Positions 1 to 64,000 of a stretch of 64,000 nt of DNA are shown piece after piece. The DNA lies in the sequence record MK817115.1; one strand, given 5' to 3'. The stretch comes from Escherichia phage vB_EcoM_phAPEC6. Position numbers and translations under genes: made by a program. The notes below the pieces were generated by a model. It ran no database searches and had not been told where the DNA came from. It was given only the letters and a program-made list of their open reading frames with translations. How positions within the stretch are numbered: the stretch's first letter is position 1; the number at the start of each line of letters is the position of its first letter.

Positions 1-2
1 TT

Positions 3-1145
3 ATGTTACCTTTTGCAAGAATGGTTAAGTACGGGAATATTGCACCTGCACAAATCGGTAGATATAAAATATACAGTTCATCTTCTTCACTATTTTTATT
101 GGATACCCAAAAACACAATTTGTACAGTACATCGAACATTAATTATACTAGTGGTACAGGTAATGTTGAGCCTAAATTTGTGTTAAGTGCAACTAATGTT
201 AAAAGATTATTACTATCTGATAATAGTTGTGCAATGCAAATATATGAAGATATGAATGGGCGTGCAGCGATGTGTGGCACAAGAACTGCATATAGTGGGG
301 TTGCAAATGATAATGTACTGGTATGGACGGATTGCACTACATGGTTCACAAATGTAGGGTTGAATGTATCAGATATTCAGTACATGTCTGGTTTTTATAA
401 TCTGAAACTAAACATAGTTATGAATAATGGTGATTTGTGGTGTAGTGGGAAAAACAACACTACTACTATGTCATCATTTGGTAATAGCACAAATATCGAT
501 TCATTCAATCAGTTTACCAAAATAACAACAATATCAAATGTTATTAAAGCCACCGGGAATATATACTTATGTGCAGATAATACTTTATGGGGATGTGGTT
601 TTAACTCTTACTATCAGTTAGGGACAGGTAATCAAACATCCAGTATTAATTTGATTATGATGGCTTCTAATGTTATCGACTGTAATGTTGGTCTTCAAAA
701 TACTTATTACTTGACTAATAATAAAGAACTTTATGGATGTGGTACACAATTTGGTACAACTTACGGGAATGAATTTGGAACAGGAAGGCAGGGAACATCA
801 ATACAATATAAGACTCCTACTATAATTTTCACAAATGCAGATGGTCTGGCTGTTTGTGTCGGTAATATGTCTACTCATGTTATTCAATATGATAAAGTTT
901 TTAGTTCTGGTAATAATGCCCTTGCACAGTTGGGTGTAGGCAACCGTGACAATGTGTACACATATACACAATCATTTGATAATTTCAAAATGGATTCTTC
1001 TATAGTACGTGCAAACGTTGGAACATTGATAATGACAGCGGACAATAAGTTATATTACAGTGGGAGAAATGATGTTGTTATGGGTGGAACAAGCACACAA
1101 TACACGACGGTTTTCAGTGAAGTTAATATGTCATTTATACAATGA
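3..1145 (+). CDS. Array member 1: RCC1-like beta-propeller repeat protein with conserved N-terminal leader MLPFARMVKYGN
   Basis: ATG at 3 followed by the shared leader; repeated GxNxxGQLGxG-type blades (LWGCGFNSYYQLGTGNQT, VFSSGNNALAQLGVGNRD); upstream cassette lies outside the window. Confidence 0.85.
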   Translation: MLPFARMVKYGNIAPAQIGRYKIYSSSSSLFLLDTQKHNLYSTSNINYTSGTGNVEPKFVLSATNVKRLLLSDNSCAMQIYEDMNGRAAMCGTRTAYSGVANDNVLVWTDCTTWFTNVGLNVSDIQYMSGFYNLKLNIVMNNGDLWCSGKNNTTTMSSFGNSTNIDSFNQFTKITTISNVIKATGNIYLCADNTLWGCGFNSYYQLGTGNQTSSINLIMMASNVIDCNVGLQNTYYLTNNKELYGCGTQFGTTYGNEFGTGRQGTSIQYKTPTIIFTNADGLAVCVGNMSTHVIQYDKVFSSGNNALAQLGVGNRDNVYTYTQSFDNFKMDSSIVRANVGTLIMTADNKLYYSGRNDVVMGGTSTQYTTVFSEVNMSFIQ

Positions 1146-1217
1146 ATTAATGCCAGTACTTGATACTGGCTTTTCTTTTTTGTATTAAATATAGTATAAT
1201 GAATAAAGGAGGGAATT
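1146..1217 (+). promoter_or_regulatory. Array cassette: terminator hairpin + promoter-like box + RBS
   Basis: Hairpin GCCAGTA-CTTGA-TACTGGC followed by a T-run; invariant GTATTAAATATAGTATAATGAATAA; AAGGAGGG 7-8 nt before ATG. Confidence 0.7.
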
Positions 1218-2360
1218 ATGTTACCTTTTGCAAGAATGGTTAAGTACGGAAATGAAGCACCAGAACCAAAACCTCTATTTAAAAATAGATTACAAGCAAA
1301 TTATAATACTCGTTTTTATTTGCATGTTAATGGTGACTTGTACTGGTATGGTTCATCTTCATTTGGACAAGGTGGTAATGGTTCATTACAATCATCCACC
1401 GTATGGACCCGTGTGAATAATAATATTGAACGTTACTGGGGTGGTGTTCTTGGTTCCATTGCCATTAAGAATGATGGAACTATTTGGTTCACAGGTGCTA
1501 GTATAGTAATGCCACAAATCGGAACAAATACAAATGGGGTTTGGATTGATGTAACCCAGTACTTCACTGATTTTGGTGTCAGTGCTGATGATATTGATGG
1601 TATTGCTGTTGGACAGAATTTGCGTGTATTTTTGAAAAATGGAAAATGGTTCTACTGTGGTGCTGGCGAGGGTGGTGTATTTGGTAACGCATCAACAGCT
1701 AATGTCACATCGTTCAGATACAGCACTATAGAAAATGTTAAAAGTTATGGCTGTTCTTTGCTCAGTACTGGGTTAGTTCTTGATGATGGTTCCTATTGGT
1801 ATGCAGGAAATACTGTTGCTCCTGGTAGTACAACAACATCAAATATATTAAGTTTTACAAAAGACAATACGATCACCAATGCTATACAAGCTGTAAATAC
1901 ATACCGTACTTCATATATATTTCTTAATGATGGTTCAGTGAAGGTTGCTTCACCAAATGCATATGGTCAAGCTGGTGTAGGTAGAGTATCAGCAGTACCA
2001 ATGAGTACATTAATTCCCAATTTATCATTCCAAGGTGAAATAGAGTTGGTGGGTGGTTTATCCAACAACGAAGGGAATGGATGTGTTGTTAAAAATAATA
2101 ATAAGTTATATACTTGTGGTCGAAATACCTATGGTGCATGTGGTGTTAATCAAACATCCGAAAATATACTAACTTTCACCGAAATGGTTCTTGATGCATT
2201 AGAAGGAAGACGAATTTCAGGCTTCGTAATTGATAATTTCTATTCAATGATAATTGATGAAAATAACAATTTGTATATGAGTGGTTTGGCTGAACTTGGA
2301 AATGTTCCAGCCGTGAGAGTTCCAACCAGAGTCCCCGATTCCCTTCTACCGTGGAAATAA
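1218..2360 (+). CDS. Array member 2: RCC1-like beta-propeller repeat protein with MLPFARMVKYGN leader
   Basis: Shared leader; blade motifs LYWYGSSSFGQGGNG, LYTCGRNTYGACGVN; own cassette upstream. Confidence 0.85.
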   Translation: MLPFARMVKYGNEAPEPKPLFKNRLQANYNTRFYLHVNGDLYWYGSSSFGQGGNGSLQSSTVWTRVNNNIERYWGGVLGSIAIKNDGTIWFTGASIVMPQIGTNTNGVWIDVTQYFTDFGVSADDIDGIAVGQNLRVFLKNGKWFYCGAGEGGVFGNASTANVTSFRYSTIENVKSYGCSLLSTGLVLDDGSYWYAGNTVAPGSTTTSNILSFTKDNTITNAIQAVNTYRTSYIFLNDGSVKVASPNAYGQAGVGRVSAVPMSTLIPNLSFQGEIELVGGLSNNEGNGCVVKNNNKLYTCGRNTYGACGVNQTSENILTFTEMVLDALEGRRISGFVIDNFYSMIIDENNNLYMSGLAELGNVPAVRVPTRVPDSLLPWK

Positions 2361-2433
2361 TGTAATATGCCAGTACTTGATGCTGGCTTTTCTTTTTTGT
2401 ATTAAATATAGTATAATGAATAAGGAGGGATTT
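2361..2433 (+). promoter_or_regulatory. Array cassette: terminator hairpin + promoter-like box + RBS
   Basis: Same hairpin, TATTAAATATAGTATAAT box and AAGGAGGG as other cassettes. Confidence 0.7.
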
Positions 2434-3543
2434 ATGTTACCTTTTGGAAGAATGGTTAAGTACGGAAATATTGTACCTGGTCCTAAAAATATAATTAAAG
2501 TTGGTGCTTCTACACAAGGTCAATTCTTATTGACTGATTCACATGATTTATATTACATAGGTAGAAATCAAGGTGGTGAATCTGGAAATGGTAATACCAA
2601 CACGGTATCTTCATGGATATTAGTAAGTGCAGATGTTTCTAATTTTTTCGTGGGTGATCGTACACTTGTTATTATTAAAAATGATAATACTATATGGACA
2701 TCAGGTCAAACGTACTGGTTCTCATCTTCTACGACTACTTCTTACAGTACTGTATTAGTTGAAAGGACTAATTGGTTTACTAATGCTATACCAGTCAGTG
2801 AAATTGCTAATATTGTATGTACAAATGGTTTAATATTTGTACTTAGCACTAATTCAGTACTCTATGGTGCAGGAGATAATGGATATCGTGGTTCTTTGGG
2901 TATTGGTTCATCATCAATTTATACATTAACTCAATGTGCTACGAACGTTCGTAAAGTAATGACCAATGCGAATGATAGTATGTATCTTACATTAGATAAT
3001 AAGCTATATAGTTCTGGATGGAATAGTAGTGGGCAGCATGGTACGGGGAACCAAACACAAATTAACACTTGGGGATTGCGTAGTTCTGGTGTAATCGATG
3101 CAGCCATTGGTGGTAATGCATTAAATTACTATAATGGTACATCATATTTCGTATGTGGTCAAACTCCAAACTTTCTTAGTTCAGGTACGACTACATTCCG
3201 TGCAGTTCCTGTAAGTACTTTGCCTAATAGTTCTCCGTTGTTTATGACGAATTCACCTGCATTAAATACTGCTACACAAATGGTAATTACTAGTACATAT
3301 CAAAAGGGTGTTGGGGCGAACCGTGGTTTGGGATTAAACAATTCTCAAACTGGTGCTATATATAGTGCTACCAATTTACAATTACCCGTTGAAGTTAGTG
3401 AGATTAGGGATGTTCTTTTTAGTGATGGTTTGACATCGATATTAACCAAAAATGGAGATGTGTATAGTACTGGATCGTATTACGCCATTCCAGGTGCAAT
3501 CGAGGATGTTGCAGTCTTTACTAAAATTGATTTACCAAAATAA
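2434..3543 (+). CDS. Array member 3: RCC1-like beta-propeller repeat protein with MLPFGRMVKYGN leader
   Basis: ORF-track start 2377 lies inside the cassette; ATG at 2434 is RBS-preceded and gives the shared leader; blades LYGAGDNGYRGSLGIG, LYSSGWNSSGQHGTGN. Confidence 0.85.
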   Translation: MLPFGRMVKYGNIVPGPKNIIKVGASTQGQFLLTDSHDLYYIGRNQGGESGNGNTNTVSSWILVSADVSNFFVGDRTLVIIKNDNTIWTSGQTYWFSSSTTTSYSTVLVERTNWFTNAIPVSEIANIVCTNGLIFVLSTNSVLYGAGDNGYRGSLGIGSSSIYTLTQCATNVRKVMTNANDSMYLTLDNKLYSSGWNSSGQHGTGNQTQINTWGLRSSGVIDAAIGGNALNYYNGTSYFVCGQTPNFLSSGTTTFRAVPVSTLPNSSPLFMTNSPALNTATQMVITSTYQKGVGANRGLGLNNSQTGAIYSATNLQLPVEVSEIRDVLFSDGLTSILTKNGDVYSTGSYYAIPGAIEDVAVFTKIDLPK

Positions 3544-3613
3544 CATAATGCCAGTGCTTGATACTAGCATTCTTATTTGTATTAAATATAGTATAATGAA
3601 TAAGGAGGGAAAT
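3544..3613 (+). promoter_or_regulatory. Array cassette: terminator hairpin + promoter-like box + RBS
   Basis: GCCAGTGCTTGATACTAGC hairpin, TATTAAATATAGTATAAT, AAGGAGGG. Confidence 0.7.
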
Positions 3614-4810
3614 ATGTTACCTTTTGGAAGAATGATTAAGTACGGGAATATTGCACCAGGGCCAAGTCCAGTGGCTTTCTCTGACGTTCTACAACAACAT
3701 TACACAAACTGTATGTATCTACATACACCAACTAATACTTTATATGGTTATGGTAATAATAATTTATGTCAATTAGGTGTTGGGAATCAATCTATAGTTT
3801 CGACATTTACAGTACTTGCAAGGGGTTGTGCAGCCTTTTGGCTCGGTGTTCATGGTTCATTGATGATTGATTTGGATAATAGAATATACTACACTGGTTC
3901 TGGTGCTGCCTTTCCTGATTATGGAGATGCAACACTTGTGAATGGTTTTATGACACAATGGACGGATGTTACTGTTGCATTTAATAAAATTGGTGTTATT
4001 GCTAATATGATCAAGAGTGTACATATAGGTGAGAGTACTAGAATATTATTAACCGATGGTAGAGTAATTGCGTGTGGAAAAAACACTTATGGTGAATGTG
4101 GTTCTGGGAACACAAATGCTATCCCTACACTAACAGTTATGACTGACATGGGTGAAGTTTCTCAACTCGCGTGTTCATTACAGGGTACACACTATCTCAA
4201 AACAAATAAAGACGCATGGTTTTGTGGTAAGGATAATGTTGGTGCAAGTGGTTGTGGTGCTGCTGGTGTTGTACATCTTAATAAACTCGTAACAAGTAAT
4301 GTCGAATATATTAGTGCTACATATGATATAACTTGGTGGTTTATTAGAGGTGGTTATGTATACTATAGTGGTTCTAACTCGTTTGCACAAGCGGGTAATG
4401 GTACATTTTCATCAACTAATCAGCTTAGGCCCACTAGAAACTTAGATCTTGCTTCAATTGTAGTTGATGATAATTTTGTATGTCCTAGTAATATGGGGAA
4501 TAGTTCAATTGGTACACCTATGGCAAAATATGATCCGAATATTAGAAGTGGTGGTGTTAACACATATGGTCAGGAAGGTACAGGAAATAATAATATAGTG
4601 ACGAAGTGGAATACCTTTAACATTAGTGCAATCACTGGAGGATTTGACAATATTCTTATGGCATCTAAAGACTGGTGTAGGACAATAATTATTACTAAAG
4701 ATTACAAAGTGTATGCGTGTGGAGGATTTAATGGTTCTGGTGGTATCTTACCAGATGGTACTTATGCTATTAAAACATTAACATTAATGCCAACACAACA
4801 ATGGCAATAA
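3614..4810 (+). CDS. Array member 4: RCC1-like beta-propeller repeat protein with MLPFGRMIKYGN leader
   Basis: ATG at 3614 after RBS; blades LYGYGNNNLCQLGVGN, VIACGKNTYGECGSGN; ORF-track start 3452 is an upstream extension through the cassette. Confidence 0.85.
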   Translation: MLPFGRMIKYGNIAPGPSPVAFSDVLQQHYTNCMYLHTPTNTLYGYGNNNLCQLGVGNQSIVSTFTVLARGCAAFWLGVHGSLMIDLDNRIYYTGSGAAFPDYGDATLVNGFMTQWTDVTVAFNKIGVIANMIKSVHIGESTRILLTDGRVIACGKNTYGECGSGNTNAIPTLTVMTDMGEVSQLACSLQGTHYLKTNKDAWFCGKDNVGASGCGAAGVVHLNKLVTSNVEYISATYDITWWFIRGGYVYYSGSNSFAQAGNGTFSSTNQLRPTRNLDLASIVVDDNFVCPSNMGNSSIGTPMAKYDPNIRSGGVNTYGQEGTGNNNIVTKWNTFNISAITGGFDNILMASKDWCRTIIITKDYKVYACGGFNGSGGILPDGTYAIKTLTLMPTQQWQ

Positions 4811-4822
4811 TAGGAGAAAATA

Positions 4823-5992
4823 ATGTTACCTTTTGGAAGAATGATTAAGTACGGAAATATTGCACCAACACCACCGAAATTTAAAAAAATACTCGCCAAT
4901 AACTACAACGTTGCAGTTTTAACAAGCAGTGGGGATTTATATGTACGTGGGAATAATCAAAACGGTCAATTGGGTTTAGGTCACAAAGAAACAGTTACTA
5001 CATGGACGATTAGCACTTCTGGTGTTCAAGATTTTTGGTTTGGTAGTTCATCACTAGTGGTTAAGAAAACCGATGATGAAATATGGTACAGTGGGCAGTC
5101 AACTACAATTGGTATGCCAGGGGCATCCGTGTCAGTGTGGACTTCTGCCATGCCGACATTCAATACATTAACATTACCAATATTAGATATGGCAGTTAGT
5201 AATCAGACTACAAGTGTATTACTATCTGACCGAACAATATGGAGTAGTGGGGTAGGAAGCAATGGTCAATTGGGTAATGGAACTGCGACGAACAACATTT
5301 CAGGTAAATTCGTCCAAAGTACTGTTTCAACAGAAGAAGATCAATTACCAGTTAAATTGTTTGCCAGTAATTTAATGCATGGATATGTTACGTCGAACGG
5401 CTGGTTATACTACACTGGGCAACCCAATGCAGTTAGCACTAATGGCAGTGCGATATATAGTGTTTATACTAGTGCTCCTATTAGTCTAAGGAATTCCATT
5501 AATATCAAGTACTATACAAATAATGGAACTTCGATGGCGATGGCTATTGGTACAGATCCAAATGGCAAGACCGTAATTGCTAATGGCGGCCCTAGGATAT
5601 TTGGTGCACAGGCTGATGGAGTAAATGGTCAACTAAGTAATGTTAGGTCATTTGCTGTTCAAACCGAATCACTAATGCCACCAGGTGATGTAGTAAGTAT
5701 TGCTCATAATACTTCATATTATAACCAAGTTATTGCTACAACAGATGGTATATATTGTTGCGGCTACAACCGATCTACACAAGCTGGTATGTTAGGCATT
5801 GGTACATCTACTAACGCATTAGTATATACCAAAGCAATCGTACCTGATGGTTTTGATTATAGTAAATCGCAAATGGTAGGTGGGTATAACCGTACTTATA
5901 TAACTGATGGTAATTTTGTATATAGTGCTGGGACAGATGTCACATATGGTGGCGTTAGTAGCTTAGAATTTGTATTAGATTCACCAGTTTAA
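4823..5992 (+). CDS. Array member 5: RCC1-like beta-propeller repeat protein with MLPFGRMIKYGN leader; directly coupled to member 4
   Basis: Only 12 nt (TAATAGGAGAAAATA) separate it from member 4, no cassette; blades LYVRGNNQNGQLGLGH, IWSSGVGSNGQLGNGT. Confidence 0.85.
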   Translation: MLPFGRMIKYGNIAPTPPKFKKILANNYNVAVLTSSGDLYVRGNNQNGQLGLGHKETVTTWTISTSGVQDFWFGSSSLVVKKTDDEIWYSGQSTTIGMPGASVSVWTSAMPTFNTLTLPILDMAVSNQTTSVLLSDRTIWSSGVGSNGQLGNGTATNNISGKFVQSTVSTEEDQLPVKLFASNLMHGYVTSNGWLYYTGQPNAVSTNGSAIYSVYTSAPISLRNSINIKYYTNNGTSMAMAIGTDPNGKTVIANGGPRIFGAQADGVNGQLSNVRSFAVQTESLMPPGDVVSIAHNTSYYNQVIATTDGIYCCGYNRSTQAGMLGIGTSTNALVYTKAIVPDGFDYSKSQMVGGYNRTYITDGNFVYSAGTDVTYGGVSSLEFVLDSPV

Positions 5993-6062
5993 ATATATGC
6001 CAGTACTTGATACTGGCATTCTTATTTGTATTAAATATAGTATAATGAATAAGGAGGGAATT
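5993..6062 (+). promoter_or_regulatory. Array cassette: terminator hairpin + promoter-like box + RBS
   Basis: GCCAGTACTTGATACTGGC hairpin, TATTAAATATAGTATAAT, AAGGAGGG. Confidence 0.7.
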
Positions 6063-7253
6063 ATGTTACCTTTTGCAAGAATGATGAATTATGGGAATAT
6101 TGTGCCTGTACCACTACAAATTAAGAAAATAATACCAACTGATACTGATGTTGTTGTACTTTATACTGATGGTCAACTATACGCACGAGGCAGTAATAGT
6201 TTTGGGAAGTTTGGTAGAGGAAATAATAATGCAGTAAGGTCGTGGACATTAATTAGAGAAAATGTCAAAGATTGCTGGATGACACAAGGAACTTTGTTAG
6301 TTCAAGATAAGGACTTAAATTATTTTTATTGTGGATATGGTAGTCATATTGGTTTAGAAACTAGTACTACATCATTTTTAAGTTATAACCAATATATTGA
6401 AAATTTGTACACACAAAGTTCAAGTACTTCAATTAAACAGATGTATGCAGGTACTACGTGGTTTACTTTCTTAATGGATAATAATACAATATGGAGTACA
6501 GGGTGGAATAGTGCTAGACAATTCGCAGATGGTACAGGAACTACTTATCAAATATCAGATGGTTCATTTGTTAAAGCGGTAACACCAGATGTAGATATTG
6601 CACAAATACAGTCAACAAATTACTGTGTAATGTTTTTTGATACACAAAATAATTTATATATTGGTGGTAGTACATCTGGCATAAGTACTAGTACCACATG
6701 GACACCATTTAATGAATATACTTTGTATAAGCCAAGTACCACATATACAAAAACATTACAATATACTGGTTGTTCAATTGGTGCTGTCAGTGCTTTAGTA
6801 GAGAATCCAAGTACAGGAGCACGTCAGTTCCTAGTAGGTGGTAACGCTAATAATGGGGCATGGGGTAATAACACTACGAATAGTACAGCACTAGCAGTAT
6901 TAGGGAATAATAGTACTACATTACCATCAGGAACTTATTATTCAATCCATACTGGATATGCAGCACAATCTAGTATACTAGTTACGAGTACAGGTGTATA
7001 TGCAACTGGTTTAAATGCGAGTGGTTATGCTGGTACATTAGGTGTTGGTTCTAATGTTACTATTGGTAGATTTACTATATGTCCAATGCCAGCAGAAATA
7101 TCATATTCTATGTATGATAAAATAAAAATATATCGCGGTTCGTATCGTACTTTTCTAACTGCTGATATGAAAAATATATATTCAACCGGAACGTATGATG
7201 ATGGTGGACCTAGTACAAATAGATATGTTCTGGATACACCTAGACAATTGTAA
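6063..7253 (+). CDS. Array member 6: RCC1-like beta-propeller repeat protein with MLPFARMMNYGN leader
   Basis: ATG at 6063 after RBS; blades LYARGSNSFGKFGRGN, VYATGLNASGYAGTLGVG. Confidence 0.8.
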   Translation: MLPFARMMNYGNIVPVPLQIKKIIPTDTDVVVLYTDGQLYARGSNSFGKFGRGNNNAVRSWTLIRENVKDCWMTQGTLLVQDKDLNYFYCGYGSHIGLETSTTSFLSYNQYIENLYTQSSSTSIKQMYAGTTWFTFLMDNNTIWSTGWNSARQFADGTGTTYQISDGSFVKAVTPDVDIAQIQSTNYCVMFFDTQNNLYIGGSTSGISTSTTWTPFNEYTLYKPSTTYTKTLQYTGCSIGAVSALVENPSTGARQFLVGGNANNGAWGNNTTNSTALAVLGNNSTTLPSGTYYSIHTGYAAQSSILVTSTGVYATGLNASGYAGTLGVGSNVTIGRFTICPMPAEISYSMYDKIKIYRGSYRTFLTADMKNIYSTGTYDDGGPSTNRYVLDTPRQL

Positions 7254-7324
7254 TAATTTCGCCAGTACAAAGTACTGGCTTTCTTATTTGTATTAAATAT
7301 AGTATAATGAATAAAGGAGGAAGT
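7254..7324 (+). promoter_or_regulatory. Array cassette: terminator hairpin + promoter-like box + RBS
   Basis: GCCAGTAC-AAA-GTACTGGC hairpin, TATTAAATATAGTATAAT, AAAGGAGG. Confidence 0.7.
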
Positions 7325-8059
7325 ATGTTACCTTTTGGAAGAATGGTAAAGTACGGGAATAAAATTGAATATAAGCCAGATGGTGAACAATTAATCACGA
7401 CAATAGGAACAACACAATTTACAGTTCCTGCTGGCGTTACCGAAATATCAGTATGTGTTATTTCGCCGGGTGGTCAACGTGGTGCTGGTGGCGGCTTATC
7501 GTGGCGTAATAATATTCCGGTTACTAGTGGTGAGTACTTAAGTGTTTCTCTTACACATCCCAACACTACTACAGCAGTTGAAAACGGTTTATATCGTGGA
7601 ACTGAAAAACTATGTGTTAGCTTCACTGGTGAATATAGGGTTGGTGGACTAGGTGGGAAAGCTGCTAACGCTATTAATGATGGTGGTGGTAATGGGGGCA
7701 ACGCTGGTGTAAGTGGTGGTGCAGTCATTGGTGGTGGTGCTGGTGGCTACACTGGTAAAGGTGGTAACGGAGATGCAATCACTGGTGAAAATGGTGCTGG
7801 CGGCGGCGGTGGTGGTGCATTCTATAATACCTCGTTCATTGGTACGGGTGGTGGTACTGGTATCATTGTTCAAGGTGCTAATGGTATTGGCGGTAGATAC
7901 GATGGTTCATATAATGGTGGTGCTGGTAGTGGTGGTGCTGGTAAGATGTATGGTGGTGGTGGTAGTATATGGGATAATTTTTCTTATACGGCTGCTGGTG
8001 GTGGTGCTGTGCGAATAATATGGGGACGTGGGAGATATTATCCTAACAATTCAGTCTAA
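7325..8059 (+). CDS. Array member 7: glycine-rich low-complexity protein carrying the same MLPFGRMVKYGN leader
   Basis: ATG at 7325 after RBS; leader identical to neighbours; body is Gly-rich (GGGAGGYTGKGGNGD, GAGGGGGGAF) with no RCC1 blades. Confidence 0.75.
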   Translation: MLPFGRMVKYGNKIEYKPDGEQLITTIGTTQFTVPAGVTEISVCVISPGGQRGAGGGLSWRNNIPVTSGEYLSVSLTHPNTTTAVENGLYRGTEKLCVSFTGEYRVGGLGGKAANAINDGGGNGGNAGVSGGAVIGGGAGGYTGKGGNGDAITGENGAGGGGGGAFYNTSFIGTGGGTGIIVQGANGIGGRYDGSYNGGAGSGGAGKMYGGGGSIWDNFSYTAAGGGAVRIIWGRGRYYPNNSV

Positions 8060-8131
8060 AATATAGGCCAGTACTTTGTACTGGCTTTCTTATTTGTATT
8101 AAATATAGTATAATGAATAAGGAGGGGAATT
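8060..8131 (+). promoter_or_regulatory. Array cassette: terminator hairpin + promoter-like box + RBS
   Basis: GCCAGTAC-TTT-GTACTGGC hairpin, TATTAAATATAGTATAAT, AAGGAGGG. Confidence 0.7.
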
Positions 8132-9283
8132 ATGTTACCTTTTGGAAGAATGGTTAAGTACGGGAATATTGCACCAGTTCCAGTAGTTCCTACAATAAAA
8201 GATTTTAAGATTGGCTTTTCACATGAAGTGTTATTGGACAGTGAAGGTGATGTGTGGGGTATTGGATATAATACCGCTGGTCAGTTGGGATTTCTGGACG
8301 CTAACACAAATTCAATAGGAATGTGGTCTAAGATACATGAGAATGTTAGATTAATTGGCGTTACTACCAATTATACTGTAGTTGTTACAAATGATAATAG
8401 AATACTTTACGCCGGAAATAACTTAATTTCTAGTACTACAACGCTTGGGTGGAACGATATAACGTCTAGTATGGGAGCGGTTGTAGTGGATAGCATCGAT
8501 GCATTATATTGCACAGATGGCATGATGCATATTAAAACTGCTGATGGTTCTTTATACGCATATGGACGTAATATGAACGCAAACGCTGGAGTTACTGGTG
8601 TTTCTGGAGTTATTAGTGTTGCAACTAAAGTTAGTGGTTTACCATCGGCTGTGAAAGATATACGATATACGTTTAGTTATGGTACAGTACTATGTCAATT
8701 AGATACCACCTCGGTATATGGATGGGGAAGAAATGTCAATGGTGAATTAGGTCAGGGGAACGCAGCCGCAGTTCCTACCCCATCCCAAAGGGCGGGTGCT
8801 TCTATTGCTATAGGTACTTCGTATAATGCTACTGCAATTGTTTCCGGTACTGCATCGTTGGTTACATGTGGTGGACAAAATGATGGTCAGTTAGGTAATG
8901 GTATTACTACTGCTGGTAATGTATACACATATGGTGCTAGAGCATACCCAAGCGATCTTAATAATATAAGAAGTCCAGTGGATTGCAGTACAACTTATAC
9001 ATCTGCATTTATGAGTCCAGATGGCATATATTACACGGGTTCGAACCGAAGTGTGTTTGGTGGTCCGAGCGGGGCTGCCACTGTTGCATTATATACCAAA
9101 TGTAGTGATTTACCAATATTATATTCTAATATAACACAGTGGTGTAGTGGTACTATTGGTGGTGCGATATGTAGCAGTACTGAATTATATCAGTGTGGGA
9201 CCGGTAGATACATTGCCGGAGATGGGCAGAACGCAACTAGGTATGGGTTTAGAAAGACACCATTACCTTGGGATGTTTATTGA
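8132..9283 (+). CDS. Array member 8: RCC1-like beta-propeller repeat protein with MLPFGRMVKYGN leader
   Basis: Blades VWGIGYNTAGQLGF, VYGWGRNVNGELGQGN, VTCGGQNDGQLGNG. Confidence 0.85.
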   Translation: MLPFGRMVKYGNIAPVPVVPTIKDFKIGFSHEVLLDSEGDVWGIGYNTAGQLGFLDANTNSIGMWSKIHENVRLIGVTTNYTVVVTNDNRILYAGNNLISSTTTLGWNDITSSMGAVVVDSIDALYCTDGMMHIKTADGSLYAYGRNMNANAGVTGVSGVISVATKVSGLPSAVKDIRYTFSYGTVLCQLDTTSVYGWGRNVNGELGQGNAAAVPTPSQRAGASIAIGTSYNATAIVSGTASLVTCGGQNDGQLGNGITTAGNVYTYGARAYPSDLNNIRSPVDCSTTYTSAFMSPDGIYYTGSNRSVFGGPSGAATVALYTKCSDLPILYSNITQWCSGTIGGAICSSTELYQCGTGRYIAGDGQNATRYGFRKTPLPWDVY

Positions 9284-9355
9284 CATAAAGCCAGTACTCA
9301 AGTACTGGCATTTCTTTTTGTATTAAATATAGTATAATGAATAAAGGAGGAATTT
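9284..9355 (+). promoter_or_regulatory. Array cassette: terminator hairpin + promoter-like box + RBS
   Basis: GCCAGTACTCAAGTACTGGC hairpin, TATTAAATATAGTATAAT, AAAGGAGG. Confidence 0.7.
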
Positions 9356-17874: not shown

Positions 17875-18645
17875 TTAAATTTTCTCAAGGAACAAGTTTT
17901 CGCACTGCTCTTCCCAATCGTATGGGTTGTTGTTATATACTGCCGAAATCAACAGTGGCATACGCAGTGAAGGTGAACGAAGAGAATCTTCGTGCTTCAA
18001 CATCCAGTTCAGAATTGCTTTACTACCATTACGGTTAATACCCTTAGATTCTAAAATGTTAGTCTGATTCATCACGTTCTCAATGTGAATCATGATATCG
18101 CTTTTGGTCTGAATCTGTAAGTCAACGTATACAGAACGAGACATAAGAGCAGCATAGTGAGCAGACATTTTCGTTTTAGCTTTAGCATCTAATGCTAAAT
18201 CTTTGTTAGTGATGAATACGATACGACCGTTAAAATCAAAGCTGTTAGGGATACCGTTAGTGGTTAAGTACTTAGAGCTAGTCATGTAAGACACAGTACG
18301 TTTACCGCTGTCCAGTACTGCTTTGAGCAGGTTCATACCGTCTTCTGAATCAAAGATGCTGTCCATATCATCCAGTACTAATACGTTGGTGCTATGACGA
18401 TTCTTGTACAGAACTTCGTACAGAGCCAGAGTAGTCATTTTACCACTGATGGTAGCTACGTTCCATTCTGCTGCGTCATGAGCTTTCTGGAGGCGTTTAG
18501 ACAGGGTGTAAGTCTTACCAACACCAGGAGCACCACTGACAACCATACTTTTTACAGTACTGCTATCATCGAGCAAACACTCAAGAGCAACCATCATGGA
18601 GTTGAAGTTTTTCTGGATTTGAATGCTACGTGCTTCTCTGGTCAT
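17875..18645 (-). CDS. P-loop NTPase (AAA-type ATPase)
   Basis: Walker A GAPGVGKT and Walker B VLVLDD; GAGGA RBS. Confidence 0.7.
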   Translation of the reverse strand: MTREARSIQIQKNFNSMMVALECLLDDSSTVKSMVVSGAPGVGKTYTLSKRLQKAHDAAEWNVATISGKMTTLALYEVLYKNRHSTNVLVLDDMDSIFDSEDGMNLLKAVLDSGKRTVSYMTSSKYLTTNGIPNSFDFNGRIVFITNKDLALDAKAKTKMSAHYAALMSRSVYVDLQIQTKSDIMIHIENVMNQTNILESKGINRNGSKAILNWMLKHEDSLRSPSLRMPLLISAVYNNNPYDWEEQCENLFLEKI

Positions 18646-18669
18646 TTCGTTATCCTCATCAGTTGATGA

Positions 18670-18708
18670 AATAATTATAACAAAAAGGGCTGACCGAAGT
18701 CAACCCTT
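18670..18708 (-). promoter_or_regulatory. Composite terminator/early promoter element
   Basis: Minus strand: GGGTTGAC-UUCG-GTCAGCCC hairpin + T-run; the stem carries TTGACT, followed ~18 nt later by TTATAAT. Confidence 0.7.
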
Positions 18709-18712
18709 TTGT

Positions 18713-20599
18713 TTAGTTTTTTTTCACCCCACCCCATTTTTCATAGATTGCAATAATTTTATCTATGTTGTTTGGTGTAGTAGTTTCAGTATAACCATCT
18801 GGCATTTCTTGTTTAGTTAAAACGCCTTTACCAAATAGTTTTTTACATTCTTTTTCAGCTTCCTTACACTCAAACACAGATGTGAAAAAATACGTATGTA
18901 ACGATTCAATTTTAAATAATGATTTTTTATTTTGCTGCATAACCCTCTTACCTTTCTGCTTTTCAATACCATATTTCAATGCTACAGATAAATCACCATC
19001 CAAAATATTATGAATATATGCATATTGCTGAGAATGACCAGCCGCAAGTGGATGACCAGACCCACAAAGGTGACTTGCTGGAGTTTGCCAAAAGTCTCCA
19101 TACACTGGATGAGTTATTAATACTTTCGTTGAAGAATTTACATAATCAACTTTATCATAATTATATAAGTTATTATGAACTTCATTTGCTTTAATTTTAA
19201 ATTCATCACATGTATAAGGAACACCACCTTTGACTTTCGGGTGTCCTTTACCTGCCAAATGCCCATTTGGAGTTTGCCAAAAGTCTCCATACACTGGATG
19301 AGTTATTAATACTTTCGTTGAAGAATTTACATAATCAACTTTATCATAATTATATAAGTTATTATGAACTTCATTTGCTTTAATTTTAAATTGAGTTAGA
19401 TTTTTTATTTTAAAGTTAGCTGTATCATATTTCAAACTGTTTTTTAAATGTGTTAAGTGATTTTGTGGTGTACTTTTGAATTCTCCGTAAATTTTATGAA
19501 CTATAGTTACAGGTGTACTTTGATTTATATAGTTTACTCTATCATAGATATATTCTCCACTTGATTTGAACTCCAAGCACTTTTCTATAAATGTTTTAGT
19601 ATCTATATTTTTACAGTTTCCACAAGTTTTTAAATTTCTGTTCATTATAACGTCCACAGATATATCGTATTCACACCCACATGATTTATAACATACTTTA
19701 ATTTTCTTTTTTGTACCAACATCATCAGGTATTAGGATTGGTGTAATAAGTTGATTGTTAGGTGAACATTTGTAAAAATAATATAAAAAATTATTTTTTG
19801 TATAATGTGGTCTATGTACTATATTATTATTGATCAAATATGATGCTCTGGAAATACGATATAATACTCCTTCGTGTTCCGTTATTACAGGAGTTTTTTC
19901 ATTTTTCCATTCACTAAGAGATGATATTGCATATCCAATAATATTTTTACCAACCGACAATGCTTTTTCTTTCATTTTTTCGGCAAGACCGTAACCATGT
20001 TTTTTCATTTCCAATGGTGAAATCCACGAGAATGCAACATCATCCCCAAATATAAAATGGGAAATTGTAACACAATCATCATCAGTAGTCATGGATGTAT
20101 ATTCATTGTTATCTTCGATTTCTGATATTAATTCAGATTTACATTTAGAACAATTACAACCGATTTCATCACCCAGTGTAGAAATAGTAAGCGTTTTTTT
20201 AGTTCCATTTTTACAAATATATGGTATTTTTGTTGAATTATTTTTATAAACTTCAACTTCACCACTAACTGTATCAATTATGCCACCATAAGTACTAATC
20301 CAAGAATTAATTCTTTCCCTAACAATTAAAATATCTAAACTTTTAGCATGACCATTATACCAGTCTTCACATTCAGGACAACCAAATTTTTTAGATGGGT
20401 GTGTGAGGTTTGCGTGATCCATAAGATATACTTGTGATATGCCTGATTTGTGTTTTAATACATCATTGCAAACTACTTGGATGTTTTTTAATTTGGCATT
20501 TTCATACTTACTATAATCAGCTTCAATTGGAACGTTATGTTCTAATACTTTATTGTTGAATTTTTCTTTTGCTTGTTTAGGGGTTAATTTAGCTGGCAT
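18713..20599 (-). CDS. Cys-rich 628-aa protein with three tandem ~63-aa repeats
   Basis: Multiple CxxC pairs; repeat FKIKANEVHNNLYNYDKVDYVNSSTKVLITHPVYGDFWQTP occurs twice identically; AAAGGAG RBS. Confidence 0.7.
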   Translation of the reverse strand: MPAKLTPKQAKEKFNNKVLEHNVPIEADYSKYENAKLKNIQVVCNDVLKHKSGISQVYLMDHANLTHPSKKFGCPECEDWYNGHAKSLDILIVRERINSWISTYGGIIDTVSGEVEVYKNNSTKIPYICKNGTKKTLTISTLGDEIGCNCSKCKSELISEIEDNNEYTSMTTDDDCVTISHFIFGDDVAFSWISPLEMKKHGYGLAEKMKEKALSVGKNIIGYAISSLSEWKNEKTPVITEHEGVLYRISRASYLINNNIVHRPHYTKNNFLYYFYKCSPNNQLITPILIPDDVGTKKKIKVCYKSCGCEYDISVDVIMNRNLKTCGNCKNIDTKTFIEKCLEFKSSGEYIYDRVNYINQSTPVTIVHKIYGEFKSTPQNHLTHLKNSLKYDTANFKIKNLTQFKIKANEVHNNLYNYDKVDYVNSSTKVLITHPVYGDFWQTPNGHLAGKGHPKVKGGVPYTCDEFKIKANEVHNNLYNYDKVDYVNSSTKVLITHPVYGDFWQTPASHLCGSGHPLAAGHSQQYAYIHNILDGDLSVALKYGIEKQKGKRVMQQNKKSLFKIESLHTYFFTSVFECKEAEKECKKLFGKGVLTKQEMPDGYTETTTPNNIDKIIAIYEKWGGVKKN

Positions 20600-20828
20600 T
20601 ACTTAAAACTCCTTTCCAGTACTGAACCCGTCCAGCACCATTAATCTTAGCCTGAATCTTATCTTTTTCGACAAGACCTTCTTTGTAATCGATGGAAGTA
20701 TTATCACACTTAATTACATCCAAGTCAAGTACTTCTTGTGTACTTAATGAAGTATTGTCTGCAATTTGTTGTAATGTAATTATATCAGTACCGAAGAATT
20801 CTGCTAAACGTATAAAAGATAGTTTCAT
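20589..20828 (-). CDS. Hypothetical small protein
   Basis: 79 aa; GAGAGG RBS; immediately downstream of a composite promoter element. Confidence 0.55.
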   Translation of the reverse strand: MKLSFIRLAEFFGTDIITLQQIADNTSLSTQEVLDLDVIKCDNTSIDYKEGLVEKDKIQAKINGAGRVQYWKGVLSNAS

Positions 20829-20849
20829 GTATTACCTCTCGTTTCGATA

Positions 20850-20889
20850 AAATAATTATAGCAAAAAGGGCTGACCGAAGTCAACCCTT
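20850..20889 (-). promoter_or_regulatory. Composite terminator/early promoter element
   Basis: GGGCTGACCGAAGTCAACCC hairpin plus ATAATTATAG -10 region, near-identical to the element at 18670. Confidence 0.7.
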
Positions 20890-20893
20890 TATG

Positions 20894-21253
20894 TTATTCT
20901 AACTCACTCATTGTGGCGATAGTTAATCCCATTTCTTCTGCAATGTTGCATAGCAAACCAACTGCATTACGAAGAATATCAGTGTTGTCCACCGAGAATG
21001 ATGAGTTTTCATTTACAGTTGAAGACTCAATGTAGTACTCAAAATAACGAGAAGTTGAACGCACAACTTTAACACCTTCATACTTCTGTAGTTCAGAGTT
21101 GATACGCTCGATGAGCGAATCTTCCAGTACTCGATAGTCACCATTCATTCCACGTTTCCATCCATCAGCAGGACGGAAATAAAAAGTTTTTGTACGTTGA
21201 ATTGTTGAGATTGTTAGTGGGTTGTATTCTGCGATTTCACTTAAAGATGCCAT
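20894..21253 (-). CDS. Hypothetical protein
   Basis: 119-aa minus-strand ORF. Confidence 0.55.
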   Translation of the reverse strand: MASLSEIAEYNPLTISTIQRTKTFYFRPADGWKRGMNGDYRVLEDSLIERINSELQKYEGVKVVRSTSRYFEYYIESSTVNENSSFSVDNTDILRNAVGLLCNIAEEMGLTIATMSELE

Positions 21254-21316
21254 GTTGTATTCCTCATTTTCTTTGTTACATGATACTGAAAGATAAAACT
21301 GGTGTTAATGTTTTTT

Positions 21317-21751
21317 TTAGATCATAGAACGATAATACTCAGGTAACTCAACATCAGTAAATTTATACCACGTAGGCTTCATCTGGAGCTTCTCAATCAA
21401 ACGTTCACGAGACATTTTAATCTCTGACTCCGTTGGTATGTAGTCATTACAAAACTCAGCAGGGAAGCCGCTAATGTCGTTTACTTCAGTGTTTTGAATC
21501 TTCATACCACGACGCAGACATTCGTTGACAATATCAATATGACGCTTCTGTAAGTACAGTAACTTGTCGTAGAAAAATGTTACATGACCTGAACCTAACA
21601 GATAAGTACTGTTAATTTTGAAATCACGTACACGCTTACGTGCTTGAACGTGTTTTTGTACAGCACCAAATACACGTGGGAGTTCACGATATTCAGCCAT
21701 CAGATGTTGGTCAGCAAGTTCTTTAACGTGTACTAAGTTAATGCGTGTCAT
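21317..21751 (-). CDS. denV: Endonuclease V (pyrimidine-dimer DNA glycosylase), T4 DenV homologue
   Basis: [48 protein letters not shown] matches T4 DenV as I recall it; GAGAGGA RBS. Confidence 0.9.
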
Positions 21752-21774
21752 GTATTCATCCTCTCGTTTCGATG

Positions 21775-21814
21775 AAATGATTATAGCAAAAAGGGCCGAC
21801 TGAAGTCAACCCTT
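21775..21814 (-). promoter_or_regulatory. Composite terminator/early promoter element
   Basis: GGGCCGACTGAAGTCAACCC hairpin variant + T-run; GATTATAGC -10 region. Confidence 0.65.
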
Positions 21815-21907
21815 TTTTTTTCTTTCAATCAAACATAGTCTACCAGAATGTACCATGCGATGGTGATTAGAACAAAGAATCATACACTTCTTCATTGTTT
21901 AATCCAT

Positions 21908-22243
21908 TTATTCAACAATCCCCAACTTCACAATCTCATACCCGTCCAGATAGCCGTAGGAACACTCAGGTGTTTCATAAGATGAACCATCATGGATGCC
22001 TTGGCATTGACTTTTGGAATTCTCAAGCAATCGTTGCAGTACTGATACGTCATCAAGAACGTAATACAAGTTAGCATATAGGTCAGTTACAATACAGTAC
22101 TCCAACATATCAAATGTATCAATCGAAATTTCAACCTTAGCAAATCGTTTCTTTTCTTTATTATACAGTGCGTACATATTAATCTCCATAATCAAGTTTA
22201 ACCAACTTACCACACAGATACCCAAAGTTTTCTGGCTTCGCAT
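21908..22243 (-). CDS. Hypothetical protein; possible C-terminal part of a split kinase-like gene
   Basis: 111-aa ORF overlapping the end of 22179..22550 in another frame. Confidence 0.4.
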   Translation of the reverse strand: MRSQKTLGICVVSWLNLIMEINMYALYNKEKKRFAKVEISIDTFDMLEYCIVTDLYANLYYVLDDVSVLQRLLENSKSQCQGIHDGSSYETPECSYGYLDGYEIVKLGIVE

Positions 22244-22550
22244 CTGAATAGAAGAAGTCAGTACTTAACTCTGAATTCAATGCTAAAGCACACAACTCCA
22301 CCCAAAATAAACCCCTATGTTGTACTGGCTTACAACGTTTCTGTACAGTTACTAGTCCAGTACATGATGACCACAAAGTAGGACAGATACCAGTATCACT
22401 ACGCTTGGAGTACTGCATCCACGAACGTTCATTGAGGTTAGCTATCATCCCTGTTAAGAATAGCTTCCAACTTTTAAAGGTTGGAATCTTGATAGCGTAT
22501 TCCCCAATGAGGATAACAGTTCGGGTTGCACCTTTCAAATCTATATTCAT
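22179..22550 (-). CDS. Protein kinase-like N-terminal fragment
   Basis: Gly-rich loop region then YAIK, catalytic-loop-like DAKPEN and DFG-like LDYGD; ORF stops right after. Confidence 0.5.
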   Translation of the reverse strand: MNIDLKGATRTVILIGEYAIKIPTFKSWKLFLTGMIANLNERSWMQYSKRSDTGICPTLWSSCTGLVTVQKRCKPVQHRGLFWVELCALALNSELSTDFFYSDAKPENFGYLCGKLVKLDYGD

Positions 22551-22560
22551 ATTATTTTAA

Positions 22561-22812
22561 TTAGAAGAACACAAACCAAGTCCAGAATAAATTCCACACT
22601 ACAAATAAAGACATAGTGGTTTTATGTACAATATCAGCAGTACTGGTCCATCCTCCACCGTGTCCTATTCCATTTATGAATAGAACTAAGAACAAGATAC
22701 CATTTACTACAATAGTACATAGTAAGTACACAAACACATTCCATGCAAGTTCAGGGGATACTAACGTAAATGGTAAAACAATTAGTAGTATTAGAACTAA
22801 TAAAATTTTCAT
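22561..22812 (-). CDS. Small membrane protein
   Basis: 83 aa, hydrophobic. Confidence 0.55.
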   Translation of the reverse strand: MKILLVLILLIVLPFTLVSPELAWNVFVYLLCTIVVNGILFLVLFINGIGHGGGWTSTADIVHKTTMSLFVVWNLFWTWFVFF

Positions 22813-23028
22813 TTATCGCCTCACTTAATTAACGTGACAATTAGTACGAATCAGATTCCCAGTACTCGATTGCTTCTTTCAGCAATTCTTTAGCACGTTG
22901 TTTTGCAATGCGAGCGGGTAACAGATATGTGTACATTAACTGACGCTTCACTTCATTCAGTGAAAGCTGTTCATGGTACAGTGCATCCATCAGTCGATTA
23001 CGAGTACGTAGTTTCATATAAGTTATCC

Positions 23029-23583
23029 TTATTTCAAAGAATCATAGTAAGCAGTGTCAAAGATTGGAGTCATAATAACATAGTCAATACGGTCAATGTA
23101 AGTTGAACTCCACATTTCTGGTTTGTCATAAAATTGACGTTCGCGTTCATTCATACGAGTCAGTACTTCTTCCAATTTACTACGTGAAGCCATCAATGTA
23201 TTACGCGATCCATAAGTGAAGTACTCAGTCCATTGATATTCATATTCAGTACTGATAGATTGAATAGTACCATCTTTGAAATGAGCTAATGCATAACCTT
23301 TCTCTACAAAGTTATCAGGTGGAAGAACACCATCTGGATTAGTTTTCAATGCTTTTTCTAACTTTTCTTTAATTTCAGTTAACGTGCATACTGAACGAAT
23401 GTTCTTCAGGTTTGATACTTGAAAATCACTGTACTTTCCAAAGAAAAATACACGCCAATCTTTAGGTTCATTATCAGATACGGTAACATCAGGATGATGG
23501 GCGAGTAAACGAAGAAGGCCAGCTTTGTGACCGTTAATGTAGATTTCATGGATGTGGTTAGCAGTTTTCTTAAAAGTAATCAT
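23029..23583 (-). CDS. Hypothetical protein
   Basis: 184-aa ORF downstream of promoter 23631-23659. Confidence 0.6.
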   Translation of the reverse strand: MITFKKTANHIHEIYINGHKAGLLRLLAHHPDVTVSDNEPKDWRVFFFGKYSDFQVSNLKNIRSVCTLTEIKEKLEKALKTNPDGVLPPDNFVEKGYALAHFKDGTIQSISTEYEYQWTEYFTYGSRNTLMASRSKLEEVLTRMNERERQFYDKPEMWSSTYIDRIDYVIMTPIFDTAYYDSLK

Positions 23584-23630
23584 GGTAGTTCCTCGATTGT
23601 AGGGATGAGAAGTTCATCCCCTTGATAAGC

Positions 23631-23659
23631 ATTATACAGTACTGAATGTGTTTGTCAAC
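23631..23659 (-). promoter_or_regulatory. Sigma70-like early promoter with CAGTACTG in the spacer
   Basis: Minus strand: TTGACA-aacacattCAGTACTG-TATAAT. Confidence 0.65.
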
Positions 23660-24055
23660 TCAAAATAAATTCATTTCATGTGCGTATTGTGGTTCAAGAT
23701 AAGATAAGTTTTTGAAACTGTCTTTCAATTCCGCATCATCTACGTACACAGTACCAGGTACATTCCCCATAGTGAAGCCAACCCAAACAGTCATGTTTCC
23801 AGTTCCTAAGCGGGGCATTGATAGCGTCCCGTCAGGTGAAACATCAAACGCTACACTAAAGTCATCCGTTACAACTTCCGAACCATTTTCCAGAATAATA
23901 CAACCACGTTCTTTAAGCTTCTGAATGTGGATAGCAGCCTCTACTGCACGTTTAAAGTTATAATAAGACTCTTTATCCTCGAACATTGATTGTTTAACCA
24001 GACGCTTGTTTAGCTCGGTTACTTTGTGCATTTGACGCATTACTTCAACTCCCAC
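23660..24055 (-). CDS. Hypothetical protein
   Basis: 131-aa ORF. Confidence 0.55.
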   Translation of the reverse strand: MGVEVMRQMHKVTELNKRLVKQSMFEDKESYYNFKRAVEAAIHIQKLKERGCIILENGSEVVTDDFSVAFDVSPDGTLSMPRLGTGNMTVWVGFTMGNVPGTVYVDDAELKDSFKNLSYLEPQYAHEMNLF

Positions 24056-24294
24056 AGTTGTAGAATTTCATAAGAGCCTGGTGGTGCTGGATTGATAATC
24101 TCAGGGTATTCAGTACTGTTAGGATTACCACCAGCATTGAACTCAGCAAGTAATAATTCGAGTTCATTCCTATCATGTACAACAAACACGCAATATCCAG
24201 TTCCTTCTTCAAGAACTGTAGTTGATCCCGCACAATCCCATACGGCATCAATACATAATAATTCTTTAGTGTTTTTATTACGCAACGCAAACAT
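24040..24294 (-). CDS. Hypothetical protein
   Basis: 84 aa; AGGAG RBS; preferred over the overlapping 24045..24347 frame. Confidence 0.5.
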   Translation of the reverse strand: MFALRNKNTKELLCIDAVWDCAGSTTVLEEGTGYCVFVVHDRNELELLLAEFNAGGNPNSTEYPEIINPAPPGSYEILQLWELK

Positions 24295-24303
24295 ATATGT
24301 CTC

Positions 24304-24648
24304 CTATCGATTCGGCATATTCTTTCGTAGTCGCAAGAGAAATTCAACCACTGACCATGTTGTAATGAAGGCTATATAAGTTGCAAGGAATCCAGTAAGA
24401 ATAAATGCAACCAGCGTACTACCATTTGGGGAATCAGTTTTAATGCCGATGACACCATCGGCTACAGTGAAACATGTAGCCATTAATGTGTAACCTACGT
24501 ACAACACAAAGAAAAACTCATTCTCCATTGAAGGATAGAAACGGTTAAACACTTTATAAAATTTAAAGTACAGTAGGATTATACCAACAAAGGCATAGAA
24601 TGTAAACAGTGTTGTTATAATATATGAGATTAGGTTCAAATTATACAT
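24304..24648 (-). CDS. Small multi-pass membrane protein (second cluster of the family)
   Basis: Start set to ATG 24648 (GGAG RBS); hydrophobic; tail LRKNMPNR. Confidence 0.55.
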   Translation of the reverse strand: MYNLNLISYIITTLFTFYAFVGIILLYFKFYKVFNRFYPSMENEFFFVLYVGYTLMATCFTVADGVIGIKTDSPNGSTLVAFILTGFLATYIAFITTWSVVEFLLRLRKNMPNR

Positions 24649-24649
24649 A

Positions 24650-24997
24650 TCAACGCTCCGGTAGATTATCACGTAATGTTTTAATTCGATGATACATTTT
24701 CATACCAATATTACCAAAGATACCATATCCAAGTACTAAAATGTATGCAATAAGCATAGTAATAATTACTATAGTGCCAAAACTATAATGTACACTACTG
24801 ATACCCATTGTAGTTTCAACGATTATTTGAGAAACTGAAAGAATCAAAAGTACAACTACAATTGGATGATTTGGGTACATTCGGTTGAACAACGTTTTGT
24901 ACTTAAAGAAGCACAGTACTCCACCGAATAAGAAGTAAACAATGTAAATGCAAGCAACAGCATAGGCAAACATGTTAGTGTAATAAATCATTACCAA
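24650..24997 (-). CDS. Small multi-pass membrane protein (second cluster of the family)
   Basis: 115 aa hydrophobic; tail LRDNLPER. Confidence 0.6.
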   Translation of the reverse strand: MVMIYYTNMFAYAVACIYIVYFLFGGVLCFFKYKTLFNRMYPNHPIVVVLLILSVSQIIVETTMGISSVHYSFGTIVIITMLIAYILVLGYGIFGNIGMKMYHRIKTLRDNLPER

Positions 24998-25000
24998 TCC

Positions 25001-25339
25001 TTACTTTTCAGGGATATTAGAACGCCATATATCAATGCGATGAACTAGTCCAAAGAACAACCATACTGGAACGGCAGCTATCATAACAACAAATGAAAAC
25101 CCAGTCAAGACCGATACCAGATTTAATTCATCAGTACTATACCCACATATCAGTACTTCTAATATTCCCCACGTACATGCACAAAACATCAAGAATGAAA
25201 TTGGGGCATCATAGTAGATACGTTCATATAAAGTAGTGTATCGGAAGAATGCAATAATGTAGCAAAACATATAATACACCCAAACCAAAGATACTACATA
25301 AAATGATACTTTGTTTATTAATTCAAAATATTGTTCCAT
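25001..25339 (-). CDS. Small multi-pass membrane protein (second cluster of the family)
   Basis: 112 aa hydrophobic; tail WRSNIPEK. Confidence 0.6.
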   Translation of the reverse strand: MEQYFELINKVSFYVVSLVWVYYMFCYIIAFFRYTTLYERIYYDAPISFLMFCACTWGILEVLICGYSTDELNLVSVLTGFSFVVMIAAVPVWLFFGLVHRIDIWRSNIPEK

Positions 25340-25341
25340 TT

Positions 25342-25623
25342 TTACCCCAATATATATTCAGAGAGTAATGTATTAGCTTCATCTTTGTTCTTAAGGTAAT
25401 ACATGTAATATAGATTCGGTTCACCATCTTTAGAACTCAAATCGAAGTTCTTTAAACTATGTACTTTCATAGTAAAAACAAATAATGACTTAAAACCAAT
25501 CTCACCGTACTTAATAAACAGTTCATCCAAATGAATGTAACTTTTTGATTTGGATAATTCTTTAACGTCTGCATCAATTTCAGATAAAAGATGCTTACCT
25601 ATTAAGTTTTCAAATGAACGCAT
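25342..25623 (-). CDS. Hypothetical protein
   Basis: 93-aa ORF. Confidence 0.5.
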   Translation of the reverse strand: MRSFENLIGKHLLSEIDADVKELSKSKSYIHLDELFIKYGEIGFKSLFVFTMKVHSLKNFDLSSKDGEPNLYYMYYLKNKDEANTLLSEYILG

Positions 25624-25684
25624 GATTTTATCCTTTACCGCAATTTTTATGGTTTATTAAGAATACACCAGAACATCAGTTCTG

Positions 25685-26326
25685 TCAATAAAAAACTGGA
25701 TCTTCTTCAGTAACTGGTATTTCTCTACGTACATCACACGAAAGAGGATCAGTAATGAATACATTGCCATCTTTATCCATCATGACATTACTGGAATGAA
25801 TGTCTGGTACAAAACGCCCGTGAAACTCTTTCATGATGTTAGCAGCGACCGTCGCAATAGCAATCTCTTCAGAATTACCACGCATATCATTCACTGAAGT
25901 AGCGTACTGACCAGCATGTGCATAAGAATATAAATCTCCAATTTTAGTACTAACAAAGTCATCATAATTATTTTTTTGTTTAATTATAGGATAGTACTTG
26001 TCCATCTCATACCATCCAAAGTTTCCTTGTTCGTTTGCACTGTAGATCACTGGAAGAAACTTGGTTCCTGCGTTTTCAATGCAGTACTTTGCATAAGCAC
26101 GAAAACCATCCCAGCGTGAAGTGGTTACTTTAAATGCACGTCCAGGATAGTTTTTATGTTCAACTACTACAGAGTACATCCCCATTCCAAGCAAAGTAAG
26201 TCCAGCAGCTTTAACTTGTGGAAAGATTACGCGTTCAGCATAAGGAATATCAAACTCCATCGCACAACGAGTTTTTGATGGACGCAAAATGTCAATTAAA
26301 GTTTTGAATATTTCTTGCTTAGTCAT
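25685..26326 (-). CDS. Putative atypical kinase-like protein
   Basis: Start set to ATG 26326 (GAGGA RBS); LLGMGMYSVVV, AFK, then DIHSSNVMMDKDGNVFITD resembling a kinase catalytic loop plus DFG-like segment; weak. Confidence 0.4.
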   Translation of the reverse strand: MTKQEIFKTLIDILRPSKTRCAMEFDIPYAERVIFPQVKAAGLTLLGMGMYSVVVEHKNYPGRAFKVTTSRWDGFRAYAKYCIENAGTKFLPVIYSANEQGNFGWYEMDKYYPIIKQKNNYDDFVSTKIGDLYSYAHAGQYATSVNDMRGNSEEIAIATVAANIMKEFHGRFVPDIHSSNVMMDKDGNVFITDPLSCDVRREIPVTEEDPVFY

Positions 26327-26354
26327 TACTTTATCCTCTGTAGTTAATATCAAC

Positions 26355-26390
26355 ATCATAACAAAAAAGGCTGACCGAAGTCAACCCTTT
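26355..26390 (-). promoter_or_regulatory. Composite terminator/early promoter element
   Basis: GGCTGACCGAAGTCAACC hairpin + T-run with embedded TTGACT and TATGAT -10. Confidence 0.65.
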
Positions 26391-26395
26391 TATTA

Positions 26396-26815
26396 TCATT
26401 TACAGTTTTCTATAACTATTGCACGTTTTAGTATTTTACTTTCATAAACATACTTAAGATGACCTTCTTCACGAATACGATTGAACACATATCCTAGTTT
26501 ATCTTTTAGTACTGAAGCGGTATCAATGTCAAGATTAACTTCAACCCCTCCTGTTAATTTAACTTTATATGTAAAGCTAAAAGCATCACCAGATTCAACC
26601 AATGGGACTACTTGTTCATACGTATTCAACATAACTCGTTCATCATTAACTAAATTATATATTACTATATCACAAGTTTTTACCCCAATTTCCTCTAATG
26701 TAGGAGCATTATCTACTATAACATCTTTTACTGTATTTGCAACCTGTTTAGCATCTGCTGCATATACATTAAAACTAAAAAGTACTAAAATAATACTTAA
26801 AAAAATCTTTTTCAT
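26396..26815 (-). CDS. Secreted small protein (signal peptide)
   Basis: MKKIFLSIILVLFSFNVYAADA signal-peptide-like N-terminus; AAGGA RBS. Confidence 0.6.
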   Translation of the reverse strand: MKKIFLSIILVLFSFNVYAADAKQVANTVKDVIVDNAPTLEEIGVKTCDIVIYNLVNDERVMLNTYEQVVPLVESGDAFSFTYKVKLTGGVEVNLDIDTASVLKDKLGYVFNRIREEGHLKYVYESKILKRAIVIENCK

Positions 26816-26824
26816 TATATATCC

Positions 26825-27148
26825 TTATTTTATTTTACATGTCATATCGGGTTGTGCTGGTTTATTATTTTTAAACGGATTAGGTTTTTTATCTTTCTTT
26901 TTATCTTTTAAAGGTTTTTTGTCTTCTTTTTTATCTTTATCTTTGTCTTTTTTATTTTTATCAGGTTCAGAGGGAGTATTACATTGTGCTGGGGGTTGAT
27001 TAGTTGGAGTACAGCTATTGTCTGATGGGAGTATTACTTCTTTACAATTGTAAAATAGTAAACTTTTATTTGTGGTTAAATTATGAAAACGATAGTTACG
27101 TTCATTATTATAATAAATTGTTTTAGTACTTTCAATGTCATTGCACAT
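26825..27148 (-). CDS. Hypothetical protein with Lys/Asp-rich low-complexity tail
   Basis: KDKDKDKKEDKKPLKDKKKDKKP; weak RBS, start uncertain. Confidence 0.4.
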   Translation of the reverse strand: MCNDIESTKTIYYNNERNYRFHNLTTNKSLLFYNCKEVILPSDNSCTPTNQPPAQCNTPSEPDKNKKDKDKDKKEDKKPLKDKKKDKKPNPFKNNKPAQPDMTCKIK

Positions 27149-27158
27149 TACTACTGAA

Positions 27159-27410
27159 TCACCGGAACTCTTTTTCTATTCCCATTACATCAGTCTTATG
27201 CTCAGATAGTATACCTGAAGTATATGAATCTTTGTTGTCAAACACATTAAATCCAATAGTTCTGTCGGTGTCGTGTATTATTCCTTTTGTGTATGAGGTA
27301 GTATAGAACTCCCCATTTCTGAAATCCTGCCTTGCTACGGAGCAATGATAATCTGCACCATAAGCAGTACTGGAAAATAATACAATTCCAAATATAATAT
27401 ATTTTTTCAT
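27159..27410 (-). CDS. Secreted small protein (signal peptide)
   Basis: Start set to ATG 27410 (AGAGGG RBS): MKKYIIFGIVLFSSTAYGADY; the ORF-track extension runs into the promoter element. Confidence 0.55.
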   Translation of the reverse strand: MKKYIIFGIVLFSSTAYGADYHCSVARQDFRNGEFYTTSYTKGIIHDTDRTIGFNVFDNKDSYTSGILSEHKTDVMGIEKEFR

Positions 27411-27444
27411 TGTAATCCCTCTTCTTAATTCCTCTTTTGTATTT

Positions 27445-27474
27445 ACAAAAAAAGGCTGACCGAAGTCAACCTTT
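27445..27474 (-). promoter_or_regulatory. Composite terminator/early promoter element
   Basis: AAGGCTGACCGAAGTCAACCTT hairpin + T-run; TTGACT then GTAAATAC. Confidence 0.6.
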
Positions 27475-27481
27475 TGTTTTA

Positions 27482-28759
27482 TCATTTACCGTATTTGCTC
27501 ATGATGTCCTTTTCCCAAGGAGTTACATTTCCATTTTCGTAATCACGGAAAGAGTCATCAAGTGTAGTCAATGCATAATCATATGCCTCACCGGATTCAA
27601 CATCAATATCAACAGCACCATTCACTACATCAGTCCACGCTTTTTGTAGTTTACGAGCGTTGTTACCAACTTTATCTTTAATCCAACTAAGATTTCGGTT
27701 TATACTCTTCTTATCAGCACCAGCTTTTTCACCAACATCTGCAACCCATTGCATTAATTTCTGTAGTTCGTTATGGGATTTTTCAGTCATTTGGCGGTCT
27801 TGTGACAGTTCAGCTTCCATGTCATCAATTTCTTCGTCTGAATGAACATCGTTCTGTTCTACTGCACCTTCTTCATCATCACGCATCAGATAACCATCTC
27901 GTGTAACCTTCTCACCATGATCAGCTTCATACTTTTTCATAGTATTGAATGCAGCATCCATTGCAGTTACAAAACGACTCTTTTCACCTTGTACATAAGA
28001 TTTAAGTGCATCGTTAACTGCATCAGATACTAATTTAATCTTATCGTCTTTACCTTCCAGACGGTTTTCTAACTTAGCTAGTACATTCTTAACTTGTTGA
28101 GCATTAGCACGGTCTTCTTTACCAATACTATCAAATGTTTTAAGTACGCTTTCAAGACTTACTTCCTCTTGTGCAGGCACATCACCTTGTTGCGTACCTT
28201 CAAGTGCACGCATTATAGTACTGAATACTTCAGTTGGTTCAGTACTGGTATTTCCACTCATTGCATCAAGCACAGCTTGTGCTTTGACTTTTAATTCTTC
28301 TTTAGGTACAGATTGCAATTCTTTCACAATACCTTGGATAAGTTGTGGTTTATTAGCAAAAATCTTACCTAACTTATCAGACAGTTCTTTGACAGGGTTA
28401 ACCGCCTTTGGTGCTTCTTGTTTTGGTTCTTCTTTCGCAGGAGCAGACTTTTCTTTTTCTTCACGTTCCATATCAGCTAGACGTTGTTTTTGTGTAGCAT
28501 TAAGAAGTCCCAATGAATTAACATAACGTAGCTTTTCTAGCTCAGTCATGTTCTCAGTACTCTTAACTTCACCTGCTTCTGCGTTTGCTTTACCAGCTAG
28601 ACCAGTTCCTTGGTTACGTGACCCACGTGAACCTTGACCTGCTTGATAACTATTTGGACGGCGGTTGCGTTCACTCCATTTATCAGAGTGACCAGCCATG
28701 TTACCACCATTTTTATCAGTAAAATTACTTGGCATTTGATTTCTCTCCATAGATTTCAT
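27482..28759 (-). CDS. Lys/Glu-rich 425-aa protein, paralog of 29005..29388
   Basis: Shares YVNSLGLLNATQKQ and IVKELQSVPKEELKVKA blocks with the 127-aa neighbour; TATAAATA box ~16 nt upstream of ATG. Confidence 0.7.
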   Translation of the reverse strand: MKSMERNQMPSNFTDKNGGNMAGHSDKWSERNRRPNSYQAGQGSRGSRNQGTGLAGKANAEAGEVKSTENMTELEKLRYVNSLGLLNATQKQRLADMEREEKEKSAPAKEEPKQEAPKAVNPVKELSDKLGKIFANKPQLIQGIVKELQSVPKEELKVKAQAVLDAMSGNTSTEPTEVFSTIMRALEGTQQGDVPAQEEVSLESVLKTFDSIGKEDRANAQQVKNVLAKLENRLEGKDDKIKLVSDAVNDALKSYVQGEKSRFVTAMDAAFNTMKKYEADHGEKVTRDGYLMRDDEEGAVEQNDVHSDEEIDDMEAELSQDRQMTEKSHNELQKLMQWVADVGEKAGADKKSINRNLSWIKDKVGNNARKLQKAWTDVVNGAVDIDVESGEAYDYALTTLDDSFRDYENGNVTPWEKDIMSKYGK

Positions 28760-28777
28760 TTTTTCTCTATGTCTATA

Positions 28778-28816
28778 TTTATAGTATAAAGAAAAGGCTG
28801 ACCGAAGTCAACCTTA
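28778..28816 (-). promoter_or_regulatory. Composite terminator/promoter element (carries TATAAATA)
   Basis: GGCTGACCGAAGTCAACC hairpin; minus strand then reads TTTATACTATAAATATAG. Confidence 0.6.
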
Positions 28817-28821
28817 TTTTG

Positions 28822-28935
28822 TTACTTAGATTGTTCTTGTGCAGGTGGATTTACTTTTTGATCCACTACATAGAATACACCACCAACCAGTACTGCGGCG
28901 ATGAGTGCAGCAACTACAAATTTCAAACCTTGCAT
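28822..28935 (-). CDS. Small 38-aa membrane peptide (not in ORF track)
   Basis: ATG at 28935 after GAGG; MQGLKFVVAALIAAVLVGGVFYVVDQKVNPPAQEQSK; flanked by two composite elements. Confidence 0.45.
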   Translation of the reverse strand: MQGLKFVVAALIAAVLVGGVFYVVDQKVNPPAQEQSK

Positions 28936-28957
28936 ATATGATACCTCAGTTATATTG

Positions 28958-28992
28958 AGAAGTTATGATACAACAAAGGGCTGACCTTAGTC
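28958..28992 (-). promoter_or_regulatory. Composite terminator/early promoter element (variant)
   Basis: GGGCTGACCTTAGTCAACCCC hairpin + T-run; TTGACT then TATCAT. Confidence 0.6.
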
Positions 28993-29004
28993 AACCCCTT
29001 TTTA

Positions 29005-29388
29005 TTACTTCTTGAACTTATGTTTTTCACTTTCGATTGCATTCACGATTTCATCATGAATTTTACGAAGATTGTGAGTTTTCTTTAGAGATTCATGTAA
29101 TGCACGGAATGCAGAGTGTACAGTTGCTTTAAAGTGCTCTTTAGGAGTTACTTTAAGTTTCTCGATAATATCACGTACATAGATTGGGTGATCCTCAAAC
29201 ACACGATTAAGCTCATGACCTAGTGATTCTAGGCTAAATGCTTTTTCACGGGATGGACGATCATGTGCAAGACTTTGGTCTGGTTTTAGAAGACCTAGTG
29301 AATCTAGATACTTGTGCTTATGTGCATTGTCTAGACCAGAAATATCAACATCATGTGATGGATCTTTCTTATTCCATTTATCAACCAT
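29005..29388 (-). CDS. 127-aa protein, paralog of the 425-aa K/E-rich protein
   Basis: HKYLDSLGLLKPDQS and IIEKLKVTPKEHFKATV align with 27482..28759. Confidence 0.65.
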   Translation of the reverse strand: MVDKWNKKDPSHDVDISGLDNAHKHKYLDSLGLLKPDQSLAHDRPSREKAFSLESLGHELNRVFEDHPIYVRDIIEKLKVTPKEHFKATVHSAFRALHESLKKTHNLRKIHDEIVNAIESEKHKFKK

Positions 29389-29503
29389 TTTTATAACTCC
29401 TATAAGAGATAAATTTTACTATAATATTTATAGTTCCGTTGTCATTTATATCGAATGACATAAAACATTATATCATAATAAGAATGGTTGTCCCAAAGTT
29501 AAA

Positions 29504-29977
29504 TTAGTACTGATCAAGTTCAGATGTAAAAATGAATGCATCCATGTCTTCCAACGTAAGTTTTAAGTCTGGTACATACTTAAGAATAACGCACTCTGGC
29601 TTCTTAATAGCAGCTTGATAAGCAGCAATGGCAAGGGATTCCAACTGCTGTGCTGTATAATTTTTACGTTCTGCATTAAAAACTTTGTTTTTGATATCAC
29701 CACCTGGGAGTTTTTCAAACTCACGCATAACTGCGGTAAGAACATCGTCAGCAGTGTTACTATATACCCATTGGGGTAATTGCATTACATTATAAATCAC
29801 ACCACTATCATCCATCAAAGAGATCCATTTGTACCCATCACTAGCACTGAACAAACGCCCTTTTAGTACTGTGTTATTAGTTAAATTTACAAATGCAAAA
29901 ATATCTTGTTCGTTAAGTTCAATACTATTAACATTTACCCAACTCATTACGATTCCCCATTCATAAATCACGAACAA
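29504..29977 (-). CDS. Hypothetical protein
   Basis: 157-aa ORF. Confidence 0.6.
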   Translation of the reverse strand: MFVIYEWGIVMSWVNVNSIELNEQDIFAFVNLTNNTVLKGRLFSASDGYKWISLMDDSGVIYNVMQLPQWVYSNTADDVLTAVMREFEKLPGGDIKNKVFNAERKNYTAQQLESLAIAAYQAAIKKPECVILKYVPDLKLTLEDMDAFIFTSELDQY

Positions 29978-30557
29978 TATTCATTAAACACAATTTAGGT
30001 TTTATAGCATTCAACACCCATATGCATTCTTTGTAAGTAGCTATTATATCATCTAAATGCTCAGTTACAATGCTTTCTTGAAAATATTCTTCATCATTGA
30101 GCTTTGCTAATTTAGTAACATCACACGTAGGCACTATAGGTCTGGATTGTACACCCATTCCATTATTGATATTAGTGAAATGTACAAAATGGTACTTCAC
30201 AACACCTTTATCTAGATTTATTATACATGACAAATTTTCCAACTCAGTTAGTTTTTTATTACAAGTAACATTAATGAAACCAGCATTATAGGCTCTATAA
30301 TCATCTACTGATATCTCAAAATCATTACGTTCAAATATAAGTGAAATGAGTTGGTCCAGTGGTTTGACATTCATATATTTTAATGAATTTACGTATGATA
30401 CTTCAATCTTAGATGAAATTATCTTTTTACTAAGTGCAGTTAATTCTTTGTTAGATTTAACTGTTAAAACAATATGTTTAAACCTAGAACTTTTGTTCTT
30501 TTTTGATACTTTAAAACGACCTTTACGATTCATAATTTCCTCAATTAATAATTTCAC
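29961..30557 (-). CDS. Hypothetical protein
   Basis: 198-aa ORF. Confidence 0.6.
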   Translation of the reverse strand: MKLLIEEIMNRKGRFKVSKKNKSSRFKHIVLTVKSNKELTALSKKIISSKIEVSYVNSLKYMNVKPLDQLISLIFERNDFEISVDDYRAYNAGFINVTCNKKLTELENLSCIINLDKGVVKYHFVHFTNINNGMGVQSRPIVPTCDVTKLAKLNDEEYFQESIVTEHLDDIIATYKECIWVLNAIKPKLCLMNIVRDL

Positions 30558-30762
30558 ATTTAACGTGTGGTTTATATAGCATAATTAACCCATTTTTAAG
30601 TACAATGATTGTTGCTCTGTTAGTAATCGAAACGTTTTTAATTATACTTTTTTTATATGTTTCAACATATTTCTCTTCATAATTTATACATTTAATATAT
30701 TCTTTTTGTTTAGCACTTACAACAGTACTGAATAATATCAGTACAAGTACTATATATTTCAT
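30541..30762 (-). CDS. Secreted small protein (signal peptide)
   Basis: MKYIVLVLILFSTVVSA N-terminus. Confidence 0.5.
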   Translation of the reverse strand: MKYIVLVLILFSTVVSAKQKEYIKCINYEEKYVETYKKSIIKNVSITNRATIIVLKNGLIMLYKPHVKCEIIN

Positions 30763-30814
30763 TACTATACCTTATAAACAAAAAGGAATTCATTTAAGAA
30801 TTCCTATTTTACAA

Positions 30815-31108
30815 TCATTTATCTAACATACCATTGTGCAAACGTTCATATACTTCAGTTCGACGCAAATTAACAATATCTTCTGCGTATTTTAATGTAA
30901 ATGCCCATGCTTTTGGATGTACGTTAAGCTTCATACGAATTCGATTTTTCATCAACTCTCCACTTAAACGAATAAATTCGTGTACACCACGACTACCGTA
31001 TTCAGTAATTAAATCATTAATGTACATATCACGAAGAGTTTCATCTGCACATTCTTTAACCATTTCTACGTCAGCGACGATGCTTTCATTAACTGAAGTA
31101 CTGATCAT
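30815..31108 (-). CDS. Hypothetical protein
   Basis: 97-aa ORF. Confidence 0.55.
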   Translation of the reverse strand: MISTSVNESIVADVEMVKECADETLRDMYINDLITEYGSRGVHEFIRLSGELMKNRIRMKLNVHPKAWAFTLKYAEDIVNLRRTEVYERLHNGMLDK

Positions 31109-31120
31109 TTTTAATTTACC

Positions 31121-31387
31121 TTATTTAAATTCGACTGTAATTTTATCACCTTCAACTACGAACTTACAGTTGTAGCGACGTGCCATATCCATGTACATAT
31201 GCTCAGAGTACCAAGGAACATCAATAATCGGATGCTCTGCATATTGTAAAACTTCACGGTCGCCCACTGTAGTAATGATGAAAGGAATGTTCATCTCTCG
31301 TAAAAACAGTTCAGCACCAGGAGAACGATTAATAAATTCAGTATCATTACGTAAAGTAAATCCATTATATTGTAATTTAAGCTTCAT
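31121..31387 (-). CDS. Hypothetical protein
   Basis: 88-aa ORF. Confidence 0.55.
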   Translation of the reverse strand: MKLKLQYNGFTLRNDTEFINRSPGAELFLREMNIPFIITTVGDREVLQYAEHPIIDVPWYSEHMYMDMARRYNCKFVVEGDKITVEFK

Positions 31388-31401
31388 ATGTTATCCTCTA
31401 T

Positions 31402-31746
31402 TCAATACCATTCTTTAAAACCATTAAGTTCGGCTACGTGAGTGATTATAACACATATAACATTCAGGTCAAGTATAATTTGATCATAATTTAATTTTAT
31501 ACGATCATCATTATATGCTCTAAAAACTACATCGTAATCAAAGAAATTTGCGTTTTCATCATTCATTGAAACGATTCGGTATCTACGTCTTCCATCTGTA
31601 TTGAATATAGTTAAACACTGTTGAAACTTTCTCATTAACTGTTTAGATAGGATATTATAATATTCAATATCTTTTTGTGAATTACGTGGGTCATCAGGAA
31701 GATAGAATGAAACAAATTTCTTTAATTCTATTTGAGTTTTATCCAT
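31402..31746 (-). CDS. Hypothetical protein
   Basis: 114-aa ORF. Confidence 0.55.
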   Translation of the reverse strand: MDKTQIELKKFVSFYLPDDPRNSQKDIEYYNILSKQLMRKFQQCLTIFNTDGRRRYRIVSMNDENANFFDYDVVFRAYNDDRIKLNYDQIILDLNVICVIITHVAELNGFKEWY

Positions 31747-32179
31747 ATATTACCTCATTTGTTTCTCTTTTACTTTGTCGGAACTCATCCTTTGCTTCCT
31801 TAACTGACATGATACGAACTAATTTAGCACTACCGCAATAGTACTGAACCTGATTACGACCAATGTCTACATGGTGGTCTGGAACTTCATATACAGATAT
31901 AGCAAACCCAGCACGATGCAATTTACCTAAGTCCATAGTGAAGAATCTGAACAAATCTTTCAAACTTTGACAGCCAAATACCCATCCACTTTTGATTGAA
32001 TAAATCCCATCCTCAGTTGGTTCAGGTTGGAATTGAGAAGGTGTAGTCATGAGCAAACGGTCAAATCCATTTTTAGTACTGTATCTGGTTGAATACCGTG
32101 CAAACGGACCTACAGTTCGTGCAGGATCTAAGTTAGGTTCAATGTAACTAAATTTAAGTTCAAAACGATATACATACAT
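31739..32179 (-). CDS. Hypothetical protein
   Basis: 146 aa; AGAGGA RBS; immediately downstream of a composite promoter. Confidence 0.6.
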   Translation of the reverse strand: MYVYRFELKFSYIEPNLDPARTVGPFARYSTRYSTKNGFDRLLMTTPSQFQPEPTEDGIYSIKSGWVFGCQSLKDLFRFFTMDLGKLHRAGFAISVYEVPDHHVDIGRNQVQYYCGSAKLVRIMSVKEAKDEFRQSKRETNEVIYG

Positions 32180-32206
32180 AATTAAAATCCTCTAATTTAT
32201 TAAGAG

Positions 32207-32243
32207 AATTATAACAAAAAAGGCTGACCGAAGTCAACCTTTG
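32207..32243 (-). promoter_or_regulatory. Composite terminator/early promoter element
   Basis: AGGCTGACCGAAGTCAACCT hairpin + T-run; TTGACT then TTATAAT. Confidence 0.65.
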
Positions 32244-32425
32244 TTTTGAAGTTCTTGAACTAATTGTCGTACTTCGTTAATATTTTTACACTGCTTTACA
32301 GTGAAGTAATCATACTTACGACCATAGGTTCTTGGGTCATCACCTTCCATATACTGCTGCACATCAAAGATTTGTAAGTAGGGATGCTGCATAACACGAA
32401 TATTATCACTTTGATAAATCAACAT
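32234..32425 (-). CDS. Hypothetical small protein
   Basis: Start set to ATG 32425 (AAGGA RBS) to remove a 50-nt overlap in the ORF-track call. Confidence 0.45.
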   Translation of the reverse strand: MLIYQSDNIRVMQHPYLQIFDVQQYMEGDDPRTYGRKYDYFTVKQCKNINEVRQLVQELQNKG

Positions 32426-32429
32426 AATA

Positions 32430-32780
32430 TCAATCCTTATATTTACACAAGCCACCAAAACTAGTTTCTTTAGCACCACGACGCATCATAACTAATTTAG
32501 CATATTGTGTGCCATTACTATCTTCATATACATCTACTTCAATAAACGCTAAGAAGTTAGGGTCTGTGTCGTTAGAAAACTCAGTGAAGCTAATGTCGCC
32601 TACTGTATGCTCTTTAACAAACGTATATGATTGTCCATCAATATATACAATATCTCGATCGTCACTATCACCTTGATAGATATGTTTAATATTACCATCT
32701 GTACAAACTAAACCTTCCAATGGTTCAGCATATGACAATCCACACATTAACATACATACAAAAAATAAAATAATTTTCAT
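32430..32780 (-). CDS. Secreted small protein (signal peptide)
   Basis: MKIILFFVCMLMCGLSYAEP N-terminus. Confidence 0.55.
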   Translation of the reverse strand: MKIILFFVCMLMCGLSYAEPLEGLVCTDGNIKHIYQGDSDDRDIVYIDGQSYTFVKEHTVGDISFTEFSNDTDPNFLAFIEVDVYEDSNGTQYAKLVMMRRGAKETSFGGLCKYKD

Positions 32781-32782
32781 GA

Positions 32783-33160
32783 TTATTTTCCTCCAACGTT
32801 AAGTGATTTCTTGTACTGATATTCTTTATAAGTACTATACCATATATCACCAACGTAAATCAAGTACCACGTAGCAGGATAAAGAGCCAATCCAGTACTG
32901 ATGTATACGAACTTTTGGTCAAGGACATCAAATACATACAGAAGGAAAGTTACTCCCATAATGCAAGAACAAATTAACCACAAGTTATAAGCAATCGAAT
33001 CGCAAGCAAAAATAGAATCAAGCTTAGAAATTAGGACATATTTGTTTGTTAAAATGAAATGAATTACTGCAACTAAACAATATCCTGCCATAAAAATAGA
33101 AATTAAAAAAGACAGAATAATTGGAATATTCAACAACAAAAGTAAAATAGTGTTTACCAT
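32783..33160 (-). CDS. Small membrane protein
   Basis: 125 aa with hydrophobic segments. Confidence 0.55.
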   Translation of the reverse strand: MVNTILLLLLNIPIILSFLISIFMAGYCLVAVIHFILTNKYVLISKLDSIFACDSIAYNLWLICSCIMGVTFLLYVFDVLDQKFVYISTGLALYPATWYLIYVGDIWYSTYKEYQYKKSLNVGGK

Positions 33161-33170
33161 TTTTTAAGTC

Positions 33171-33530
33171 CTATATTTCACAGTGTAAGTTCAATTTATC
33201 TATATCTAGGTCACGGCGTACCGATGAGTCCAAGTAAATTACTATATAGATATCACCATTACCAGTTCTTGGGTCTACAATTAATATTACGTTTGCTAAT
33301 GTACCAGAATCATCTCTATAAGTCGAGATTTTTTTATTACCGATAATACTTTCTACTTTAAAACGATAAATCACACCATCAACAACTATATTTTTACCAT
33401 TTCTAGGGTCGTTAGTCAATACATGCCACGTTCCCTTAGTACTACGACAATATGTTTCTGCTGCTGCACCATAACTAAAACATGAAAATAATGCACACAC
33501 AAGTGCTATTAATTTTATATAACTCTTCAT
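33171..33530 (-). CDS. Secreted small protein (signal peptide)
   Basis: MKSYIKLIALVCALFSCFSYGAAAE N-terminus. Confidence 0.55.
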   Translation of the reverse strand: MKSYIKLIALVCALFSCFSYGAAAETYCRSTKGTWHVLTNDPRNGKNIVVDGVIYRFKVESIIGNKKISTYRDDSGTLANVILIVDPRTGNGDIYIVIYLDSSVRRDLDIDKLNLHCEI

Positions 33531-33608
33531 AACAAACCTCTAACGAGAAATACTTCTGTACTATATATATGTACAGAAGTATTTAATACTATAGAGATAT
33601 TTTCACTG

Positions 33609-33935
33609 TTACATCTTATTCGTGAACTTGAATTTGATAATATCAATCCAAATTTTAACATTTCCTGCAAATAGTGCTTTGATTAGCCACATAATTGCAA
33701 CAAAGTTCTCAACTAAATCCAAAGTTTTAACTACTGCACCGAGTGGGAAGATAAAACTCAAAACCCATACAATTACTGAAACCACAACGACTGCATAGAA
33801 AATACGCACAATCGGTGAATCAAGCATAAACAACTCAGAGAACTCTTTTTTATCATTATCATCAGTAATGAAGCATTCGTAAACCAGAAGCCAAATCAGA
33901 ATTAAAGACGGAATTGAAATTAGTACTGATAGCAT
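33609..33935 (-). CDS. Small membrane protein
   Basis: 108 aa hydrophobic. Confidence 0.55.
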   Translation of the reverse strand: MLSVLISIPSLILIWLLVYECFITDDNDKKEFSELFMLDSPIVRIFYAVVVVSVIVWVLSFIFPLGAVVKTLDLVENFVAIMWLIKALFAGNVKIWIDIIKFKFTNKM

Positions 33936-33992
33936 ATTTTTTACCTCAAGTTTAAGTGTTAAGTTTCAGACTACAGGAACCATTATACAGTA

Positions 33993-34235
33993 CTACGAAC
34001 GTTTGTCAACATTTGTTTCTTCAATAAGCATAAGATAACTTAACACGAAGAGTAATACCGAAATAATATCAATAACTGTAAAGCTCACTGGAATGATAAT
34101 AGACACCAGTACTAATGCCACGTTTAGCAAGAATACAGTAGTGAGATCTACCATCGTTCGTCTAGTGGCTAATGCCACTAGTGTAGGATAGAACATAAAC
34201 AATAGTGCAACAACAAAACTTAGTACTAGATACAT
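33993..34235 (-). CDS. Small membrane protein
   Basis: 80 aa hydrophobic. Confidence 0.5.
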   Translation of the reverse strand: MYLVLSFVVALLFMFYPTLVALATRRTMVDLTTVFLLNVALVLVSIIIPVSFTVIDIISVLLFVLSYLMLIEETNVDKRS

Positions 34236-34906
34236 TTCTTTTTCACCTTAATAAAATTATAACACAAAACCACATCAACATCTGGCTCATCATACAAGTA
34301 CTCAAAACGTTCTTTACTTCGTTTAGTACCGATATACTCACCATTCTTATGCCAACGCCATCCACCATCCTTTGGTTGTTCAGACTTCAGTACTGGGTGA
34401 TAGCACAGGACAATTTCTTCTGGACCTTCAATTAGGTTCTTGTACTTATTCATAATCTGTTCAAGCGTATCTGCTACACCATAAGATGGATGCATAAGAT
34501 AAGACTCAGGACGTGGACGTCCACTTGGTAGAATATCATCAGTACTATTAAAGATAGCACGGAAGTCTTCAGATGTGTATAGACTTCCATCTTCATGGAT
34601 CATTGGGTATTCATCCACGACATCGTAATCAGTGAAGTGTTCAATTGCATGTGCAGGTCGATAACCTGCAAGGATACCTGCATGTTTAGTCTGGACAATA
34701 GTCATAACAGATGTATTGTTGTTTACATTTGGAACATGAATTTCAGCCCAGAACGGATGATTTGGGTCAAAAGTTGCATTTACCAATGTACACTCACCAA
34801 TGTAATCAAACATAGTTTCCTTGAAGTTTAAAGAAACCCCACGTAATGCCCAGTCAGGTGAAGTGATGAAATTAAGATTAACTAACATAAGTATCCTCAT
34901 ATGCAT
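34226..34906 (-). CDS. Hypothetical protein
   Basis: 226-aa ORF; start may be internal. Confidence 0.55.
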   Translation of the reverse strand: MHMRILMLVNLNFITSPDWALRGVSLNFKETMFDYIGECTLVNATFDPNHPFWAEIHVPNVNNNTSVMTIVQTKHAGILAGYRPAHAIEHFTDYDVVDEYPMIHEDGSLYTSEDFRAIFNSTDDILPSGRPRPESYLMHPSYGVADTLEQIMNKYKNLIEGPEEIVLCYHPVLKSEQPKDGGWRWHKNGEYIGTKRSKERFEYLYDEPDVDVVLCYNFIKVKKKCI

Positions 34907-34919
34907 TTTTTTGATGTGG

Positions 34920-35135
34920 TTATTGTATCAAAGATGTATCGATTTGTACAACATTTATTGTAACTATTTCGTACATATAGTCAGGTGCATTGAACTCAGC
35001 ATACCACTCAATGATCTCACAAGCAGCATCAACTTGGTTGTTCGCATTAACACGTCTTGCATAGGTACTAGACATTTTATATCTACCATTTACATACACG
35101 TTATATACACCATGACACCACCACATCTTAGTCAT
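34920..35135 (-). CDS. Hypothetical small protein
   Basis: 71-aa ORF. Confidence 0.45.
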   Translation of the reverse strand: MTKMWWCHGVYNVYVNGRYKMSSTYARRVNANNQVDAACEIIEWYAEFNAPDYMYEIVTINVVQIDTSLIQ

Positions 35136-35346
35136 TTATACTAGGCCATACTTTATATTGTAAGTTCTGGTATTGAAATTTACCAATTTCATTTTTCTTA
35201 CGGAATGATTCATCTACTTGAATTTCCGCATCGTACTGACCATCAGCCTGTACAACGTACTTAAATTCTTCTACGTGTGAAAAACGTTGACCTTCACCTT
35301 CTGGTTTATAGACTTGTACTAAACCTTCAACTAGATATAAATTCAT
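35128..35346 (-). CDS. Hypothetical small protein
   Basis: 72-aa ORF. Confidence 0.5.
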   Translation of the reverse strand: MNLYLVEGLVQVYKPEGEGQRFSHVEEFKYVVQADGQYDAEIQVDESFRKKNEIGKFQYQNLQYKVWPSIND

Positions 35347-35349
35347 TTA

Positions 35350-35571
35350 TCATTCCTCATCACTTTCAGTTAGTATAATGCTATGTACAGCTTCCACATA
35401 GCGGTGTGTTTTGGGTGTGTTATACTTTGTAATTTCATCAAACAATTTAAACAGTGCATCTACTTCACTAAGAGCACGAATGAATACATCCATCTTGGTG
35501 ACTACTCTGGAAAACCCGCGTATGTTATTAAATTCAGAGACGTGTTCATACACAACATAGTATCTATTCAT
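35350..35571 (-). CDS. Hypothetical small protein
   Basis: 73-aa ORF. Confidence 0.5.
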   Translation of the reverse strand: MNRYYVVYEHVSEFNNIRGFSRVVTKMDVFIRALSEVDALFKLFDEITKYNTPKTHRYVEAVHSIILTESDEE

Positions 35572-36086
35572 ATATTAAAAAGTTCCATGAATTCATTGAA
35601 TAAAGAAGTTCTAATGCACATAACAAATTCAAAATCAACATCGATGGTGTCAAGTAGTTTGAACAACTTTGGTACTAATGGATCATTCACCTCAAAGTTA
35701 TGAATCAAACTTTGTTGAAACACATTTTCTTCAGTACTATAATCAATAACAAAATATTCAGCAATACCAGGTGGTGTGTAAACATCATATAAAATATGGC
35801 GGTGATGATTTGTTTTAGAACTAGGGGAATATATAAGTTCTATTTCATAAGATTTATCAGCACTGCGTGCGTAACAAACAATATCAGTACTCGTTATTTC
35901 TGAACCATCACTTCTCTCTGAAAAACAAACATCAGCATAGCGTTTTCCAGAGAGATTCAAAAGGTCATGAGTTGTTTTACCATAACAGAAATCAGTTTCA
36001 ATGCGTATCACATCTTGATATTCAATTGGTCTTGTATCGCGGCGTTCACGATTAAACACTAATTTCAACAACTCATTAATATCCAT
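35568..36086 (-). CDS. Hypothetical protein
   Basis: 172-aa ORF. Confidence 0.6.
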   Translation of the reverse strand: MDINELLKLVFNRERRDTRPIEYQDVIRIETDFCYGKTTHDLLNLSGKRYADVCFSERSDGSEITSTDIVCYARSADKSYEIELIYSPSSKTNHHRHILYDVYTPPGIAEYFVIDYSTEENVFQQSLIHNFEVNDPLVPKLFKLLDTIDVDFEFVMCIRTSLFNEFMELFNI

Positions 36087-36343
36087 TATTTCGCCTCGAT
36101 AACCTTAAGGTTAACAAAATCACCTTTTACTTTCATGCATTTGAATTCAGTGCGAGTTTCATCCCCACTATCGCGAGGCCAATGAGTGGCAGAGTAGCAC
36201 TGGTCTGGTGTTTTATATACACCTTCACCAATAGTACGAGTGATTTCACCATTGGTGAGAACTACTGCGAGATATAAAGTAAACATGATATTCGCCTTAG
36301 AATAATTTATTAATAATAATAGCACCCAACGCAAGAACTGCAA
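36086..36343 (-). CDS. Hypothetical small protein
   Basis: 85 aa with N-terminal hydrophobic segment. Confidence 0.5.
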   Translation of the reverse strand: MQFLRWVLLLLINYSKANIMFTLYLAVVLTNGEITRTIGEGVYKTPDQCYSATHWPRDSGDETRTEFKCMKVKGDFVNLKVIEAK

Positions 36344-36439
36344 TAATTACAGATACCCACATTACTGCATTCACTGTACCAGTAAGTTCTTTATCAAACT
36401 CCCTGCACTTCTTGCGGTAATCTTCCCACTCTTTGTTAT

Positions 36440-36655
36440 TCACACTGCCACTCCTAATAGGTCGGTAGCTTTCTTGAGTACTACGTCAATGGTTTCCAGT
36501 ACTGCACCTTTGTGTTCAATTGATACAATATTATTATAAGTATCAAGGTCCAAGTACTCCATATATTCAGTTTTGAATACACGAACATCAGTACTAGTGA
36601 TTTTAATATCACAACCTTTATCCCAAATAACCTGCATCATTTCATTGGTAGTCAT
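36440..36655 (-). CDS. Hypothetical small protein
   Basis: 71-aa ORF. Confidence 0.5.
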   Translation of the reverse strand: MTTNEMMQVIWDKGCDIKITSTDVRVFKTEYMEYLDLDTYNNIVSIEHKGAVLETIDVVLKKATDLLGVAV

Positions 36656-36930
36656 TATTCAACCTTATCATAAACAAGTTTGTGTGTGCTTAATACTTTG
36701 TTGTGATGTCCAGGGCATTCATATACATACAATCGCTCCTGACGTTTTTCCCAACCACCACAGATACGACCTGATTGTGTACATATTTCATACTCGTTAA
36801 TAAAAGACTTACCTGTGAATGTACAATCCTGACGAACTAAGTCTTTTGCACTAAACCTGCCGTCATCATTACATGCTGTAAGAAACATTGTACTGCACAC
36901 AATGATTCCAGACAAGAGTTTTTTAATCAT
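36655..36930 (-). CDS. Putative lipoprotein
   Basis: MIKKLLSGIIVCSTMFLTAC: signal peptide ending in a lipobox-like L-T-A-C. Confidence 0.55.
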   Translation of the reverse strand: MIKKLLSGIIVCSTMFLTACNDDGRFSAKDLVRQDCTFTGKSFINEYEICTQSGRICGGWEKRQERLYVYECPGHHNKVLSTHKLVYDKVE

Positions 36931-37295
36931 TTAACATCACCCCAACGGAATCCATTCATATAATTCAAATTCACCTCAACGAGTTCATTTGTTTTTGTAC
37001 ACCAAATTGATAGAGTTTTTGTAACATCACCAGGTGAACTTTCATACTTCACACAATACCCTTCAATGCGAAGAGTTTTGTTAGTCCAATGTTGCCACTC
37101 AATCCAAATTTCATTAGGATAATAAACCATATCTTCCTTGAACCTATGGTATTGATCCATCGGTAAGTGACCTTCAACTTCAATTACTTCAGCACTTCGA
37201 ACAAGTTTGTCAAGCTTGTACTTTATCTCAGCAAGATATTCTTCATCATTCAGACGAGTTAATAAATCTGCTGCACGTGTTGTATCAAGGCTCAT
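36927..37295 (-). CDS. Hypothetical protein
   Basis: 122-aa ORF. Confidence 0.55.
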   Translation of the reverse strand: MSLDTTRAADLLTRLNDEEYLAEIKYKLDKLVRSAEVIEVEGHLPMDQYHRFKEDMVYYPNEIWIEWQHWTNKTLRIEGYCVKYESSPGDVTKTLSIWCTKTNELVEVNLNYMNGFRWGDVK

Positions 37296-37297
37296 TG

Positions 37298-37543
37298 TTA
37301 TTCTCCATGAATTACGGAAGTGTTGATTCGTGTTTTACCGCTAGTGTATCCAGTACTTGTATTTGCATTAGGACAGTACACAGTGTATAAAGTCGCACCA
37401 GCACCATCTTGTTGCATACGATAAATCTTACACCCTGCTTCTTTTAATTCAGCAGGTAGAACAAAATCACTTGTACGTTCTTTGGTAGAAGCATCACATG
37501 CAGTGAGTAGAAATGCGACGAGTACTGCTACAATGTATTTCAT
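37298..37543 (-). CDS. Putative lipoprotein
   Basis: MKYIVAVLVAFLLTAC lipobox-like N-terminus. Confidence 0.55.
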   Translation of the reverse strand: MKYIVAVLVAFLLTACDASTKERTSDFVLPAELKEAGCKIYRMQQDGAGATLYTVYCPNANTSTGYTSGKTRINTSVIHGE

Positions 37544-37851
37544 TAACGAACCTCCACTTCTTGAGAAAGAGCATGAGTCAGTGCATTTGAATTCGAACCA
37601 TTCATTTCACGCTGACATACAAACATAATGGCATCTTGTACTGAACCTGCGATTTCATACTCACGACCTTCTGGATCAGTTACCAGATGTTCAACGATAC
37701 AACCACCTCTCAGTACAGAAGCACCAGTACTTACACTAATTTTGTAACCTAAGAAATCAAACTGCATACATGCGTCAGTAGGTTTCATCCAATGACCGCT
37801 GTTTTGATTCAAATCGATGATTACAAAACCTTGAGTGTTAGTTTGAAACAT
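37543..37851 (-). CDS. Hypothetical protein
   Basis: 102 aa; preceded by promoter and a long leader hairpin. Confidence 0.55.
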   Translation of the reverse strand: MFQTNTQGFVIIDLNQNSGHWMKPTDACMQFDFLGYKISVSTGASVLRGGCIVEHLVTDPEGREYEIAGSVQDAIMFVCQREMNGSNSNALTHALSQEVEVR

Positions 37852-37880
37852 AGTTAATTCCTCATTTAATTTAAAAGGGC

Positions 37881-37932
37881 GGGAACGCAGTGACGAGTAC
37901 GATTATGCTGTCTTTCCTTTCACTGCATTCCC
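37881..37932 (-). promoter_or_regulatory. Leader stem-loop (13-bp stem, ~26-nt loop) followed by a U-run
   Basis: GGGAACGCAGTGA / TCACTGCATTCCC inverted repeat lying between promoter 37945-37974 and the ATG at 37851. Confidence 0.45.
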
Positions 37933-37944
37933 TTTGATATAAAC

Positions 37945-37974
37945 ATTATACTGCTATTATTCAGTACTGTCAAT
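37945..37974 (-). promoter_or_regulatory. Sigma70-like early promoter
   Basis: Minus strand: TTGACA-GTACTGaataatagcag-TATAAT. Confidence 0.6.
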
Positions 37975-38263
37975 CGATATAAGTACCTTTTTTAACATCA
38001 CAGACTTCTTCCATCCAATGTGGATTTTCGTTTTTATCAGTGAAGATTTGTTCTGCTTCTTCTTTTGTTTCAGCTAGGACAATACGATCCCCTTCATCCA
38101 AATCACGGATACGATACACTTTCAGTTCTTGTTTCTTCTCAAGGATATTACACAGTTCACGTGCTTTTTCTTCATCGCACTTCCCTTCATTAGCATAAAA
38201 CCAAATTGCTTTTTTAATAAGGTCACGTTCTTCTTTAGAAAAAGACATAATATTTCCTATCAT
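37970..38263 (-). CDS. Hypothetical protein
   Basis: 97-aa ORF. Confidence 0.55.
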   Translation of the reverse strand: MIGNIMSFSKEERDLIKKAIWFYANEGKCDEEKARELCNILEKKQELKVYRIRDLDEGDRIVLAETKEEAEQIFTDKNENPHWMEEVCDVKKGTYID

Positions 38264-38293
38264 TTGTTAAAGTGGATTTCGTTTGATATAAAC

Positions 38294-38321
38294 ATTATAC
38301 AGTACTGATATCTTCTGTCAA
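38294..38321 (-). promoter_or_regulatory. Sigma70-like early promoter with CAGTACTG spacer
   Basis: Minus strand: TTGACA-gaagatatCAGTACTG-TATAAT; same downstream leader as the 37945 promoter. Confidence 0.6.
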
Positions 38322-38418
38322 GTATTAATCATCAAAAATCATCATATACCCAAAGCAAGCAACACAGATGACTAAAACTAACAATACCAACGATAGCCTC
38401 TAACATCATTTTATATCC

Positions 38419-38637
38419 TTAATCGATAATTTTATATTCACGATGACCATAGAAGCCAGCCTCAAGGATGCGATTACCATCAGCATCTTCCAAGTCCCAA
38501 CCACGGGATGTTTCGGCAATAATAGTCATGATGTGACCTCTTGGGAAAATCCCACTCAGAGTGGATACATCCTCAAGTAATTGAACTTTCTTTCCAACAT
38601 TGGAATTCGGTTTAAACATTTTATGGCCCTTATTCAT
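38419..38637 (-). CDS. Hypothetical small protein
   Basis: 72-aa ORF. Confidence 0.5.
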   Translation of the reverse strand: MNKGHKMFKPNSNVGKKVQLLEDVSTLSGIFPRGHIMTIIAETSRGWDLEDADGNRILEAGFYGHREYKIID

Positions 38638-38812
38638 TGATCACATCAAGTACTTTATCCAGCTTTTTACCAATGCTTTCCTTTGGTTTCTCACCATTCT
38701 GGAATACATTAGAACTGCAATACTCAGGACGCGTATTAGGAAACTTCTCGTTCATCCAGGAGTGACCGTAAACACCCAGCATGATGCCAACAATAAGAAT
38801 GATAATTTGCAT
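38630..38812 (-). CDS. Hypothetical small protein with N-terminal hydrophobic segment
   Basis: 60-aa ORF. Confidence 0.45.
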   Translation of the reverse strand: MQIIILIVGIMLGVYGHSWMNEKFPNTRPEYCSSNVFQNGEKPKESIGKKLDKVLDVINE

Positions 38813-38827
38813 GATAATTTCCTCTGA

Positions 38828-39616
38828 TTAAATGTTAGTAGTATAGTACTTGATTTCGTGTTGAATTGCAAGTTCTATTTGTTTATTGAAAAGAATTCCA
38901 AACTCTTTGATTGATTCACAATCGAATTCAATAGAAAAAGTATACTCTGGTACACGTACATTGTCAATACCCAAATACTCTTTTATGTAAATTTTAATGA
39001 GTTCACATAGTGCAGTACTAAGACATTGAATTTCAAAATGTTTTGCACCTTTGTCAAAATACTTGAATGCATCAATATCACCTACAATAAAACTATTCTT
39101 TAATGTAGTGAATAGGTTCTCAGGAAACACGGTAATAGGTGACATTGATTTAAGAATGTATGTATCTTTGGCATTCTTAATGTACTCAATGAAGCAGTAG
39201 TTGACGTCAGGCTCGATTGAACGATCCGCGTTATGATACCAGTGTTTAAACTCACTGTATTCAGCAAACTTATGCTGGCGTAATGCGTTACAATCTTCAC
39301 ACAGTGCAGTCATGTTCTCTTTATCATTACCGCCCTGAAGACAGTCCAGTACATTATGGTCTAACGTCATGCGTACAAGGCGTTTCCCTTTAAGTACATA
39401 AGGTCTGAATTTATAACGTTCTTTAGTACTGTGCTTGTGTAAAGTGAATACTACATTTGATTCACCACAACAATCACATTTAAAGCCATCACGTGACATT
39501 ACATGAATGAGTTTGCGTGTGTTCGGTCCAAACTCAGATTTAGTAATGTTATCCACAATTTCTGATGGTTGGTAATATTTTGAATTCCGTTGAATCAGTT
39601 CATCGATAGTGCTCAT
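38828..39616 (-). CDS. HNH-family endonuclease (possible homing endonuclease)
   Basis: CDCCGES ... MTLDHNVLDCLQGGNDKENMTALCEDCN fits the HNH His-Asn-His/Cys signature. Confidence 0.6.
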   Translation of the reverse strand: MSTIDELIQRNSKYYQPSEIVDNITKSEFGPNTRKLIHVMSRDGFKCDCCGESNVVFTLHKHSTKERYKFRPYVLKGKRLVRMTLDHNVLDCLQGGNDKENMTALCEDCNALRQHKFAEYSEFKHWYHNADRSIEPDVNYCFIEYIKNAKDTYILKSMSPITVFPENLFTTLKNSFIVGDIDAFKYFDKGAKHFEIQCLSTALCELIKIYIKEYLGIDNVRVPEYTFSIEFDCESIKEFGILFNKQIELAIQHEIKYYTTNI

Positions 39617-39847
39617 TTACATTATTCCTTCTATGCAACAACCAAGAATTACTTTTTTAACTTCAACAACTCGTACCAAATAGAATCCATTTGAAAAGTT
39701 AAAACTATACATTTGTACTAAGGCATCTGCTTCAGATTTCGCACGGATACATGATAGATAAATTTCACGTATATCACCATCTAACGATACTTGTTTCTCT
39801 GCATCGATGACAATAGAACGAATCTCAAAACGAACACCATAACTCAT
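39617..39847 (-). CDS. Hypothetical small protein
   Basis: 76-aa ORF. Confidence 0.5.
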   Translation of the reverse strand: MSYGVRFEIRSIVIDAEKQVSLDGDIREIYLSCIRAKSEADALVQMYSFNFSNGFYLVRVVEVKKVILGCCIEGIM

Positions 39848-40053
39848 TGAGTTTGTCCTACAATAAGCTTTGTGTTAGTATTACTATTGTAACACCACAT
39901 TTGTTCTTTATTAACTGTAATCCAAATATCTTTGTTTACTTGTTCGTATGTACTATCACGTACTGCTATGCATTGATTCATGGAATTCATTGGGGTTATT
40001 TGTATACCGGAATTAACAGAGAAAGCGACTACTAAAAAGATTACTGAATTCAT
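39844..40053 (-). CDS. Secreted small protein (signal peptide)
   Basis: MNSVIFLVVAFSVNSG N-terminus; TTGACA-N17-TAGAAT promoter at ~40095-40125 upstream. Confidence 0.5.
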   Translation of the reverse strand: MNSVIFLVVAFSVNSGIQITPMNSMNQCIAVRDSTYEQVNKDIWITVNKEQMWCYNSNTNTKLIVGQTQ

Positions 40054-40670
40054 TGGATATTCCTTAATGGTTAATCATCCATCTCTTCGAGATGTCTGTT
40101 CGCTTCTAATACTACGTATTCTACGCGAATGATTAATAACTGTCAAGGACTTTTAATATTGACGGGATTTGAGGAAGGGATTTTTCTTCCCCCCACAAGG
40201 AGGGAAATTTGACGCTGATGGTATCAGAGCTATTGCATTGAAGATTACTCATAACGAGTGCGAAAGCGGGTCATCCTGTTTCTCTCTACTTCAGTTTCAT
40301 ATGACGGTCTACACTTTTAAACATAGTGTATCTTCATTAAGTATCTATGCAATCAAATACTTAATGTGAGTACTCAAATTTTGGACGCAACTTTCCTGTA
40401 CAAAATTCGATAACTCTCCCTTAGATAATTCGTAAGGTGTTATCCTTATATGTCTATCAAGGAACCACCAGCTATCCTAACGTGGTTCTTTATACAGCCG
40501 CATTGCCGTGAGGGGTTCAAACTATGCCCACATCTAACGGGTTTCTTTTGCTGTTCGCACTGTCGGACTGCTCAACTGCCCTCTACGTTTTCGAGTGGAT
40601 CAGGTACATGAATATCATGCCAACAGAATTGTACAAGATAATTATATCACAAACTTTTACTTCATCCCAT

Positions 40671-40700
40671 AAAAAAAGGTTGGCATAAGCCAACCCTTGT
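40671..40700 (-). terminator. Intrinsic terminator after the sigma-factor gene
   Basis: Minus strand: GGGTTGGC-TTAT-GCCAACC followed by TTTTTTT. Confidence 0.65.
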
Positions 40701-40703
40701 TCT

Positions 40704-41669
40704 TTAGAAATCTTCGTATTCGTACCCTTTTGCAAGTACTAACTTCTTAAGCTTTTGCATAGCTTCACTGTACTTTCGGTGTATTGATGAACGGGATTTA
40801 ACATATTTTCCATTATCATCAACAAAACCATTATCAGCAATCTCACGAAGCGTTTCAGGTTCATATTCACCTAGACCATGAACACGCTGGATAATCTCAC
40901 GTTCTTTAGTACTCAATTCGTTAGTTAGTTCATTGATAGCATAACGTAAAGGTGCACGGATACTATCAACATTGAGGTTAAAATCAGAAGCAGGTGAATG
41001 AATAATGTCACCTAATGTACCATCTGTAACACCGTCTAATGGTGCATCCAGTGAAGTGTATTCGCTTTGAAATAATAAACAATTATTAACATGCTGAATC
41101 TCAATCCCAGTACCCTCTGAGATTATTTCAGGTGTTGGGCGAACACCATGTTTACGCATATATTCCTGGCAGAATCTTTTTACTTTGATCTTATGAACAC
41201 TCATATAACGTGGGAAGTGTACCATATAGTTAGCGTCAGAACTTTCGTTATAAACTGTCATGTAAATACTAGAAGAAGCATAGGTAATGAACTTCACATT
41301 CTTATTAAGATCAAAGGTTTTTAGTGCTCTCATGAACCCCTCAACACCATATGAAATCTTATCTTCAAATGGGATATAACAAGTACATTTACTTGCTACA
41401 TCAATAATAAGTCCATAATTGTAACGAACTAACAGTTCAGTGTTTTTCTTTACATTGATACCAGCTTGAATATCACGAATTAGATCTTCATTGGAAACAT
41501 TTGGTGGTCGCTTAAGTGTAATATTATATTTGAAACTGCTTTGTACTTTACCTTCATTTTCATCTTTATCTTCAACGAAATCTAAGGCTTCTAGTGTGTT
41601 GACTTCTTCATTAGCAAAACATTCATCCAGAACTTCTTCGGCAATTGTATTTAAATCAAGCTTTTTCAC
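40704..41669 (-). CDS. Sigma-70 family RNA polymerase sigma factor
   Basis: Region-2-like LLVRYNYGLIIDVASK ... GVEGFMRALKTFDLNKNVKFITYASSSIY and a region-4-like C-terminus (EREIIQRVHGL ... TLREIADNG). Confidence 0.6.
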   Translation of the reverse strand: MKKLDLNTIAEEVLDECFANEEVNTLEALDFVEDKDENEGKVQSSFKYNITLKRPPNVSNEDLIRDIQAGINVKKNTELLVRYNYGLIIDVASKCTCYIPFEDKISYGVEGFMRALKTFDLNKNVKFITYASSSIYMTVYNESSDANYMVHFPRYMSVHKIKVKRFCQEYMRKHGVRPTPEIISEGTGIEIQHVNNCLLFQSEYTSLDAPLDGVTDGTLGDIIHSPASDFNLNVDSIRAPLRYAINELTNELSTKEREIIQRVHGLGEYEPETLREIADNGFVDDNGKYVKSRSSIHRKYSEAMQKLKKLVLAKGYEYEDF

Positions 41670-41690
41670 TTACATCTCCTAATGACGAAA

Positions 41691-42188
41691 TCAAAATCGA
41701 TATACATTAATATTATCATCTGTGAAGCAATCATGGTTATGCACATCCATGAAAGTACTAAACACTTTATCATATAAAGTTGTATGTTCTTCATGAATAG
41801 CAGCATCTAGCATGTATTCTCCACCACTTCCCATAAAGAAAGTGTAGTCTTCATGTAGATATTCAAGTTTTTTAATAAACTTTCCTTTAGTTAAAATCAT
41901 ATGAATAACATAATCTTTAGAAAGAAGCACACAATGGCAACTTAACTTTCTGTCAGGTATAACTGGTACTTTATTAATTAACCAATCCAGTACTTTATCA
42001 ATTTCACTTACTGACCCACTAGCACTGAATAAACGGTCATGTACATATAAAGTTTTTTGATTAACAACTCCATATTGATATTTTGGTCTTAGTGGGAAAA
42101 AACCAAATAAGTTTCGTGGTATAGTTGACGTAACTCTAGAATCGGTAATCAATAAATTTAATCGTTTATCAATATAAACAGTTGTCAT
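41691..42188 (-). CDS. Hypothetical protein
   Basis: 165-aa ORF. Confidence 0.55.
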   Translation of the reverse strand: MTTVYIDKRLNLLITDSRVTSTIPRNLFGFFPLRPKYQYGVVNQKTLYVHDRLFSASGSVSEIDKVLDWLINKVPVIPDRKLSCHCVLLSKDYVIHMILTKGKFIKKLEYLHEDYTFFMGSGGEYMLDAAIHEEHTTLYDKVFSTFMDVHNHDCFTDDNINVYRF

Positions 42189-42189
42189 A

Positions 42190-42609
42190 TTAAACCTTAT
42201 CTAAGAATTTATCGTATATATAAAATTCTTTATCGGTGAATACATTAATTCTAGTATCGAATCTTTGCATCGTGTTCATATACAATGAACTTTTTAAATA
42301 AAAATACAAAGCAACAAATTCTGATATATGCATATTCTTTTTATTGTTACATAAATTCTTTAGCATTTTGATGCTATCAAATTCTTCTTTATCAAATCTG
42401 TACTGGTAAAAATTGTATCTATTGGATCGGCACTCATAGATACGAAGTGCCATTATATCAATACATTCTTTAGATTTACAGTACTTATTCAATACGTCAT
42501 AATCACCCGTACATAATGCTACAAAGATTTTATGTGCAAGCGTAGCTTTGCCCTCAATCGTATAATAGCCAAAAAATTTAATGATTAAGTACTGAATGAA
42601 TGTAATCAT
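42190..42609 (-). CDS. Hypothetical protein
   Basis: 139-aa ORF. Confidence 0.55.
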   Translation of the reverse strand: MITFIQYLIIKFFGYYTIEGKATLAHKIFVALCTGDYDVLNKYCKSKECIDIMALRIYECRSNRYNFYQYRFDKEEFDSIKMLKNLCNNKKNMHISEFVALYFYLKSSLYMNTMQRFDTRINVFTDKEFYIYDKFLDKV

Positions 42610-42614
42610 TTGAT

Positions 42615-42875
42615 TTAGAATTTCTCCGAAATTACTAGAGTGTCATCATAATCTTCTGCAATCTCATGAAGAACTTTTAAGTTACTTTCACCAGAAACGC
42701 TTTGTACTTCGTTCAAAAGATAGTTTAGATCAACTTTAGTTACTTTTTCTGAATCAAATACACAGAAAGTCAATTCAGCGTTTGGACAGATCTTCTTCAG
42801 ATTATCAGCAACAACTTGTTTGAAGTTGAAAGATGGGGAAGCAACCAGGTTAACTGCAACGAGAATAGATTTCAT
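42615..42875 (-). CDS. Hypothetical small protein
   Basis: 86-aa ORF. Confidence 0.5.
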   Translation of the reverse strand: MKSILVAVNLVASPSFNFKQVVADNLKKICPNAELTFCVFDSEKVTKVDLNYLLNEVQSVSGESNLKVLHEIAEDYDDTLVISEKF

Positions 42876-42949
42876 AATGTTTTCCTTTTTAGCTGATAAT
42901 TAAATTAGGAGCACATTGTACTCCATATTATTTGTTATGTAAAATACTT

Positions 42950-43201
42950 TTAGATACCAAGTGCAGTAGATAACTCTTTACGTTTGTTATATGAATCAGA
43001 TTCAATCTTACTTTTCTTGTTGAAAAGGGATTCAATATCCTTATAGATTGCTTCGATAGATTTAGTTACTACCCATTCTGATTCTTGAAGCATACCTTGG
43101 AGTCGTGCGTACTCAACTTTGATAGTACTGCGAAGTTCTTCACAAACTTCTTCATTCTTAATTAGTGCAGCACTAAGTTCTTTGACCTTATCGATGTTCA
43201 T
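42950..43201 (-). CDS. Hypothetical small protein
   Basis: 83-aa ORF. Confidence 0.5.
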   Translation of the reverse strand: MNIDKVKELSAALIKNEEVCEELRSTIKVEYARLQGMLQESEWVVTKSIEAIYKDIESLFNKKSKIESDSYNKRKELSTALGI

Positions 43202-43260
43202 AAGTTCCTTACTCTAATTTGTTTTTAACAAAATAATTATATATAACATACTAAATTATG

Positions 43261-43686
43261 TCAAGTATTTTTAGTACCTTCTTCTGCCATTTTTGTGATA
43301 TACCAATTAAGTACTGATTTGTGTACCATAAAAAATGTGAATGCAAATATAGCAATAGCTGCTGATGTAACACTATTAGATAATGACCCAAGTTGGATGT
43401 TAGTACCTAAAATAACAATAAATGGATACAACACAATCAATCTACTGTAAGGTTCGTCTCCAGTATCACGGAGAAATCCAAGCCTTTCATGATCAGTATC
43501 CATAGTGACAATTGGACAGAACATAAGTGCAGACATAAGAGCAATACCAATTTGTGCTACATTGGAAATTGTAAACCACAAAGGATTTAAACCATATGAA
43601 ATATTATTTTCTGTACAGTAGTAACCAAACGAATTGAATGCACAAACTAAAAATACAAAAATACAAATCTTATTATAGCCTCTCAT
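43261..43686 (-). CDS. Membrane protein
   Basis: 141 aa with several hydrophobic segments. Confidence 0.55.
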   Translation of the reverse strand: MRGYNKICIFVFLVCAFNSFGYYCTENNISYGLNPLWFTISNVAQIGIALMSALMFCPIVTMDTDHERLGFLRDTGDEPYSRLIVLYPFIVILGTNIQLGSLSNSVTSAAIAIFAFTFFMVHKSVLNWYITKMAEEGTKNT

Positions 43687-44105
43687 TTGTTTAGCTCCGT
43701 TAATTTTCGTTTAACTTCTAGATCATGAAACTCATCGGCATATGAGTTTTGAACAGTTCTGATGTATTCCAACATAACAAACATAGTTCCACATACCCAT
43801 AGATATGTATAGTAATCAAATACAAATGCATATAACATACACGGTACTAAAATGAAAGTGTAAACAAAACTATATCGTGTAGTTCCAAATACTTTCAGAT
43901 ATAACAAACGTCGATAATCACGGGCAAATGTATTGATGCACACTGAAAATGTAATTAATGTATACCATGAAATACCCTGAATTAAACCTGAAACATTTAC
44001 AAGTTTATGTTCATCGGAAAACCCCAGTGCATTTAGCACTGGAGCCATAACCCAACCAATAATACTAATAAGAAAAAGATATTTTGCATTACTTAGTGTG
44101 AACAT
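43683..44105 (-). CDS. Membrane protein
   Basis: 140 aa hydrophobic; 4-nt overlap with downstream gene. Confidence 0.55.
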   Translation of the reverse strand: MFTLSNAKYLFLISIIGWVMAPVLNALGFSDEHKLVNVSGLIQGISWYTLITFSVCINTFARDYRRLLYLKVFGTTRYSFVYTFILVPCMLYAFVFDYYTYLWVCGTMFVMLEYIRTVQNSYADEFHDLEVKRKLTELNK

Positions 44106-44106
44106 A

Positions 44107-44565
44107 TTACTTTAGTCCCCATGCTTTTTTGATTGCATCAACAGAGTTTTGGTCCACTACTTCCTTTTTTTCTGATGTAGTTTGAAGTTTATTAATTACA
44201 TATTCCTTTGCATCTTTTTCTATCATAAATTTACCATCAACCAACACACCAAAAACTTTAGAATTTCGGGCTGGATATGGATTAATTTCATCAAGAGTAC
44301 GGACTTTCTTATCAACTATAATGGCTTTGATGTAACCAGTTTCAAGTACTGTTGTAATCACAGTCATTTCAATTGCAACTGGTGAATCCTCCCAATATGC
44401 AATCCATTTAGTAAAGCTACGATCAGGTGAATCCTTTGTGCATTTTAATTTAATTGCACTATTAAAAATGTATTGTTTAAAATTGTCATCGACAACTTCA
44501 CTAATACTAAAATAACCTTCACGCTCTTCAACATTACGTTTGAAATTTGTAGCTAATACATCCAT
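44107..44565 (-). CDS. Hypothetical protein
   Basis: 152-aa ORF. Confidence 0.55.
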   Translation of the reverse strand: MDVLATNFKRNVEEREGYFSISEVVDDNFKQYIFNSAIKLKCTKDSPDRSFTKWIAYWEDSPVAIEMTVITTVLETGYIKAIIVDKKVRTLDEINPYPARNSKVFGVLVDGKFMIEKDAKEYVINKLQTTSEKKEVVDQNSVDAIKKAWGLK

Positions 44566-44606
44566 TTTCCATCCCCCTTGGGTTACTTGGTGTGTTAATT
44601 ATAATA

Positions 44607-45083
44607 CTAAGAATCTTTGTTGTCAAACTTTTCCCTCAAATATTTTTCTATTAATCTAATTTGTGTTGGTGGTAAGATAAAGTAATCGTACATAGATTTA
44701 CTACCATGTATCGAACAACCTACACTAATACTATAATCATATGGATATAAGTATATTGGGTCTTGTATATCAGGTATGAAAACTATTCTTGGTATATTAC
44801 CATTTCCTATTCTTACTTGGACGTTATCATTATTATTAAGATAATTTCTTATACAGTACTCAATTATACCATTTACTTTAGAATCATAACCATAATTTTT
44901 ATATTCAGGAAAAATGAAATAGCGTTCATGGTATAGATATGAGCATAGTAACGCTGGGAAAAAATTCCAAAATCCTTCATGTTTTGCAATTGTTTGTGCA
45001 TATTTAAAATGATTAGCATTACTAAAAATATTATACAGCACAAAATACACAAATGGACTTACCAACAACACTATTGTTAACAT
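44607..45083 (-). CDS. Hypothetical protein with N-terminal hydrophobic segment
   Basis: 158-aa ORF. Confidence 0.55.
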   Translation of the reverse strand: MLTIVLLVSPFVYFVLYNIFSNANHFKYAQTIAKHEGFWNFFPALLCSYLYHERYFIFPEYKNYGYDSKVNGIIEYCIRNYLNNNDNVQVRIGNGNIPRIVFIPDIQDPIYLYPYDYSISVGCSIHGSKSMYDYFILPPTQIRLIEKYLREKFDNKDS

Positions 45084-45544
45084 CAGAAGCCTCTGTATTT
45101 TTCATACACTTCAACGCATTCCATGATTTTGTCATCGTCCATCATATCATAGCCTTGTAGAAATTCTTCTTTATCAACCTTCCCTGCCATCATATCTGTG
45201 TCAGAAATTCTGGAGTCATAGAAGTAATACATATCTTTATAGTACTGTTTTTTGTGCTGCTCAATCTTTACTTTAGCATATCCAGCACAAAATGAAGGAG
45301 ATTTAACAACTTCCCATTTATGCTTCTTGATGGGTTTATCATTAGCATGTTTTTCCCTGTATGTCTGACGATAACGTTCACGCATTTCAGGCATGTATTC
45401 TTCAGCAGTACGTTTAGGGGGAGTTTTACCAGTCCCAATAGTTTTAATAGTTTGACGTTGTTCTTCTGCGTGTACTGGGGAAATGAAACATGATGTACCA
45501 AACAGTACTGCTACGATAACCATAAAATTCTTAAACATAATCAA
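45083..45544 (-). CDS. Secreted protein (signal peptide)
   Basis: MIMFKNFMVIVAVLFGTSCFISPVHA N-terminus. Confidence 0.55.
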   Translation of the reverse strand: MIMFKNFMVIVAVLFGTSCFISPVHAEEQRQTIKTIGTGKTPPKRTAEEYMPEMRERYRQTYREKHANDKPIKKHKWEVVKSPSFCAGYAKVKIEQHKKQYYKDMYYFYDSRISDTDMMAGKVDKEEFLQGYDMMDDDKIMECVEVYEKYRGF

Positions 45545-45768
45545 ACCTCTTTTACAATAATATCGATTGATACTGGAATTGCAATTTCACTATTACATGA
45601 ATATACATCAGCACAGTACTCAATATCTAGTACTTTATAATATTTCTCAAAACCACAAATGGTAAGATTCAACGTTGACCCAACTGCTGGGAGTACAGGA
45701 AATGATAAGAACGCAATTTTAGAATGAAATTCTTCATTGATATCTTGATATACAGTTGCAGTAATCAC
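45541..45768 (-). CDS. Hypothetical small protein
   Basis: 75-aa ORF. Confidence 0.5.
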   Translation of the reverse strand: MITATVYQDINEEFHSKIAFLSFPVLPAVGSTLNLTICGFEKYYKVLDIEYCADVYSCNSEIAIPVSIDIIVKEV

Positions 45769-46349
45769 AATGGTAACTCCTGTAGTGGTTTCATAATACC
45801 GAGTACTGGGTGATTTTCAATCATTGGTCGCCCTGGTACACCAGTGAGGATAACTGGGATAGAACTAATATCTTTTACATAGTTGAATCCCTCAAACGTG
45901 AACTCTTGTTTTTTCTCATTATACAATACCCATAGTATTACGTCAGCTTTTTTCTGGATATTTTTTAACTGTCGAGTACTAACACATGGTCCAAAGTCAG
46001 TCCATGATTTATACTTGATACCTTTTACTTCAATACGAAGGTTGTTTACCTTAATATCACATTCACCGTCACGTGCTTCATTTTGGAATGCTGGATCGAT
46101 ATTAAGTTTAATACCAGTATTGTTTTCAATTTCATTAAAAAGTACTAAAGATGCGTGCTCACATACCATACCAACAAAATGACTATGTGCATGATTAAAA
46201 CCATATGGCGATTTACTGGCTGGAGCCAAAAGTTTATATCGTTCTGATTTTTCAATCGCTTTTGCCATAAAAGAATCAGCTTCATCTTTATATAACTTAA
46301 CAGTCATTTTTCCATTTTTCAGTACTAATCTATTATCAATAACATTCAT
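45765..46349 (-). CDS. Hypothetical protein
   Basis: 194-aa ORF. Confidence 0.6.
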   Translation of the reverse strand: MNVIDNRLVLKNGKMTVKLYKDEADSFMAKAIEKSERYKLLAPASKSPYGFNHAHSHFVGMVCEHASLVLFNEIENNTGIKLNIDPAFQNEARDGECDIKVNNLRIEVKGIKYKSWTDFGPCVSTRQLKNIQKKADVILWVLYNEKKQEFTFEGFNYVKDISSIPVILTGVPGRPMIENHPVLGIMKPLQELPL

Positions 46350-46465
46350 AAAAACACCTCATTATTCATTCACTACATGATAACACCAAATCATACACCA
46401 GTCAAGCTCATTTTTTGGATATGCATAATAAATACGTTATAATAATTATACCAATGGAGGGATAA

Positions 46466-47620
46466 ATGTCAAGGTCAATTGCTGCGGCTGGACACTATAA
46501 GTTTGGTGAATGTGGTTATGTTGTTGATGGTGCAATCCTCAACGATGGAACTAGACTAAAAAATATTAGAATCTATCGCCAAAGAAGCCATAGATTATAT
46601 GATTTAATTGATCCAAGAACTAATATAATATATCGTAAAGTACAAATAACAACTAAAGATAATAAAGGTTATCTATTAAATTACAATAAAACTAATGACC
46701 AACTATTAAGTGAAATTAATAAAAATTGTTTCTTTGTTCGTGGATATTCTGAAGAGCCACAAGAAACTGATACTGGATTTGTATATAAATTTATGCTACA
46801 TAAAACAATTTTAGGTAGTTCACAAACCTTGTATCATATGTATACACCTGAATGTGGTATTATAGATCGTGATATAGATAATATTCTCATTTCACCAGTA
46901 TTTGTTGGTAATGACTCAATTAGTGGTAAATTATTCAACACTGGTTCAGAAATTGATACTAACGGTATGGTAATAACAATCGTATTACCAGACGGGACAG
47001 AATACTTTACTACCCAATTTGTTAATGATGCATTTACAATTCCAGTTGATGTTATCACACAATCAGGGAAAGGTACTGCTACGCTCACTTCTCCATATTA
47101 TAACACTAAAGTGGTGGAATTTGATGTTCTTGAAAGTGGTGAGGATATTGATTTTGTTACATCAGTTCTTCTATCCCAATTTGAACCTGTTTCGGAAGGT
47201 GTATTTTCTGCGGTTGTTCCATTTGATGTTCATGATCGTGGACAGTACTTAGCACTTCAAGCATACAGTGGTGACTTATATCAAGTTGGTGTAGATCTTT
47301 CTGTAGACGCAGAAGGTAATATTACTGTGTATCAAACTGATAATTTACCTGTTTCTTTGAGTATAATCGGAAAAACACTGCATACTACTCCTTTCCATAA
47401 AGAATATACTTTAAGTGAGTGGGTTCTCGGTGAAGACTCTATGTACTCTATCTCAGTTCCAGTAACTGAACATGGTAAAGCACTACCACAAGTTCAATTA
47501 TATTCTTCAGACAATCATGTAGTTCATAGTGAAATACAAGTGGATGAAGATGATAATGTAATTCTTAAAGTAGTAGAACCGCTTGACTGCTCAGTCGTAA
47601 TAGTTGGTTACAACGCATAA
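46466..47620 (+). CDS. Hypothetical 384-aa protein; only plus-strand gene inside the minus block
   Basis: GGAGGGA RBS before ATG; upstream TAATAAATA / TTATAAT boxes resemble the array cassette promoter; bidirectional hairpin downstream. Confidence 0.7.
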   Translation: MSRSIAAAGHYKFGECGYVVDGAILNDGTRLKNIRIYRQRSHRLYDLIDPRTNIIYRKVQITTKDNKGYLLNYNKTNDQLLSEINKNCFFVRGYSEEPQETDTGFVYKFMLHKTILGSSQTLYHMYTPECGIIDRDIDNILISPVFVGNDSISGKLFNTGSEIDTNGMVITIVLPDGTEYFTTQFVNDAFTIPVDVITQSGKGTATLTSPYYNTKVVEFDVLESGEDIDFVTSVLLSQFEPVSEGVFSAVVPFDVHDRGQYLALQAYSGDLYQVGVDLSVDAEGNITVYQTDNLPVSLSIIGKTLHTTPFHKEYTLSEWVLGEDSMYSISVPVTEHGKALPQVQLYSSDNHVVHSEIQVDEDDNVILKVVEPLDCSVVIVGYNA

Positions 47621-47622
47621 TA

Positions 47623-47648
47623 AAAAAAGCCACTACATTGTAGTGGCT
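47623..47648. terminator. Bidirectional terminator hairpin at a convergent junction
   Basis: AAAAAAAGCCACTACA-TTG-TAGTGGCTTTAATTTT: stem flanked by A-run and T-run. Confidence 0.65.
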
Positions 47649-47662
47649 TTAATTTTATCTAA

Positions 47663-48475
47663 TTATTTGAAATTGTCACGTAGAACTTCTTCAAGTGTTT
47701 TATCTGGATTGCTAATGGCTACATTATAAATCAATTCTTTAAATGCAGTTAGTGCCTGCTCAGTTGCTTCTGGACCAAAGTTCTCACTAATGCTTTTAAA
47801 CATACTTTGTGCACGTTCTGATTTGATACAACTAGTTACAAACTTGTCAATTTCATTACGAAGCTGCTTAGTTGTCATGTCACCAATGAGCATCTCACTA
47901 ATTTCTTTTGGTTCATCTGCACTTGTTCGGACATTCGTAAAACCAAACACATCATCACCTGAGCCAAAGCTACGTTTTTCTTTTTTAGTTTCTTTTACTG
48001 GTTCTTCTTCAACTTCTTGTTCGTATTCTTTAGTAAAGAGATGAGATAGTACATCATCAAGATTTTTAACCATACCATCAATACGAGATTCAGCATTCTT
48101 GGATACATGTTTGAATGCTTGCTCTAGTGCTTTTTCTTGAATCTGGTCACGAACATTATTAACTACATTACGAAGTTTTTCATTACAGTTGTCTAAAATT
48201 TCTAATACTTCACCAGTTTTGATTTTTTCCAAAAGTACATCTAAATCAGATTTTACATTTTGTTTTTGACTTACTTCACCATTAAGAATTGAATTCAATT
48301 CTTTAGCACCTTCAACTGCTTCTTCATGTGTTTTAAATTCAACTGGTACATCAACACCATCCAGTACAATATTAAGCACTTTACCATCAACGTAGGCGTA
48401 GGAGTAAGATGCTTTTTTGAAAGAAATAGTTTTGAAGAAAATGTTGCTCATATTGATATACTCCTTAGTGCCCAC
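47663..48475 (-). CDS. Hypothetical acidic protein
   Basis: 270-aa ORF, charged and likely helical. Confidence 0.6.
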   Translation of the reverse strand: MGTKEYINMSNIFFKTISFKKASYSYAYVDGKVLNIVLDGVDVPVEFKTHEEAVEGAKELNSILNGEVSQKQNVKSDLDVLLEKIKTGEVLEILDNCNEKLRNVVNNVRDQIQEKALEQAFKHVSKNAESRIDGMVKNLDDVLSHLFTKEYEQEVEEEPVKETKKEKRSFGSGDDVFGFTNVRTSADEPKEISEMLIGDMTTKQLRNEIDKFVTSCIKSERAQSMFKSISENFGPEATEQALTAFKELIYNVAISNPDKTLEEVLRDNFK

Positions 48476-48806
48476 TAGCTGGGAAGGTTTTAAACATATA
48501 GTGACATTGTACTAAATCATTGAACTTCAATCCGAAATCTTTAGTACCCATCAGTGTGTGATAAAAATAATGCGAAATTGTATTAGTTTCAGCGTCTTTA
48601 ATATAGATACCAAATTCGGTACAGCAAAACTGAACAACTTCATTATAACTTTCTAACTTGGAAATTACAAGTACTTGATCATAAGAATTTTTATCAAATC
48701 CAATGATGTACATTTCCTCTGTTTCTGGGTGTACAATCATCCCACCGCGAGAAATAATTTTCTCGAAGTTACTGCTCAAGTACTGAATTGTTGAACTTAA
48801 GTTCAT
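48465..48806 (-). CDS. Hypothetical protein
   Basis: 113-aa ORF. Confidence 0.55.
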   Translation of the reverse strand: MNLSSTIQYLSSNFEKIISRGGMIVHPETEEMYIIGFDKNSYDQVLVISKLESYNEVVQFCCTEFGIYIKDAETNTISHYFYHTLMGTKDFGLKFNDLVQCHYMFKTFPASGH

Positions 48807-49019
48807 TTACAACTCCTTACGTATTACTCGTCCGGTAAGATGTTCATCTGTACAGAACTTCATTATAAATGCTTTTAGATGGAAGTCTTCTAAAATTCTA
48901 TATGCTTGCGTTTTCATAACGACTTCCTTCTTCTCCACATCAACAATTATATCATGTTTCTCGTGAAGTTCCTGGATCATTTGATATGAATTCAAACTTA
49001 GTACGCTCATAACCACCAA
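48807..49019 (-). CDS. Hypothetical small protein
   Basis: 70-aa ORF; start uncertain because it overlaps 48952..49326. Confidence 0.4.
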   Translation of the reverse strand: MVVMSVLSLNSYQMIQELHEKHDIIVDVEKKEVVMKTQAYRILEDFHLKAFIMKFCTDEHLTGRVIRKEL

Positions 49020-49326
49020 TGTCCTCCATCTCCCACAAAATTTGAACTGCCACTTCTAATTCGTGGTGAATTTGAAAATAACCATTACTTGCAGTGTAGA
49101 TGTAGCCATTTTTAGTAATTGCATAACCCCACTTTTTACTTTGAGAATGCATCTCACGTTTCAACCCATAAGGGGAAGGTGGCTTCTTGACTGGTTCTGG
49201 TTCTCGGTTTTCGTTGTAAATCTCTTGTTCGATTCGCAACGCTTTATGATATGAGTATACATGAATCAGGCGACAAAGTACAATAGTAATGCAACAAATA
49301 ATTGTAAATGTGATCAAGCTCATCAA
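48952..49326 (-). CDS. Hypothetical protein with N-terminal TM segment
   Basis: 124-aa ORF. Confidence 0.5.
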   Translation of the reverse strand: MMSLITFTIICCITIVLCRLIHVYSYHKALRIEQEIYNENREPEPVKKPPSPYGLKREMHSQSKKWGYAITKNGYIYTASNGYFQIHHELEVAVQILWEMEDIGGYERTKFEFISNDPGTSRET

Positions 49327-49742
49327 TTTGCCCTCTGCCTAGATACATATTCATTAATTGCATCTTCCAAATCATACCCTGACATTTTTACATTATCAAT
49401 AGAAACATGATATTTTTTCAGCACTTTTTGTCCAGCAGTGTTCTCCCATATCGACCCATCAGGTTCAATATGAACTTTATGGTTCAGGATGAAATCAAAC
49501 ATTTCTTCTTTTGATAAGTTTGCTTTACGGGTTTCAATGTGATTAGTATTAAGTAATTCACGAGTATGTTTAATTCCATATTCAGTGTGCTCACCAACAC
49601 TACGATGCAAAACTTTTAACTGCTCGGCAGCAGTTTCTTCATCATAAACATGAATAGTTTCAGTACTATATAAAATATCCTGAATATTACCAGTACTTAC
49701 TTCTGTCCAAGTGTCTTTGAAATGAATTTTGATTGTTTTCAT
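49323..49742 (-). CDS. Hypothetical protein
   Basis: 139-aa ORF. Confidence 0.55.
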   Translation of the reverse strand: MKTIKIHFKDTWTEVSTGNIQDILYSTETIHVYDEETAAEQLKVLHRSVGEHTEYGIKHTRELLNTNHIETRKANLSKEEMFDFILNHKVHIEPDGSIWENTAGQKVLKKYHVSIDNVKMSGYDLEDAINEYVSRQRAN

Positions 49743-49753
49743 AGAAGCTCGTA

Positions 49754-50200
49754 TTAGTTATATGCTGTGAATAGGTCAATGTTTTTATCATCTACACTGA
49801 TTAATTTGCCAGTTGAACTAACAAACACAATATTTCCACCGGGCGTTAGTTGAACACGCTGGTTAACTGAATATTGCCCATTAAGGTTGTAATCAGCCCA
49901 TTCGACTACATAACGTTGAATAACACCGTTAGTATCATAAAGATAAACGTGTGTCACGTCACGCATTTTCAAACGTTCCAACAATGTAGAGTTATCCATG
50001 AAATCAGATGGTGTATTGCTGCGTAAAGCAATACCAAACTCACCGATAACAGTACTAATTGTCAGTCCGTTTGAAAAACGGCTACAAAGAGTCTTCTCAT
50101 CAGCAATATGCATCCATAAAACATTCTTTACATCAATATCAACAAATTCACAGTTTTCAAAAACCAAACCTACTTTGGAAACTTTACCATTAAATTGCAT
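49754..50200 (-). CDS. Hypothetical protein
   Basis: 148-aa ORF. Confidence 0.55.
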   Translation of the reverse strand: MQFNGKVSKVGLVFENCEFVDIDVKNVLWMHIADEKTLCSRFSNGLTISTVIGEFGIALRSNTPSDFMDNSTLLERLKMRDVTHVYLYDTNGVIQRYVVEWADYNLNGQYSVNQRVQLTPGGNIVFVSSTGKLISVDDKNIDLFTAYN

Positions 50201-50600
50201 TAGTAACTCCTATTTTTTTATATTTTAAAATTAAATCACTCACGGCTTTCATTAGATTATATGGAATAGCTAACTCTTTAACAGTACTATCCATAAAATG
50301 TTCTTCTTCGGTATCATAAAATGTTGAACTATAGTGTTCACAATCATTTATACTATCATAAAAAGAAGACGTAAGTTTATCGACAATGACAGTGATTTGT
50401 TTACCAGTTTTGGTATATCCTACCTGAACGGTTAATCCAATATCATCAGCCTCTACACGAATTATAAACGAATTATTAGTATAGTTCAGCCAACAATCTT
50501 CACCAAAGTATACAACACTGTGTTTCTTCTGAAATGAAGTTGCGGTGTTAAGAACGCCAATAGCAACATCAACTGTTTTTTCATTTAAAATATTAGACAT
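50190..50600 (-). CDS. Hypothetical protein
   Basis: Start set to ATG 50600 (AGGAA RBS) to reduce overlap with upstream gene. Confidence 0.5.
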   Translation of the reverse strand: MSNILNEKTVDVAIGVLNTATSFQKKHSVVYFGEDCWLNYTNNSFIIRVEADDIGLTVQVGYTKTGKQITVIVDKLTSSFYDSINDCEHYSSTFYDTEEEHFMDSTVKELAIPYNLMKAVSDLILKYKKIGVTNAI

Positions 50601-51009
50601 TTGTGTTCCTGCTTCGTATGTTTCGTGAAATCTCAAAAATACCATTCAACTGTTCAACAGTTAAACCCTGTAAATCATAAACAGTTGATAGTTGAAAGAA
50701 AAGTTCTGAATCTATACTATCATGTTCAATTGGAAGATTCAAGAGGTCTTTGTTAATAAAATAATCATATGTTCGAATTGTCAAAGAATCACCAAAGATA
50801 TCAATGTAAAATTTCGGAACATTATGTAACGAAACATCTATTAATATGTTTTCAGCATATCTACAAGAAATTTTAGAATTATTTTTATAAGATTGGTATG
50901 AAAAATTATAAGGTTCATCGACCAATGTGTATGATGAGGTATCACCTTCGGAAAATATTACACCACATTCAATAAGATGTGTTAACGACTTAGGTGGAAT
51001 TTTTAACAT
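50593..51009 (-). CDS. Hypothetical protein
   Basis: 138-aa ORF. Confidence 0.55.
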   Translation of the reverse strand: MLKIPPKSLTHLIECGVIFSEGDTSSYTLVDEPYNFSYQSYKNNSKISCRYAENILIDVSLHNVPKFYIDIFGDSLTIRTYDYFINKDLLNLPIEHDSIDSELFFQLSTVYDLQGLTVEQLNGIFEISRNIRSRNTNV

Positions 51010-51010
51010 T

Positions 51011-51439
51011 TCACTTCCTATCCTTACTCATATTACTACGGATCACCCCACTAAGAAAACATATTTTCCTTAATGTATCATAACTGATATTTGTAAGATC
51101 ATGTACAAAATTCAACTGCAAGTACATTTCTTCAGTTAATTGATTAAATGTATCATCAACACAAATGTTAGTATGTTCCGTTATATCTATTTCTATATTA
51201 TTTTCCCAAATATCAATGCTAACAGCATAGTCTGATGTATGTCTGGATTGAACTGAAATAAAAATATTATTACTGTTGTATAATGTCTCGGTGTATCCAT
51301 TCAAAAATGATCCAACGACAACATCAAAAATGCCATCTCTAATTGGATTTTTTGTTTCAAACGTATCACTACAAACTTGACGGTATACAATGTCAACATA
51401 CTTATCAATTAAAGTAAACAAATAACTCATTGCATTCAC
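51011..51439 (-). CDS. Hypothetical protein
   Basis: 142-aa ORF. Confidence 0.55.
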   Translation of the reverse strand: MNAMSYLFTLIDKYVDIVYRQVCSDTFETKNPIRDGIFDVVVGSFLNGYTETLYNSNNIFISVQSRHTSDYAVSIDIWENNIEIDITEHTNICVDDTFNQLTEEMYLQLNFVHDLTNISYDTLRKICFLSGVIRSNMSKDRK

Positions 51440-51446
51440 CTATATA

Positions 51447-51472
51447 AGAAAAAAGGCCGATTCATCGAATCA
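51447..51472 (-). terminator. Hairpin + U-run terminator
   Basis: Minus strand: GGCTGATTCGATGAATCGGCC followed by TTTTTTC. Confidence 0.5.
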
Positions 51473-51664
51473 GCCTTAAGTATAACACAGTAGAAGTTAA
51501 AAAGTCAACTTCTAAATTACAGCATCCAAGAGGAATAAAAAGATACTGTTAGAGGGTAACGAATATAATGAATTTGAGGGTAATATCATTATACGTAAAA
51601 AAGTGATAGCTTCTATACATAAGGAGGAATCAGTACTGACTAGAAGCTATCGGGTTAAACGATT

Positions 51665-51949
51665 TCAGTACTGAGTGTTTAGTTTAGGATGAGTATTTCC
51701 ATCTTCGATTTGTTTTAGAATCGAGTCACGAATTTCTACTGCCCCTTGATAACTATATTTATCTTTTGGGATCACCCATGTATATTCGCCATCAGTGGTT
51801 TTAAAATCAATACATGGATTATCCCTGTATTCAGATGCAATGATTGCAATAACATGTAATGAATTCAATGAATGATTTGTATAAGGATAATTGTTATTAT
51901 CTCTGAACGTGAATGTTTTAAGTTCATCAGGTGCAACAATGAATTCCAT
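51665..51949 (-). CDS. Hypothetical protein
   Basis: 94-aa ORF. Confidence 0.55.
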   Translation of the reverse strand: MEFIVAPDELKTFTFRDNNNYPYTNHSLNSLHVIAIIASEYRDNPCIDFKTTDGEYTWVIPKDKYSYQGAVEIRDSILKQIEDGNTHPKLNTQY

Positions 51950-52140
51950 TATTCATCCTCGTACTTCTTGAATGGTGGAACATCTACCTTGAAGTCTTTG
52001 CACATCTTAGTTGTACGAACTTCAGTACCGTTGTGATAATTTTTCTTAAATTCATAAGAAACATAATTACGAATACCAGGTGTATGAATAATAGCAAGAA
52101 CCAATGTACGACCAAACAAGCATAATAAATTCCAGAACAT
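51949..52140 (-). CDS. Hypothetical small protein with N-terminal hydrophobic segment
   Basis: 63-aa ORF. Confidence 0.45.
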   Translation of the reverse strand: MFWNLLCLFGRTLVLAIIHTPGIRNYVSYEFKKNYHNGTEVRTTKMCKDFKVDVPPFKKYEDE

Positions 52141-52149
52141 ATGAATCTC

Positions 52150-52515
52150 CTAATTGTGGGTTTTAACCAAACGTGAGACAGCTAGTATAGCATTAACCTC
52201 ATCCAATGTCAACCCACCAATGTCATTAATCATTGAGTACTGAAATAGTGATTCTTCAGTGTAATGGTAATCATGAGAAGCAATAAAGATTGCTGGTTTA
52301 GAGGCATCCAAAATTATCTTTGTCATTGTACTATATATATCAAATTGATATAATAGATTTTCACCTGTATATGCTACGTAGATATTATTTGAATAGGCTG
52401 GATGTACCATTGTAAAACCATCATAACATAATATTTTTATGTTCGGATCGTCAAAATTGCCTGTATAAAGGTTATTACAAACATCTTGCATTATACGTAC
52501 TATTAGACTAGTCAT
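52150..52515 (-). CDS. Hypothetical protein
   Basis: 121-aa ORF. Confidence 0.55.
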   Translation of the reverse strand: MTSLIVRIMQDVCNNLYTGNFDDPNIKILCYDGFTMVHPAYSNNIYVAYTGENLLYQFDIYSTMTKIILDASKPAIFIASHDYHYTEESLFQYSMINDIGGLTLDEVNAILAVSRLVKTHN

Positions 52516-52933
52516 TTAATGGATTTAGTACCTCTTCTGGAATCAACTTTTGAACTTTAAGTATAGCTTTAATGTCCTCAAATGTTAATCCTAATATGTC
52601 GTTAAGGAGGCAGTACTGGAAGAATTTTTCTTCAGTATCAATATCGTTAACATTCAATTCAATTGATTCATCATCATAATCATAATCTTCATTATCACAT
52701 TCATAACTTCTGAATATAACTTTTTCAAAATACACATCAAATGAATAAAAATGATTATTGAATTCATAACCAAGAAAAATATTAAAACATTTACTCAAAT
52801 CTGTGGTTTGATTCAAATCTGGATCATAGCAAAATACTCTAACTTCACCAATATCTTCTAATTGTACATCATGCAGTGACCATGCGTTGTTTTTTAATAC
52901 ATAGTTCACCATTTTAACAATGTTGTATGTCAT
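52508..52933 (-). CDS. Hypothetical acidic protein
   Basis: 141-aa ORF. Confidence 0.55.
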   Translation of the reverse strand: MTYNIVKMVNYVLKNNAWSLHDVQLEDIGEVRVFCYDPDLNQTTDLSKCFNIFLGYEFNNHFYSFDVYFEKVIFRSYECDNEDYDYDDESIELNVNDIDTEEKFFQYCLLNDILGLTFEDIKAILKVQKLIPEEVLNPLND

Positions 52934-52939
52934 AGTGTA

Positions 52940-53029
<90 letters not shown>

Positions 53030-53041
53030 AGAAGTAAGATA

Positions 53042-53142
<101 letters not shown>

Positions 53143-53194
53143 GCCAAGAGTCGGCATAGGTGCAGCACTACAAAGTTCTTCAAGCTGCTTGGTA

Positions 53195-53226
<32 letters not shown>

Positions 53227-53227
53227 T

Positions 53228-53284
<57 letters not shown>

Positions 53285-53286
53285 TA

Positions 53287-53414
<128 letters not shown>

Positions 53415-53433
53415 GCATACTCGAAGTACCTCT

Positions 53434-53471
<38 letters not shown>

Positions 53472-53472
53472 A

Positions 53473-53837
<365 letters not shown>

Positions 53838-53846
53838 TAATACCCG

Positions 53847-54248
53847 CTAGTAGTTTAAGTCTGCGGCGTTGAATACACCAAGTGAAGTCTTACCACGTAG
53901 TTTAGGTGAAAGGACATACTTTGTCAATTTCTTTTTACCGTACCAGCGATTGAATTCGTCTTCAGTGACATATGGGTTCTGGAAATCGTATTCGCGTTTC
54001 TTATGCAGTTCTTTAGCACGTTCTGCAATCTTGGTTCGTTGGTCTTCTGGAATGTCGAATGTATTGTTACGTTCACACCATTCGTGCTCTAATGCACCCT
54101 GAAGAAACTGTTCGGTTTCTTTGACTAGAGTGATTTTAGTCAAGCCTTTTTCGATGTTCATATAATCATCGACGTATCCATTCCAAATAACAATCTCTGG
54201 ATTGCCGTCAATTTCTTGAAGCATTTTGATCAAGTCATTCTTTTTCAT
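53847..54248 (-). CDS. Hypothetical protein
   Basis: 133-aa ORF. Confidence 0.55.
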   Translation of the reverse strand: MKKNDLIKMLQEIDGNPEIVIWNGYVDDYMNIEKGLTKITLVKETEQFLQGALEHEWCERNNTFDIPEDQRTKIAERAKELHKKREYDFQNPYVTEDEFNRWYGKKKLTKYVLSPKLRGKTSLGVFNAADLNY

Positions 54249-54256
54249 TTAAATTC

Positions 54257-54514
<258 letters not shown>

Positions 54515-54535
54515 TTATACCTCTCATTGTTTATG

Positions 54536-54607
<72 letters not shown>

Positions 54608-54611
54608 TAAT

Positions 54612-55219
<608 letters not shown>

Positions 55220-55270
55220 ATAAACCTCACTATACGTAACTTACACCATATACGTCTGATTGTGGAATTC

Positions 55271-55295
55271 ATTATATCAGTACTGAACTATTTAG

Positions 55296-55299
<4 letters not shown>
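55271..55299 (-). promoter_or_regulatory. Sigma70-like early promoter with CAGTACTG spacer
   Basis: Minus strand: TTGACT-aaatagttCAGTACTGa-TATAAT; 25-nt core repeated at 54816, 55277 and 55687. Confidence 0.6.
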
Positions 55300-55709
<410 letters not shown>

Positions 55710-55718
55710 CTTTTTTTT

Positions 55719-55880
<162 letters not shown>

Positions 55881-55884
<4 letters not shown>

Positions 55885-56045
55885 AATCGTACCAGTAGTT
55901 CAATTAAGTACATTTCATATGCTGGATCGTTGATAAGTTTATCATACAGATGTGGCTCTGAAATGAATTCCCAATGATACTTTAGCCATCTACCGATACC
56001 CGAATATCTAAAATTAATGTCATTCATCCATTCTTCATGTGTCAT
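55881..56045 (-). CDS. MTHEEW-family small protein, copy 2 (54 aa; not in ORF track)
   Basis: MTHEEWMNDINFRYSGIGRWLKYHWEF...; tandem repeat unit ~162 bp; start overlaps stop of copy 3. Confidence 0.5.
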
Positions 56046-56206
56046 AATCGTACCATTATTTCAATAAAGAACCACGGATACACTTCATGATTCATAAGTT
56101 TATCGTATTCTGCTGGGTCTGATATGATTTCCCAATGATACTTTAGCCAACTACCGATACCCGAATATCTAAAATTAATGTCATTCATCCATTCTTCATG
56201 CGTCAT
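56042..56206 (-). CDS. MTHEEW-family small protein, copy 3 (54 aa; not in ORF track)
   Basis: MTHEEWMNDINFRYSGIGSWLKYHWEI...; near-identical to copy 2. Confidence 0.5.
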   Translation of the reverse strand: MTHEEWMNDINFRYSGIGSWLKYHWEIISDPAEYDKLMNHEVYPWFFIEIMVRL

Positions 56207-56229
56207 GGTTTTTAACCTTTAATTAAAAT

Positions 56230-56306
56230 TGGCCGAGGTAGAGGGACTTGAACCCCCAACCTAGAGATTAGAATTCTCTTGCACTATCCAATTGTGCTAT
56301 ACCCCG
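56230..56306 (-). tRNA. tRNA-Arg (anticodon UCU), CCA encoded
   Basis: D-arm GCAC..GTGC, anticodon stem-loop AGAGA-AUUCUAA-UCUCU, T-arm GGGGG-TTCAAGT-CCCTC, 3' GCCA. Confidence 0.75.
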
Positions 56307-56310
56307 TATT

Positions 56311-56426
<116 letters not shown>

Positions 56427-56459
56427 ATGTTATGTCCCATTATATAATGAATTAATGAT

Positions 56460-56678
56460 TTATGCAAGTGCTTTAGATACACCGACACCAATAATTCCAG
56501 TGATATCGATATGGATATTGGCAAGTTGATTACTATCATATGGGTTTGTTTCTGTAATAACCAATGTTGTATCATTGACTAAAACCACAGTACCTTTTAC
56601 ACGATAACCATGTAGTAGTACTTGAACCTCATCTTCAGGTTTTAATGATTGAATAACTTCAAATAAAGTTGTTTCCAT
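56460..56678 (-). CDS. Hypothetical small protein
   Basis: Start set to ATG 56678 (AAGGAA RBS; METTLFEV...); the longer ORF-track form overlaps the neighbour by 92 nt. Confidence 0.45.
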   Translation of the reverse strand: METTLFEVIQSLKPEDEVQVLLHGYRVKGTVVLVNDTTLVITETNPYDSNQLANIHIDITGIIGVGVSKALA

Positions 56679-56694
56679 TTTTTGTATTCCTTGT

Positions 56695-56877
56695 TTAGTT
56701 TTGATTATTTGACTTTCTAAATGCCAGTTCGCATATAAACCAGGGTTTTCTGGTATCCAAAACATATGACCTGAAAAGATTTTCATCTCTTAATATATCA
56801 TAATGTACCTGACGAATGCCATTCCCAAAGCAGTCATGTTCTTTATGCTGTTTGGACATCCATTCTTCGTGTGTCAT
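56695..56877 (-). CDS. MTHEEW-family small protein, copy 4
   Basis: ATG at 56877 gives MTHEEWMSKQHKEHDCFGNGIRQVHYDIL...; the ORF-track start at 56895 appears to be a TTG codon. Confidence 0.55.
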   Translation of the reverse strand: MTHEEWMSKQHKEHDCFGNGIRQVHYDILRDENLFRSYVLDTRKPWFICELAFRKSNNQN

Positions 56878-56878
56878 T

Positions 56879-57214
<336 letters not shown>

Positions 57215-57219
57215 TCTTA

Positions 57220-57396
57220 CTATTTTTTATCTCTAATAGCAAGCTCGTAGATGAACCAGTGGTTGGAATCTTCGTCCAAAACCAATGATTCGAACGTTTT
57301 TTTATCGTTCAAAACATCATAATGGCCTTGGCGTATACCAAATCCAAAATGATCATGTTTATATTTTAGTGACTCTATCCATTCTTCATGTGTCAT
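57220..57396 (-). CDS. MTHEEW-family small protein, copy 5
   Basis: ATG at 57396 gives MTHEEWIESLKYKHDHFGFGIRQGHYDVL...WFIYELAIRDKK. Confidence 0.55.
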   Translation of the reverse strand: MTHEEWIESLKYKHDHFGFGIRQGHYDVLNDKKTFESLVLDEDSNHWFIYELAIRDKK

Positions 57397-57475
57397 TTTA
57401 TGTATCCAGTTCAATTAAGTGTTTCATTTATTCTTCTGTAAAGAAAGCATTGCAATGGACAATGGAAAAGGTTAT

Positions 57476-57654
57476 TATATTTTTTTGTCTCTAACCGCAA
57501 GCTCATAGATGAACCAACGATTTCCATTCTCATCTAGTACATATGATTCGAACTTATATTTGTCTCGTAAAATATCGAAATGACCATCAATAAATCCATT
57601 TCCAAACTGGTCATAACGTTTTTTCATCATTGCCATCCATTCTTCATGTGTCAT
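57476..57654 (-). pseudogene. MTHEEW-family copy 6 with a 1-nt frame disruption
   Basis: MTHEEWMAMMKKRYDQFG, then homology to copy 5 (GFIDGHFDILRDKYKFESYVLDENGNRWFIYELAVRDKK) continues only in a shifted frame. Confidence 0.45.
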
Positions 57655-57836
57655 CTCTTAATATCCATAACGGCTATACTAAAATATGTACCAAAATCAT
57701 CACAATTGATAATGTTGTTATAGTACTCAATTGGGTTACGCAATGATATATACAATTCAAGCTTAAAATAGTATATATCTGCTGCATTTATATTATAGTG
57801 TAGATTAAACCACTCATCAAATGTCTTAGGCTGCAT
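57651..57836 (-). CDS. Hypothetical small protein
   Basis: 61-aa ORF; stop overlaps the start of the following MTHEEW copy. Confidence 0.45.
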   Translation of the reverse strand: MQPKTFDEWFNLHYNINAADIYYFKLELYISLRNPIEYYNNIINCDDFGTYFSIAVMDIKR

Positions 57837-58230
57837 TATATTTATCTTTATAAAAATCCATGATTTTAGTCAACAGTACTGCAATCGTATAATCTAAATC
57901 AGGATAAAGTAAATTGTACTGAAATTCTTCCTCAACACTATAGTTAGTGGTACAGTACTGGTAATCTTTATAACCTATTGAAAAATAATTCGGATACAAT
58001 GTACAACGAAAGCGATAAGCTTCATCTGTCATATAATCATTGTATTCAACACAGAAGTATAGTGATTTTGAATTTAATTCGATAAGCTCCACGAAACCAT
58101 CTGGTAATGAATGATTATAAATGGTATTATCATTATTAAACCATTCATAATATTTTTCTAAAAAATCACTAATAGATACATCAAGACTTTGTATAGGTGG
58201 AGTTATGATAATTTGAACTTCGTTATTCAT
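57826..58230 (-). CDS. Hypothetical acidic protein
   Basis: 134-aa ORF. Confidence 0.55.
   Translation of the reverse strand: MNNEVQIIITPPIQSLDVSISDFLEKYYEWFNNDNTIYNHSLPDGFVELIELNSKSLYFCVEYNDYMTDEAYRFRCTLYPNYFSIGYKDYQYCTTNYSVEEEFQYNLLYPDLDYTIAVLLTKIMDFYKDKYNAA

Positions 58231-64000: not shown

Follow-up and report, generated by a model that had tools for sequence, protein, structure and literature searches.

What arrangement would place two related virion proteins, with a minute membrane-peptide gene between them, in what appears to be the early, hyperplastic part of a jumbo-phage genome? The window analysed here, a stretch of 64,000 nucleotides, is DNA of an Asteriusvirus jumbo phage of the 121Q/PBECO4/phAPEC6 group (99.6% identity to ELP-22). 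The three genes in question are minus-strand open reading frames (ORFs) and lie where an initial annotation of this DNA had placed them (Table 1). We consider it likely that the locus as a whole is best explained by partitioning through a repeated hairpin, a pair of virion paralogs with late promoters, and a peptide cassette. Most of the locus fits known phage biology and is ordinary if taken alone. 'Virion structural' labels, predicted T4-like late motifs in this clade, and terminator-promoter cassettes in T4-like phages are all known already. In the literature searched, including the papers on Sharanji, fEgEco12, RaK2 and 121Q, we found no transcriptome or promoter mapping for Asteriusvirus or Rak2-like coliphages.

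Table 1. Genes and predicted control elements of the locus, with positions within the window.
Feature	Position	Strand	Remarks
Small paralog, 127 aa, 14.83 kDa, pI 9.05	29005..29388	-	121Q gp199
Large paralog, 417 aa from M9, 46.39 kDa, pI 5.06	27482..28735	-	ORF reaches 28759; 121Q gp201
Mini-gene, 37-aa single-pass membrane peptide	28822..28935	-	121Q gp200
Putative sigma-70-like promoter of small paralog: TTGGGA, 18 nt, TATAAT with extended-10 TG	29467..29496	-	Consensus scan 10/12 + TG; predicted function
Putative T4-type late promoter core TATAAATA, small paralog	29425..29432	-	36 nt upstream of ATG 29388
Putative T4-type late promoter core TATAAATA, large paralog	28776-28783	-	40 nt upstream of ATG 28735
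PeSL-like element 1: hairpin GGGGTTGACTAAGGTCAGCCCC (putative small-gene terminator), embedded TTGACT -35, 18 nt, TATCAT (putative peptide-gene promoter)	28965..29000	-	Promoter scan 10/12
PeSL-like element 2, hybrid: hairpin GGTTGACTTCGGTCAGCC (putative mini-gene terminator), TTGACT, 17 nt, TATACT (early-type), overlapping TATAAATA	28776..28815	-	
PeSL-like element 3: putative terminator hairpin after large gene; degenerate -10 TAAATA before next gene	27454..27471	-	Repeat copy

The outer two genes encode paralogs. The initial annotation had reported sequence blocks shared between their products, and the relationship is borne out by pairwise BLASTP (24% identity over 119 aa, E=4e-8), by a match of the large protein to phrog_16530, the family of the small one (E=5.8e-38), and by a family alignment that spans all 127 aa of the small protein and contains 10 invariant columns. 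In full-length HMM matches, the small paralog falls in phrog_16530 (E=3.6e-56) and the large paralog in phrog_20398 (E=6.1e-180). Both are direct members of these 'virion structural protein' families, which hold 121Q gp201 and gp199, K64-1 gp344, GAP32 gp032 and CBB gp038. Their description as K/E-rich is true to a moderate degree only, at 20.7% and 22.0% compared with 13.3 +/- 4.8% in 67 neighbouring ORFs. The large protein had been given 425 residues; its ORF is real, but the product most likely has 417 and starts at M9. The ATG for M9 (28735) has the ribosome-binding site (RBS) GGAGAG, and the mass of the 417-aa product equals the published 46.39 kDa. Two relatives also favour this start: the K64-1 ortholog begins MPGQFTD, and the upstream ATG of EJP2 is out of frame.

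As a virion protein, the large paralog is remarkable for its mosaic build. Its N-terminal domain of ~180 aa, made up of a disordered basic Gly/Arg/Asn-rich stretch, a YxxxLGLL block and a 4-helix bundle, is conserved, while the helical C-terminal modules are shuffled among relatives. These modules (B, C, D, E, F and G) are hypervariable, with combinations and orders that differ between relatives; the map of the protein here is N-B-E, and the CBB and GAP32 orthologs consist of a ~172-aa N-terminal domain with no extension. In the AF2 models, the large paralog has three helical bundles behind a disordered N-terminus (pLDDT 72.9), and the small one has a 4-5-helix fold (pLDDT 69.5). The 4-helix bundle and the YxxxLGLL block are common to both paralogs and probably form a virion-incorporation domain. 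Nothing in the present analysis supports the label 'chromosome segregation protein' of phAPEC6 gp035c, which probably arose as an artefact of coiled-coil or low-complexity sequence. A truncated large gene in four Salmonella-phage records (the SD-series) was set aside as evidence of dispensability, because these 'complete genomes' of 310-326 kb fall 25-60 kb below their relatives and may be assembly-collapsed.

Virion proteomics, which the initial annotation had proposed as a check, supports the presence of both paralogs in particles. In published mass spectrometry of whole phAPEC6 virions, which detected 62 proteins in all, gp035c was detected by 8 peptides (28.8% coverage) and gp037c by 5 peptides (48% coverage), and their masses of 46.39 and 14.83 kDa are identical to those computed for the large and the small paralog (PMC7247149). 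The two ORFs were assigned to these proteins by computed mass and gene order only. Annotation of 121Q agrees, with gp199 and gp201 both entered as virion structural proteins. 'Structural protein' labels recur on orthologs in 121Q, phage UB, ph0011 and Salmonella phage 7t3, and in the RefSeq entries of K64-1, CBB and GAP32.

The hairpin/promoter elements first noted around the peptide gene are real, though they are found elsewhere as well, as copies of a PeSL-type repeat that is spread across the genome. The type takes its name from the promoter-early stem-loop cassettes known in T4-like phages (Arbiol et al. 2010, PMC2839356; Comeau et al. 2014, PMC4122927). The hairpin GGTTGACTTCGGTCAGCC followed by a -10 box occurs in 8 copies in 64 kb, against 0.01 expected, each of them on the coding strand and flanked by small genes of no known function. 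Most copies have TATAAT at 17 nt, and TATAAT-like boxes lie 17-18 nt downstream of the in-stem TTGACT. The hairpins have dG values of -12 to -18 kcal/mol (z about -4 to -5) and are annotated as terminators in the G17 record. At the locus itself, the hairpin of element 1 (28979-28996) has an RNA dG of -18.3 kcal/mol (z -4.6), that of element 2 (28796-28813) a dG of -12.4 kcal/mol (z -4.0), and that of element 3 a dG of -15.2 (z -4.8), with the equivalent site annotated as a terminator in G17. The fEgEco12 counterpart of element 1 has a perfect TATAAT -10, preceded by TGTCG and without canonical TGn spacing. We propose that the region is partitioned by this repeated composite, AAAGGTTGAC-UUCG-GTCAGCCTTTT followed by TATAAT. 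Each hairpin would act as an intrinsic terminator, and its 5' arm would double as the -35 (TTGACT) of the sigma-70 promoter of the next gene.

Between the hairpins of elements 1 and 2, which bracket it as originally described, lies the mini-gene. Its product had been called a hydrophobic peptide of 38 aa; the hydrophobicity is genuine (Kyte-Doolittle maximum over 19 aa of 2.75, residues 6-24), and the length is 37 aa. In its anatomy the interval is also the self-contained unit that had been suggested, with a predicted promoter, an RBS (GAGGT), an ORF and a predicted terminator. The peptide matches phrog_35037 (E=2e-29). The mini-gene may be read as an early-promoter cassette that sits between two copies of the repeat and would encode a small inner-membrane peptide.

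The late promoters of T4 centre on TATAAATA, located about -10 from the transcript start; they depend on gp55, gp33 and gp45 and need no -35. An exact copy of this octamer does stand upstream of the large gene, within the hairpin/promoter composite, as the initial annotation had it (28776-28783, minus strand). The further claim that this sets the large gene apart from its neighbours fails for that gene alone, because an exact TATAAATA stands before the small gene as well, but it holds for the pair. Against 14.4 copies expected, the 64 kb contain just two of the octamer, a depletion of about 7-fold, with one copy upstream of each paralog, and the ATAAATA core of the octamer occurs 7 times in the window against 45 expected. 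The small-gene copy is kept in all relatives examined while the flanks vary, and both sites are kept even in K64-1, a member of another genus. The arrangement of hairpin plus TATAAATA upstream of the large-gene orthologs is likewise kept in ph0011, fEgEco12, EJP2 and K64-1. A third ATAAATA site, at 46428, precedes an ORF whose mass matches the phAPEC6 virion protein gp077.

Motif sampling covered about 145 kb, and within it the marking of morphogenetic genes is non-random. Of the 9 ATAAATA sites in positions 1-50 kb of 121Q, 7 are found shortly before a start codon, and in 5 of these cases the gene is a virion gene. In the morphogenesis module of 121Q, 13 of 14 ATAAATA sites are promoter-positioned, and exact copies of TATAAATA stand upstream of the major capsid, scaffold, baseplate-hub and gp590 genes. 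As in T4, the octamer is the same and calls for no -35, the start codons of capsid, scaffold and baseplate genes in this lineage follow it at a distance of about 35-50 nt, other parts of the early region show selection against the motif, and a gp55-like sigma is annotated: 121Q gp591, in the morphogenesis module, is labelled 'sigma factor for late transcription', and CBB_244 has been described as gp55-like (PMC5259590). The combination of ATAAATA upstream of structural genes with a gp55-like sigma has been reported for both CBB and GAP32 (PMC5259590). Unlike in T4, the variants nATAAATA and TATTAAATATAG are also used here, and homologs of gp33 and gp45 were not found in CBB (PMC5259590). The depletion, the virion genes downstream, the capsid, scaffold and hub sites of 121Q and the annotated late sigma all argue for reading TATAAATA as a predicted T4-type late promoter. 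Because it is so counter-selected in the early region, the exact octamer can serve to pick out, cleanly, virion or late genes from among the hundreds of ORFans of Rak2-like jumbo phages.

Each paralog would accordingly be equipped with its own T4-type late promoter, read by the gp55-like late sigma of the phage, in addition to an early-type promoter. A late promoter for each gene would follow from the insulation of each unit by the hairpins, and we propose that this leads to production of the paralogs, or a rise in it, late in infection and to their incorporation into particles. Where the initial annotation had framed expression as late versus early, it is probably early plus late for both paralogs, because both genes also keep predicted sigma-70-type promoters. 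Within the one predicted for the small paralog, TGATATAAT is conserved in 121Q, G17, ph0011 and fEgEco12.

Several observations count against a late-promoter reading. The virion genes of the RCC1-like array in the window have no ATAAATA and use TATTAAATATAG, and the ORF that matches virion protein gp078c has no ATAAATA. In GAP32 and CBB, the orthologs lack an exact ATAAATA and have a consensus sigma-70 promoter (TTGACA/TATAAT) instead. Both TATAAATA sites in the window overlap possible sigma-70 readings, with a match of ATGACA, 16 nt, TATAGT spanning the small-gene copy, and in EJP2 the octamer is located exactly at the -10 position. These points, along with the plausible sigma-70 promoters at both genes, would suit a view in which the octamers are mere parts of sigma-70 promoters or of an AT-rich leader, and the paralogs are early genes like any other, with abundant products that are carried along when particles are purified. 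Co-purification has a precedent, since non-structural proteins (SSB, RecA and thymidylate synthase) were also picked up by mass spectrometry of phAPEC6 virions (PMC7247149). We nevertheless give this explanation little credence. An octamer so depleted in the window is retained at both genes in all relatives despite drifting flanks, the identical octamer is found ahead of the capsid, scaffold and hub genes in 121Q, and the spacing from TTGACT to TATAAATA in the window is 22 nt, too long for sigma-70. The orthologs are, moreover, widely labelled as structural, and the phAPEC6 mass spectrometry is published, although its match to these ORFs is one of mass and gene order. An equally deflationary view of the mini-gene, that the 37-aa ORF is not a gene and the interval is a spacer between two terminators, is highly improbable. 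The ORF is certainly very short, its peptide is not reported in virion mass spectrometry (where none would be expected), and 18 of the 19 matching records have it at 100% identity (97.3% in the other), so that close relatives offer no test. The divergent homolog in fEgEco12 does offer one: at 62% nucleotide identity, with 23 of 37 residues shared, it keeps exactly 37 codons, the transmembrane helix and the polar tail. With dN/dS about 0.2, the peptide gene is under purifying selection, and it has an RBS, its own promoter as predicted, and a PHROG family of its own.

No fold or family match points to a function of the paralogs in the particle. Pfam gave nothing above threshold for the window proteins or for 10 long variants, a sequence search of the PDB gave no match, and Foldseek searches with both AF2 models reached only E~1 against the PDB and returned only family members from BFVD. 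An exhaustive profile search of 1.84 billion representatives recovered just 35 clusters, all apparently of the same family. Paralog alignments contained no convincing conserved prohead-protease site or T4-like capsid-targeting motif. Our tentative guess, by analogy with the internal proteins of T4, is that the paralogs may be head-internal or ejected cargo. It is a less likely, more elaborate proposal that the large-paralog family comprises polymorphic virion-delivered effectors of Rak2-like jumbo phages. The N-terminal domain (~180 aa) would then load into the head, possibly into the inner body, which has been observed in 121Q and phAPEC6; the swappable helical C-terminal modules would be injected with the DNA against host defences; and modules and cassettes would be exchanged by recombination shuffling PeSL-like units. 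We are similarly doubtful that the paralogs are external parts of the virion, such as capsid-decoration, fibre-anchor or 'hair' proteins, with surface-exposed C-terminal modules that diversify under host-interaction pressure. Hairy fibres and decoration proteins do occur on the capsid and tail of phAPEC6, 121Q and CBB (PMC5259590), the large paralog is predicted to resemble beads on a string with flexible acidic linkers, and the hypervariability of its modules fits an external component. Yet hairs are conspicuous on CBB and GAP32, where the ortholog is reduced to the N-terminal domain, and the paralog fold is all-alpha and shows nothing that resembles a fibre or a beta-rich receptor-binding part. 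Nor do the peptide counts suggest the ~1620 copies expected of a capsid decoration protein, and the large-paralog gene sits in the early region, outside the morphogenesis modules.

The comparison with T4 internal proteins is one of analogy, not membership. IPI, IPII, IPIII and Alt combine a capsid-targeting sequence (CTS) with diverse cargo (PMC3012670). In both cases, proteins of the virion are encoded in a hypervariable region away from the morphogenesis modules, paralogs occur, and a conserved N-terminal part precedes a highly diverse remainder. There is, however, no similarity of sequence or fold, and the conserved part spans ~180 aa here against ~10 aa in T4. No invariant L/I-x-E was found in the alignments (the best candidate, V-K-E117, is not invariant), and the small paralog, present in virions yet without most of the N-terminal 50 residues, counts against CTS membership. 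Should the large paralog turn out to be injected as cargo, its modules would become candidates for effectors against host defences, and its N-terminal domain could perhaps be used to tag foreign proteins for packaging. Were the effector proposal true, jumbo phages would have in this family their own equivalent of the T4 internal-protein/CTS system, with an unrelated and much larger targeting domain.

Modular shuffling of the PeSL type, known until now from T4-like phages, appears to operate in this separate jumbo-phage lineage too. Features in common include a repeated intergenic sigma-70-like early promoter, predicted here, with a terminator stem-loop overlapping its -35, and a concentration among small ORFans in the plastic early region. 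The composite element, its repetition among ORFans and the element-bounded indels and replacements between relatives all resemble PeSLs. The differences are that the phages belong to the Rak2-like jumbo lineage rather than the Tevenvirinae, that the stem is GGTTGAC-UUCG-GTCAGCC, not a G-tract/C-tract, and is much more uniform, and that one copy is fused to a putative late promoter. In both systems, a cassette with a single ORFan in one phage corresponds to a lone element in a close relative, as in 121Q-type phages and ph0011 here and in RB49 (ORFan192) and phi1 there (PMC2839356). The present locus provides a clear allelic series: between the same hairpins, ph0011 has no cassette, the 121Q type has 1 gene and fEgEco12 has 3 genes. 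Comparison of these genomes suggests that the cassette may have been gained or lost by recombination between the repeats. Past the downstream hairpin, ph0011 also lacks homologs of gp202-204.

The two proteins that flank the peptide gene are paralogous, as the initial annotation had proposed. BLASTP aligns them at 24% identity over 119 aa (E=4e-8), and phrog_16530, the family of the small protein, is matched by residues 9-188 of the large one (E=5.8e-38). Across 23 aligned sequences, the match to the small protein runs over its full length, and the 10 invariant columns include K24, Y27, L31-G32 (within a YxxxLGLL block), P45, L60, F64, P68, I74 and L78. Its chief difference is that it is without a 33-residue basic Gly-rich segment, NRRxNSxxAGQGSRGSRNQGTGxxGKAN. 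The large ORF lies where it was first placed, but the length of 425 aa does not hold. Its real start is almost certainly the ATG at 28735 (M9, with RBS GGAGAG), giving 417 aa, since the K64-1 ortholog opens with MPGQFTD right behind its own RBS and the upstream ATG of EJP2 is out of frame. Likewise, the two proteins are enriched in K and E, but only moderately (20.7% and 22.0% vs 13.3 +/- 4.8% among 67 neighbouring ORFs). The region's maximum, 25%, belongs to a 107-aa ORF with a lysine/aspartate low-complexity tract (KNKKDKDKDKKEDKKPLKDKKKDKKPNPFKNNKP).

Virion proteomics, suggested at the outset as a check, supports the presence of both proteins in virions. In the published ESI-MS/MS proteome of the phAPEC6 virion (PMC7247149), two entries equal the computed masses of the paralogs: gp035c, listed at 46.39 kDa with 8 peptides and 28.8% coverage (417 aa, computed 46.39 kDa), and gp037c, listed at 14.83 kDa with 5 peptides and 48% coverage (127 aa, computed 14.83 kDa). 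Between them lies gp036, which corresponds to the peptide gene and is absent from the table. phAPEC6 is 99.77% identical to SP27 (PMC7247149), whose protein is identical to that of the window. Orthologs in 121Q are annotated as virion structural proteins (gp199, small; gp201, large) and as hypothetical (gp200, peptide). The original phage UB, ph0011 and Salmonella phage 7t3 records also give structural labels to orthologs, and so do the RefSeq records of K64-1, GAP32, CBB and fHe-Yen9-04. No search run here supported calling gp035c a 'chromosome segregation protein'.

The window is from the genus Asteriusvirus, 'Rak2-like' jumbo myoviruses of ~350 kb. Across 2.5 kb around the locus, the Escherichia phages BAU.Micro_ELP-22, E9.1, JP4 and SP27 show 99.4-99.6% identity, and 121Q and PBECO4 ~91%. 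The minus strand carries every gene of the region around the paralogs.

An exact T4-type late-promoter core, TATAAATA, precedes the large gene as first noted, but this sets the pair apart from its neighbours rather than the large gene alone: the small gene too has an exact copy, 36 nt ahead of it. The octamer occurs nowhere else in the 64-kb window, where 14.4 +/- 3.5 copies would be expected. The 7-mer within it, ATAAATA, is also strongly depleted, with 7 sites found where 45 +/- 7 would be expected. Two of its seven sites sit ahead of the paralogs, and another lies before a 384-aa ORF that stands alone on the plus strand within the minus-strand early region; the mass of this ORF (42.88 kDa) is that of phAPEC6 virion protein gp077. 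The adjoining 262-aa ORF (29.73 kDa) matches virion protein gp078c and has no ATAAATA upstream. Two further sites lie ahead of tRNA genes, 72 nt from tRNA-Thr and 17 nt from tRNA-Gly, which suggests that part of the 7-gene tRNA cluster may be transcribed from late promoters.

The first 50 kb of 121Q hold 9 ATAAATA sites vs 32.6 expected, and in seven cases a start codon follows at 25-50 nt. Of these seven, five precede annotated virion genes (gp5, 18, 24, 45, 54), and one precedes gp49, the head of virion genes gp50-51. The morphogenesis module of 121Q provided a positive control, with exact TATAAATA upstream of major capsid gp603, scaffold gp602, baseplate hub gp596, virion protein gp590 and endonuclease VII, and ATAAATA variants ahead of the prohead protease, tail fibre, gp597 and gp618. 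Gene 591 of 121Q is annotated as a late sigma factor, and an ATAAATA late motif with a gp55-like sigma was already predicted for CBB and GAP32 (PMC5259590). Both locus sites are kept in 121Q, G17, ph0011 and fEgEco12 while flanking bases vary, and the large-gene site is also kept in EJP2 and in K64-1, a different genus. Depletion, placement in 121Q, prior literature and conservation together make it a well-supported inference that TATAAATA is the predicted late promoter of this phage.

Coordinates of features at the locus and elsewhere in the window and relatives
Feature	Record	Position	Strand	Remark
Large paralog	window	27482-28735	-	417 aa
Peptide gene	window	28822-28935	-	37 aa
Small paralog	window	29005-29388	-	127 aa
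TATAAATA	window	28776-28783	-	before large paralog
TATAAATA	window	29425-29432	-	before small paralog
PeSL-like copy	window	28979-28996		before peptide gene; -10 weaker, TATCAT
PeSL-like copy	window	28796-28813		before large paralog; -10 TATACT at 17 nt, overlapped directly by TATAAATA
PeSL-like copy	window	27454-27471		before next gene; -10 degenerate
Small hairpin	window	29433-29466	-	TGTCATT..AATGACA
ATAAATA	window	46428	+	before 384-aa ORF
ATAAATA	window	53095-53101	-	before tRNA-Thr
ATAAATA	window	57209-57215	-	before tRNA-Gly
ATAAATA with 384-aa ORF	window	46428-47620	+
262-aa ORF	window	47663-48451	-
108-aa ORF	window	27159-27485	-
107-aa ORF	window	26825-27148	-
Signal-peptide neighbours	window	26396-26815, 30541-30762
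Paralogous gene array	window	1-14189	+
Second-element hairpins	window	1152, 5999, 7261, 8067, 9290, 10575, 12954
Hairpin-promoter	GAP32 (L006)	2380-2500
Hairpin-promoter	CBB (L012)	680-800
Truncated large gene	SD-2_S15 (L010)	1560-2150
Truncated large gene	SD-15_S21 (L011)	1900-2447

The hairpins of the locus are variants of a repeat, GGTTGACTTCGGTCAGCC, with a GGTTGAC/GTCAGCC stem, a UUCG loop and A and T runs on either side. The window holds 8 copies vs 0.01 expected, all sense-oriented and intergenic. TTGACT sits in the 5' arm, and 17-18 nt further on lies TATAAT with an extended-10 TG in four of the eight copies, or TATGAT with the same TG in a fifth. A stable stem, TTGACT in its 5' arm and a TATAAT-like box behind it therefore indicate a composite: a predicted intrinsic terminator that would serve the upstream gene, joined to a putative sigma-70 early promoter that would serve the next one; such elements are annotated as terminators in the G17 GenBank record. 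The same architecture defines the promoter-early stem-loops (PeSLs) of T4-like phages, which lie on either side of ORFans and through which modules are shuffled (PMC2839356, PMC4122927). Two such hairpins bracket the peptide gene, as originally described (-18.3 and -12.4 kcal/mol; z -4.6 and -4.0), and the one before the large gene, together with TATAAATA, forms a predicted hybrid early/late element. The repeat is not present upstream of the small paralog; there, an early-type -10, TGATATAAT, is conserved ~35 nt ahead of TATAAATA. Both paralogs probably have tandem early and late promoters; with hairpins between the units, each would need a late promoter of its own.

A small hairpin, which the early transcript could carry as a 5' stem, lies between the small paralog's early-type -10 and its TATAAATA. 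In fEgEco12 the arms read GTCTGT..ACAGC instead, a change that may be compensatory. In GAP32 and CBB, the short orthologs are preceded by consensus TTGACA, 18 nt and TATAAT, and a CCCCTAA..TTAGGGG hairpin begins in the spacer and encloses the -10 box, apparently another PeSL sub-type. The CBB gene is located in the 22-kb terminal repeat.

The peptide gene, which has 37 rather than 38 codons, behaves as a cassette. Between the paralogs, ph0011 has one hairpin and no gene; the window, 121Q and G17 have the gene between two hairpins; and fEgEco12 has, between its two hairpins, a divergent 37-aa gene, an 87-aa multi-TM protein and a 98-aa signal-peptide protein. Junctions in all three types fall at the hairpin repeats, a pattern matching the PeSL cassette case of RB49 ORFan192 vs phi1 (PMC2839356). 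Because the fEgEco12 peptide keeps its 37 codons, TM helix and polar tail at 62% nucleotide identity, with dS saturated and dN/dS ~0.2, the ORF is a real, constrained gene. By tblastn it occurs in 19 records, only in the 121Q subgroup, and neither it nor the small paralog lies near the large gene of EJP2, K64-1 or GAP32. From context, we take it to encode an early small inner-membrane protein, since many neighbours encode signal-peptide or membrane proteins.

An exhaustive profile search of 1.84 billion representatives placed only 35 clusters in the large-paralog family (E<=1e-3), and tblastn found it only in Rak2-like enterobacterial jumbo phages and one Xanthomonas phage. GAP32 gp032 and CBB gp038 show what appears to be the ancestral form, which has a length of ~160-180 aa and comprises a disordered basic Gly/Arg/Asn/Gln-rich N-terminus, an EKLKYFxSLGLL block, a Pro/Glu/Lys linker and a 4-helix bundle. 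In the AF2 model of the 417-aa protein (pLDDT 72.9), residues 1-60 are disordered and helical bundles at 114-179, 194-273 and 300-414 are joined by disordered acidic linkers; the small paralog corresponds to the first bundle plus the LGLL helix. Module orders are N only (GAP32, CBB), N-B (short metagenomic forms P0067, P0068), N-C (P0071), N-G (P0066), N-G-E (P0049), N-B-E (window), N-B-D-E (G17-type and the longer metagenomic P0038, P0019), N-C-B-D-E (JNE01), N-F-C-E' (K64-1), and N-C-B-E' and N-C-F-E' (several metagenomic forms each). No module matched Pfam, or the PDB by sequence or fold. In alleles P0022 and P0038, the N-terminal 60 residues are 34% identical to the window protein and the remainder 100%, implying a probable recombination breakpoint inside the gene. 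In four Salmonella-phage records nearly identical to the window (SD-1_S14, SD-2_S15, SD-6_S16, SD-15_S21), the large gene is cut to ~150-196 aa with its N-terminal domain kept. This is either a real C-terminal module deletion or assembly collapse, the latter considered in view of genome sizes that fall 25-60 kb short of those of relatives.

We propose that two paralogous minor virion proteins reside in an early hyperplastic region and would be driven late, each from its own TATAAATA. PeSL-like terminator-promoter repeats would insulate the units, and the peptide gene would be an early cassette swapped via recombination between them. Transcription of the locus from sigma-70 alone is a weakened alternative: the depletion of TATAAATA and ATAAATA counts against it, as does the capsid-gene control in 121Q. 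For the virion proteins themselves, a role as external 'hair' or decoration is also weakened, since the hairy phage CBB has just the 172-aa core. Head-internal or ejected cargo is favoured by genomic location, the conserved-N/variable-C design and the inner body of 121Q and phAPEC6, yet it stays a tentative and somewhat doubtful assignment. The design recalls the T4 CTS internal proteins (PMC3012670); the paralogs have no conserved targeting or cleavage motif.

The significance is modest: the virion annotations and the kinds of promoter and cassette architecture were already known. As far as we found, PeSL-type shuffling in the Rak2-like lineage and the combining of modules in the large paralog are newly described; leaving aside other meanings of the abbreviation, the papers retrieved for 'PeSL' all concern T4-like phages, a cyanophage or haloarchaeal viruses.

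Downstream, a 108-aa ORF overlaps the large gene's stop, and its first 25 codons contain the terminator hairpin. The true form is probably 83 aa from ATG 27410, like 121Q gp202, since the PHROG match begins at residue 26 and the short form opens with a signal peptide. Signal peptides also open several neighbours, pointing to an envelope-directed early cluster. Elsewhere, ~11 plus-strand genes, paralogous to one another and roughly 250-450 aa long, form an array, six ORFs of which match phAPEC6 virion 'DNA condensation' proteins gp003-010 in mass. The array holds seven copies of a second composite element, a hairpin (GCCAGTAC..TACTGGC) followed by TATTAAATATAGTATAAT; five copies immediately precede an annotated start. 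In appearance the element is to late-type expression what the hairpin-promoter repeat is to early expression.

What the first reader, a model, noticed from the sequence alone, without database searches (positions are those of the whole stretch)
37861..37974. Long terminator-like hairpin inside the 5' leader of gene 37543-37851
A 13-bp GC-containing stem followed by a U-run lies between a well-formed promoter and the start codon, so transcripts from that promoter must read through it. It could be an attenuator, a stabilising 5' structure or a binding site.
Basis: seen in the sequence. Interest (0 to 1): 0.4.

Follow-up and report, generated by a model that had tools for sequence, protein, structure and literature searches.

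The report
Collapsed pseudo-tRNA hairpin in phage leader
The hairpin is real, but it is most likely not a transcription terminator: it is the shrunken remnant of a tRNA-like gene that this group of giant phages carries between an early promoter and the first protein gene, and it now forms a stable stem-loop at the 5' end of that early mRNA.

Summary
The window comes from an Asteriusvirus, a 121Q/PBECO4-like E. coli jumbo phage, and its genes lie on the minus strand. A perfect sigma-70 promoter (-35 at 37973-37968, -10 at 37950-37945) is followed by a 13-bp stem (37932-37920 paired with 37893-37881; 7 G-C, 5 A-U, 1 G.U; -22.9 kcal/mol) with a 26-nt loop. No whole-window shuffle produced a comparable stem.

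The 'terminator-like' reading is weak. The loop is far too long. Four bases (GCCC) separate the stem from only four U. That U-run is lost or shortened in relatives, and it is homologous to the AU-rich ribosome-binding region of orthologous genes that have no adjacent hairpin. The phage's own terminators look quite different: 8-12 bp stems, a UUCG loop, then 5 or more U directly after the stem.

The loop and inner stem are homologous (24/27) to the central arm of a pseudo-tRNA that follows the same promoter in Klebsiella phage RaK2. An Erwinia jumbo phage has a related tRNA-like gene in front of the orthologous gene.

Across 35 Asteriusvirus genomes the 5' arm and loop appear invariant. All three stem substitutions give G.U on the sense strand.

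Best reading: a tRNA-derived 5'-leader RNA hairpin acting after transcription; its exact function is untested. Interest is modest.

The parts
37945..37973 (-). Sigma-70-type early promoter: TTGACA, 17 nt, TATAAT. The stop codon of the upstream gene (37970) lies inside the -35 hexamer.
   Evidence: 12/12 consensus match. The same -10 plus discriminator TATAATGTTTATATCAA(A) recurs at 38299-38282. It also precedes the pseudo-tRNAs of RaK2 and K64-1.
37933..37944 (-). Discriminator and initial transcribed bases GTTTATATCAAA. The predicted start is near A 37938, leaving about 6 unpaired nt before the stem.
   Evidence: The start site is inferred from the usual 7-nt distance after the -10; it was not mapped. 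In RaK2, K64-1 and Hallingskeid the tRNA-like element starts 11-12 nt after the -10, the same register.
37920..37932 (-). 5' arm of the hairpin, GGGAATGCAGTGA.
   Evidence: Invariant in all 15 aligned Asteriusvirus copies.
37894..37919 (-). 26-nt loop AAGGAAAGACAGCATAATCGTACTCG. It is homologous to the central arm of RaK2 pseudo-tRNA gt006.
   Evidence: Local alignment of 24/27 identities, score 39 against shuffles of 12.4 +/- 2.0, reached by 0 of 2000. Invariant in the aligned Asteriusvirus copies.
37881..37893 (-). 3' arm of the hairpin, TCACTGCGTTCCC.
   Evidence: Three substitutions occur among relatives. All are C->T, giving G.U on the sense strand.
37852..37880 (-). GCCC spacer, TTTT, an AU-rich stretch and the Shine-Dalgarno GAGG: the translation-initiation region of gene 37543-37851.
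   Evidence: Homologous to the region upstream of the orthologous gene in RaK2 and K64-1. GCCC and TTTT are variable among relatives.
37543..37851 (-). Downstream early gene, 102 aa, PHROG 26720, unknown function. The hairpin stays attached to this gene in every recombinant.

Best explanation
The element is an RNA hairpin at the 5' end of an early mRNA. It is the collapsed remnant of a tRNA-like (pseudo-tRNA) gene that RaK2-like jumbo phages carry directly after an early sigma-70 promoter, in front of the first small ORF.

In the Asteriusvirus lineage the acceptor, D and T arms of the cloverleaf are gone. The former central ('anticodon') arm, with its apical sequence, has been extended into one 13-bp helix.

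Host RNA polymerase starts about 6 nt upstream of the stem (inferred). The hairpin is transcribed as the first structured element of the leader, and also as an intercistronic hairpin in read-through transcripts from upstream promoters. It acts after transcription, most probably by shielding the mRNA end from 5'-end-dependent decay or processing. It may also present its conserved loop to a factor. It does not act as an intrinsic terminator.

Shown: the anatomy, the homology to pseudo-tRNA, the conservation pattern, and the lack of terminator features. Inferred: the start site, the stabilising or processing role, and any binding partner.
For: 1. The stem is real and far beyond chance.
2. Its loop and inner stem match RaK2 pseudo-tRNA gt006 at 24/27, with 0 of 2000 shuffles scoring as well. 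gt006 in turn matches the Hallingskeid element (score 30 against 13.2 +/- 2.2). That element scores 37.1 bits on the Rfam tRNA model, whose threshold is 29.
3. Orthologues of the downstream gene are also preceded by a promoter plus tRNA-like elements in Hallingskeid and RaK2, and by a tRNA-like element in K64-1. The structured element begins 11-13 nt after the -10 in all of them.
4. In the 15 copies read base by base the 5' arm and loop have 0 of 39 variable sites. In the downstream gene 33 of 103 third-codon sites vary. All 35 Asteriusvirus records keep the leader at 94.6% identity or more.
5. All three stem substitutions are C->U and keep pairing as G.U on the sense strand only. Every variant still folds into the hairpin, while the antisense strand has A.C mismatches.
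6. Terminator features are absent or not conserved. The phage's real terminators are stereotyped and different.
Against: - No transcript data exist for this phage group in the library searched. The start site, the RNA ends and any effect on stability are all untested.
- About 6 unpaired 5' nucleotides is at the edge of what is known to allow ompA-type protection (my own knowledge).
- A simple stabiliser would not need an invariant 26-nt loop, so the real function may be more specific.
- Low diversity in the leader could partly reflect recent recombination at promoter cassettes rather than selection.
- A perfect 13-bp stem can arise in one step by template switching, without selection.
- The helix registers differ between lineages, so no formal covariation test was possible.
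- Two orthologous loci (XaC1 and metagenomic contig L097) have no leader structure at all.
Confidence: 0.5

Rival explanations
1. Neutral relic. The hairpin is a decaying pseudo-tRNA fragment with no present function. Its perfect stem arose in one step, by quasipalindrome or template-switch repair. It looks conserved only because the Asteriusvirus genomes are young and promoter regions recombine often.
For: - The homology to pseudo-tRNA is clear.
- Leaders of the orthologous gene differ completely between genera, and two have no structure.
- Promoter cassettes do recombine: gene 37970-38263 is deleted between two promoter copies in CMSTMSU, Ecwhy_1, ph0011 and others.
- The reverse complement of the 5' arm carries A where the 3' arm has G, as in the RaK2 T-loop TTGCATTCC. 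This is compatible with a templated inverted copy (inference).
Against: - 0 of 39 variable sites in the 5' arm and loop, against 32% at third-codon positions next door. The 9 nt just after the stem have 6 variable sites.
- All three stem changes preserve pairing (about p = 0.05 under a simple neutral model; my estimate).
- The element is single-copy in the genome, so it cannot be homogenised from paralogues.
- The 27-nt core is retained at 89% identity across genera whose flanking gene is about 78% identical at the DNA level.
Confidence: 0.25
2. Specific recognition site. The conserved loop, presented on a stable stem, binds a phage or host protein or pairs with another RNA. This would regulate translation or decay of the early mRNA, or decoy a host tRNA-directed enzyme.
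For: - The loop sequence is invariant in the 15 Asteriusvirus copies read and is 24/27 identical in RaK2, although the surrounding stems differ.
- The loop derives from the anticodon-arm region of a tRNA-like gene.
Against: - No partner was identified.
- No complementary site was found in the window.
- No Rfam family matches.
- In RaK2 the same core precedes a different gene.
Confidence: 0.15
3. Transcription attenuator or partial intrinsic terminator. The hairpin plus the U-run stops a fraction of transcripts coming from this promoter or from upstream.
For: - A strong 13-bp stem with four U nearby, lying 38 nt downstream of the stop codon of the upstream gene.
Against: - 26-nt loop; GCCC between stem and U-run; only four U.
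- The U-run is shortened or broken in CMSTMSU and UE-S1.
- The U-run is homologous to the ribosome-binding region of orthologues that lack the hairpin.
- The site is not called by the terminator scan.
- At least six stereotyped true terminators in the window have tetraloops and 5 or more adjacent U.
- There is no room for an antiterminator in the promoter's own transcript.
Confidence: 0.07
4. DNA-level element. The inverted repeat is an operator or recombination site bound by a dimeric protein just downstream of the promoter.
For: - 13-bp inverted arms lying at about +7 to +58 relative to a strong promoter.
Against: - The arm substitutions break DNA symmetry but keep RNA pairing, as G.U on the sense strand only.
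- The 39-bp centre-to-centre spacing is atypical.
- The arms occur nowhere else in the window.
Confidence: 0.03

Closest known systems
Pseudo-tRNA genes of Klebsiella phage vB_KleM-RaK2 (RaK2_gt006 and gt007; Simoliunas et al. 2013, PMC3622015)
   Same: - They follow the same early promoter, with the same -10 and discriminator TATAATGTTTATATCAA.
- They start at the same distance after the -10 and lie upstream of a small early ORF.
- The central arm of gt006 shares 24/27 bases with the window's loop and inner stem.
   Different: - gt006 is an 87-nt cloverleaf-like element with an 8-bp acceptor stem and a T arm. The window keeps only a 52-nt single hairpin.
- Neither ARAGORN nor the Rfam tRNA model recognises the window element.
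- In RaK2, gt006 precedes a different gene.
5'-terminal stabilising stem-loops of E. coli and phage mRNAs (ompA 5' UTR type; my own knowledge)
   Same: A stable stem-loop close to the predicted 5' end of the transcript, upstream of an unstructured AU-rich ribosome-binding region.
   Different: About 6 unpaired nt are predicted before the stem, and the loop is long and conserved in sequence. No half-life data exist.
PeSL cassettes of T4-type phages (Arbiol 2010, PMC2839356; Comeau 2014, PMC4122927)
   Same: A near-perfect sigma-70 early promoter plus a stem-loop, Shine-Dalgarno and start codon, in a region of small ORFs. The repeated promoter part mediates gene deletion and exchange between relatives.
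   Different: In PeSLs the stem-loop lies just upstream of the promoter and acts as the terminator of the preceding unit. Here it lies downstream of the promoter and lacks terminator features. The window's true PeSL-like units are the AAGGGTTGACTTCGGTCAGCCCTTTTT cassettes.
Rho-independent (intrinsic) terminators and attenuators
   Same: A G+C-containing stem with some U downstream.
   Different: The loop is 26 nt. A 4-nt G/C spacer precedes a 4-U run, and that run is not conserved. No alternative structure is available.
T4 tRNA-region stable RNAs (species 1 and 2, rnaC/rnaD; my own knowledge)
   Same: tRNA-derived, non-decoding small structured RNAs encoded among the early genes of a large myovirus, with unknown function.
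   Different: Those retain tRNA-like ends and are processed as separate stable RNAs. This element has lost the tRNA-like ends and sits within an mRNA leader.

Membership tests
Intrinsic (Rho-independent) terminator | Stem of about 5-14 bp rich in G-C | tested here: met
   13 bp with 7 G-C pairs, -22.9 kcal/mol.
Intrinsic (Rho-independent) terminator | Short loop (3-8 nt) | tested here: not met
   The loop is 26 nt, and the site is not called by the terminator scan.
Intrinsic (Rho-independent) terminator | U-tract of at least 5 U within 0-2 nt of the stem, conserved among relatives | tested here: not met
   GCCC is followed by only four U. The run is TTT in CMSTMSU and CTATTAATT in UE-S1.
Attenuator (alternative-structure control of a terminator) | A competing antiterminator structure or a leader peptide | tested here: not met
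   Only about 6 nt precede the stem in the promoter's own transcript. The short reading frame through the 3' arm has no canonical start in the window (ATC where RaK2 has ATG) and is frame-shifted in CMSTMSU (reading of the sequence).
PeSL (promoter-early stem-loop cassette) | Sigma-70-like early promoter with Shine-Dalgarno and start codon at the 3' end | tested here: met
PeSL (promoter-early stem-loop cassette) | Stem-loop located just upstream of the promoter, serving as terminator | tested here: not met
   The stem-loop lies downstream of the -10. The definition is taken from PMC4122927, Fig. 3 legend.
PeSL (promoter-early stem-loop cassette) | Repeated element associated with indels or exchanges between close relatives | tested here: met
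   This holds for the promoter part only. Gene 37970-38263 is deleted between two promoter copies in CMSTMSU, Ecwhy_1 and ph0011, and a third promoter variant occurs in Turkey5. The hairpin itself is single-copy.
tRNA / pseudo-tRNA gene | Cloverleaf recognised by tRNA models | tested here: not met
   ARAGORN and the Rfam tRNA model find nothing at 37881-37932.
tRNA / pseudo-tRNA gene | Sequence homology to a tRNA-like gene in the same genomic position in relatives | tested here: met
   24/27 identities to RaK2 gt006, with 0 of 2000 shuffles as good. gt006 matches the Hallingskeid element, which scores 37.1 bits on the Rfam tRNA model.
5'-terminal mRNA-stabilising stem-loop | Stem-loop within a few nucleotides of the transcript's 5' end | tested here: inconclusive
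   About 6 nt are predicted from promoter geometry. The start site has not been mapped.
5'-terminal mRNA-stabilising stem-loop | Prolongs mRNA half-life in a stem-dependent way | not testable with these tools
   This needs rifampicin-chase assays with stem-disrupting and compensatory mutants.
Known Rfam cis-regulatory or sRNA family | Match to a curated covariance model | tested here: not met
   The best match is DUF2815 RNA at 15.4 bits against a threshold of 41.2, E = 1.6.

The most novel reading that the evidence does not exclude
The tRNA-like elements placed right after early promoters in RaK2-like jumbo phages may be a functional class of leader RNA rather than decaying tRNA genes. Examples are RaK2 gt006 and gt007, the Hallingskeid element with enlarged 'anticodon' loops, and this collapsed hairpin. 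On this reading the conserved apical module (…AAACA…CAGCAUAAUNGUACUCG…) is the active part. It could act as a processing signal, as a decoy for a host tRNA-directed nuclease or modification enzyme, or as a binding site for a phage regulator. It would be kept in Asteriusvirus even after the tRNA body was lost.
Probability: 0.15. Interest if true: 0.55.

Novelty: new variant of a known kind. Interest (0 to 1): 0.3.

Why it matters
- It corrects a tempting misreading. A long hairpin plus a few U in an AT-rich phage leader is not necessarily a terminator, and here the U-run belongs to the ribosome-binding region.
- It gives an example of a tRNA gene decaying into a simple mRNA-leader hairpin while its apical sequence stays fixed.
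- It points to a recurring layout in RaK2-like jumbo phages: early promoter, then a tRNA-like element, then a small ORF. That layout has been annotated only as 'pseudo-tRNA' and never examined functionally.
- If the leader elements are functional, they would offer a handle on early mRNA processing and stability in jumbo phages, for which I found no transcript maps in the library searched.

Tried and rejected
- Rfam: a search of 16 kb around the site, of the 151-nt region alone, and of the whole window gave no credible family.
- ARAGORN: no tRNA at the site. It also missed the RaK2, K64-1 and Hallingskeid elements.
- Scan of viral contigs for the loop core ACAGCATAATNGTACTCG: only 121Q and RaK2 are true relatives. 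The other 10 hits lie in unrelated sequence with no similarity to the leader outside the core, and are treated as chance matches.
- Scan of viral contigs for the promoter tail TATAATGTTTATATCAA: almost all hits are chance AT-rich matches.
- BLAST of RaK2 gt006 and of the Hallingskeid element against all phage records: each is found only in its own lineage.
- Protein-guided search for more orthologous loci in viral and metagenome contigs: no new lineage carrying a leader structure.
- Leader-peptide idea: a frame AUA-AUC-GUA…UUU-UAA runs through the 3' arm, preceded by AAGGA, and RaK2 and Hallingskeid have an AUG at the aligned spot. Rejected for four reasons. The window has no canonical start. 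RaK2 and Hallingskeid lack a usable Shine-Dalgarno. The peptides are unrelated. The frame is broken in CMSTMSU.
- RNase P 'minihelix' idea (13-bp helix followed by GCC C): the NCC motif is lost in UE-S1 (AACC) and ph0011 (GUAC).
- Formal covariation test across genera: abandoned, because the helix registers differ and Hallingskeid has two competing helices.
- Pfam and PHROGs on five flanking proteins: unknown function only.
- Literature: no transcriptome or promoter mapping for Asteriusvirus or RaK2. The ncRNAs of the related phage PA5oct are unrelated to this element.

Full report
**Source and context**

The 1-kb region around the finding is 98.6% identical to Escherichia phage 121Q, vB_EcoM_G17 and Sharanji. 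It has relatives in 44 phage records: 35 Escherichia or Salmonella Asteriusvirus genomes and 9 Klebsiella Alcyoneusvirus records. Genes in this part of the window run on the minus strand. They are small early ORFs of unknown function, each or nearly each with its own near-perfect sigma-70 promoter.

**Checking the observation**

All coordinates here are on the minus strand.

- The stop codon of the upstream gene (37970) lies inside a -35 TTGACA (37973-37968).
- Seventeen bases later comes TATAAT (37950-37945), then GTTTATATCAAA.
- The stem follows: GGGAATGCAGTGA (37932-37920), a 26-nt loop (37919-37894), and TCACTGCGTTCCC (37893-37881).
- After the stem come GCCC, TTTT (37876-37873), AAATTAAAT, GAGG (37863-37860) and ATG (37851).

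The 13 pairs comprise 7 G-C, 5 A-U and one U.G. The hairpin alone folds at -22.9 kcal/mol. The predicted leader has a z-score of -4.2.

A stem of this class occurs once in the 64-kb window. The class is at least 13 bp, at most 1 G.U, at least 6 G-C pairs and a loop of 3-40 nt. It occurred in none of 40 dinucleotide-preserving shuffles of the whole window. Two caveats apply: the loop is very long, and the 'U-run' is four U starting five bases after the stem.

**Is it a terminator?**

The tool's terminator scan does not call it. Four further lines of evidence argue against a terminator.

1. The phage's genuine terminators in the same window are stereotyped and different. AAGG(G)TTGAC-TTCG-GTCAGCC(C)TTTTT has 8-12 pairs, a UUCG tetraloop and 5 or more U directly after the stem. 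It occurs at least six times, and the -35 hexamer of the next promoter lies inside the stem.
2. Among relatives the stretch right after the stem is the most variable part of the leader. GCCC becomes ACCC, AACC or GTAC. The T-run becomes TTT in CMSTMSU and is broken to CTATTAATT in UE-S1.
3. CTTTTAAATTAAATGAGGAAT is homologous to CTTTTAATTTAATTGAGGAAC upstream of the orthologous gene in RaK2 and K64-1, where no hairpin abuts it. The U-run is thus part of the AU-rich ribosome-binding region common to these early genes.
4. A transcript from this promoter has only about 6 nt before the stem. No alternative antiterminator pairing is possible.

**What it is**

In Klebsiella phage RaK2 the same promoter (identical -10 and discriminator, TATAATGTTTATATCAA) is followed directly by an annotated 87-nt pseudo-tRNA, RaK2_gt006. 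The RaK2 paper describes gt006 and gt007 as pseudo-tRNA genes (PMC3622015).

The window's loop and inner stem align with the central arm of gt006 at 24 of 27 positions. The alignment score is 39, against 12.4 +/- 2.0 for shuffles, and none of 2000 shuffles reached it. The flanking GCAG…CTG(C/T) pairs are also shared.

gt006 is in turn homologous to an element in Erwinia phage Hallingskeid (score 30 against 13.2 +/- 2.2, with 0 of 2000 shuffles as good). That element scores 37.1 bits on the Rfam tRNA model, above the gathering threshold of 29, with a 16-nt insertion in the anticodon loop.

The Hallingskeid element lies between a promoter and the orthologue of the window's downstream gene, PHROG 26720. 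The layout in the other relatives is as follows.

| Phage | What precedes the orthologue |
|---|---|
| RaK2 | Promoter, then gt007 (30.4 bits on the tRNA model, 11-nt anticodon loop), then a second degenerate tRNA-like element |
| K64-1 | The second tRNA-like element only |
| K64-1, KP13-7 | A D-arm-less derivative of gt007, at the position of gt006 |
| XaC1, metagenomic jumbo contig L097 | No leader structure |

In all structured cases the element begins 11-13 nt after the -10.

A MAFFT alignment places the window's 3' arm (TGCGTTCCC) opposite the T-loop of gt006 (TGCATTCCT). This part of the homology is plausible but not statistically secured.

The simplest history is as follows. An ancestral module consisted of an early promoter, a tRNA-like gene and an ORF. 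In Asteriusvirus it lost the acceptor, D and T arms, and the remaining central arm was extended into one long helix.

**Evidence for constraint and for an RNA-level role**

All 35 Asteriusvirus records keep the leader at 94.6% identity or more. I read 15 copies base by base. The variable sites among them are distributed as follows.

| Segment | Variable sites |
|---|---|
| 5' arm plus loop | 0 of 39 |
| 3' arm | 3 of 13 |
| 9 nt after the stem | 6 of 9 |
| Third-codon positions of the downstream gene | 33 of 103 |

The three stem changes are all C->T on the sense strand, converting G-C to G.U. Every variant still folds into the same hairpin, whereas the antisense strand acquires A.C mismatches. 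This favours an RNA structure on the transcribed strand over a DNA operator.

The element is single-copy in 121Q and in RaK2. Gene conversion from paralogues therefore cannot explain its uniformity.

The promoter part, in contrast, is repeated, with a copy at 38321-38282. It is a recombination point. CMSTMSU, Ecwhy_1, ph0011 and others have lost gene 37970-38263 by an exchange between the two promoter copies. Turkey5 carries a third promoter variant. In every case the hairpin stays with the downstream gene.

**Mechanism**

I commit to a post-transcriptional role as a stable stem-loop near the mRNA 5' end. It most likely protects against 5'-end-dependent decay or fixes a processing point. In read-through transcripts it would act as an intercistronic barrier.

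The invariant loop hints at something more specific, such as a binding site for a protein or an RNA. I keep that as a separate rival. A neutral relic remains a serious alternative, for three reasons:

- a perfect stem can arise in one step by template switching;
- the genus is young;
- two orthologous loci lack any structure.

No transcript maps for this phage group were found. The start site and every functional step are therefore inferred.

**Comparison with known systems**

The element is not a canonical PeSL. In PeSLs the stem-loop lies upstream of the promoter and terminates the preceding unit (PMC4122927). The window's terminator-in-promoter cassettes fit that description; this hairpin does not.

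It fails two of the three defining features of intrinsic terminators. No tRNA model recognises it, yet it is demonstrably homologous to a pseudo-tRNA. It resembles ompA-type 5' stabilisers in position, but this is untested. No Rfam family matches.

**Verdict**

This is a real, non-random RNA hairpin that has been reinterpreted: a tRNA-derived leader element, not an attenuator. It is a new variant of known kinds (pseudo-tRNA relic, 5'-leader stem-loop). Interest is modest at 0.3. The more novel possibility is that promoter-proximal tRNA-like leaders form a functional class in RaK2-like jumbo phages. My data do not exclude it, and I give it a probability of about 0.15.

Noticed in passing
window 18710-18674, 20892-20855, 21817-21780, 26391-26355, 28815-28783, 32242-32208 (minus strand): There are at least six copies of a composite terminator-promoter cassette, AAAGG(G)TTGACTTCGGTCAGCC(C)TTTTTG(C/T)TATAAT. 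An 8-12 bp terminator stem with a UUCG tetraloop contains the -35 hexamer TTGACT. The U-tract forms the spacer of the next promoter. This is a very compact PeSL-like unit.
   Followed up: partly
window 37945-37973 and 38282-38321; loci L003, L088, L089, L090: Two promoter copies share TATAATGTTTATATCAAA. Nine relatives lack the upstream gene. In CMSTMSU, Ecwhy_1 and ph0011, read base by base, gene 37970-38263 is lost by an exchange between the two promoter copies. Turkey5 carries a third promoter variant and a different upstream gene. This is promoter-mediated modular shuffling, as described for T4-type PeSLs.
   Followed up: yes
window 23631-23658 promoter, hairpin about 23621-23601 (minus strand): A second perfect early promoter is followed, 9 nt after the -10, by a 5'-proximal hairpin GGGGATGA-ACTTC-TCATCCCT. 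One search gives -16.2 kcal/mol and z = -3.3 for the 66-nt leader. The 5'-proximal stem-loop layout is therefore not unique to the finding.
   Followed up: partly
L004 335-520 (RaK2), L080 425-610 (K64-1), L094 405-580 (Yersinia phage fHe-Yen9-04), L093 195-335 (Serratia phage ChuuTotoro): A non-coding block of about 100-180 nt is conserved across unrelated phage groups. It consists of a degenerate type-II-like tRNA (GCGGGTG…CACCCGCC) plus a downstream stretch GCACTAAAGG-hairpin-GAAAATAACACGAGGCNNCGGAATACGCCTAC. It occurs in RaK2-like jumbo phages, Eneladusvirus, CBB, Klebsiella phages of about 145 kb and Vequintavirinae. In ChuuTotoro the tRNA part is annotated tRNA-Phe. No Rfam family covers the downstream part.
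   Followed up: partly
L004 531-606 (RaK2 gt007) and L092 482-564 (Hallingskeid): These tRNA-model hits have greatly enlarged anticodon loops: 11 nt in gt007, and a 16-nt loop in place of the usual 7 in Hallingskeid. Each sits directly after an early promoter. They cannot decode normally, and their function is unknown.
   Followed up: partly
window 57120-57192 (minus strand): ARAGORN calls a tRNA-Gly(tcc) here. The Rfam tRNA model does not report it even at E <= 2. It may be another degenerate tRNA.
   Followed up: no
window 54612-54701 (minus strand): This tRNA-Met is 90 nt long and has a long extra arm, which is unusual for a Met tRNA.
   Followed up: no
window 35913-35955 (minus strand): A 15-bp inverted repeat (2 G.U, 13-nt loop) lies inside ORF 35568-36086. 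It is the longest stem in the window.
   Followed up: no
L097 1441-1480: In a 366-kb uncultivated jumbo-phage contig, the promoter of the orthologous gene has an 8-bp inverted repeat GGGAGTAT…ATACTCCC that brackets its own -10 hexamer.
   Followed up: no
window 38828-39616 (minus strand): A free-standing HNH endonuclease gene (annotated as such in 121Q, gene 170) lies about 0.9 kb upstream of the finding, within the shuffled early region.
   Followed up: no

Follow-up and report, generated by a model that had tools for sequence, protein, structure and literature searches.

Evidence for an apparently undescribed family of large pseudoknotted RNAs in Rak2-like jumbo phages

Introduction to the locus

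We analysed a 64,000-nucleotide stretch of Escherichia phage vB_EcoM_phAPEC6 (sequence record MK817115.1), hereafter the window. The phage is of the Asteriusvirus type (E. coli jumbo phage 121Q/PBECO4 type). The gap considered here (Table 1) and its flanks are 99–100% identical to about 20 Asteriusvirus genomes, among them 121Q, PBECO4, G17, Sharanji and relatives. The gap separates the stop codon of a sigma-factor gene from the start of a 69-aa ORF (Table 1). An HNH endonuclease gene lies further downstream, beyond that ORF.

A sequence-only reading of this DNA had described the gap as gene-free and lying between two minus-strand genes. We find the interval to be real and non-coding. The same reading called it the longest non-coding gap in its block. 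For ORF-free length this is right, two tRNA-bearing gaps aside: nowhere else in the minus-strand block does a longer stretch lack minus-strand ORFs of 60 aa or more. The gap is also less AT-rich than its surroundings, as had been noted, but modestly so (G+C of 0.38–0.41 against 0.33–0.36 in the flanks). None of the small ORFs within it matches a PHROG family. In particular, the ORF at 40169–40369 was correctly regarded as spurious; it belongs to no PHROG family, and no ORF is conserved across copies of the element described below. Several GenBank records place three to four 'hypothetical proteins' across the region and the record of phage UE-S1 places a 'repeat_region' there. ARAGORN detects seven tRNAs in the window, all of them outside the gap, and the tRNA cluster is 12 kb from the element. 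There is no second copy of the element elsewhere in the 64,000 nucleotides.

The gap had further been said to contain several stable hairpins. For this single sequence, neither strand has a significant folding energy (MFE z-score of -1.4 for minus and -1.2 for plus), and the hairpins do not exceed chance. Two examples had been given. The first, GGTTGGCATAAGCCAACC (40678–40695), falls outside the RNA; read on the minus strand and followed by a T-run, it serves the sigma gene as its intrinsic terminator. The second, GGAAGGGATTTTTCTTCC (40174–40191), overlaps the 3' arm of a conserved hairpin, and its own pairing is not kept in other copies. The proposal drawn from these hairpins, a structured non-coding RNA, is nevertheless upheld by comparative evidence that is invisible from the window alone.

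Results

The element is present in several copies in all Rak2-like jumbo phages

The 121Q genome contains four copies of the element, at approximately 90.2, 192.8, 247.5 and 326.6 kb. All are on the same strand, equivalent to the minus strand of the window. The copies are about 70–80% identical over matching blocks, and perfectly conserved blocks are split by hairpins of variable length with compensatory changes. A sensitive BLAST search located the element 3–5 times in the genome of every Rak2-like jumbo phage. GAP32, CBB, BF, Yen9-04, RaK2 and other related genera carry 3–5 copies at syntenic positions, with five reached in GAP32, CBB, BF and fHe-Yen9-04. The copy found in Klebsiella phage RaK2 is full length but diverged. 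Phage hosts in the group include E. coli, Klebsiella, Salmonella, Cronobacter, Erwinia, Serratia, Yersinia and Pectobacterium. Overall, the element is kept in jumbo phages of at least nine host genera.

Pattern scans extended this set. Two of them, run on IMG/VR, returned 56 hits, including 51 unique full-length copies, on contigs of about 350–380 kb. A scan with fixed spacing returned 0 hits because spacing varies. A single degenerate core pattern, for which fewer than one false hit was expected, identified about 80 further copies in metagenomes, whole or partial.

The copies fall into five paralog types. One is flanked by the endonuclease VII gene and the baseplate-hub genes, and is antisense to both. 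Another has gene 415 on one side and genes 416 and 417 on the other, gene 417 encoding a DNA methyltransferase. A third sits between a structural gene and a Dps-like gene. The copy in the window represents the type found downstream of the sigma-factor gene, and the fifth type is absent from 121Q. Each paralog keeps its genomic position across genera; hence, the duplications are older than the genera.

Covariation identifies an RNA fold on the minus strand

We derived helices using column-pair statistics for 44 copies less than 93% identical to each other. Pairs were then counted on independent MAFFT alignments, A1 (28 copies) for the 3' domain and A2 (20 copies) for the 5' domain. Column-pair statistics were preferred because RNAalifold, applied to the full gappy alignment, gave a rough structure only. 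The whole RNA has about 80 base pairs in about 14 helices, including three pseudoknots. Pairing is canonical in 96–97% of cases, with hundreds of compensatory changes.

In the 3' domain we counted 40 pairs, two pseudoknots included. Of the alignment cells, 96.0% were paired, compared to 76.5% after shuffling, and none of 500 shuffles reached the observed value. There were 225 compensatory cells (58 when shuffled) and both sides had changed in 31 of the 40 pairs. The covariation score was 0.586, while shifted-register controls scored 0.07–0.11 and were 37–46% paired. The 5' domain behaved similarly. Here, 39 pairs, including one pseudoknot, were formed in 96.7% of cells, compared to 78.7% for shuffled alignments (0/500 reached this level). 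Compensatory cells numbered 121 against 33, and the covariation score of 0.470 compares with 0.02–0.08 for shifted registers, in which 31–47% of cells were paired. The compensatory changes in related phages by which the sequence-only reading proposed to judge the candidate are thus present in both domains.

The clean helices contain frequent G-U pairs and no A-C pairs. For example, pair 96–118 of A1 is G-U in 21 of 28 copies. Hence, the selected strand is the minus strand of the window. We conclude that an elaborate fold of this RNA-sense strand is strongly selected for. No coding signal was found across the 44 copies. The longest stop-free stretch had a median of 76 aa, compared to 66 aa for shuffled sequences (95th percentile 95), and 3-base periodicity was absent. 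By PHROG matching, ORF conservation and periodicity, no bona fide protein-coding gene is detectable here.

Table 1. Features of the gap, its borders and the RNA. Coordinates are those of the window.
Feature	Coordinates	Strand	Remarks
Sigma-factor gene	40704-41669	minus	PHROG 351; stop codon borders gap
Gap	40054-40703		650 bases; non-coding, between two minus-strand genes
Small ORFs in gap	40169-40369, 40450-40611, 40524-40688	plus	PHROG matches: 0
Small ORFs in gap	40583-40735, 40133-40252	minus	PHROG matches: 0
Intrinsic terminator of sigma gene	40671-40698	minus	AAGGGTTGGCttatGCCAACCTTT then TTTTT; terminator scan; upstream boundary, outside RNA
Promoter of RNA gene	40641-40670	minus	Predicted start near 40634
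Box at -35 position	40660-40670	minus	ATGGGATGAAG; part of RNA-gene promoter
Extended -10	40641-40651	minus	TGTGATATAAT; part of RNA-gene promoter
RNA body	~40634 to 40209	minus	~430 nt; ends in CGUCAA
RNA body with 3' hairpin extension	to 40159	minus	~480 nt
5' domain	40416-40634	minus	Column-pair analysis and pair count on A2
P1 5' strand	40620-40626		CUGUUGG (strand CUGAUUGA); pairs with P1b loop (pseudoknot 1)
Hairpin P1b	40557-40571		Loop is partner in pseudoknot 1
Hairpin Pb	40579-40598		Conserved loop GAAAAYGUA (invariant)
Helices B and C around hairpin Pc	40494-40554		Three-helix stack surrounding CACGGCAAUGCGGC
Hairpin D	40462-40488		
Conserved block			GAUAGACAUA; 5' domain
Hairpin E	40433-40448		With hairpin D, flanks blocks GAUAGACAUAUAAGG and CUAAGGGAG
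Conserved block	40416-40424		CUAAGGGAG
Hairpin F	40368-40416	minus	Variable; optional module, stem capped by conserved loop GUACAnnAnAGnUnCGUCC
3' domain	40209-40366	minus	Pair count on A1
Hairpin G	40335-40366		Pseudoknot 2: loop AUUGCAU with AUGCAAU (40232-40238)
Hairpin I	40309-40332		
Core pseudoknot 3	within 40239-40305		Helices g (GUCAU/AUGAC), h (UGAAG/CUUCA) and i (GAGAG/CUUUC)
Hairpin J	40246-40261		
3' segment	40209-40227		Ends in first CGUCAA
3' extension	40159-40207	minus	Found in all copies
C/U-rich against G-rich hairpin (C/G hairpin)	40183-40207		UUUCCCUCC uugu GGGGGGAAGAAA
Second CGUCAA motif	40159-40171		CAAAUCCCGUCAA
Sigma-70 promoter of 69-aa ORF	40118-40146	minus	TTGACA-17 nt-TAGAAT; 11/12 consensus matches; downstream boundary
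69-aa ORF	39844-40053	minus	Start borders gap

Architecture of the RNA

The proposed helices are listed in Table 1. Pseudoknot 2 joins the loop of hairpin G to a partner strand 160 nt away. All 7 bp are 99.5–100% paired and 6 of the 7 pairs have been altered on both sides. In pseudoknot 3, helix g is interleaved with helices h and i, around the sequence GACCGU...GAGAGAAACAG...ACCCGCUUUCG. The optional module of hairpin F is, according to the alignments, missing from some other copies or present in hairpin J too. Among copies that are about 70% identical overall, approximately 100 nt of unpaired sequence are invariant.

Conservation continues beyond the RNA body. In the C/G hairpin, the G-run is invariant, and C-to-U changes in the 5' arm preserve C-G or U-G pairs. 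Within most copies, the same CGUCAR variant occurs in both motifs. Beyond the second CGUCAR, most other copies carry a further module, consisting of GAAUUGAGUU ... ACGAAGUG ... UUGAC-hairpin-GGCAAAU.

We propose the following hallmarks for a 'Rak2-like jumbo-phage large RNA'. The 5' part has a TG(A/G)(A/G)AC box, an extended -10, the P1 pseudoknot, the GAAAAYGUA loop and CACGGCAAUGCGGC. The rest comprises GAUAGA, AAGGGAG, the GACCGU...GAAAC.G....ACCCGC core pseudoknot and CGUCAR - C/G hairpin - CGUCAR. The window copy holds every hallmark block. It also aligns at full length with the family profile, being equivalent to copy L014 (nhmmer E = 4e-100). Its membership of a large pseudoknotted RNA family, one confined to Rak2-like jumbo phages and a small number of host islands, is therefore well supported.

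Promoters and terminators

For the intrinsic terminator that ends the upstream sigma gene, phages G17 and UE-S1 carry a terminator annotation. Immediately downstream is a predicted promoter for the RNA. This was missed by a generic sigma-70 scan because the -35 box is non-canonical. Almost all of the full-length copies examined, those from bacteria included, have a TG(A/G)(A/G)AC(A/G) box, a 17-nt spacer and TGnTATAAT in front of them. Each of the four 121Q copies opens with TG(A/G)GACA, 17 nt and TGnTATAAT. A promoter class made up of TGAAACG and a -10 element is known from phages CBB and GAP32, where it is mostly found ahead of DNA-synthesis genes (PMC5259590).

At the other end, the 69-aa ORF has its own sigma-70 promoter. 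Homologous TTGACT-17-TAnnnT promoters follow paralogs of the same type in other genera. In 3 of 5 paralog types, an intrinsic terminator is found directly after the first CGUCAR and before the C/G hairpin. The type represented in the window is without it.

Copies on bacterial islands

The degenerate core pattern applied to metagenomes also identified, unexpectedly, eight loci in bacterial genome assemblies. A few Enterobacterales chromosomes carry full-length homologs on islands that bear integrases. The full unit adjoins a cI-like HTH-S24 repressor and large integrases of the serine or tyrosine type in Buttiauxella, Silvania, Enterobacter chinensis and others. The repressor gene is convergent with the element. 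In Serratia fonticola, the unit adjoins two ParB/RepB-like genes at an island boundary, with rof and tilS alongside. For E. coli, 2 of 5,426 complete genomes have the element. The E. coli island, 10 kb between ffs and ybaA, also bears the candidate defence system PDC-M45. No plasmid copies were found in PLSDB. When 50,697 phage records were searched with a bacterial-type query, only Rak2-like jumbo phages were recovered.

No protein was common to the island and phage contexts; cross-hits were to spurious ORFs running through the RNA itself and to an unrelated DUF4326 protein. Similarly, no partner protein was consistently adjacent to the copies, and the four 121Q RNAs gave only chance-level antisense matches in the 121Q genome. 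The sequence-only reading had mentioned neither the location of the RNA on the minus strand, the 3–5 paralogs per genome, the dedicated promoter nor the occurrence in bacterial chromosomes.

Discussion

A probable RNA gene with a tentative role in trans

The gap very probably holds a structured-RNA gene of a new family. The family is apparently undescribed so far. We lean, on balance, towards a fuller statement: that the element is an independent minus-strand gene for a large non-coding RNA of an undescribed family, with a mechanism in trans. Host RNA polymerase would transcribe the gene from the extended -10 promoter. Expression would then be expected early to middle in infection, because the -35 box is of the 'TGAAACG' class also found ahead of DNA-synthesis genes. 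The product may then be a stable folded RNA that acts in trans. Its compact pseudoknotted core, with invariant nucleotides, could serve as binding site or scaffold for a conserved factor of phage or host, or have catalytic activity, and the peripheral hairpins would be free to vary around this core.

Whether the RNA works in trans or the element works in cis, at the DNA level, is a question on which we are close to evenly divided. We favour trans action because the invariant unpaired sequence and three pseudoknots resemble the cores of ribonucleoproteins and ribozymes. Long invariant unpaired sequence is typical of such RNAs. In addition, most paralog types end in a terminator, as ordinary RNA genes do. 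On the other side, conservation runs past the terminator into the C/G hairpin, second CGUCAR and further module. This is not predicted by a simple trans-acting RNA gene and so weighs against the reading. The lack of a consistently adjacent partner protein and of an antisense target in 121Q also counts against it. A role in cis, at the DNA level, fits the dispersed, co-oriented and position-conserved copies at least as well.

Alternative explanations

The main rival to a trans-acting RNA is a replication origin. Each copy would be an origin of the 350-kb genome and the transcript a pre-primer, of the ColE1 RNA II or T4 oriF and oriG type. Close to the invariant G-run and the CGTCAR motifs, the transcript would stay annealed to the DNA as a lasting RNA-DNA hybrid, be processed, and then prime leading-strand synthesis. 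Islands would carry the element so that the replisome of an infecting phage copies the island. We consider this rather unlikely. It better explains the layout of the copies, the promoter class, conservation past the terminator and the islands without replication genes. There are 4–5 dispersed, co-oriented copies at conserved positions (90, 193, 247 and 327 kb in 121Q). The promoter class is shared with DNA-synthesis genes, and T4 origins use middle promoters. The size is near that of ColE1 RNA II, which is about 550 nt. Beyond terminators, conservation extends into flanking DNA, where a CGTCAG/ACGAAGTG-like motif occurs three times with an AT-rich spacer, and the invariant G6 run is on the non-template strand. 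Islands with no obvious replication genes carry the element, once beside ParB/RepB-like genes. Finally, 121Q encodes RNase H and a UvsW-like helicase.

Several observations oppose an origin. We know of no primer RNA that needs so constrained a structure, in which about 80 pairs covary, three pseudoknots form and some 100 nucleotides are invariant. An intrinsic terminator separates the RNA body from the G-run in 3 of 5 paralog types. PLSDB plasmids are without the element. GC skew at the four 121Q copies tracks gene orientation and gives no signal. Furthermore, T4 origins are not homologous to one another and share no sequence; hence, the T4 model does not require a conserved origin sequence such as that seen here.

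It is improbable that the element is a giant cis-regulatory leader, in which the folded body senses a signal and controls whether transcription passes the terminator, to reach the hairpin or module downstream and then the next gene. Consistent with a leader, many copies have a terminator right after the body, then conserved sequence up to the next start codon. The U-G wobble covariation in the hairpin 3' of the terminator also implies that read-through transcripts matter. However, in no genus does the type flanked by the endonuclease VII and baseplate-hub genes have a co-oriented downstream gene; being antisense to both neighbours, this type is not the leader of a downstream gene. A type that never has a downstream gene makes the explanation unlikely. 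Moreover, downstream genes are unrelated from one paralog type to another, the next ORF in the window is served by a separate sigma-70 promoter, and bacterial copies face a convergent repressor gene.

A decoy against host defence is very improbable. Here, the 3' C/G hairpin would mimic a type I-E CRISPR repeat, as an RNA anti-CRISPR, or the whole RNA would mimic a nuclease target. Type I-E systems are common in the host genera, and the element is also inside a defence-type island of E. coli. By eye, the hairpin has UUCCCC, GGGGAU and AA in common with the enterobacterial I-E repeat GUGUUCCCCGCGCCAGCGGGGAUAAACCG, but the resemblance is limited to UUCCCC...GGGGAU.AA. The stem and loop are unlike the repeat, the left arm drifts freely between C and U, and the 430-nt body is left unexplained. 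A solitary repeat unit acting as an RNA anti-CRISPR was rejected since no Rfam CRISPR-DR family was hit, even at E <= 10.

That there is no RNA gene at all, and that the region instead holds decayed or tiny protein genes, or a repeated DNA element with DNA hairpins (a miniature mobile element or protein-binding array), deserves hardly any credence; the 'hypothetical proteins' and 'repeat_region' of database records, and HNH endonuclease genes near 2 of the 4 copies in 121Q, are outweighed by the lack of a conserved ORF, codon periodicity or family match, by long-range pseudoknots with G-U wobble on one strand only (unexpected of double-stranded DNA sites), by fixed syntenic positions rather than variable insertion sites, and by the fact that no terminal repeats were seen.

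Implications

Returning to the trans-acting RNA, we think a broader view slightly favoured. The element would represent a large, pseudoknotted, possibly catalytic or self-assembling RNA class, a core component of Rak2-like phages with 3–5 specialised paralogs, captured by or donated from the integrative islands of hosts. If so, giant phages interact with host mobile elements at the RNA level, for example by origin mimicry by a satellite or with a decoy as defence. If the origin model is instead right, these would be the first replication origins identified for this phage group. The RNA family is universal in well-sampled jumbo phages that are candidates for therapy. It has several anciently diverged copies at fixed positions and is also found on host genomic islands. 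Because the phages grow on E. coli K-12, the RNA is directly testable by deletion, complementation, probing, cryo-EM and replication mapping. Genome annotations would also be corrected, since the three to four 'hypothetical proteins' placed on the element in several records are spurious.

Comparison with known RNAs

We compared the element with all 4227 covariance models of Rfam 15. At gathering thresholds, only tRNAs were found in the whole window. The Rfam search suggested by the sequence-only reading matched no family. In the region 39800–41000, at E <= 10, hits were at chance level (<=20 bits), mostly on the terminator hairpin, and RNAI (RF00106) was not among them. Five bacterial loci gave nothing at E <= 1. 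ARAGORN found no tmRNA in the window or in the bacterial loci. Because there was no Rfam 15 match and no ARAGORN tmRNA, membership of the group I intron, RNase P, tmRNA, GOLLD, ROOL, OLE, HEARO and CRISPR-repeat families fails.

Group I introns are of similar size. The interleaving of helix g with the h/i stack, followed by hairpin J, loosely recalls P3-P7-P8. Unlike an intron, the element is intergenic, interrupts no gene and has its own promoter. Only about 10 nt lie between helices g and h, with no P4–P6-like domain, and RF00028 was not hit. RNase P RNA and tmRNA are classical pseudoknotted RNAs of 350–450 nt, similar in size to the element. By eye, two short strings look like the conserved regions I and V of RNase P (ACAGAGCAACCCGCUUUCG compared with ACAGAACCCGGCUUAUCG). 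However, both strings contain ACCCG and so cannot pair with each other, as helix P4 demands, and no Rfam RNase P model was hit. A tmRNA or tRNA-like identity was rejected following the ARAGORN searches. The element further differs from RNase P, tmRNA and group I introns in having its own promoter and terminator (the type in the window is without the terminator). A hammerhead-like string, CAGAUGAG...CGAAG, was also rejected; the positions matching U4 and A6 are not conserved, their nucleotides take part in helix Pb, and Rfam gives no hit.

Jumbo phages are known to make transcripts that lack ORFs. Pseudomonas phage PA5oct, a jumbo phage related to the Rak2/121Q clade, has abundant ORF-less transcripts of 236–619 nt, defined by RNA-seq and named ncRNA001–004 (PMC7318152). 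Two of these four, ncRNA001 and ncRNA002, showed no similarity to the family profile using nhmmer at maximum sensitivity. In the literature searched, we found no description of this RNA family. A large phage csRNA survey reports 8,495 unnamed candidates of 29–151 nt (PMC10690425), and short fragments of the new RNA might be among them.

ColE1 RNA II and T4 oriF and oriG share with the element a promoter-driven transcript of about 500 nt (predicted here), folding that is possibly functional and a G-rich segment near the 3' end. In T4-type origins, a middle-class promoter is joined to downstream sequence, and such origins are found several times in a genome. The element has several copies per genome and a promoter of the TGAAACG class, and its phage group has T4-like replication genes. 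No sequence similarity to these systems was observed, there are no plasmid copies in PLSDB, and the structure is much more elaborate and better conserved than anything known for RNA II. Most paralog types of the new RNA also differ from T4- and ColE1-type origins in having terminators upstream of the G-run.

The closest parallels in kind are GOLLD and ROOL, and also OLE and raiA. These are large, highly conserved, multi-helix and pseudoknotted RNAs, carried on phages or mobile elements, each with its own transcription unit (in our case, predicted). Covariance models for GOLLD, ROOL, OLE, HEARO and raiA gave no hits. GOLLD and ROOL form homo-oligomeric assemblies (PMC12286853). Likewise, the loop-strand pairings of P1 and hairpin G in the new RNA could in principle be intermolecular. 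The new RNA differs in being shorter (~430–480 nt) and in coming from jumbo phages of Enterobacterales, not from Firmicutes or rumen sources. It also exists as 3–5 diverged paralogs per genome at fixed positions, and the window copy does not adjoin the tRNA cluster, which is 12 kb off. To our knowledge, few RNA classes of at least 400 nt have a complex, conserved architecture of the tertiary type. Of those we know, some have proved central, as ribonucleoproteins or ribozymes; the others, such as OLE, GOLLD and ROOL, have long been puzzles.

Probably erroneous annotation of the RNA gene

The window carries the large structured RNA on its minus strand, in the gap between positions 40054 and 40703. 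In several GenBank records (OR699282, PQ390715, PP886230, PQ330092 and Salmonella phages with names beginning SD-) three to four "hypothetical protein" coding sequences are annotated over this gene. These are almost certainly spurious calls.

Conserved modules within and beside the RNA

We compared the CGUCAR motifs (R is A or G) that flank the C/G hairpin on the 3' side of the RNA. Across the loci compared, the variant is identical on both flanks within most copies. Matched pairs were CGTCAA/CGTCAA (31 copies), CGTCAG/CGTCAG (25) and CTTCAA/CTTCAA (2). The others were mixed (7) or TGTCAG/TGTCAA (3). The copy in the related jumbo phage RaK2 has the CTTCAA variant. Matching could reflect a common recognition partner or mere relatedness of the copies.

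Most copies, bacterial ones included, have an additional conserved module 3' of the second CGUCAR, at a distance of 30–170 nt (homologous loci L019, L024, L029, L054, L066, L086 and others). The arms of its 5-bp hairpin occur as CATTC/GAATG, CAATC/GATTG, CTAAC/GTTAG, CTTGC/GCAAG and CTCGC/GCGAG. The module is not present in the window copy, save for CCTTGAC at about 40141–40148, and the paralog type to which that copy belongs has a perfect sigma-70 promoter (TTGACT-17-TAnnnT) in its place. The module may be an RNA element, a piece of an origin, or a promoter whose spacer is structured.

A further module lies in the body of the RNA. Here, a stem is capped by a conserved loop of ~17 nt, UACAAUAUAGAUCCGUC, with AAAUUU/AAAUUU on either side. 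The module is optional, and is found at one or both of two positions, hairpins F and J (L025, L057, L091 and others). It behaves like a portable unit for tertiary contacts or protein binding.

Positions of features and elements of the downstream module
Feature	Location	Remarks
Stem and conserved loop	window 40380-40403	within hairpin F
CGUCAR motifs, window copy	window 40209-40214 and 40159-40164	
Downstream module, element 1		GAATTGAGTT
Downstream module, element 2		hairpin, loop ACGAAGTG, sometimes ACGTCAGTG
Downstream module, element 3		AACGAAAATTCTTTGAC
Downstream module, element 4		5-bp hairpin, clear compensatory changes
Downstream module, element 5 (last)		GGCAAAT
tRNA cluster	window 52950-57192	seven tRNAs, minus strand
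Bacterial homolog L174	NZ_AP027515.1, about 3,479,260-3,479,900	E. coli LR-29-1

Other features of the phage genomes

Three of the seven tRNAs are class-II-like and unusually long (87–92 nt). ARAGORN calls two of them Met-CAT and Ser-ACT; the third is Ser-TGA. At one of these positions, the related jumbo phage 121Q is annotated with tRNA-Leu(taa) instead. Positions 1–14600 of the window, approximately, form a plus-strand block oriented opposite to the adjacent genes. Its 121Q counterpart, at 117–131 kb, consists of about 15 paralogous RCC1-like genes in tandem, which carry the annotation "regulator of chromosome condensation". Elsewhere in 121Q, beyond the part covered by the window (NC_025447.1, 135194–137161), ~2 kb without annotated CDS follow about 17 arrayed, very small genes (~60 aa each). 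Sequence comparison found no similarity between this stretch and the large-RNA family.

RNA homologs on bacterial islands

Full-length homologs of the phage RNA are also found on integrase-bearing chromosomal islands of Enterobacterales (L086–L093 and L174). Typically, the integrase is followed by the RNA and then by a convergent cI-like HTH-S24 repressor. The E. coli island between ffs and ybaA also encodes PDC-M45 candidate defence genes (DuOB, DUF488, DUF4326). The RNA-bearing islands may be satellites of jumbo phages or defences against them.

Follow-up and report, generated by a model that had tools for sequence, protein, structure and literature searches.

The window analysed (64,000 nucleotides of sequence record MK817115.1, Escherichia phage vB_EcoM_phAPEC6) belongs to an Asteriusvirus jumbo coliphage of the 121Q/PBECO4 type and is 99.6% identical to slurp01/121Q. 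It contains a gene for an RpoD-like phage sigma factor, an array of cassettes with RCC1-like genes, each headed by a nearly invariant box, and other promoter-like elements (Table 1). The sigma gene sits within a block of minus-strand genes with perfect TTGACA-17-TATAAT promoters of the host type at its head, which makes it a probable early gene, transcribed by the host sigma70 holoenzyme. The non-coding stretch adjoining the sigma gene gave no Rfam match at the gathering threshold, nor with E values up to 1. A kinship of this RNA with ncRNA002 and ncRNA004 of PA5oct, which were verified by RNA-seq, was considered and dropped, as nhmmer with a nine-sequence profile gave no match. The family of four structured RNAs to which it belongs is previously undescribed.

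Table 1. Location of the sigma gene, its neighbours and the promoter-like elements in the window (positions counted from its first nucleotide).
Feature	Position	Strand	Remarks
Array box copy 1, TATTAAATATAGTATAAT	1183..1200	+	terminator hairpin upstream; AGGAGG and ATG 17 nt downstream
Array box copy 2	2400..2417	+	
Array box copy 3	3580..3597	+	
Array box copy 4	6029..6046	+	
Array box copy 5	7291..7308	+	
Array box copy 6	8097..8114	+	
Array box copy 7	9321..9338	+	
Array box copy 8	10605..10622	+	
Array box copy 9, GATTAAATATAGTATAAT	12985..13002	+	1 mismatch
TAAATA kept, TATAAT lost (TAAATAtaaTAACGA)	14228..14233	+	precedes a further MLPF... coding start past the last full-length cassette
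Candidate late promoter TAAATA	27440..27445	minus	directly after a terminator; 29 nt before ATG (from EC22 ortholog)
Late-type box TATAAATATAG	28773..28783	minus	single occurrence; before gene 27482–28735
Late-type box TATAAATA	29425..29432	minus	before gene 29005–29388
Middle-class promoter TGGGACA-N13-TGATATAAT	29467..29495	minus	tandem arrangement with late box 29425
Conserved structured ncRNA, ~450–500 nt	40143..40641	minus	adjoins sigma gene; four paralogs per genome
Middle-class variant TGGGATG-N13-TGATATAAT	40641..40669	minus	directly downstream of sigma terminator; candidate promoter of the adjoining ncRNA
Intrinsic terminator, AAGGGTTGGCTTATGCCAACCTTT then T-run	40675..40698	minus	directly 3′ of sigma stop codon; annotated terminator in G17
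RpoD-like phage sigma factor	40704..41669	minus	GTG start, 321 aa; sigma2-sigma3-sigma4
Perfect host-type early promoter, TTGACA-17-TATAAT	43236..43264	minus	nearest one upstream of sigma gene
Second perfect host-type early promoter	44598..44626	minus	upstream of sigma gene block
Late-type box ATAAATAcgtTATAAT	46428..46443	+	TAAATA core ends 31 nt before isolated gene 46466–47620 (+)
Middle-class promoter TGGGACA-N13-TGATATAAT	56411..56439	minus	directly upstream of tRNA cluster

A preliminary description of the window had assigned the ORF to the sigma-70 family, with recognizable regions 2 and 4, and the profile searches bore this out. Sigma70_r3 (PF04539) matched with 37.8 bits (E 2e-9), over its Pfam cut-off of 25.3, and the NCBIfam sigma-70 superfamily model TIGR02937 with 44.7 bits, over its cut-off of 42.9. 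Regions 2 and 4 were recognized at scores slightly under the Pfam thresholds: 23.0 bits for Sigma70_r2 (PF04542; E 7e-5, cut-off 24) and 23.8 bits for Sigma70_r4 (PF04545; E 3e-5, cut-off 24.1, residues 251–279 only). The phrog_351 family, 'RNA polymerase sigma factor', matched with E 2.6e-60, and the solved structures found were those of RpoD, SigA, SigB and RpoS (E 5e-17 to 1e-10). The protein is laid out as an acidic stretch predicted to be disordered (residues 1–49), followed by sigma2 (~60–146), sigma3 (~154–200) and sigma4 (~234–313), and all three domains were modelled confidently by AlphaFold. The search of the PDB with this model by Foldseek gave sigmaS and sigmaA chains as the best matches (E 1.8e-11, probability 1.00), with low TM-scores (0.35–0.40) because the relative arrangement of the domains is not predicted. 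The ORF thus has region 2, region 3 and the overall fold of the sigma-70 family. Judging from the alignment and the model, the fold of region 4 looks present, as a putative DNA-binding part. Altogether, the ORF almost certainly encodes a functional sigma factor.

On the other hand, the sequence does not behave as an equivalog of RpoD, i.e., as a primary sigma. RpoD_Cterm matched with E 6e-25, but with 88 bits versus an equivalog cut-off of 354, and PRK05658 with 64 versus a cut-off of 555; regions 1.1 and 1.2 gave no match to PF00140 or PF03979 in the HMM search; and residues that read the −10 and −35 elements are substituted. The best matches by sequence and fold are bacterial group 1 and 2 sigmas (E. 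coli sigma70 and sigmaS, Mycobacterium SigA and SigB), with which regions 2.1–2.3, 3 and 4 can be aligned, although the identity is only ~23% and the scores are far under all the equivalog cut-offs. In the alignment to residues 373–458 of E. coli sigma70, the phage protein keeps N383, D403, F419, K426-F427 and T429-A431 (Y430 included), but it carries the replacements W433S, W434S, R436Y, Q437M, T440Y, R441N, H455Y and E458V. In the helix of region 4.2, R584 is retained while E585S and R588H are changed, such that the recognition helix reads SRSSIHRKY instead of the TRERIRQIE of sigma70; furthermore, the turn of the helix-turn-helix holds an insert of 6–8 residues which, from the alignment and the AlphaFold model, is predicted to form a beta-hairpin absent from the bacterial proteins. 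The altered DNA-reading residues are conserved across the phage clade. The sigma70 residues reading T-12 and TG are missing, and these positions vary by lineage (IYM vs IRQ).

The sigma gene by itself is already known. Public records carry 'RNA polymerase sigma factor' for 121Q gene 167, G17_00146, PBECO4 and slurp01 (rpoD), and no paralogue was found in the genome; phage records that carry the sigma number ~79. The sigmas of the Rak2-like group (121Q gene 167, PBECO4, G17_00146, RaK2 ORF244, CBB_513 and GAP32) are the same gene; the protein of the window shows identities of 99.4–99.7% to the Asteriusvirus entries, and of 31–46% to its orthologues in RaK2, Munch, CBB and XaC1. They share length, domain order and early-region location (PMC5259590, PMC7824862, PMC11895373), and the copy in the window has no distinguishing feature. 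The genome paper of RaK2 contains no promoter or sigma analysis, and neither transcription data for Rak2-like coliphages nor promoter work on Asteriusvirus were found in the searchable literature.

The preliminary description had also postulated promoters of a kind other than the host-type early one, and there are indeed two such classes, a late one centred on TAAATA and a middle one with the structure TGGGACA-N13/14-TGnTATAAT. The latter is a third promoter class, with ~24 sites per genome, and its sites precede the tRNA cluster, four ncRNA genes and, directly, the gene of a gp55-like protein considered below. The heptamer occupies the position of the −35 hexamer, at a distance of 16–17 bp to TATAAT, and has GAC in common with TTGACA, while the −10 part is a canonical extended −10 of sigma70, identical in every lineage. 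The class corresponds in its 29-bp geometry (heptamer-N13-TGn-TATAAT) and in its position before the gp55-like gene to the 'divergent RpoD-like promoter' of CBB and GAP32, listed for CBB as TGAAACG-N13-TGnTATAAT with the gp55-like gene included (PMC5259590 text, Table S6). Most of the CBB sites precede DNA-synthesis genes, and in 7t3 one middle-class site was found before the DNA polymerase gene. The difference lies in the heptamer: Asteriusvirus and Munch/7t3 have TGGGACA, and the RaK2 type has YTGAACR. For the TGGGACA version of Asteriusvirus, no description was found in the searchable literature. The CBB heptamer TGAAACG was tried as a motif in the window and rejected, since its 6 matches versus 6.7 expected mean no enrichment; the Asteriusvirus version is TGGGACA.

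The heptamer co-varies with the recognition helix of the phage sigma. The helix SRSSIHRKY of the 121Q type goes with TGGGACA; SRTSLHRCY of Munch/7t3 with TGGGACA at 4 sites plus one variant TGGGACG; VRGTLHYKF of the RaK2 type with YTGAACR at ~5 sites, other extended −10 sites there having a host-like TTGACA; and SK(A/P)TLSRRY of CBB, Yersinia Yen9 and XaC1 with TGAAAC(G/A/C). The co-variation covers seven lineages but reflects some two evolutionary events, and several of the lineages are represented by a single promoter. On these grounds, the TGGGACA class is a better candidate target of the RpoD-like sigma than the box of the array; whether the sigma actually reads it is, in our judgement, an evenly balanced question.

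The main competitor is an appropriation of the host factor, of the kind practised by T4 with AsiA and MotA, whose middle promoters combine a sigma70 −10 with a factor box near −30. Host sigma70 would read TGnTATAAT, a putative phage activator would read TGGGACA, and the phage sigma would have its targets elsewhere or compete for the core enzyme. The middle class has this same layout, and its −10 is perfect for sigma70 and as invariant across lineages as the host sigma70 is, whereas the residues of region 2.4/3.0 of the phage sigma are non-canonical and vary by lineage; in addition, the CBB authors (PMC5259590) remarked on a transcriptional regulator whose gene lies two genes away from that of the sigma. 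Against it, the heptamer lies exactly in the −35 place with its GAC preserved, and R584 is retained in the lineages with TGGGACA. Moreover, the heptamer follows the region 4.2 helix and not the overall phylogeny of the sigma, as seen in Munch, whose protein is overall nearer to that of CBB (45% vs 38%). Finally, no further enriched class of upstream motif was found that could be assigned to the phage sigma. So, appropriation seems rather unlikely, but it deserves more weight than the alternatives considered below for the array.

Concerning the array, its box TATTAAATATAGTATAAT was found in 8 exact copies plus one with a single mismatch, all on the plus strand between 1183 and 13002, versus 0.07 expected, although the nine copies are tandem duplicates and do not count as independent events. 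This agrees with the invariant box of the preliminary description, except that the distance from the end of the box to the ATG is 16–17 nt in each cassette instead of ~20. The invariant block comprises ~4 nt before the box (TTTG), the box itself and GAATAA, and the invariance extends to most of the ~30 bases that open the coding sequence. The conserved core can be written TAAATA-N3-TATAAT; in the cassettes of the close relative EC22.5-2 both hexamers are invariant, in contrast to the flanks and the 3-nt spacer, which differ between copies. The box had been set apart from TTGACA/TATAAT promoters, which is correct for the −35, as the T-run of the terminator fills that position, but not for the −10, as the final six bases of the box are a perfect TATAAT. 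Similar boxes had been indicated before genes 46466 and 28759: that of the latter, TATAAATATAG, was located as such, and the one upstream of 46466, ATAATAAATACGTTATAAT, is similar but not identical to the box.

The TAAATA hexamer forms 6 of the 8 bases, the 3′ six, of the T4 late promoter TATAAATA. In T4, late transcription relies on gp55, which acts with TATAAATA, and further on gp33 and the clamp gp45. The full octamer is carried by the sites at 28773 and 29425, both with TAAATA but without TATAAT, and is underrepresented (2 in the window versus 14.4 expected, and 14 genome-wide versus ~59 expected). The hexamer is itself avoided genome-wide, with 223 copies compared to 430–785 for comparable AT-rich hexamers, but 77 of the 223 lie 15–65 nt upstream of predicted starts (8.2-fold enriched), and ATAAATA is the top upstream 7-mer apart from the Shine-Dalgarno sequence (30 of 52 copies, 22-fold); most of these motif statistics come, as does the gp55-like gene, from a relative 97–99% identical to the window, with crude gene calls (596 genes). 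TAAATA was found before very large genes and, in the Salmonella relative 7t3, 23–51 nt before the genes for the major head, scaffold, protease, baseplate wedge and tail-fibre proteins. The related phages CBB and GAP32 have a published late motif, "ATAAATA", that fits this class.

The cargo of these sites points in the same direction. All the genes with a TAAATA box mapped in the window encode proteins with the masses of the phAPEC6 virion proteins gp003, gp005, gp006, gp007, gp009, gp010, gp551, gp035c, gp037c and gp077, verified by mass spectrometry (PMC7247149 Table 1). Outside the array, gene 27482–28735 (46.39 kDa, phrog_20398) corresponds to gp035c, gene 29005–29388 (14.83 kDa) to gp037c and gene 46466–47620 (42.88 kDa, phrog_10468, virion structural protein) to gp077.

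A candidate reader of this class is encoded outside the window. In EC22.5-2, positions 217492–218331 code for a gp55-like late sigma of 279 aa with an N-terminal extension, whose sequence agrees with that of 121Q gene 591 at 100% identity. A phmmer search with T4 gp55 against all the ORFs of the relative gave a best E of only 0.054, and the candidate was confirmed with PHROGs (phrog_12791, E 2.7e-154; phrog_234, 'late sigma transcription factor', E 8.4e-18) and by tblastn, which matched cyanophage gp55. Compared to GAP32 or Kaldavass, the gp55-like protein of Asteriusvirus is 74–75% identical and the RpoD-like sigma 32–36%, in line with a late motif that is conserved and a middle motif that drifts.

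The array thus displays what is expected of T4-type late promoters, as far as can be judged from sequence: a TATAAATA-like element without −35, a position before virion genes and a gp55-family sigma in the same phage. It differs from T4 in the shorter consensus, (A)TAAATA, in the length and extension of the gp55-like protein, and in the TATAAT added 3 nt downstream. As to the accessory factors, no homologues of gp33 or gp45 were found by the CBB authors (PMC5259590), in conflict with Iyer et al., who reported gp33 orthologues in group 2 phages. In our opinion, the array boxes are likely to be promoters of the late, gp55-type class.

The TATAAT of the array is the point on which other readings can be built. 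The idea that it generally accompanies the late class was rejected, since it follows TAAATA at just 2–3 of 48 non-array sites. The preliminary description took the RpoD-like sigma as a candidate driver of the array; on such a model, TATAAT would be its −10 and TATTAAATATAG an upstream extension, in a class spanning the array, 46466 and 28759. This would account for an invariant box with no host −35 and for the recurrence of TAAATA-N3-TATAAT at 46428 and at EC22 162887 of the relative; the non-canonical −12/extended −10 residues of the sigma make an unusual upstream extension of the −10 conceivable, and a late assignment leaves the invariant TATAAT of the array unexplained. Nevertheless, at least 45 other TAAATA sites, with the same position and virion-gene cargo, have no TATAAT, it is missing at 28773 and 29425, and the coding start at 14228 retains TAAATA after losing TATAAT. 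The pairing is also made unlikely by the membership of the TAAATA core in a genome-wide T4-late-like class, by the virion-protein masses of the mapped box-bearing genes, by the availability of a separate gp55-like sigma which, like TAAATA, is well conserved across the group, and by the full region 4 kept in the RpoD-like sigma, which would find no conserved −35-like element to contact in the array promoters. The pairing is therefore disfavoured, though not refuted, and we consider it improbable. Equally poor prospects are given to the host sigma70 holoenzyme using the array TATAAT as a −10-only promoter with TAAATA as incidental, because, even if the TATAAT is perfect and invariant in all full-length cassettes and the AT-rich stretch upstream resembles an UP element, there is no −35 (TTTCTT, 2/6 match) nor TG extension (TAGTATAAT), a start 7 nt past TATAAT would give a leader of only ~10 nt with the Shine-Dalgarno site at its 5′ end, TAAATA is invariant here and strongly avoided elsewhere in the genome, and the array products are virion proteins.

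The assignment of the middle class to the RpoD-like sigma and of the late class to the gp55-like one can be joined in a cascade. The host sigma70 holoenzyme would make the RpoD-like sigma early; this would bind the host core polymerase and direct it to the TGGGACA-N13/14-TGnTATAAT middle promoters, from which the gene of the gp55-like sigma would be expressed, together with the tRNA cluster and the four ncRNA genes; and the gp55-like sigma would then read the (A)TAAATA class, array boxes included. Each RCC1-like cassette would be a monocistronic late unit, composed of terminator, TAAATA-N3-TATAAT, Shine-Dalgarno sequence and the gene of a virion-associated protein. As a whole, the chances that this scheme is right or wrong appear to us about equal. 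A cascade of this sort is known from the Bacillus phage SPO1, with gp28 for the middle genes and gp33/34 for the late genes. The proposed logic is analogous, in that an early phage sigma would redirect the host core to middle promoters, one of them expressing the late sigma; the differences are that the late factor here is of the T4 type and that the middle −10 is indistinguishable from that of the host. The broader generalization to a three-tier cascade of the Rak2-like phages, with helix and heptamer co-evolving by lineage and a family of four ~450–500 nt RNAs in the middle regulon, is more tentative and falls somewhat short of an even chance.

The useful outcome is, in all probability, a correction: the array boxes would be late-type promoters for virion-associated RCC1-like proteins, while the diverged sigma gains a more specific candidate target in TGGGACA-N13/14-TGnTATAAT. 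If the co-variation of sigma and heptamer holds, these phages would provide a natural series of matched region 4/−35 pairs working on one host core enzyme, which, if true, would aid the study of how promoter specificity evolves and the design of orthogonal promoters.

The ORF that the preliminary description had assigned to the sigma-70 family encodes a real sigma factor, and one already known. The region 40000-44000 is 99.6% identical to Escherichia phage vB_Eco_slurp01 and 98.8–99.6% identical to other Asteriusvirus jumbo phages, among them 121Q, PBECO4 and G17, and the database records of 121Q (gene 167), G17_00146, PBECO4 and slurp01 call the orthologue an RNA polymerase sigma factor. In profile searches, this RpoD-like sigma exceeded the Pfam threshold for Sigma70_r3 and the cut-off of NCBIfam TIGR02937, with Sigma70_r2 and r4 recognisable just below the Pfam threshold. 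It also matched phrog_351 ('RNA polymerase sigma factor', E 2.6e-60) and the solved chains of RpoD, SigA, SigB and RpoS (E 5e-17 to 1e-10). Its AlphaFold2 model (mean pLDDT 70.5) displays confident sigma2, sigma3 and sigma4 domains, with residues 1-49 acidic and disordered, and matches sigmaS and sigmaA chains (E 1.8e-11). Since it scored far under the RpoD equivalog cut-offs and the profile searches gave no match to region 1.1 or 1.2, it is not an RpoD equivalog.

The residues were compared with those of E. coli sigma70 in a HMMER alignment, and further alignments took in bacterial sigmas and other members of the clade. N383, D403, F419, K426, F427, T429, Y430 and A431 are kept, among them core-binding residues and residues that help to form the pocket for the flipped -11 adenine. 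In region 2.3-2.4, W433/W434 are replaced by S/S (all Rak2-group orthologues have T, S or A here), and R436, Q437, T440 and R441 by Y, M, Y and N; in region 3.0, the extended -10 readers H455 and E458 are replaced by Y and V. In region 4.2, the turn of the helix-turn-helix contains a 6–8 residue insertion, predicted to be a beta-hairpin, and the recognition helix is SRSSIHRKY versus TRERIRQIE in sigma70 (R584 kept, E585 changed to S, R588 to H).

The sigma gene belongs to a long run of small minus-strand genes, downstream of two host promoters, and no TAAATA or TGGGACA-type promoter was found between these and the gene. It would be expressed early by host holoenzyme, and the authors of the CBB study likewise place the orthologous region as early and host holoenzyme-expressed (PMC5259590).

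This sigma had been paired with the boxes of the array, a tandem series of RCC1-like gene cassettes, on the ground that the boxes differ from host-type TTGACA/TATAAT promoters. The difference held only in part: the -35 position is occupied by TTTCTT, so a -35 is absent, but the last six bases of the box are a perfect TATAAT. The box TATTAAATATAGTATAAT occurs in the window in 8 exact copies plus one with a single mismatch, 16–17 nt before ATG, in cassettes with the order: upstream stop codon, terminator hairpin with T-run, box, GAATAA(A)GGAGG, ATG. The hairpin, GCCAGTAC-loop-GTACTGGC, shows compensatory changes among copies. The invariant block starts ~4 nt upstream of the box (TTTG) and takes in the box and GAATAA; the first ~30 coding bases are mostly invariant too. 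The cassettes arose by tandem duplication, so box invariance is weaker evidence than it first appears. In EC22.5-2, a relative with 97–99% identity, the more diverged cassettes keep TAAATA and TATAAT constant but differ in the flanks and in the 3-nt spacer (ttgtATTAAATAtag, tttttgTAAATAcat, ttggggTAAATAtga). Outside the array, TATAAT stands 3 nt after TAAATA at 46428 of the window and at one further site, in EC22.5-2. The array products are RCC1-like beta-propeller paralogs (phrog_4219, Pfam RCC1 repeats).

To judge from its distribution, TAAATA is the core of a genome-wide promoter class of late type. Motifs were counted in the assembled, unannotated genome of EC22.5-2 (OR845138.1, 351,992 bp; crude gene calls, 596 genes). 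TAAATA is present on both strands in 223 copies, versus 430–785 for comparable AT-rich hexamers, and 77 of the 223 precede a start codon by 15–65 nt in sense orientation (8.2-fold enrichment). For TATAAATA, 14 copies were found versus ~59 expected (2 versus 14.4 in the window). Both motifs are strongly avoided away from promoter positions. Shine-Dalgarno sequences aside, ATAAATA has the highest enrichment of the upstream 7-mers, with 30 of its 52 copies upstream. Across 48 non-array sites, A is preferred before the motif, the upstream sequence is T-rich, the modal ATG distance is 29–38 nt and no -35-like signal is found; TAAATA sites stand before very large genes (e.g., 3323, 1841 and 1153 aa). 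Along 50 kb of annotated sequence from Salmonella phage 7t3, TAAATA lies 23–51 nt before the genes for the major head precursor, scaffold, maturation protease, baseplate wedge, baseplate hub, lysozyme and tail fibre, and ATAAATA upstream of structural genes of CBB and GAP32 was likened by the CBB authors to the T4 late promoter (PMC5259590, Table S7).

The box genes mapped in the window code for virion proteins: to two decimals, the masses computed for their products equal those of phAPEC6 virion proteins verified by mass spectrometry (PMC7247149 Table 1), and PHROGs also assigns the products of 27482-28735 and 46466-47620 as virion structural proteins. Concerning the reader of this class, EC22.5-2 contains a gp55-like gene whose product matches phrog_12791 ('sigma factor for late transcription', E 2.7e-154), phrog_234 ('late sigma transcription factor', E 8.4e-18) and cyanophage gp55 (tblastn), and is 100% identical to that of 121Q gene 591. 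Between Asteriusvirus and GAP32 or Kaldavass the gp55-like protein is 74–75% identical, versus only 32–36% for the RpoD-like sigma, and the late motif, like the gp55-like protein, is conserved among these lineages. It is therefore the gp55-like sigma that probably serves the TAAATA late class, array included, and that the RpoD-like sigma should read the array boxes, as had been proposed, is unlikely.

The accompanying expectation of promoter classes other than the host's was correct, since a TGGGACA-type middle class was found besides the late one. It was recognised by listing all intergenic TATAAT of EC22.5-2, followed by a pattern search: TGGGACA-N13/14-(g)TG(a/c)TATAAT has ~24 sites, on the main coding strand except for two (likely chance). 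The 'divergent RpoD-like promoter' of CBB (PMC5259590) has the same 29-bp geometry with heptamer TGAAACG, and also precedes the gp55-like gene. In relatives, the gp55-like locus displays middle and late promoters back to back on opposite strands. As a middle-class promoter adjoins the tRNA genes of the window, the tRNA cluster would share the regulon of the gp55-like gene.

The region 4.2 helix and the heptamer pair as follows: 121Q-type, KSRSSIHRKY and TGGGACA (~24 sites); EcMJ/TH47, TARSSLHRKY and TGAGACA (1 site); Munch/7t3, SSRTSLHRCY and TGGGACA (7t3, 4 sites plus 1 variant, TGGGACG; Munch, 1 site); RaK2-type, TVRGTLHYKF and YTGAACR (~5 sites in W12-3, which has further extended -10 sites with host-like TTGACA); CBB, TSKATLSRRY and TGAAACG (Table S6 of PMC5259590 plus 1 site); Yersinia Yen9, TSKATLSRRY and TGAAACA (1 site); XaC1, NSKPTLSRRY and TGAAACA (1 site). 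The Munch sigma, though nearer to that of CBB overall (45% identity, versus 38% to that of the window), has the R...H helix and TGGGACA in common with Asteriusvirus. To our knowledge, region 4.2 of host sigma70 is identical among these enterobacterial hosts, so the drifting -35-like element points to a phage-encoded reader. The RpoD-like sigma is the obvious candidate, on a co-variation that is suggestive only and amounts to roughly two evolutionary events. On the other hand, the invariant canonical extended -10 suits host sigma70 better, as the RpoD-like sigma is without Q437, T440, H455 and E458 and hence fits it more poorly. The chances that the RpoD-like sigma serves the middle class seem even; the main rival, a phage activator that appropriates host sigma70, is possible, though clearly less probable.

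Right after the sigma gene comes an unannotated stretch of 500 nt that belongs to a set of four paralogs in each genome, all with a TGGGACA-type middle promoter of their own in front. It is ~70% nucleotide-identical in CBB, Erwinia, Yersinia, Munch and XaC1 phages, whose adjoining sigma protein is only 31–38% identical, and ranges over Rak2-like phages of Escherichia, Salmonella, Pectobacterium, Erwinia, Yersinia and Xanthomonas. It holds no minus-strand ORF and gave no match in an Rfam search. The RNAalifold consensus of 9 sequences has 63 pairs, 28 of them with compensatory double changes, and the family is apparently a conserved structured non-coding RNA. In the records inspected for distant relatives nothing is annotated at this place, short hypothetical-protein ORF calls overlie it in a few close relatives, and similarity to PA5oct ncRNA002 and ncRNA004 was not detectable.

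A terminator-promoter composite, GGGTTGACTTCGGTCAGCCC-TTTTTG(C/T)TATAAT, recurs in the window: its -35 hexamer TTGACT is built into the terminator stem, and the T-run serves as spacer before a perfect TATAAT. The palindrome CAGTACTG abuts the -10 (...CAGTACTGTATAAT) in many early promoters of the window and of EC22.5-2, and AGTACT/GTAC recurs in UP-like regions and array terminator stems; the palindrome may be the operator of a phage regulator, or else a quirk of composition. Outside the window, at 31-50 kb of EC22.5-2, ~17 small genes (47–155 aa) are each preceded by a nearly identical early promoter, aaaaAGTACTTGCAA-N-GCGTATAATGTTTTACAT.

Coordinates of the features in the window and, where stated, in EC22.5-2
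Feature	Coordinates	Strand	Remarks
Host promoters	43236-43264, 44598-44626	-	12/12 match each; upstream of sigma gene
Gene directly upstream of sigma gene	41691-42188	-	165 aa; phrog_24804; weak HslV-family peptidase match, E 1.3e-6
RpoD-like sigma gene	40704..41669	-	GTG start, 321 aa
Intrinsic terminator	40698-40675	-	After sigma gene
Middle-class variant	40641-40669	-	TGGGATG
Putative ncRNA	40143-40641	-	~450-500 nt
ncRNA paralogs (EC22.5-2)	89940-90484, 143345-143934, 223164-223676
HNH endonuclease gene	38828-39616	-	phrog_35175; ~1 kb downstream of sigma gene
Array ORFs			41.23, 41.39, 40.25, 41.36, 30.06, 39.30, 41.39 kDa = gp551, gp003, gp005, gp006, gp007, gp009, gp010
Array promoter, leader and MLPF(G/A)RM N-terminus in common, bodies different	7291-8059, 10605-11449, 14228-14685
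Array ORF	7325-8059		Matches phrog_4474, not RCC1
Array ORF	10640-11449		Truncated 269-aa copy, 30.06 kDa; in virions nonetheless, as gp007
Further MLPF... coding start	14228		TAAATA kept, TATAAT lost
Virion gene	27482-28735	-	46.39 kDa = gp035c
Virion gene	29005-29388	-	14.83 kDa = gp037c
Virion gene	46466-47620	+	42.88 kDa = gp077
Middle-class promoter	29467-29495	-	TGGGACA...TGATATAAT; in tandem with late TATAAATA at 29425 (29425-29495), both preceding the 14.83-kDa virion gene
Middle-class promoter	56411-56439	-	TGGGACA-N13-TGATATAAT; immediately upstream of tRNA-Ser/Arg genes
gp55-like gene (EC22.5-2)	217492-218331		Outside window; 279 aa
Middle-class site (EC22.5-2)	217406		Directly upstream of gp55-like gene
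Terminator-promoter composites	18674-18703, 20855-20884, 21780-21809, 32208-32237	-
Palindrome promoters	38294-38321, 33982-34009, 23631-23658, 55681-55708, 55271-55299	-	Also many EC22.5-2 sites

Considering all the promoter classes, the best-supported model is a cascade of two phage sigmas, in which the RpoD-like sigma would act on the middle class and the gp55-like sigma on the TAAATA late class and the array.
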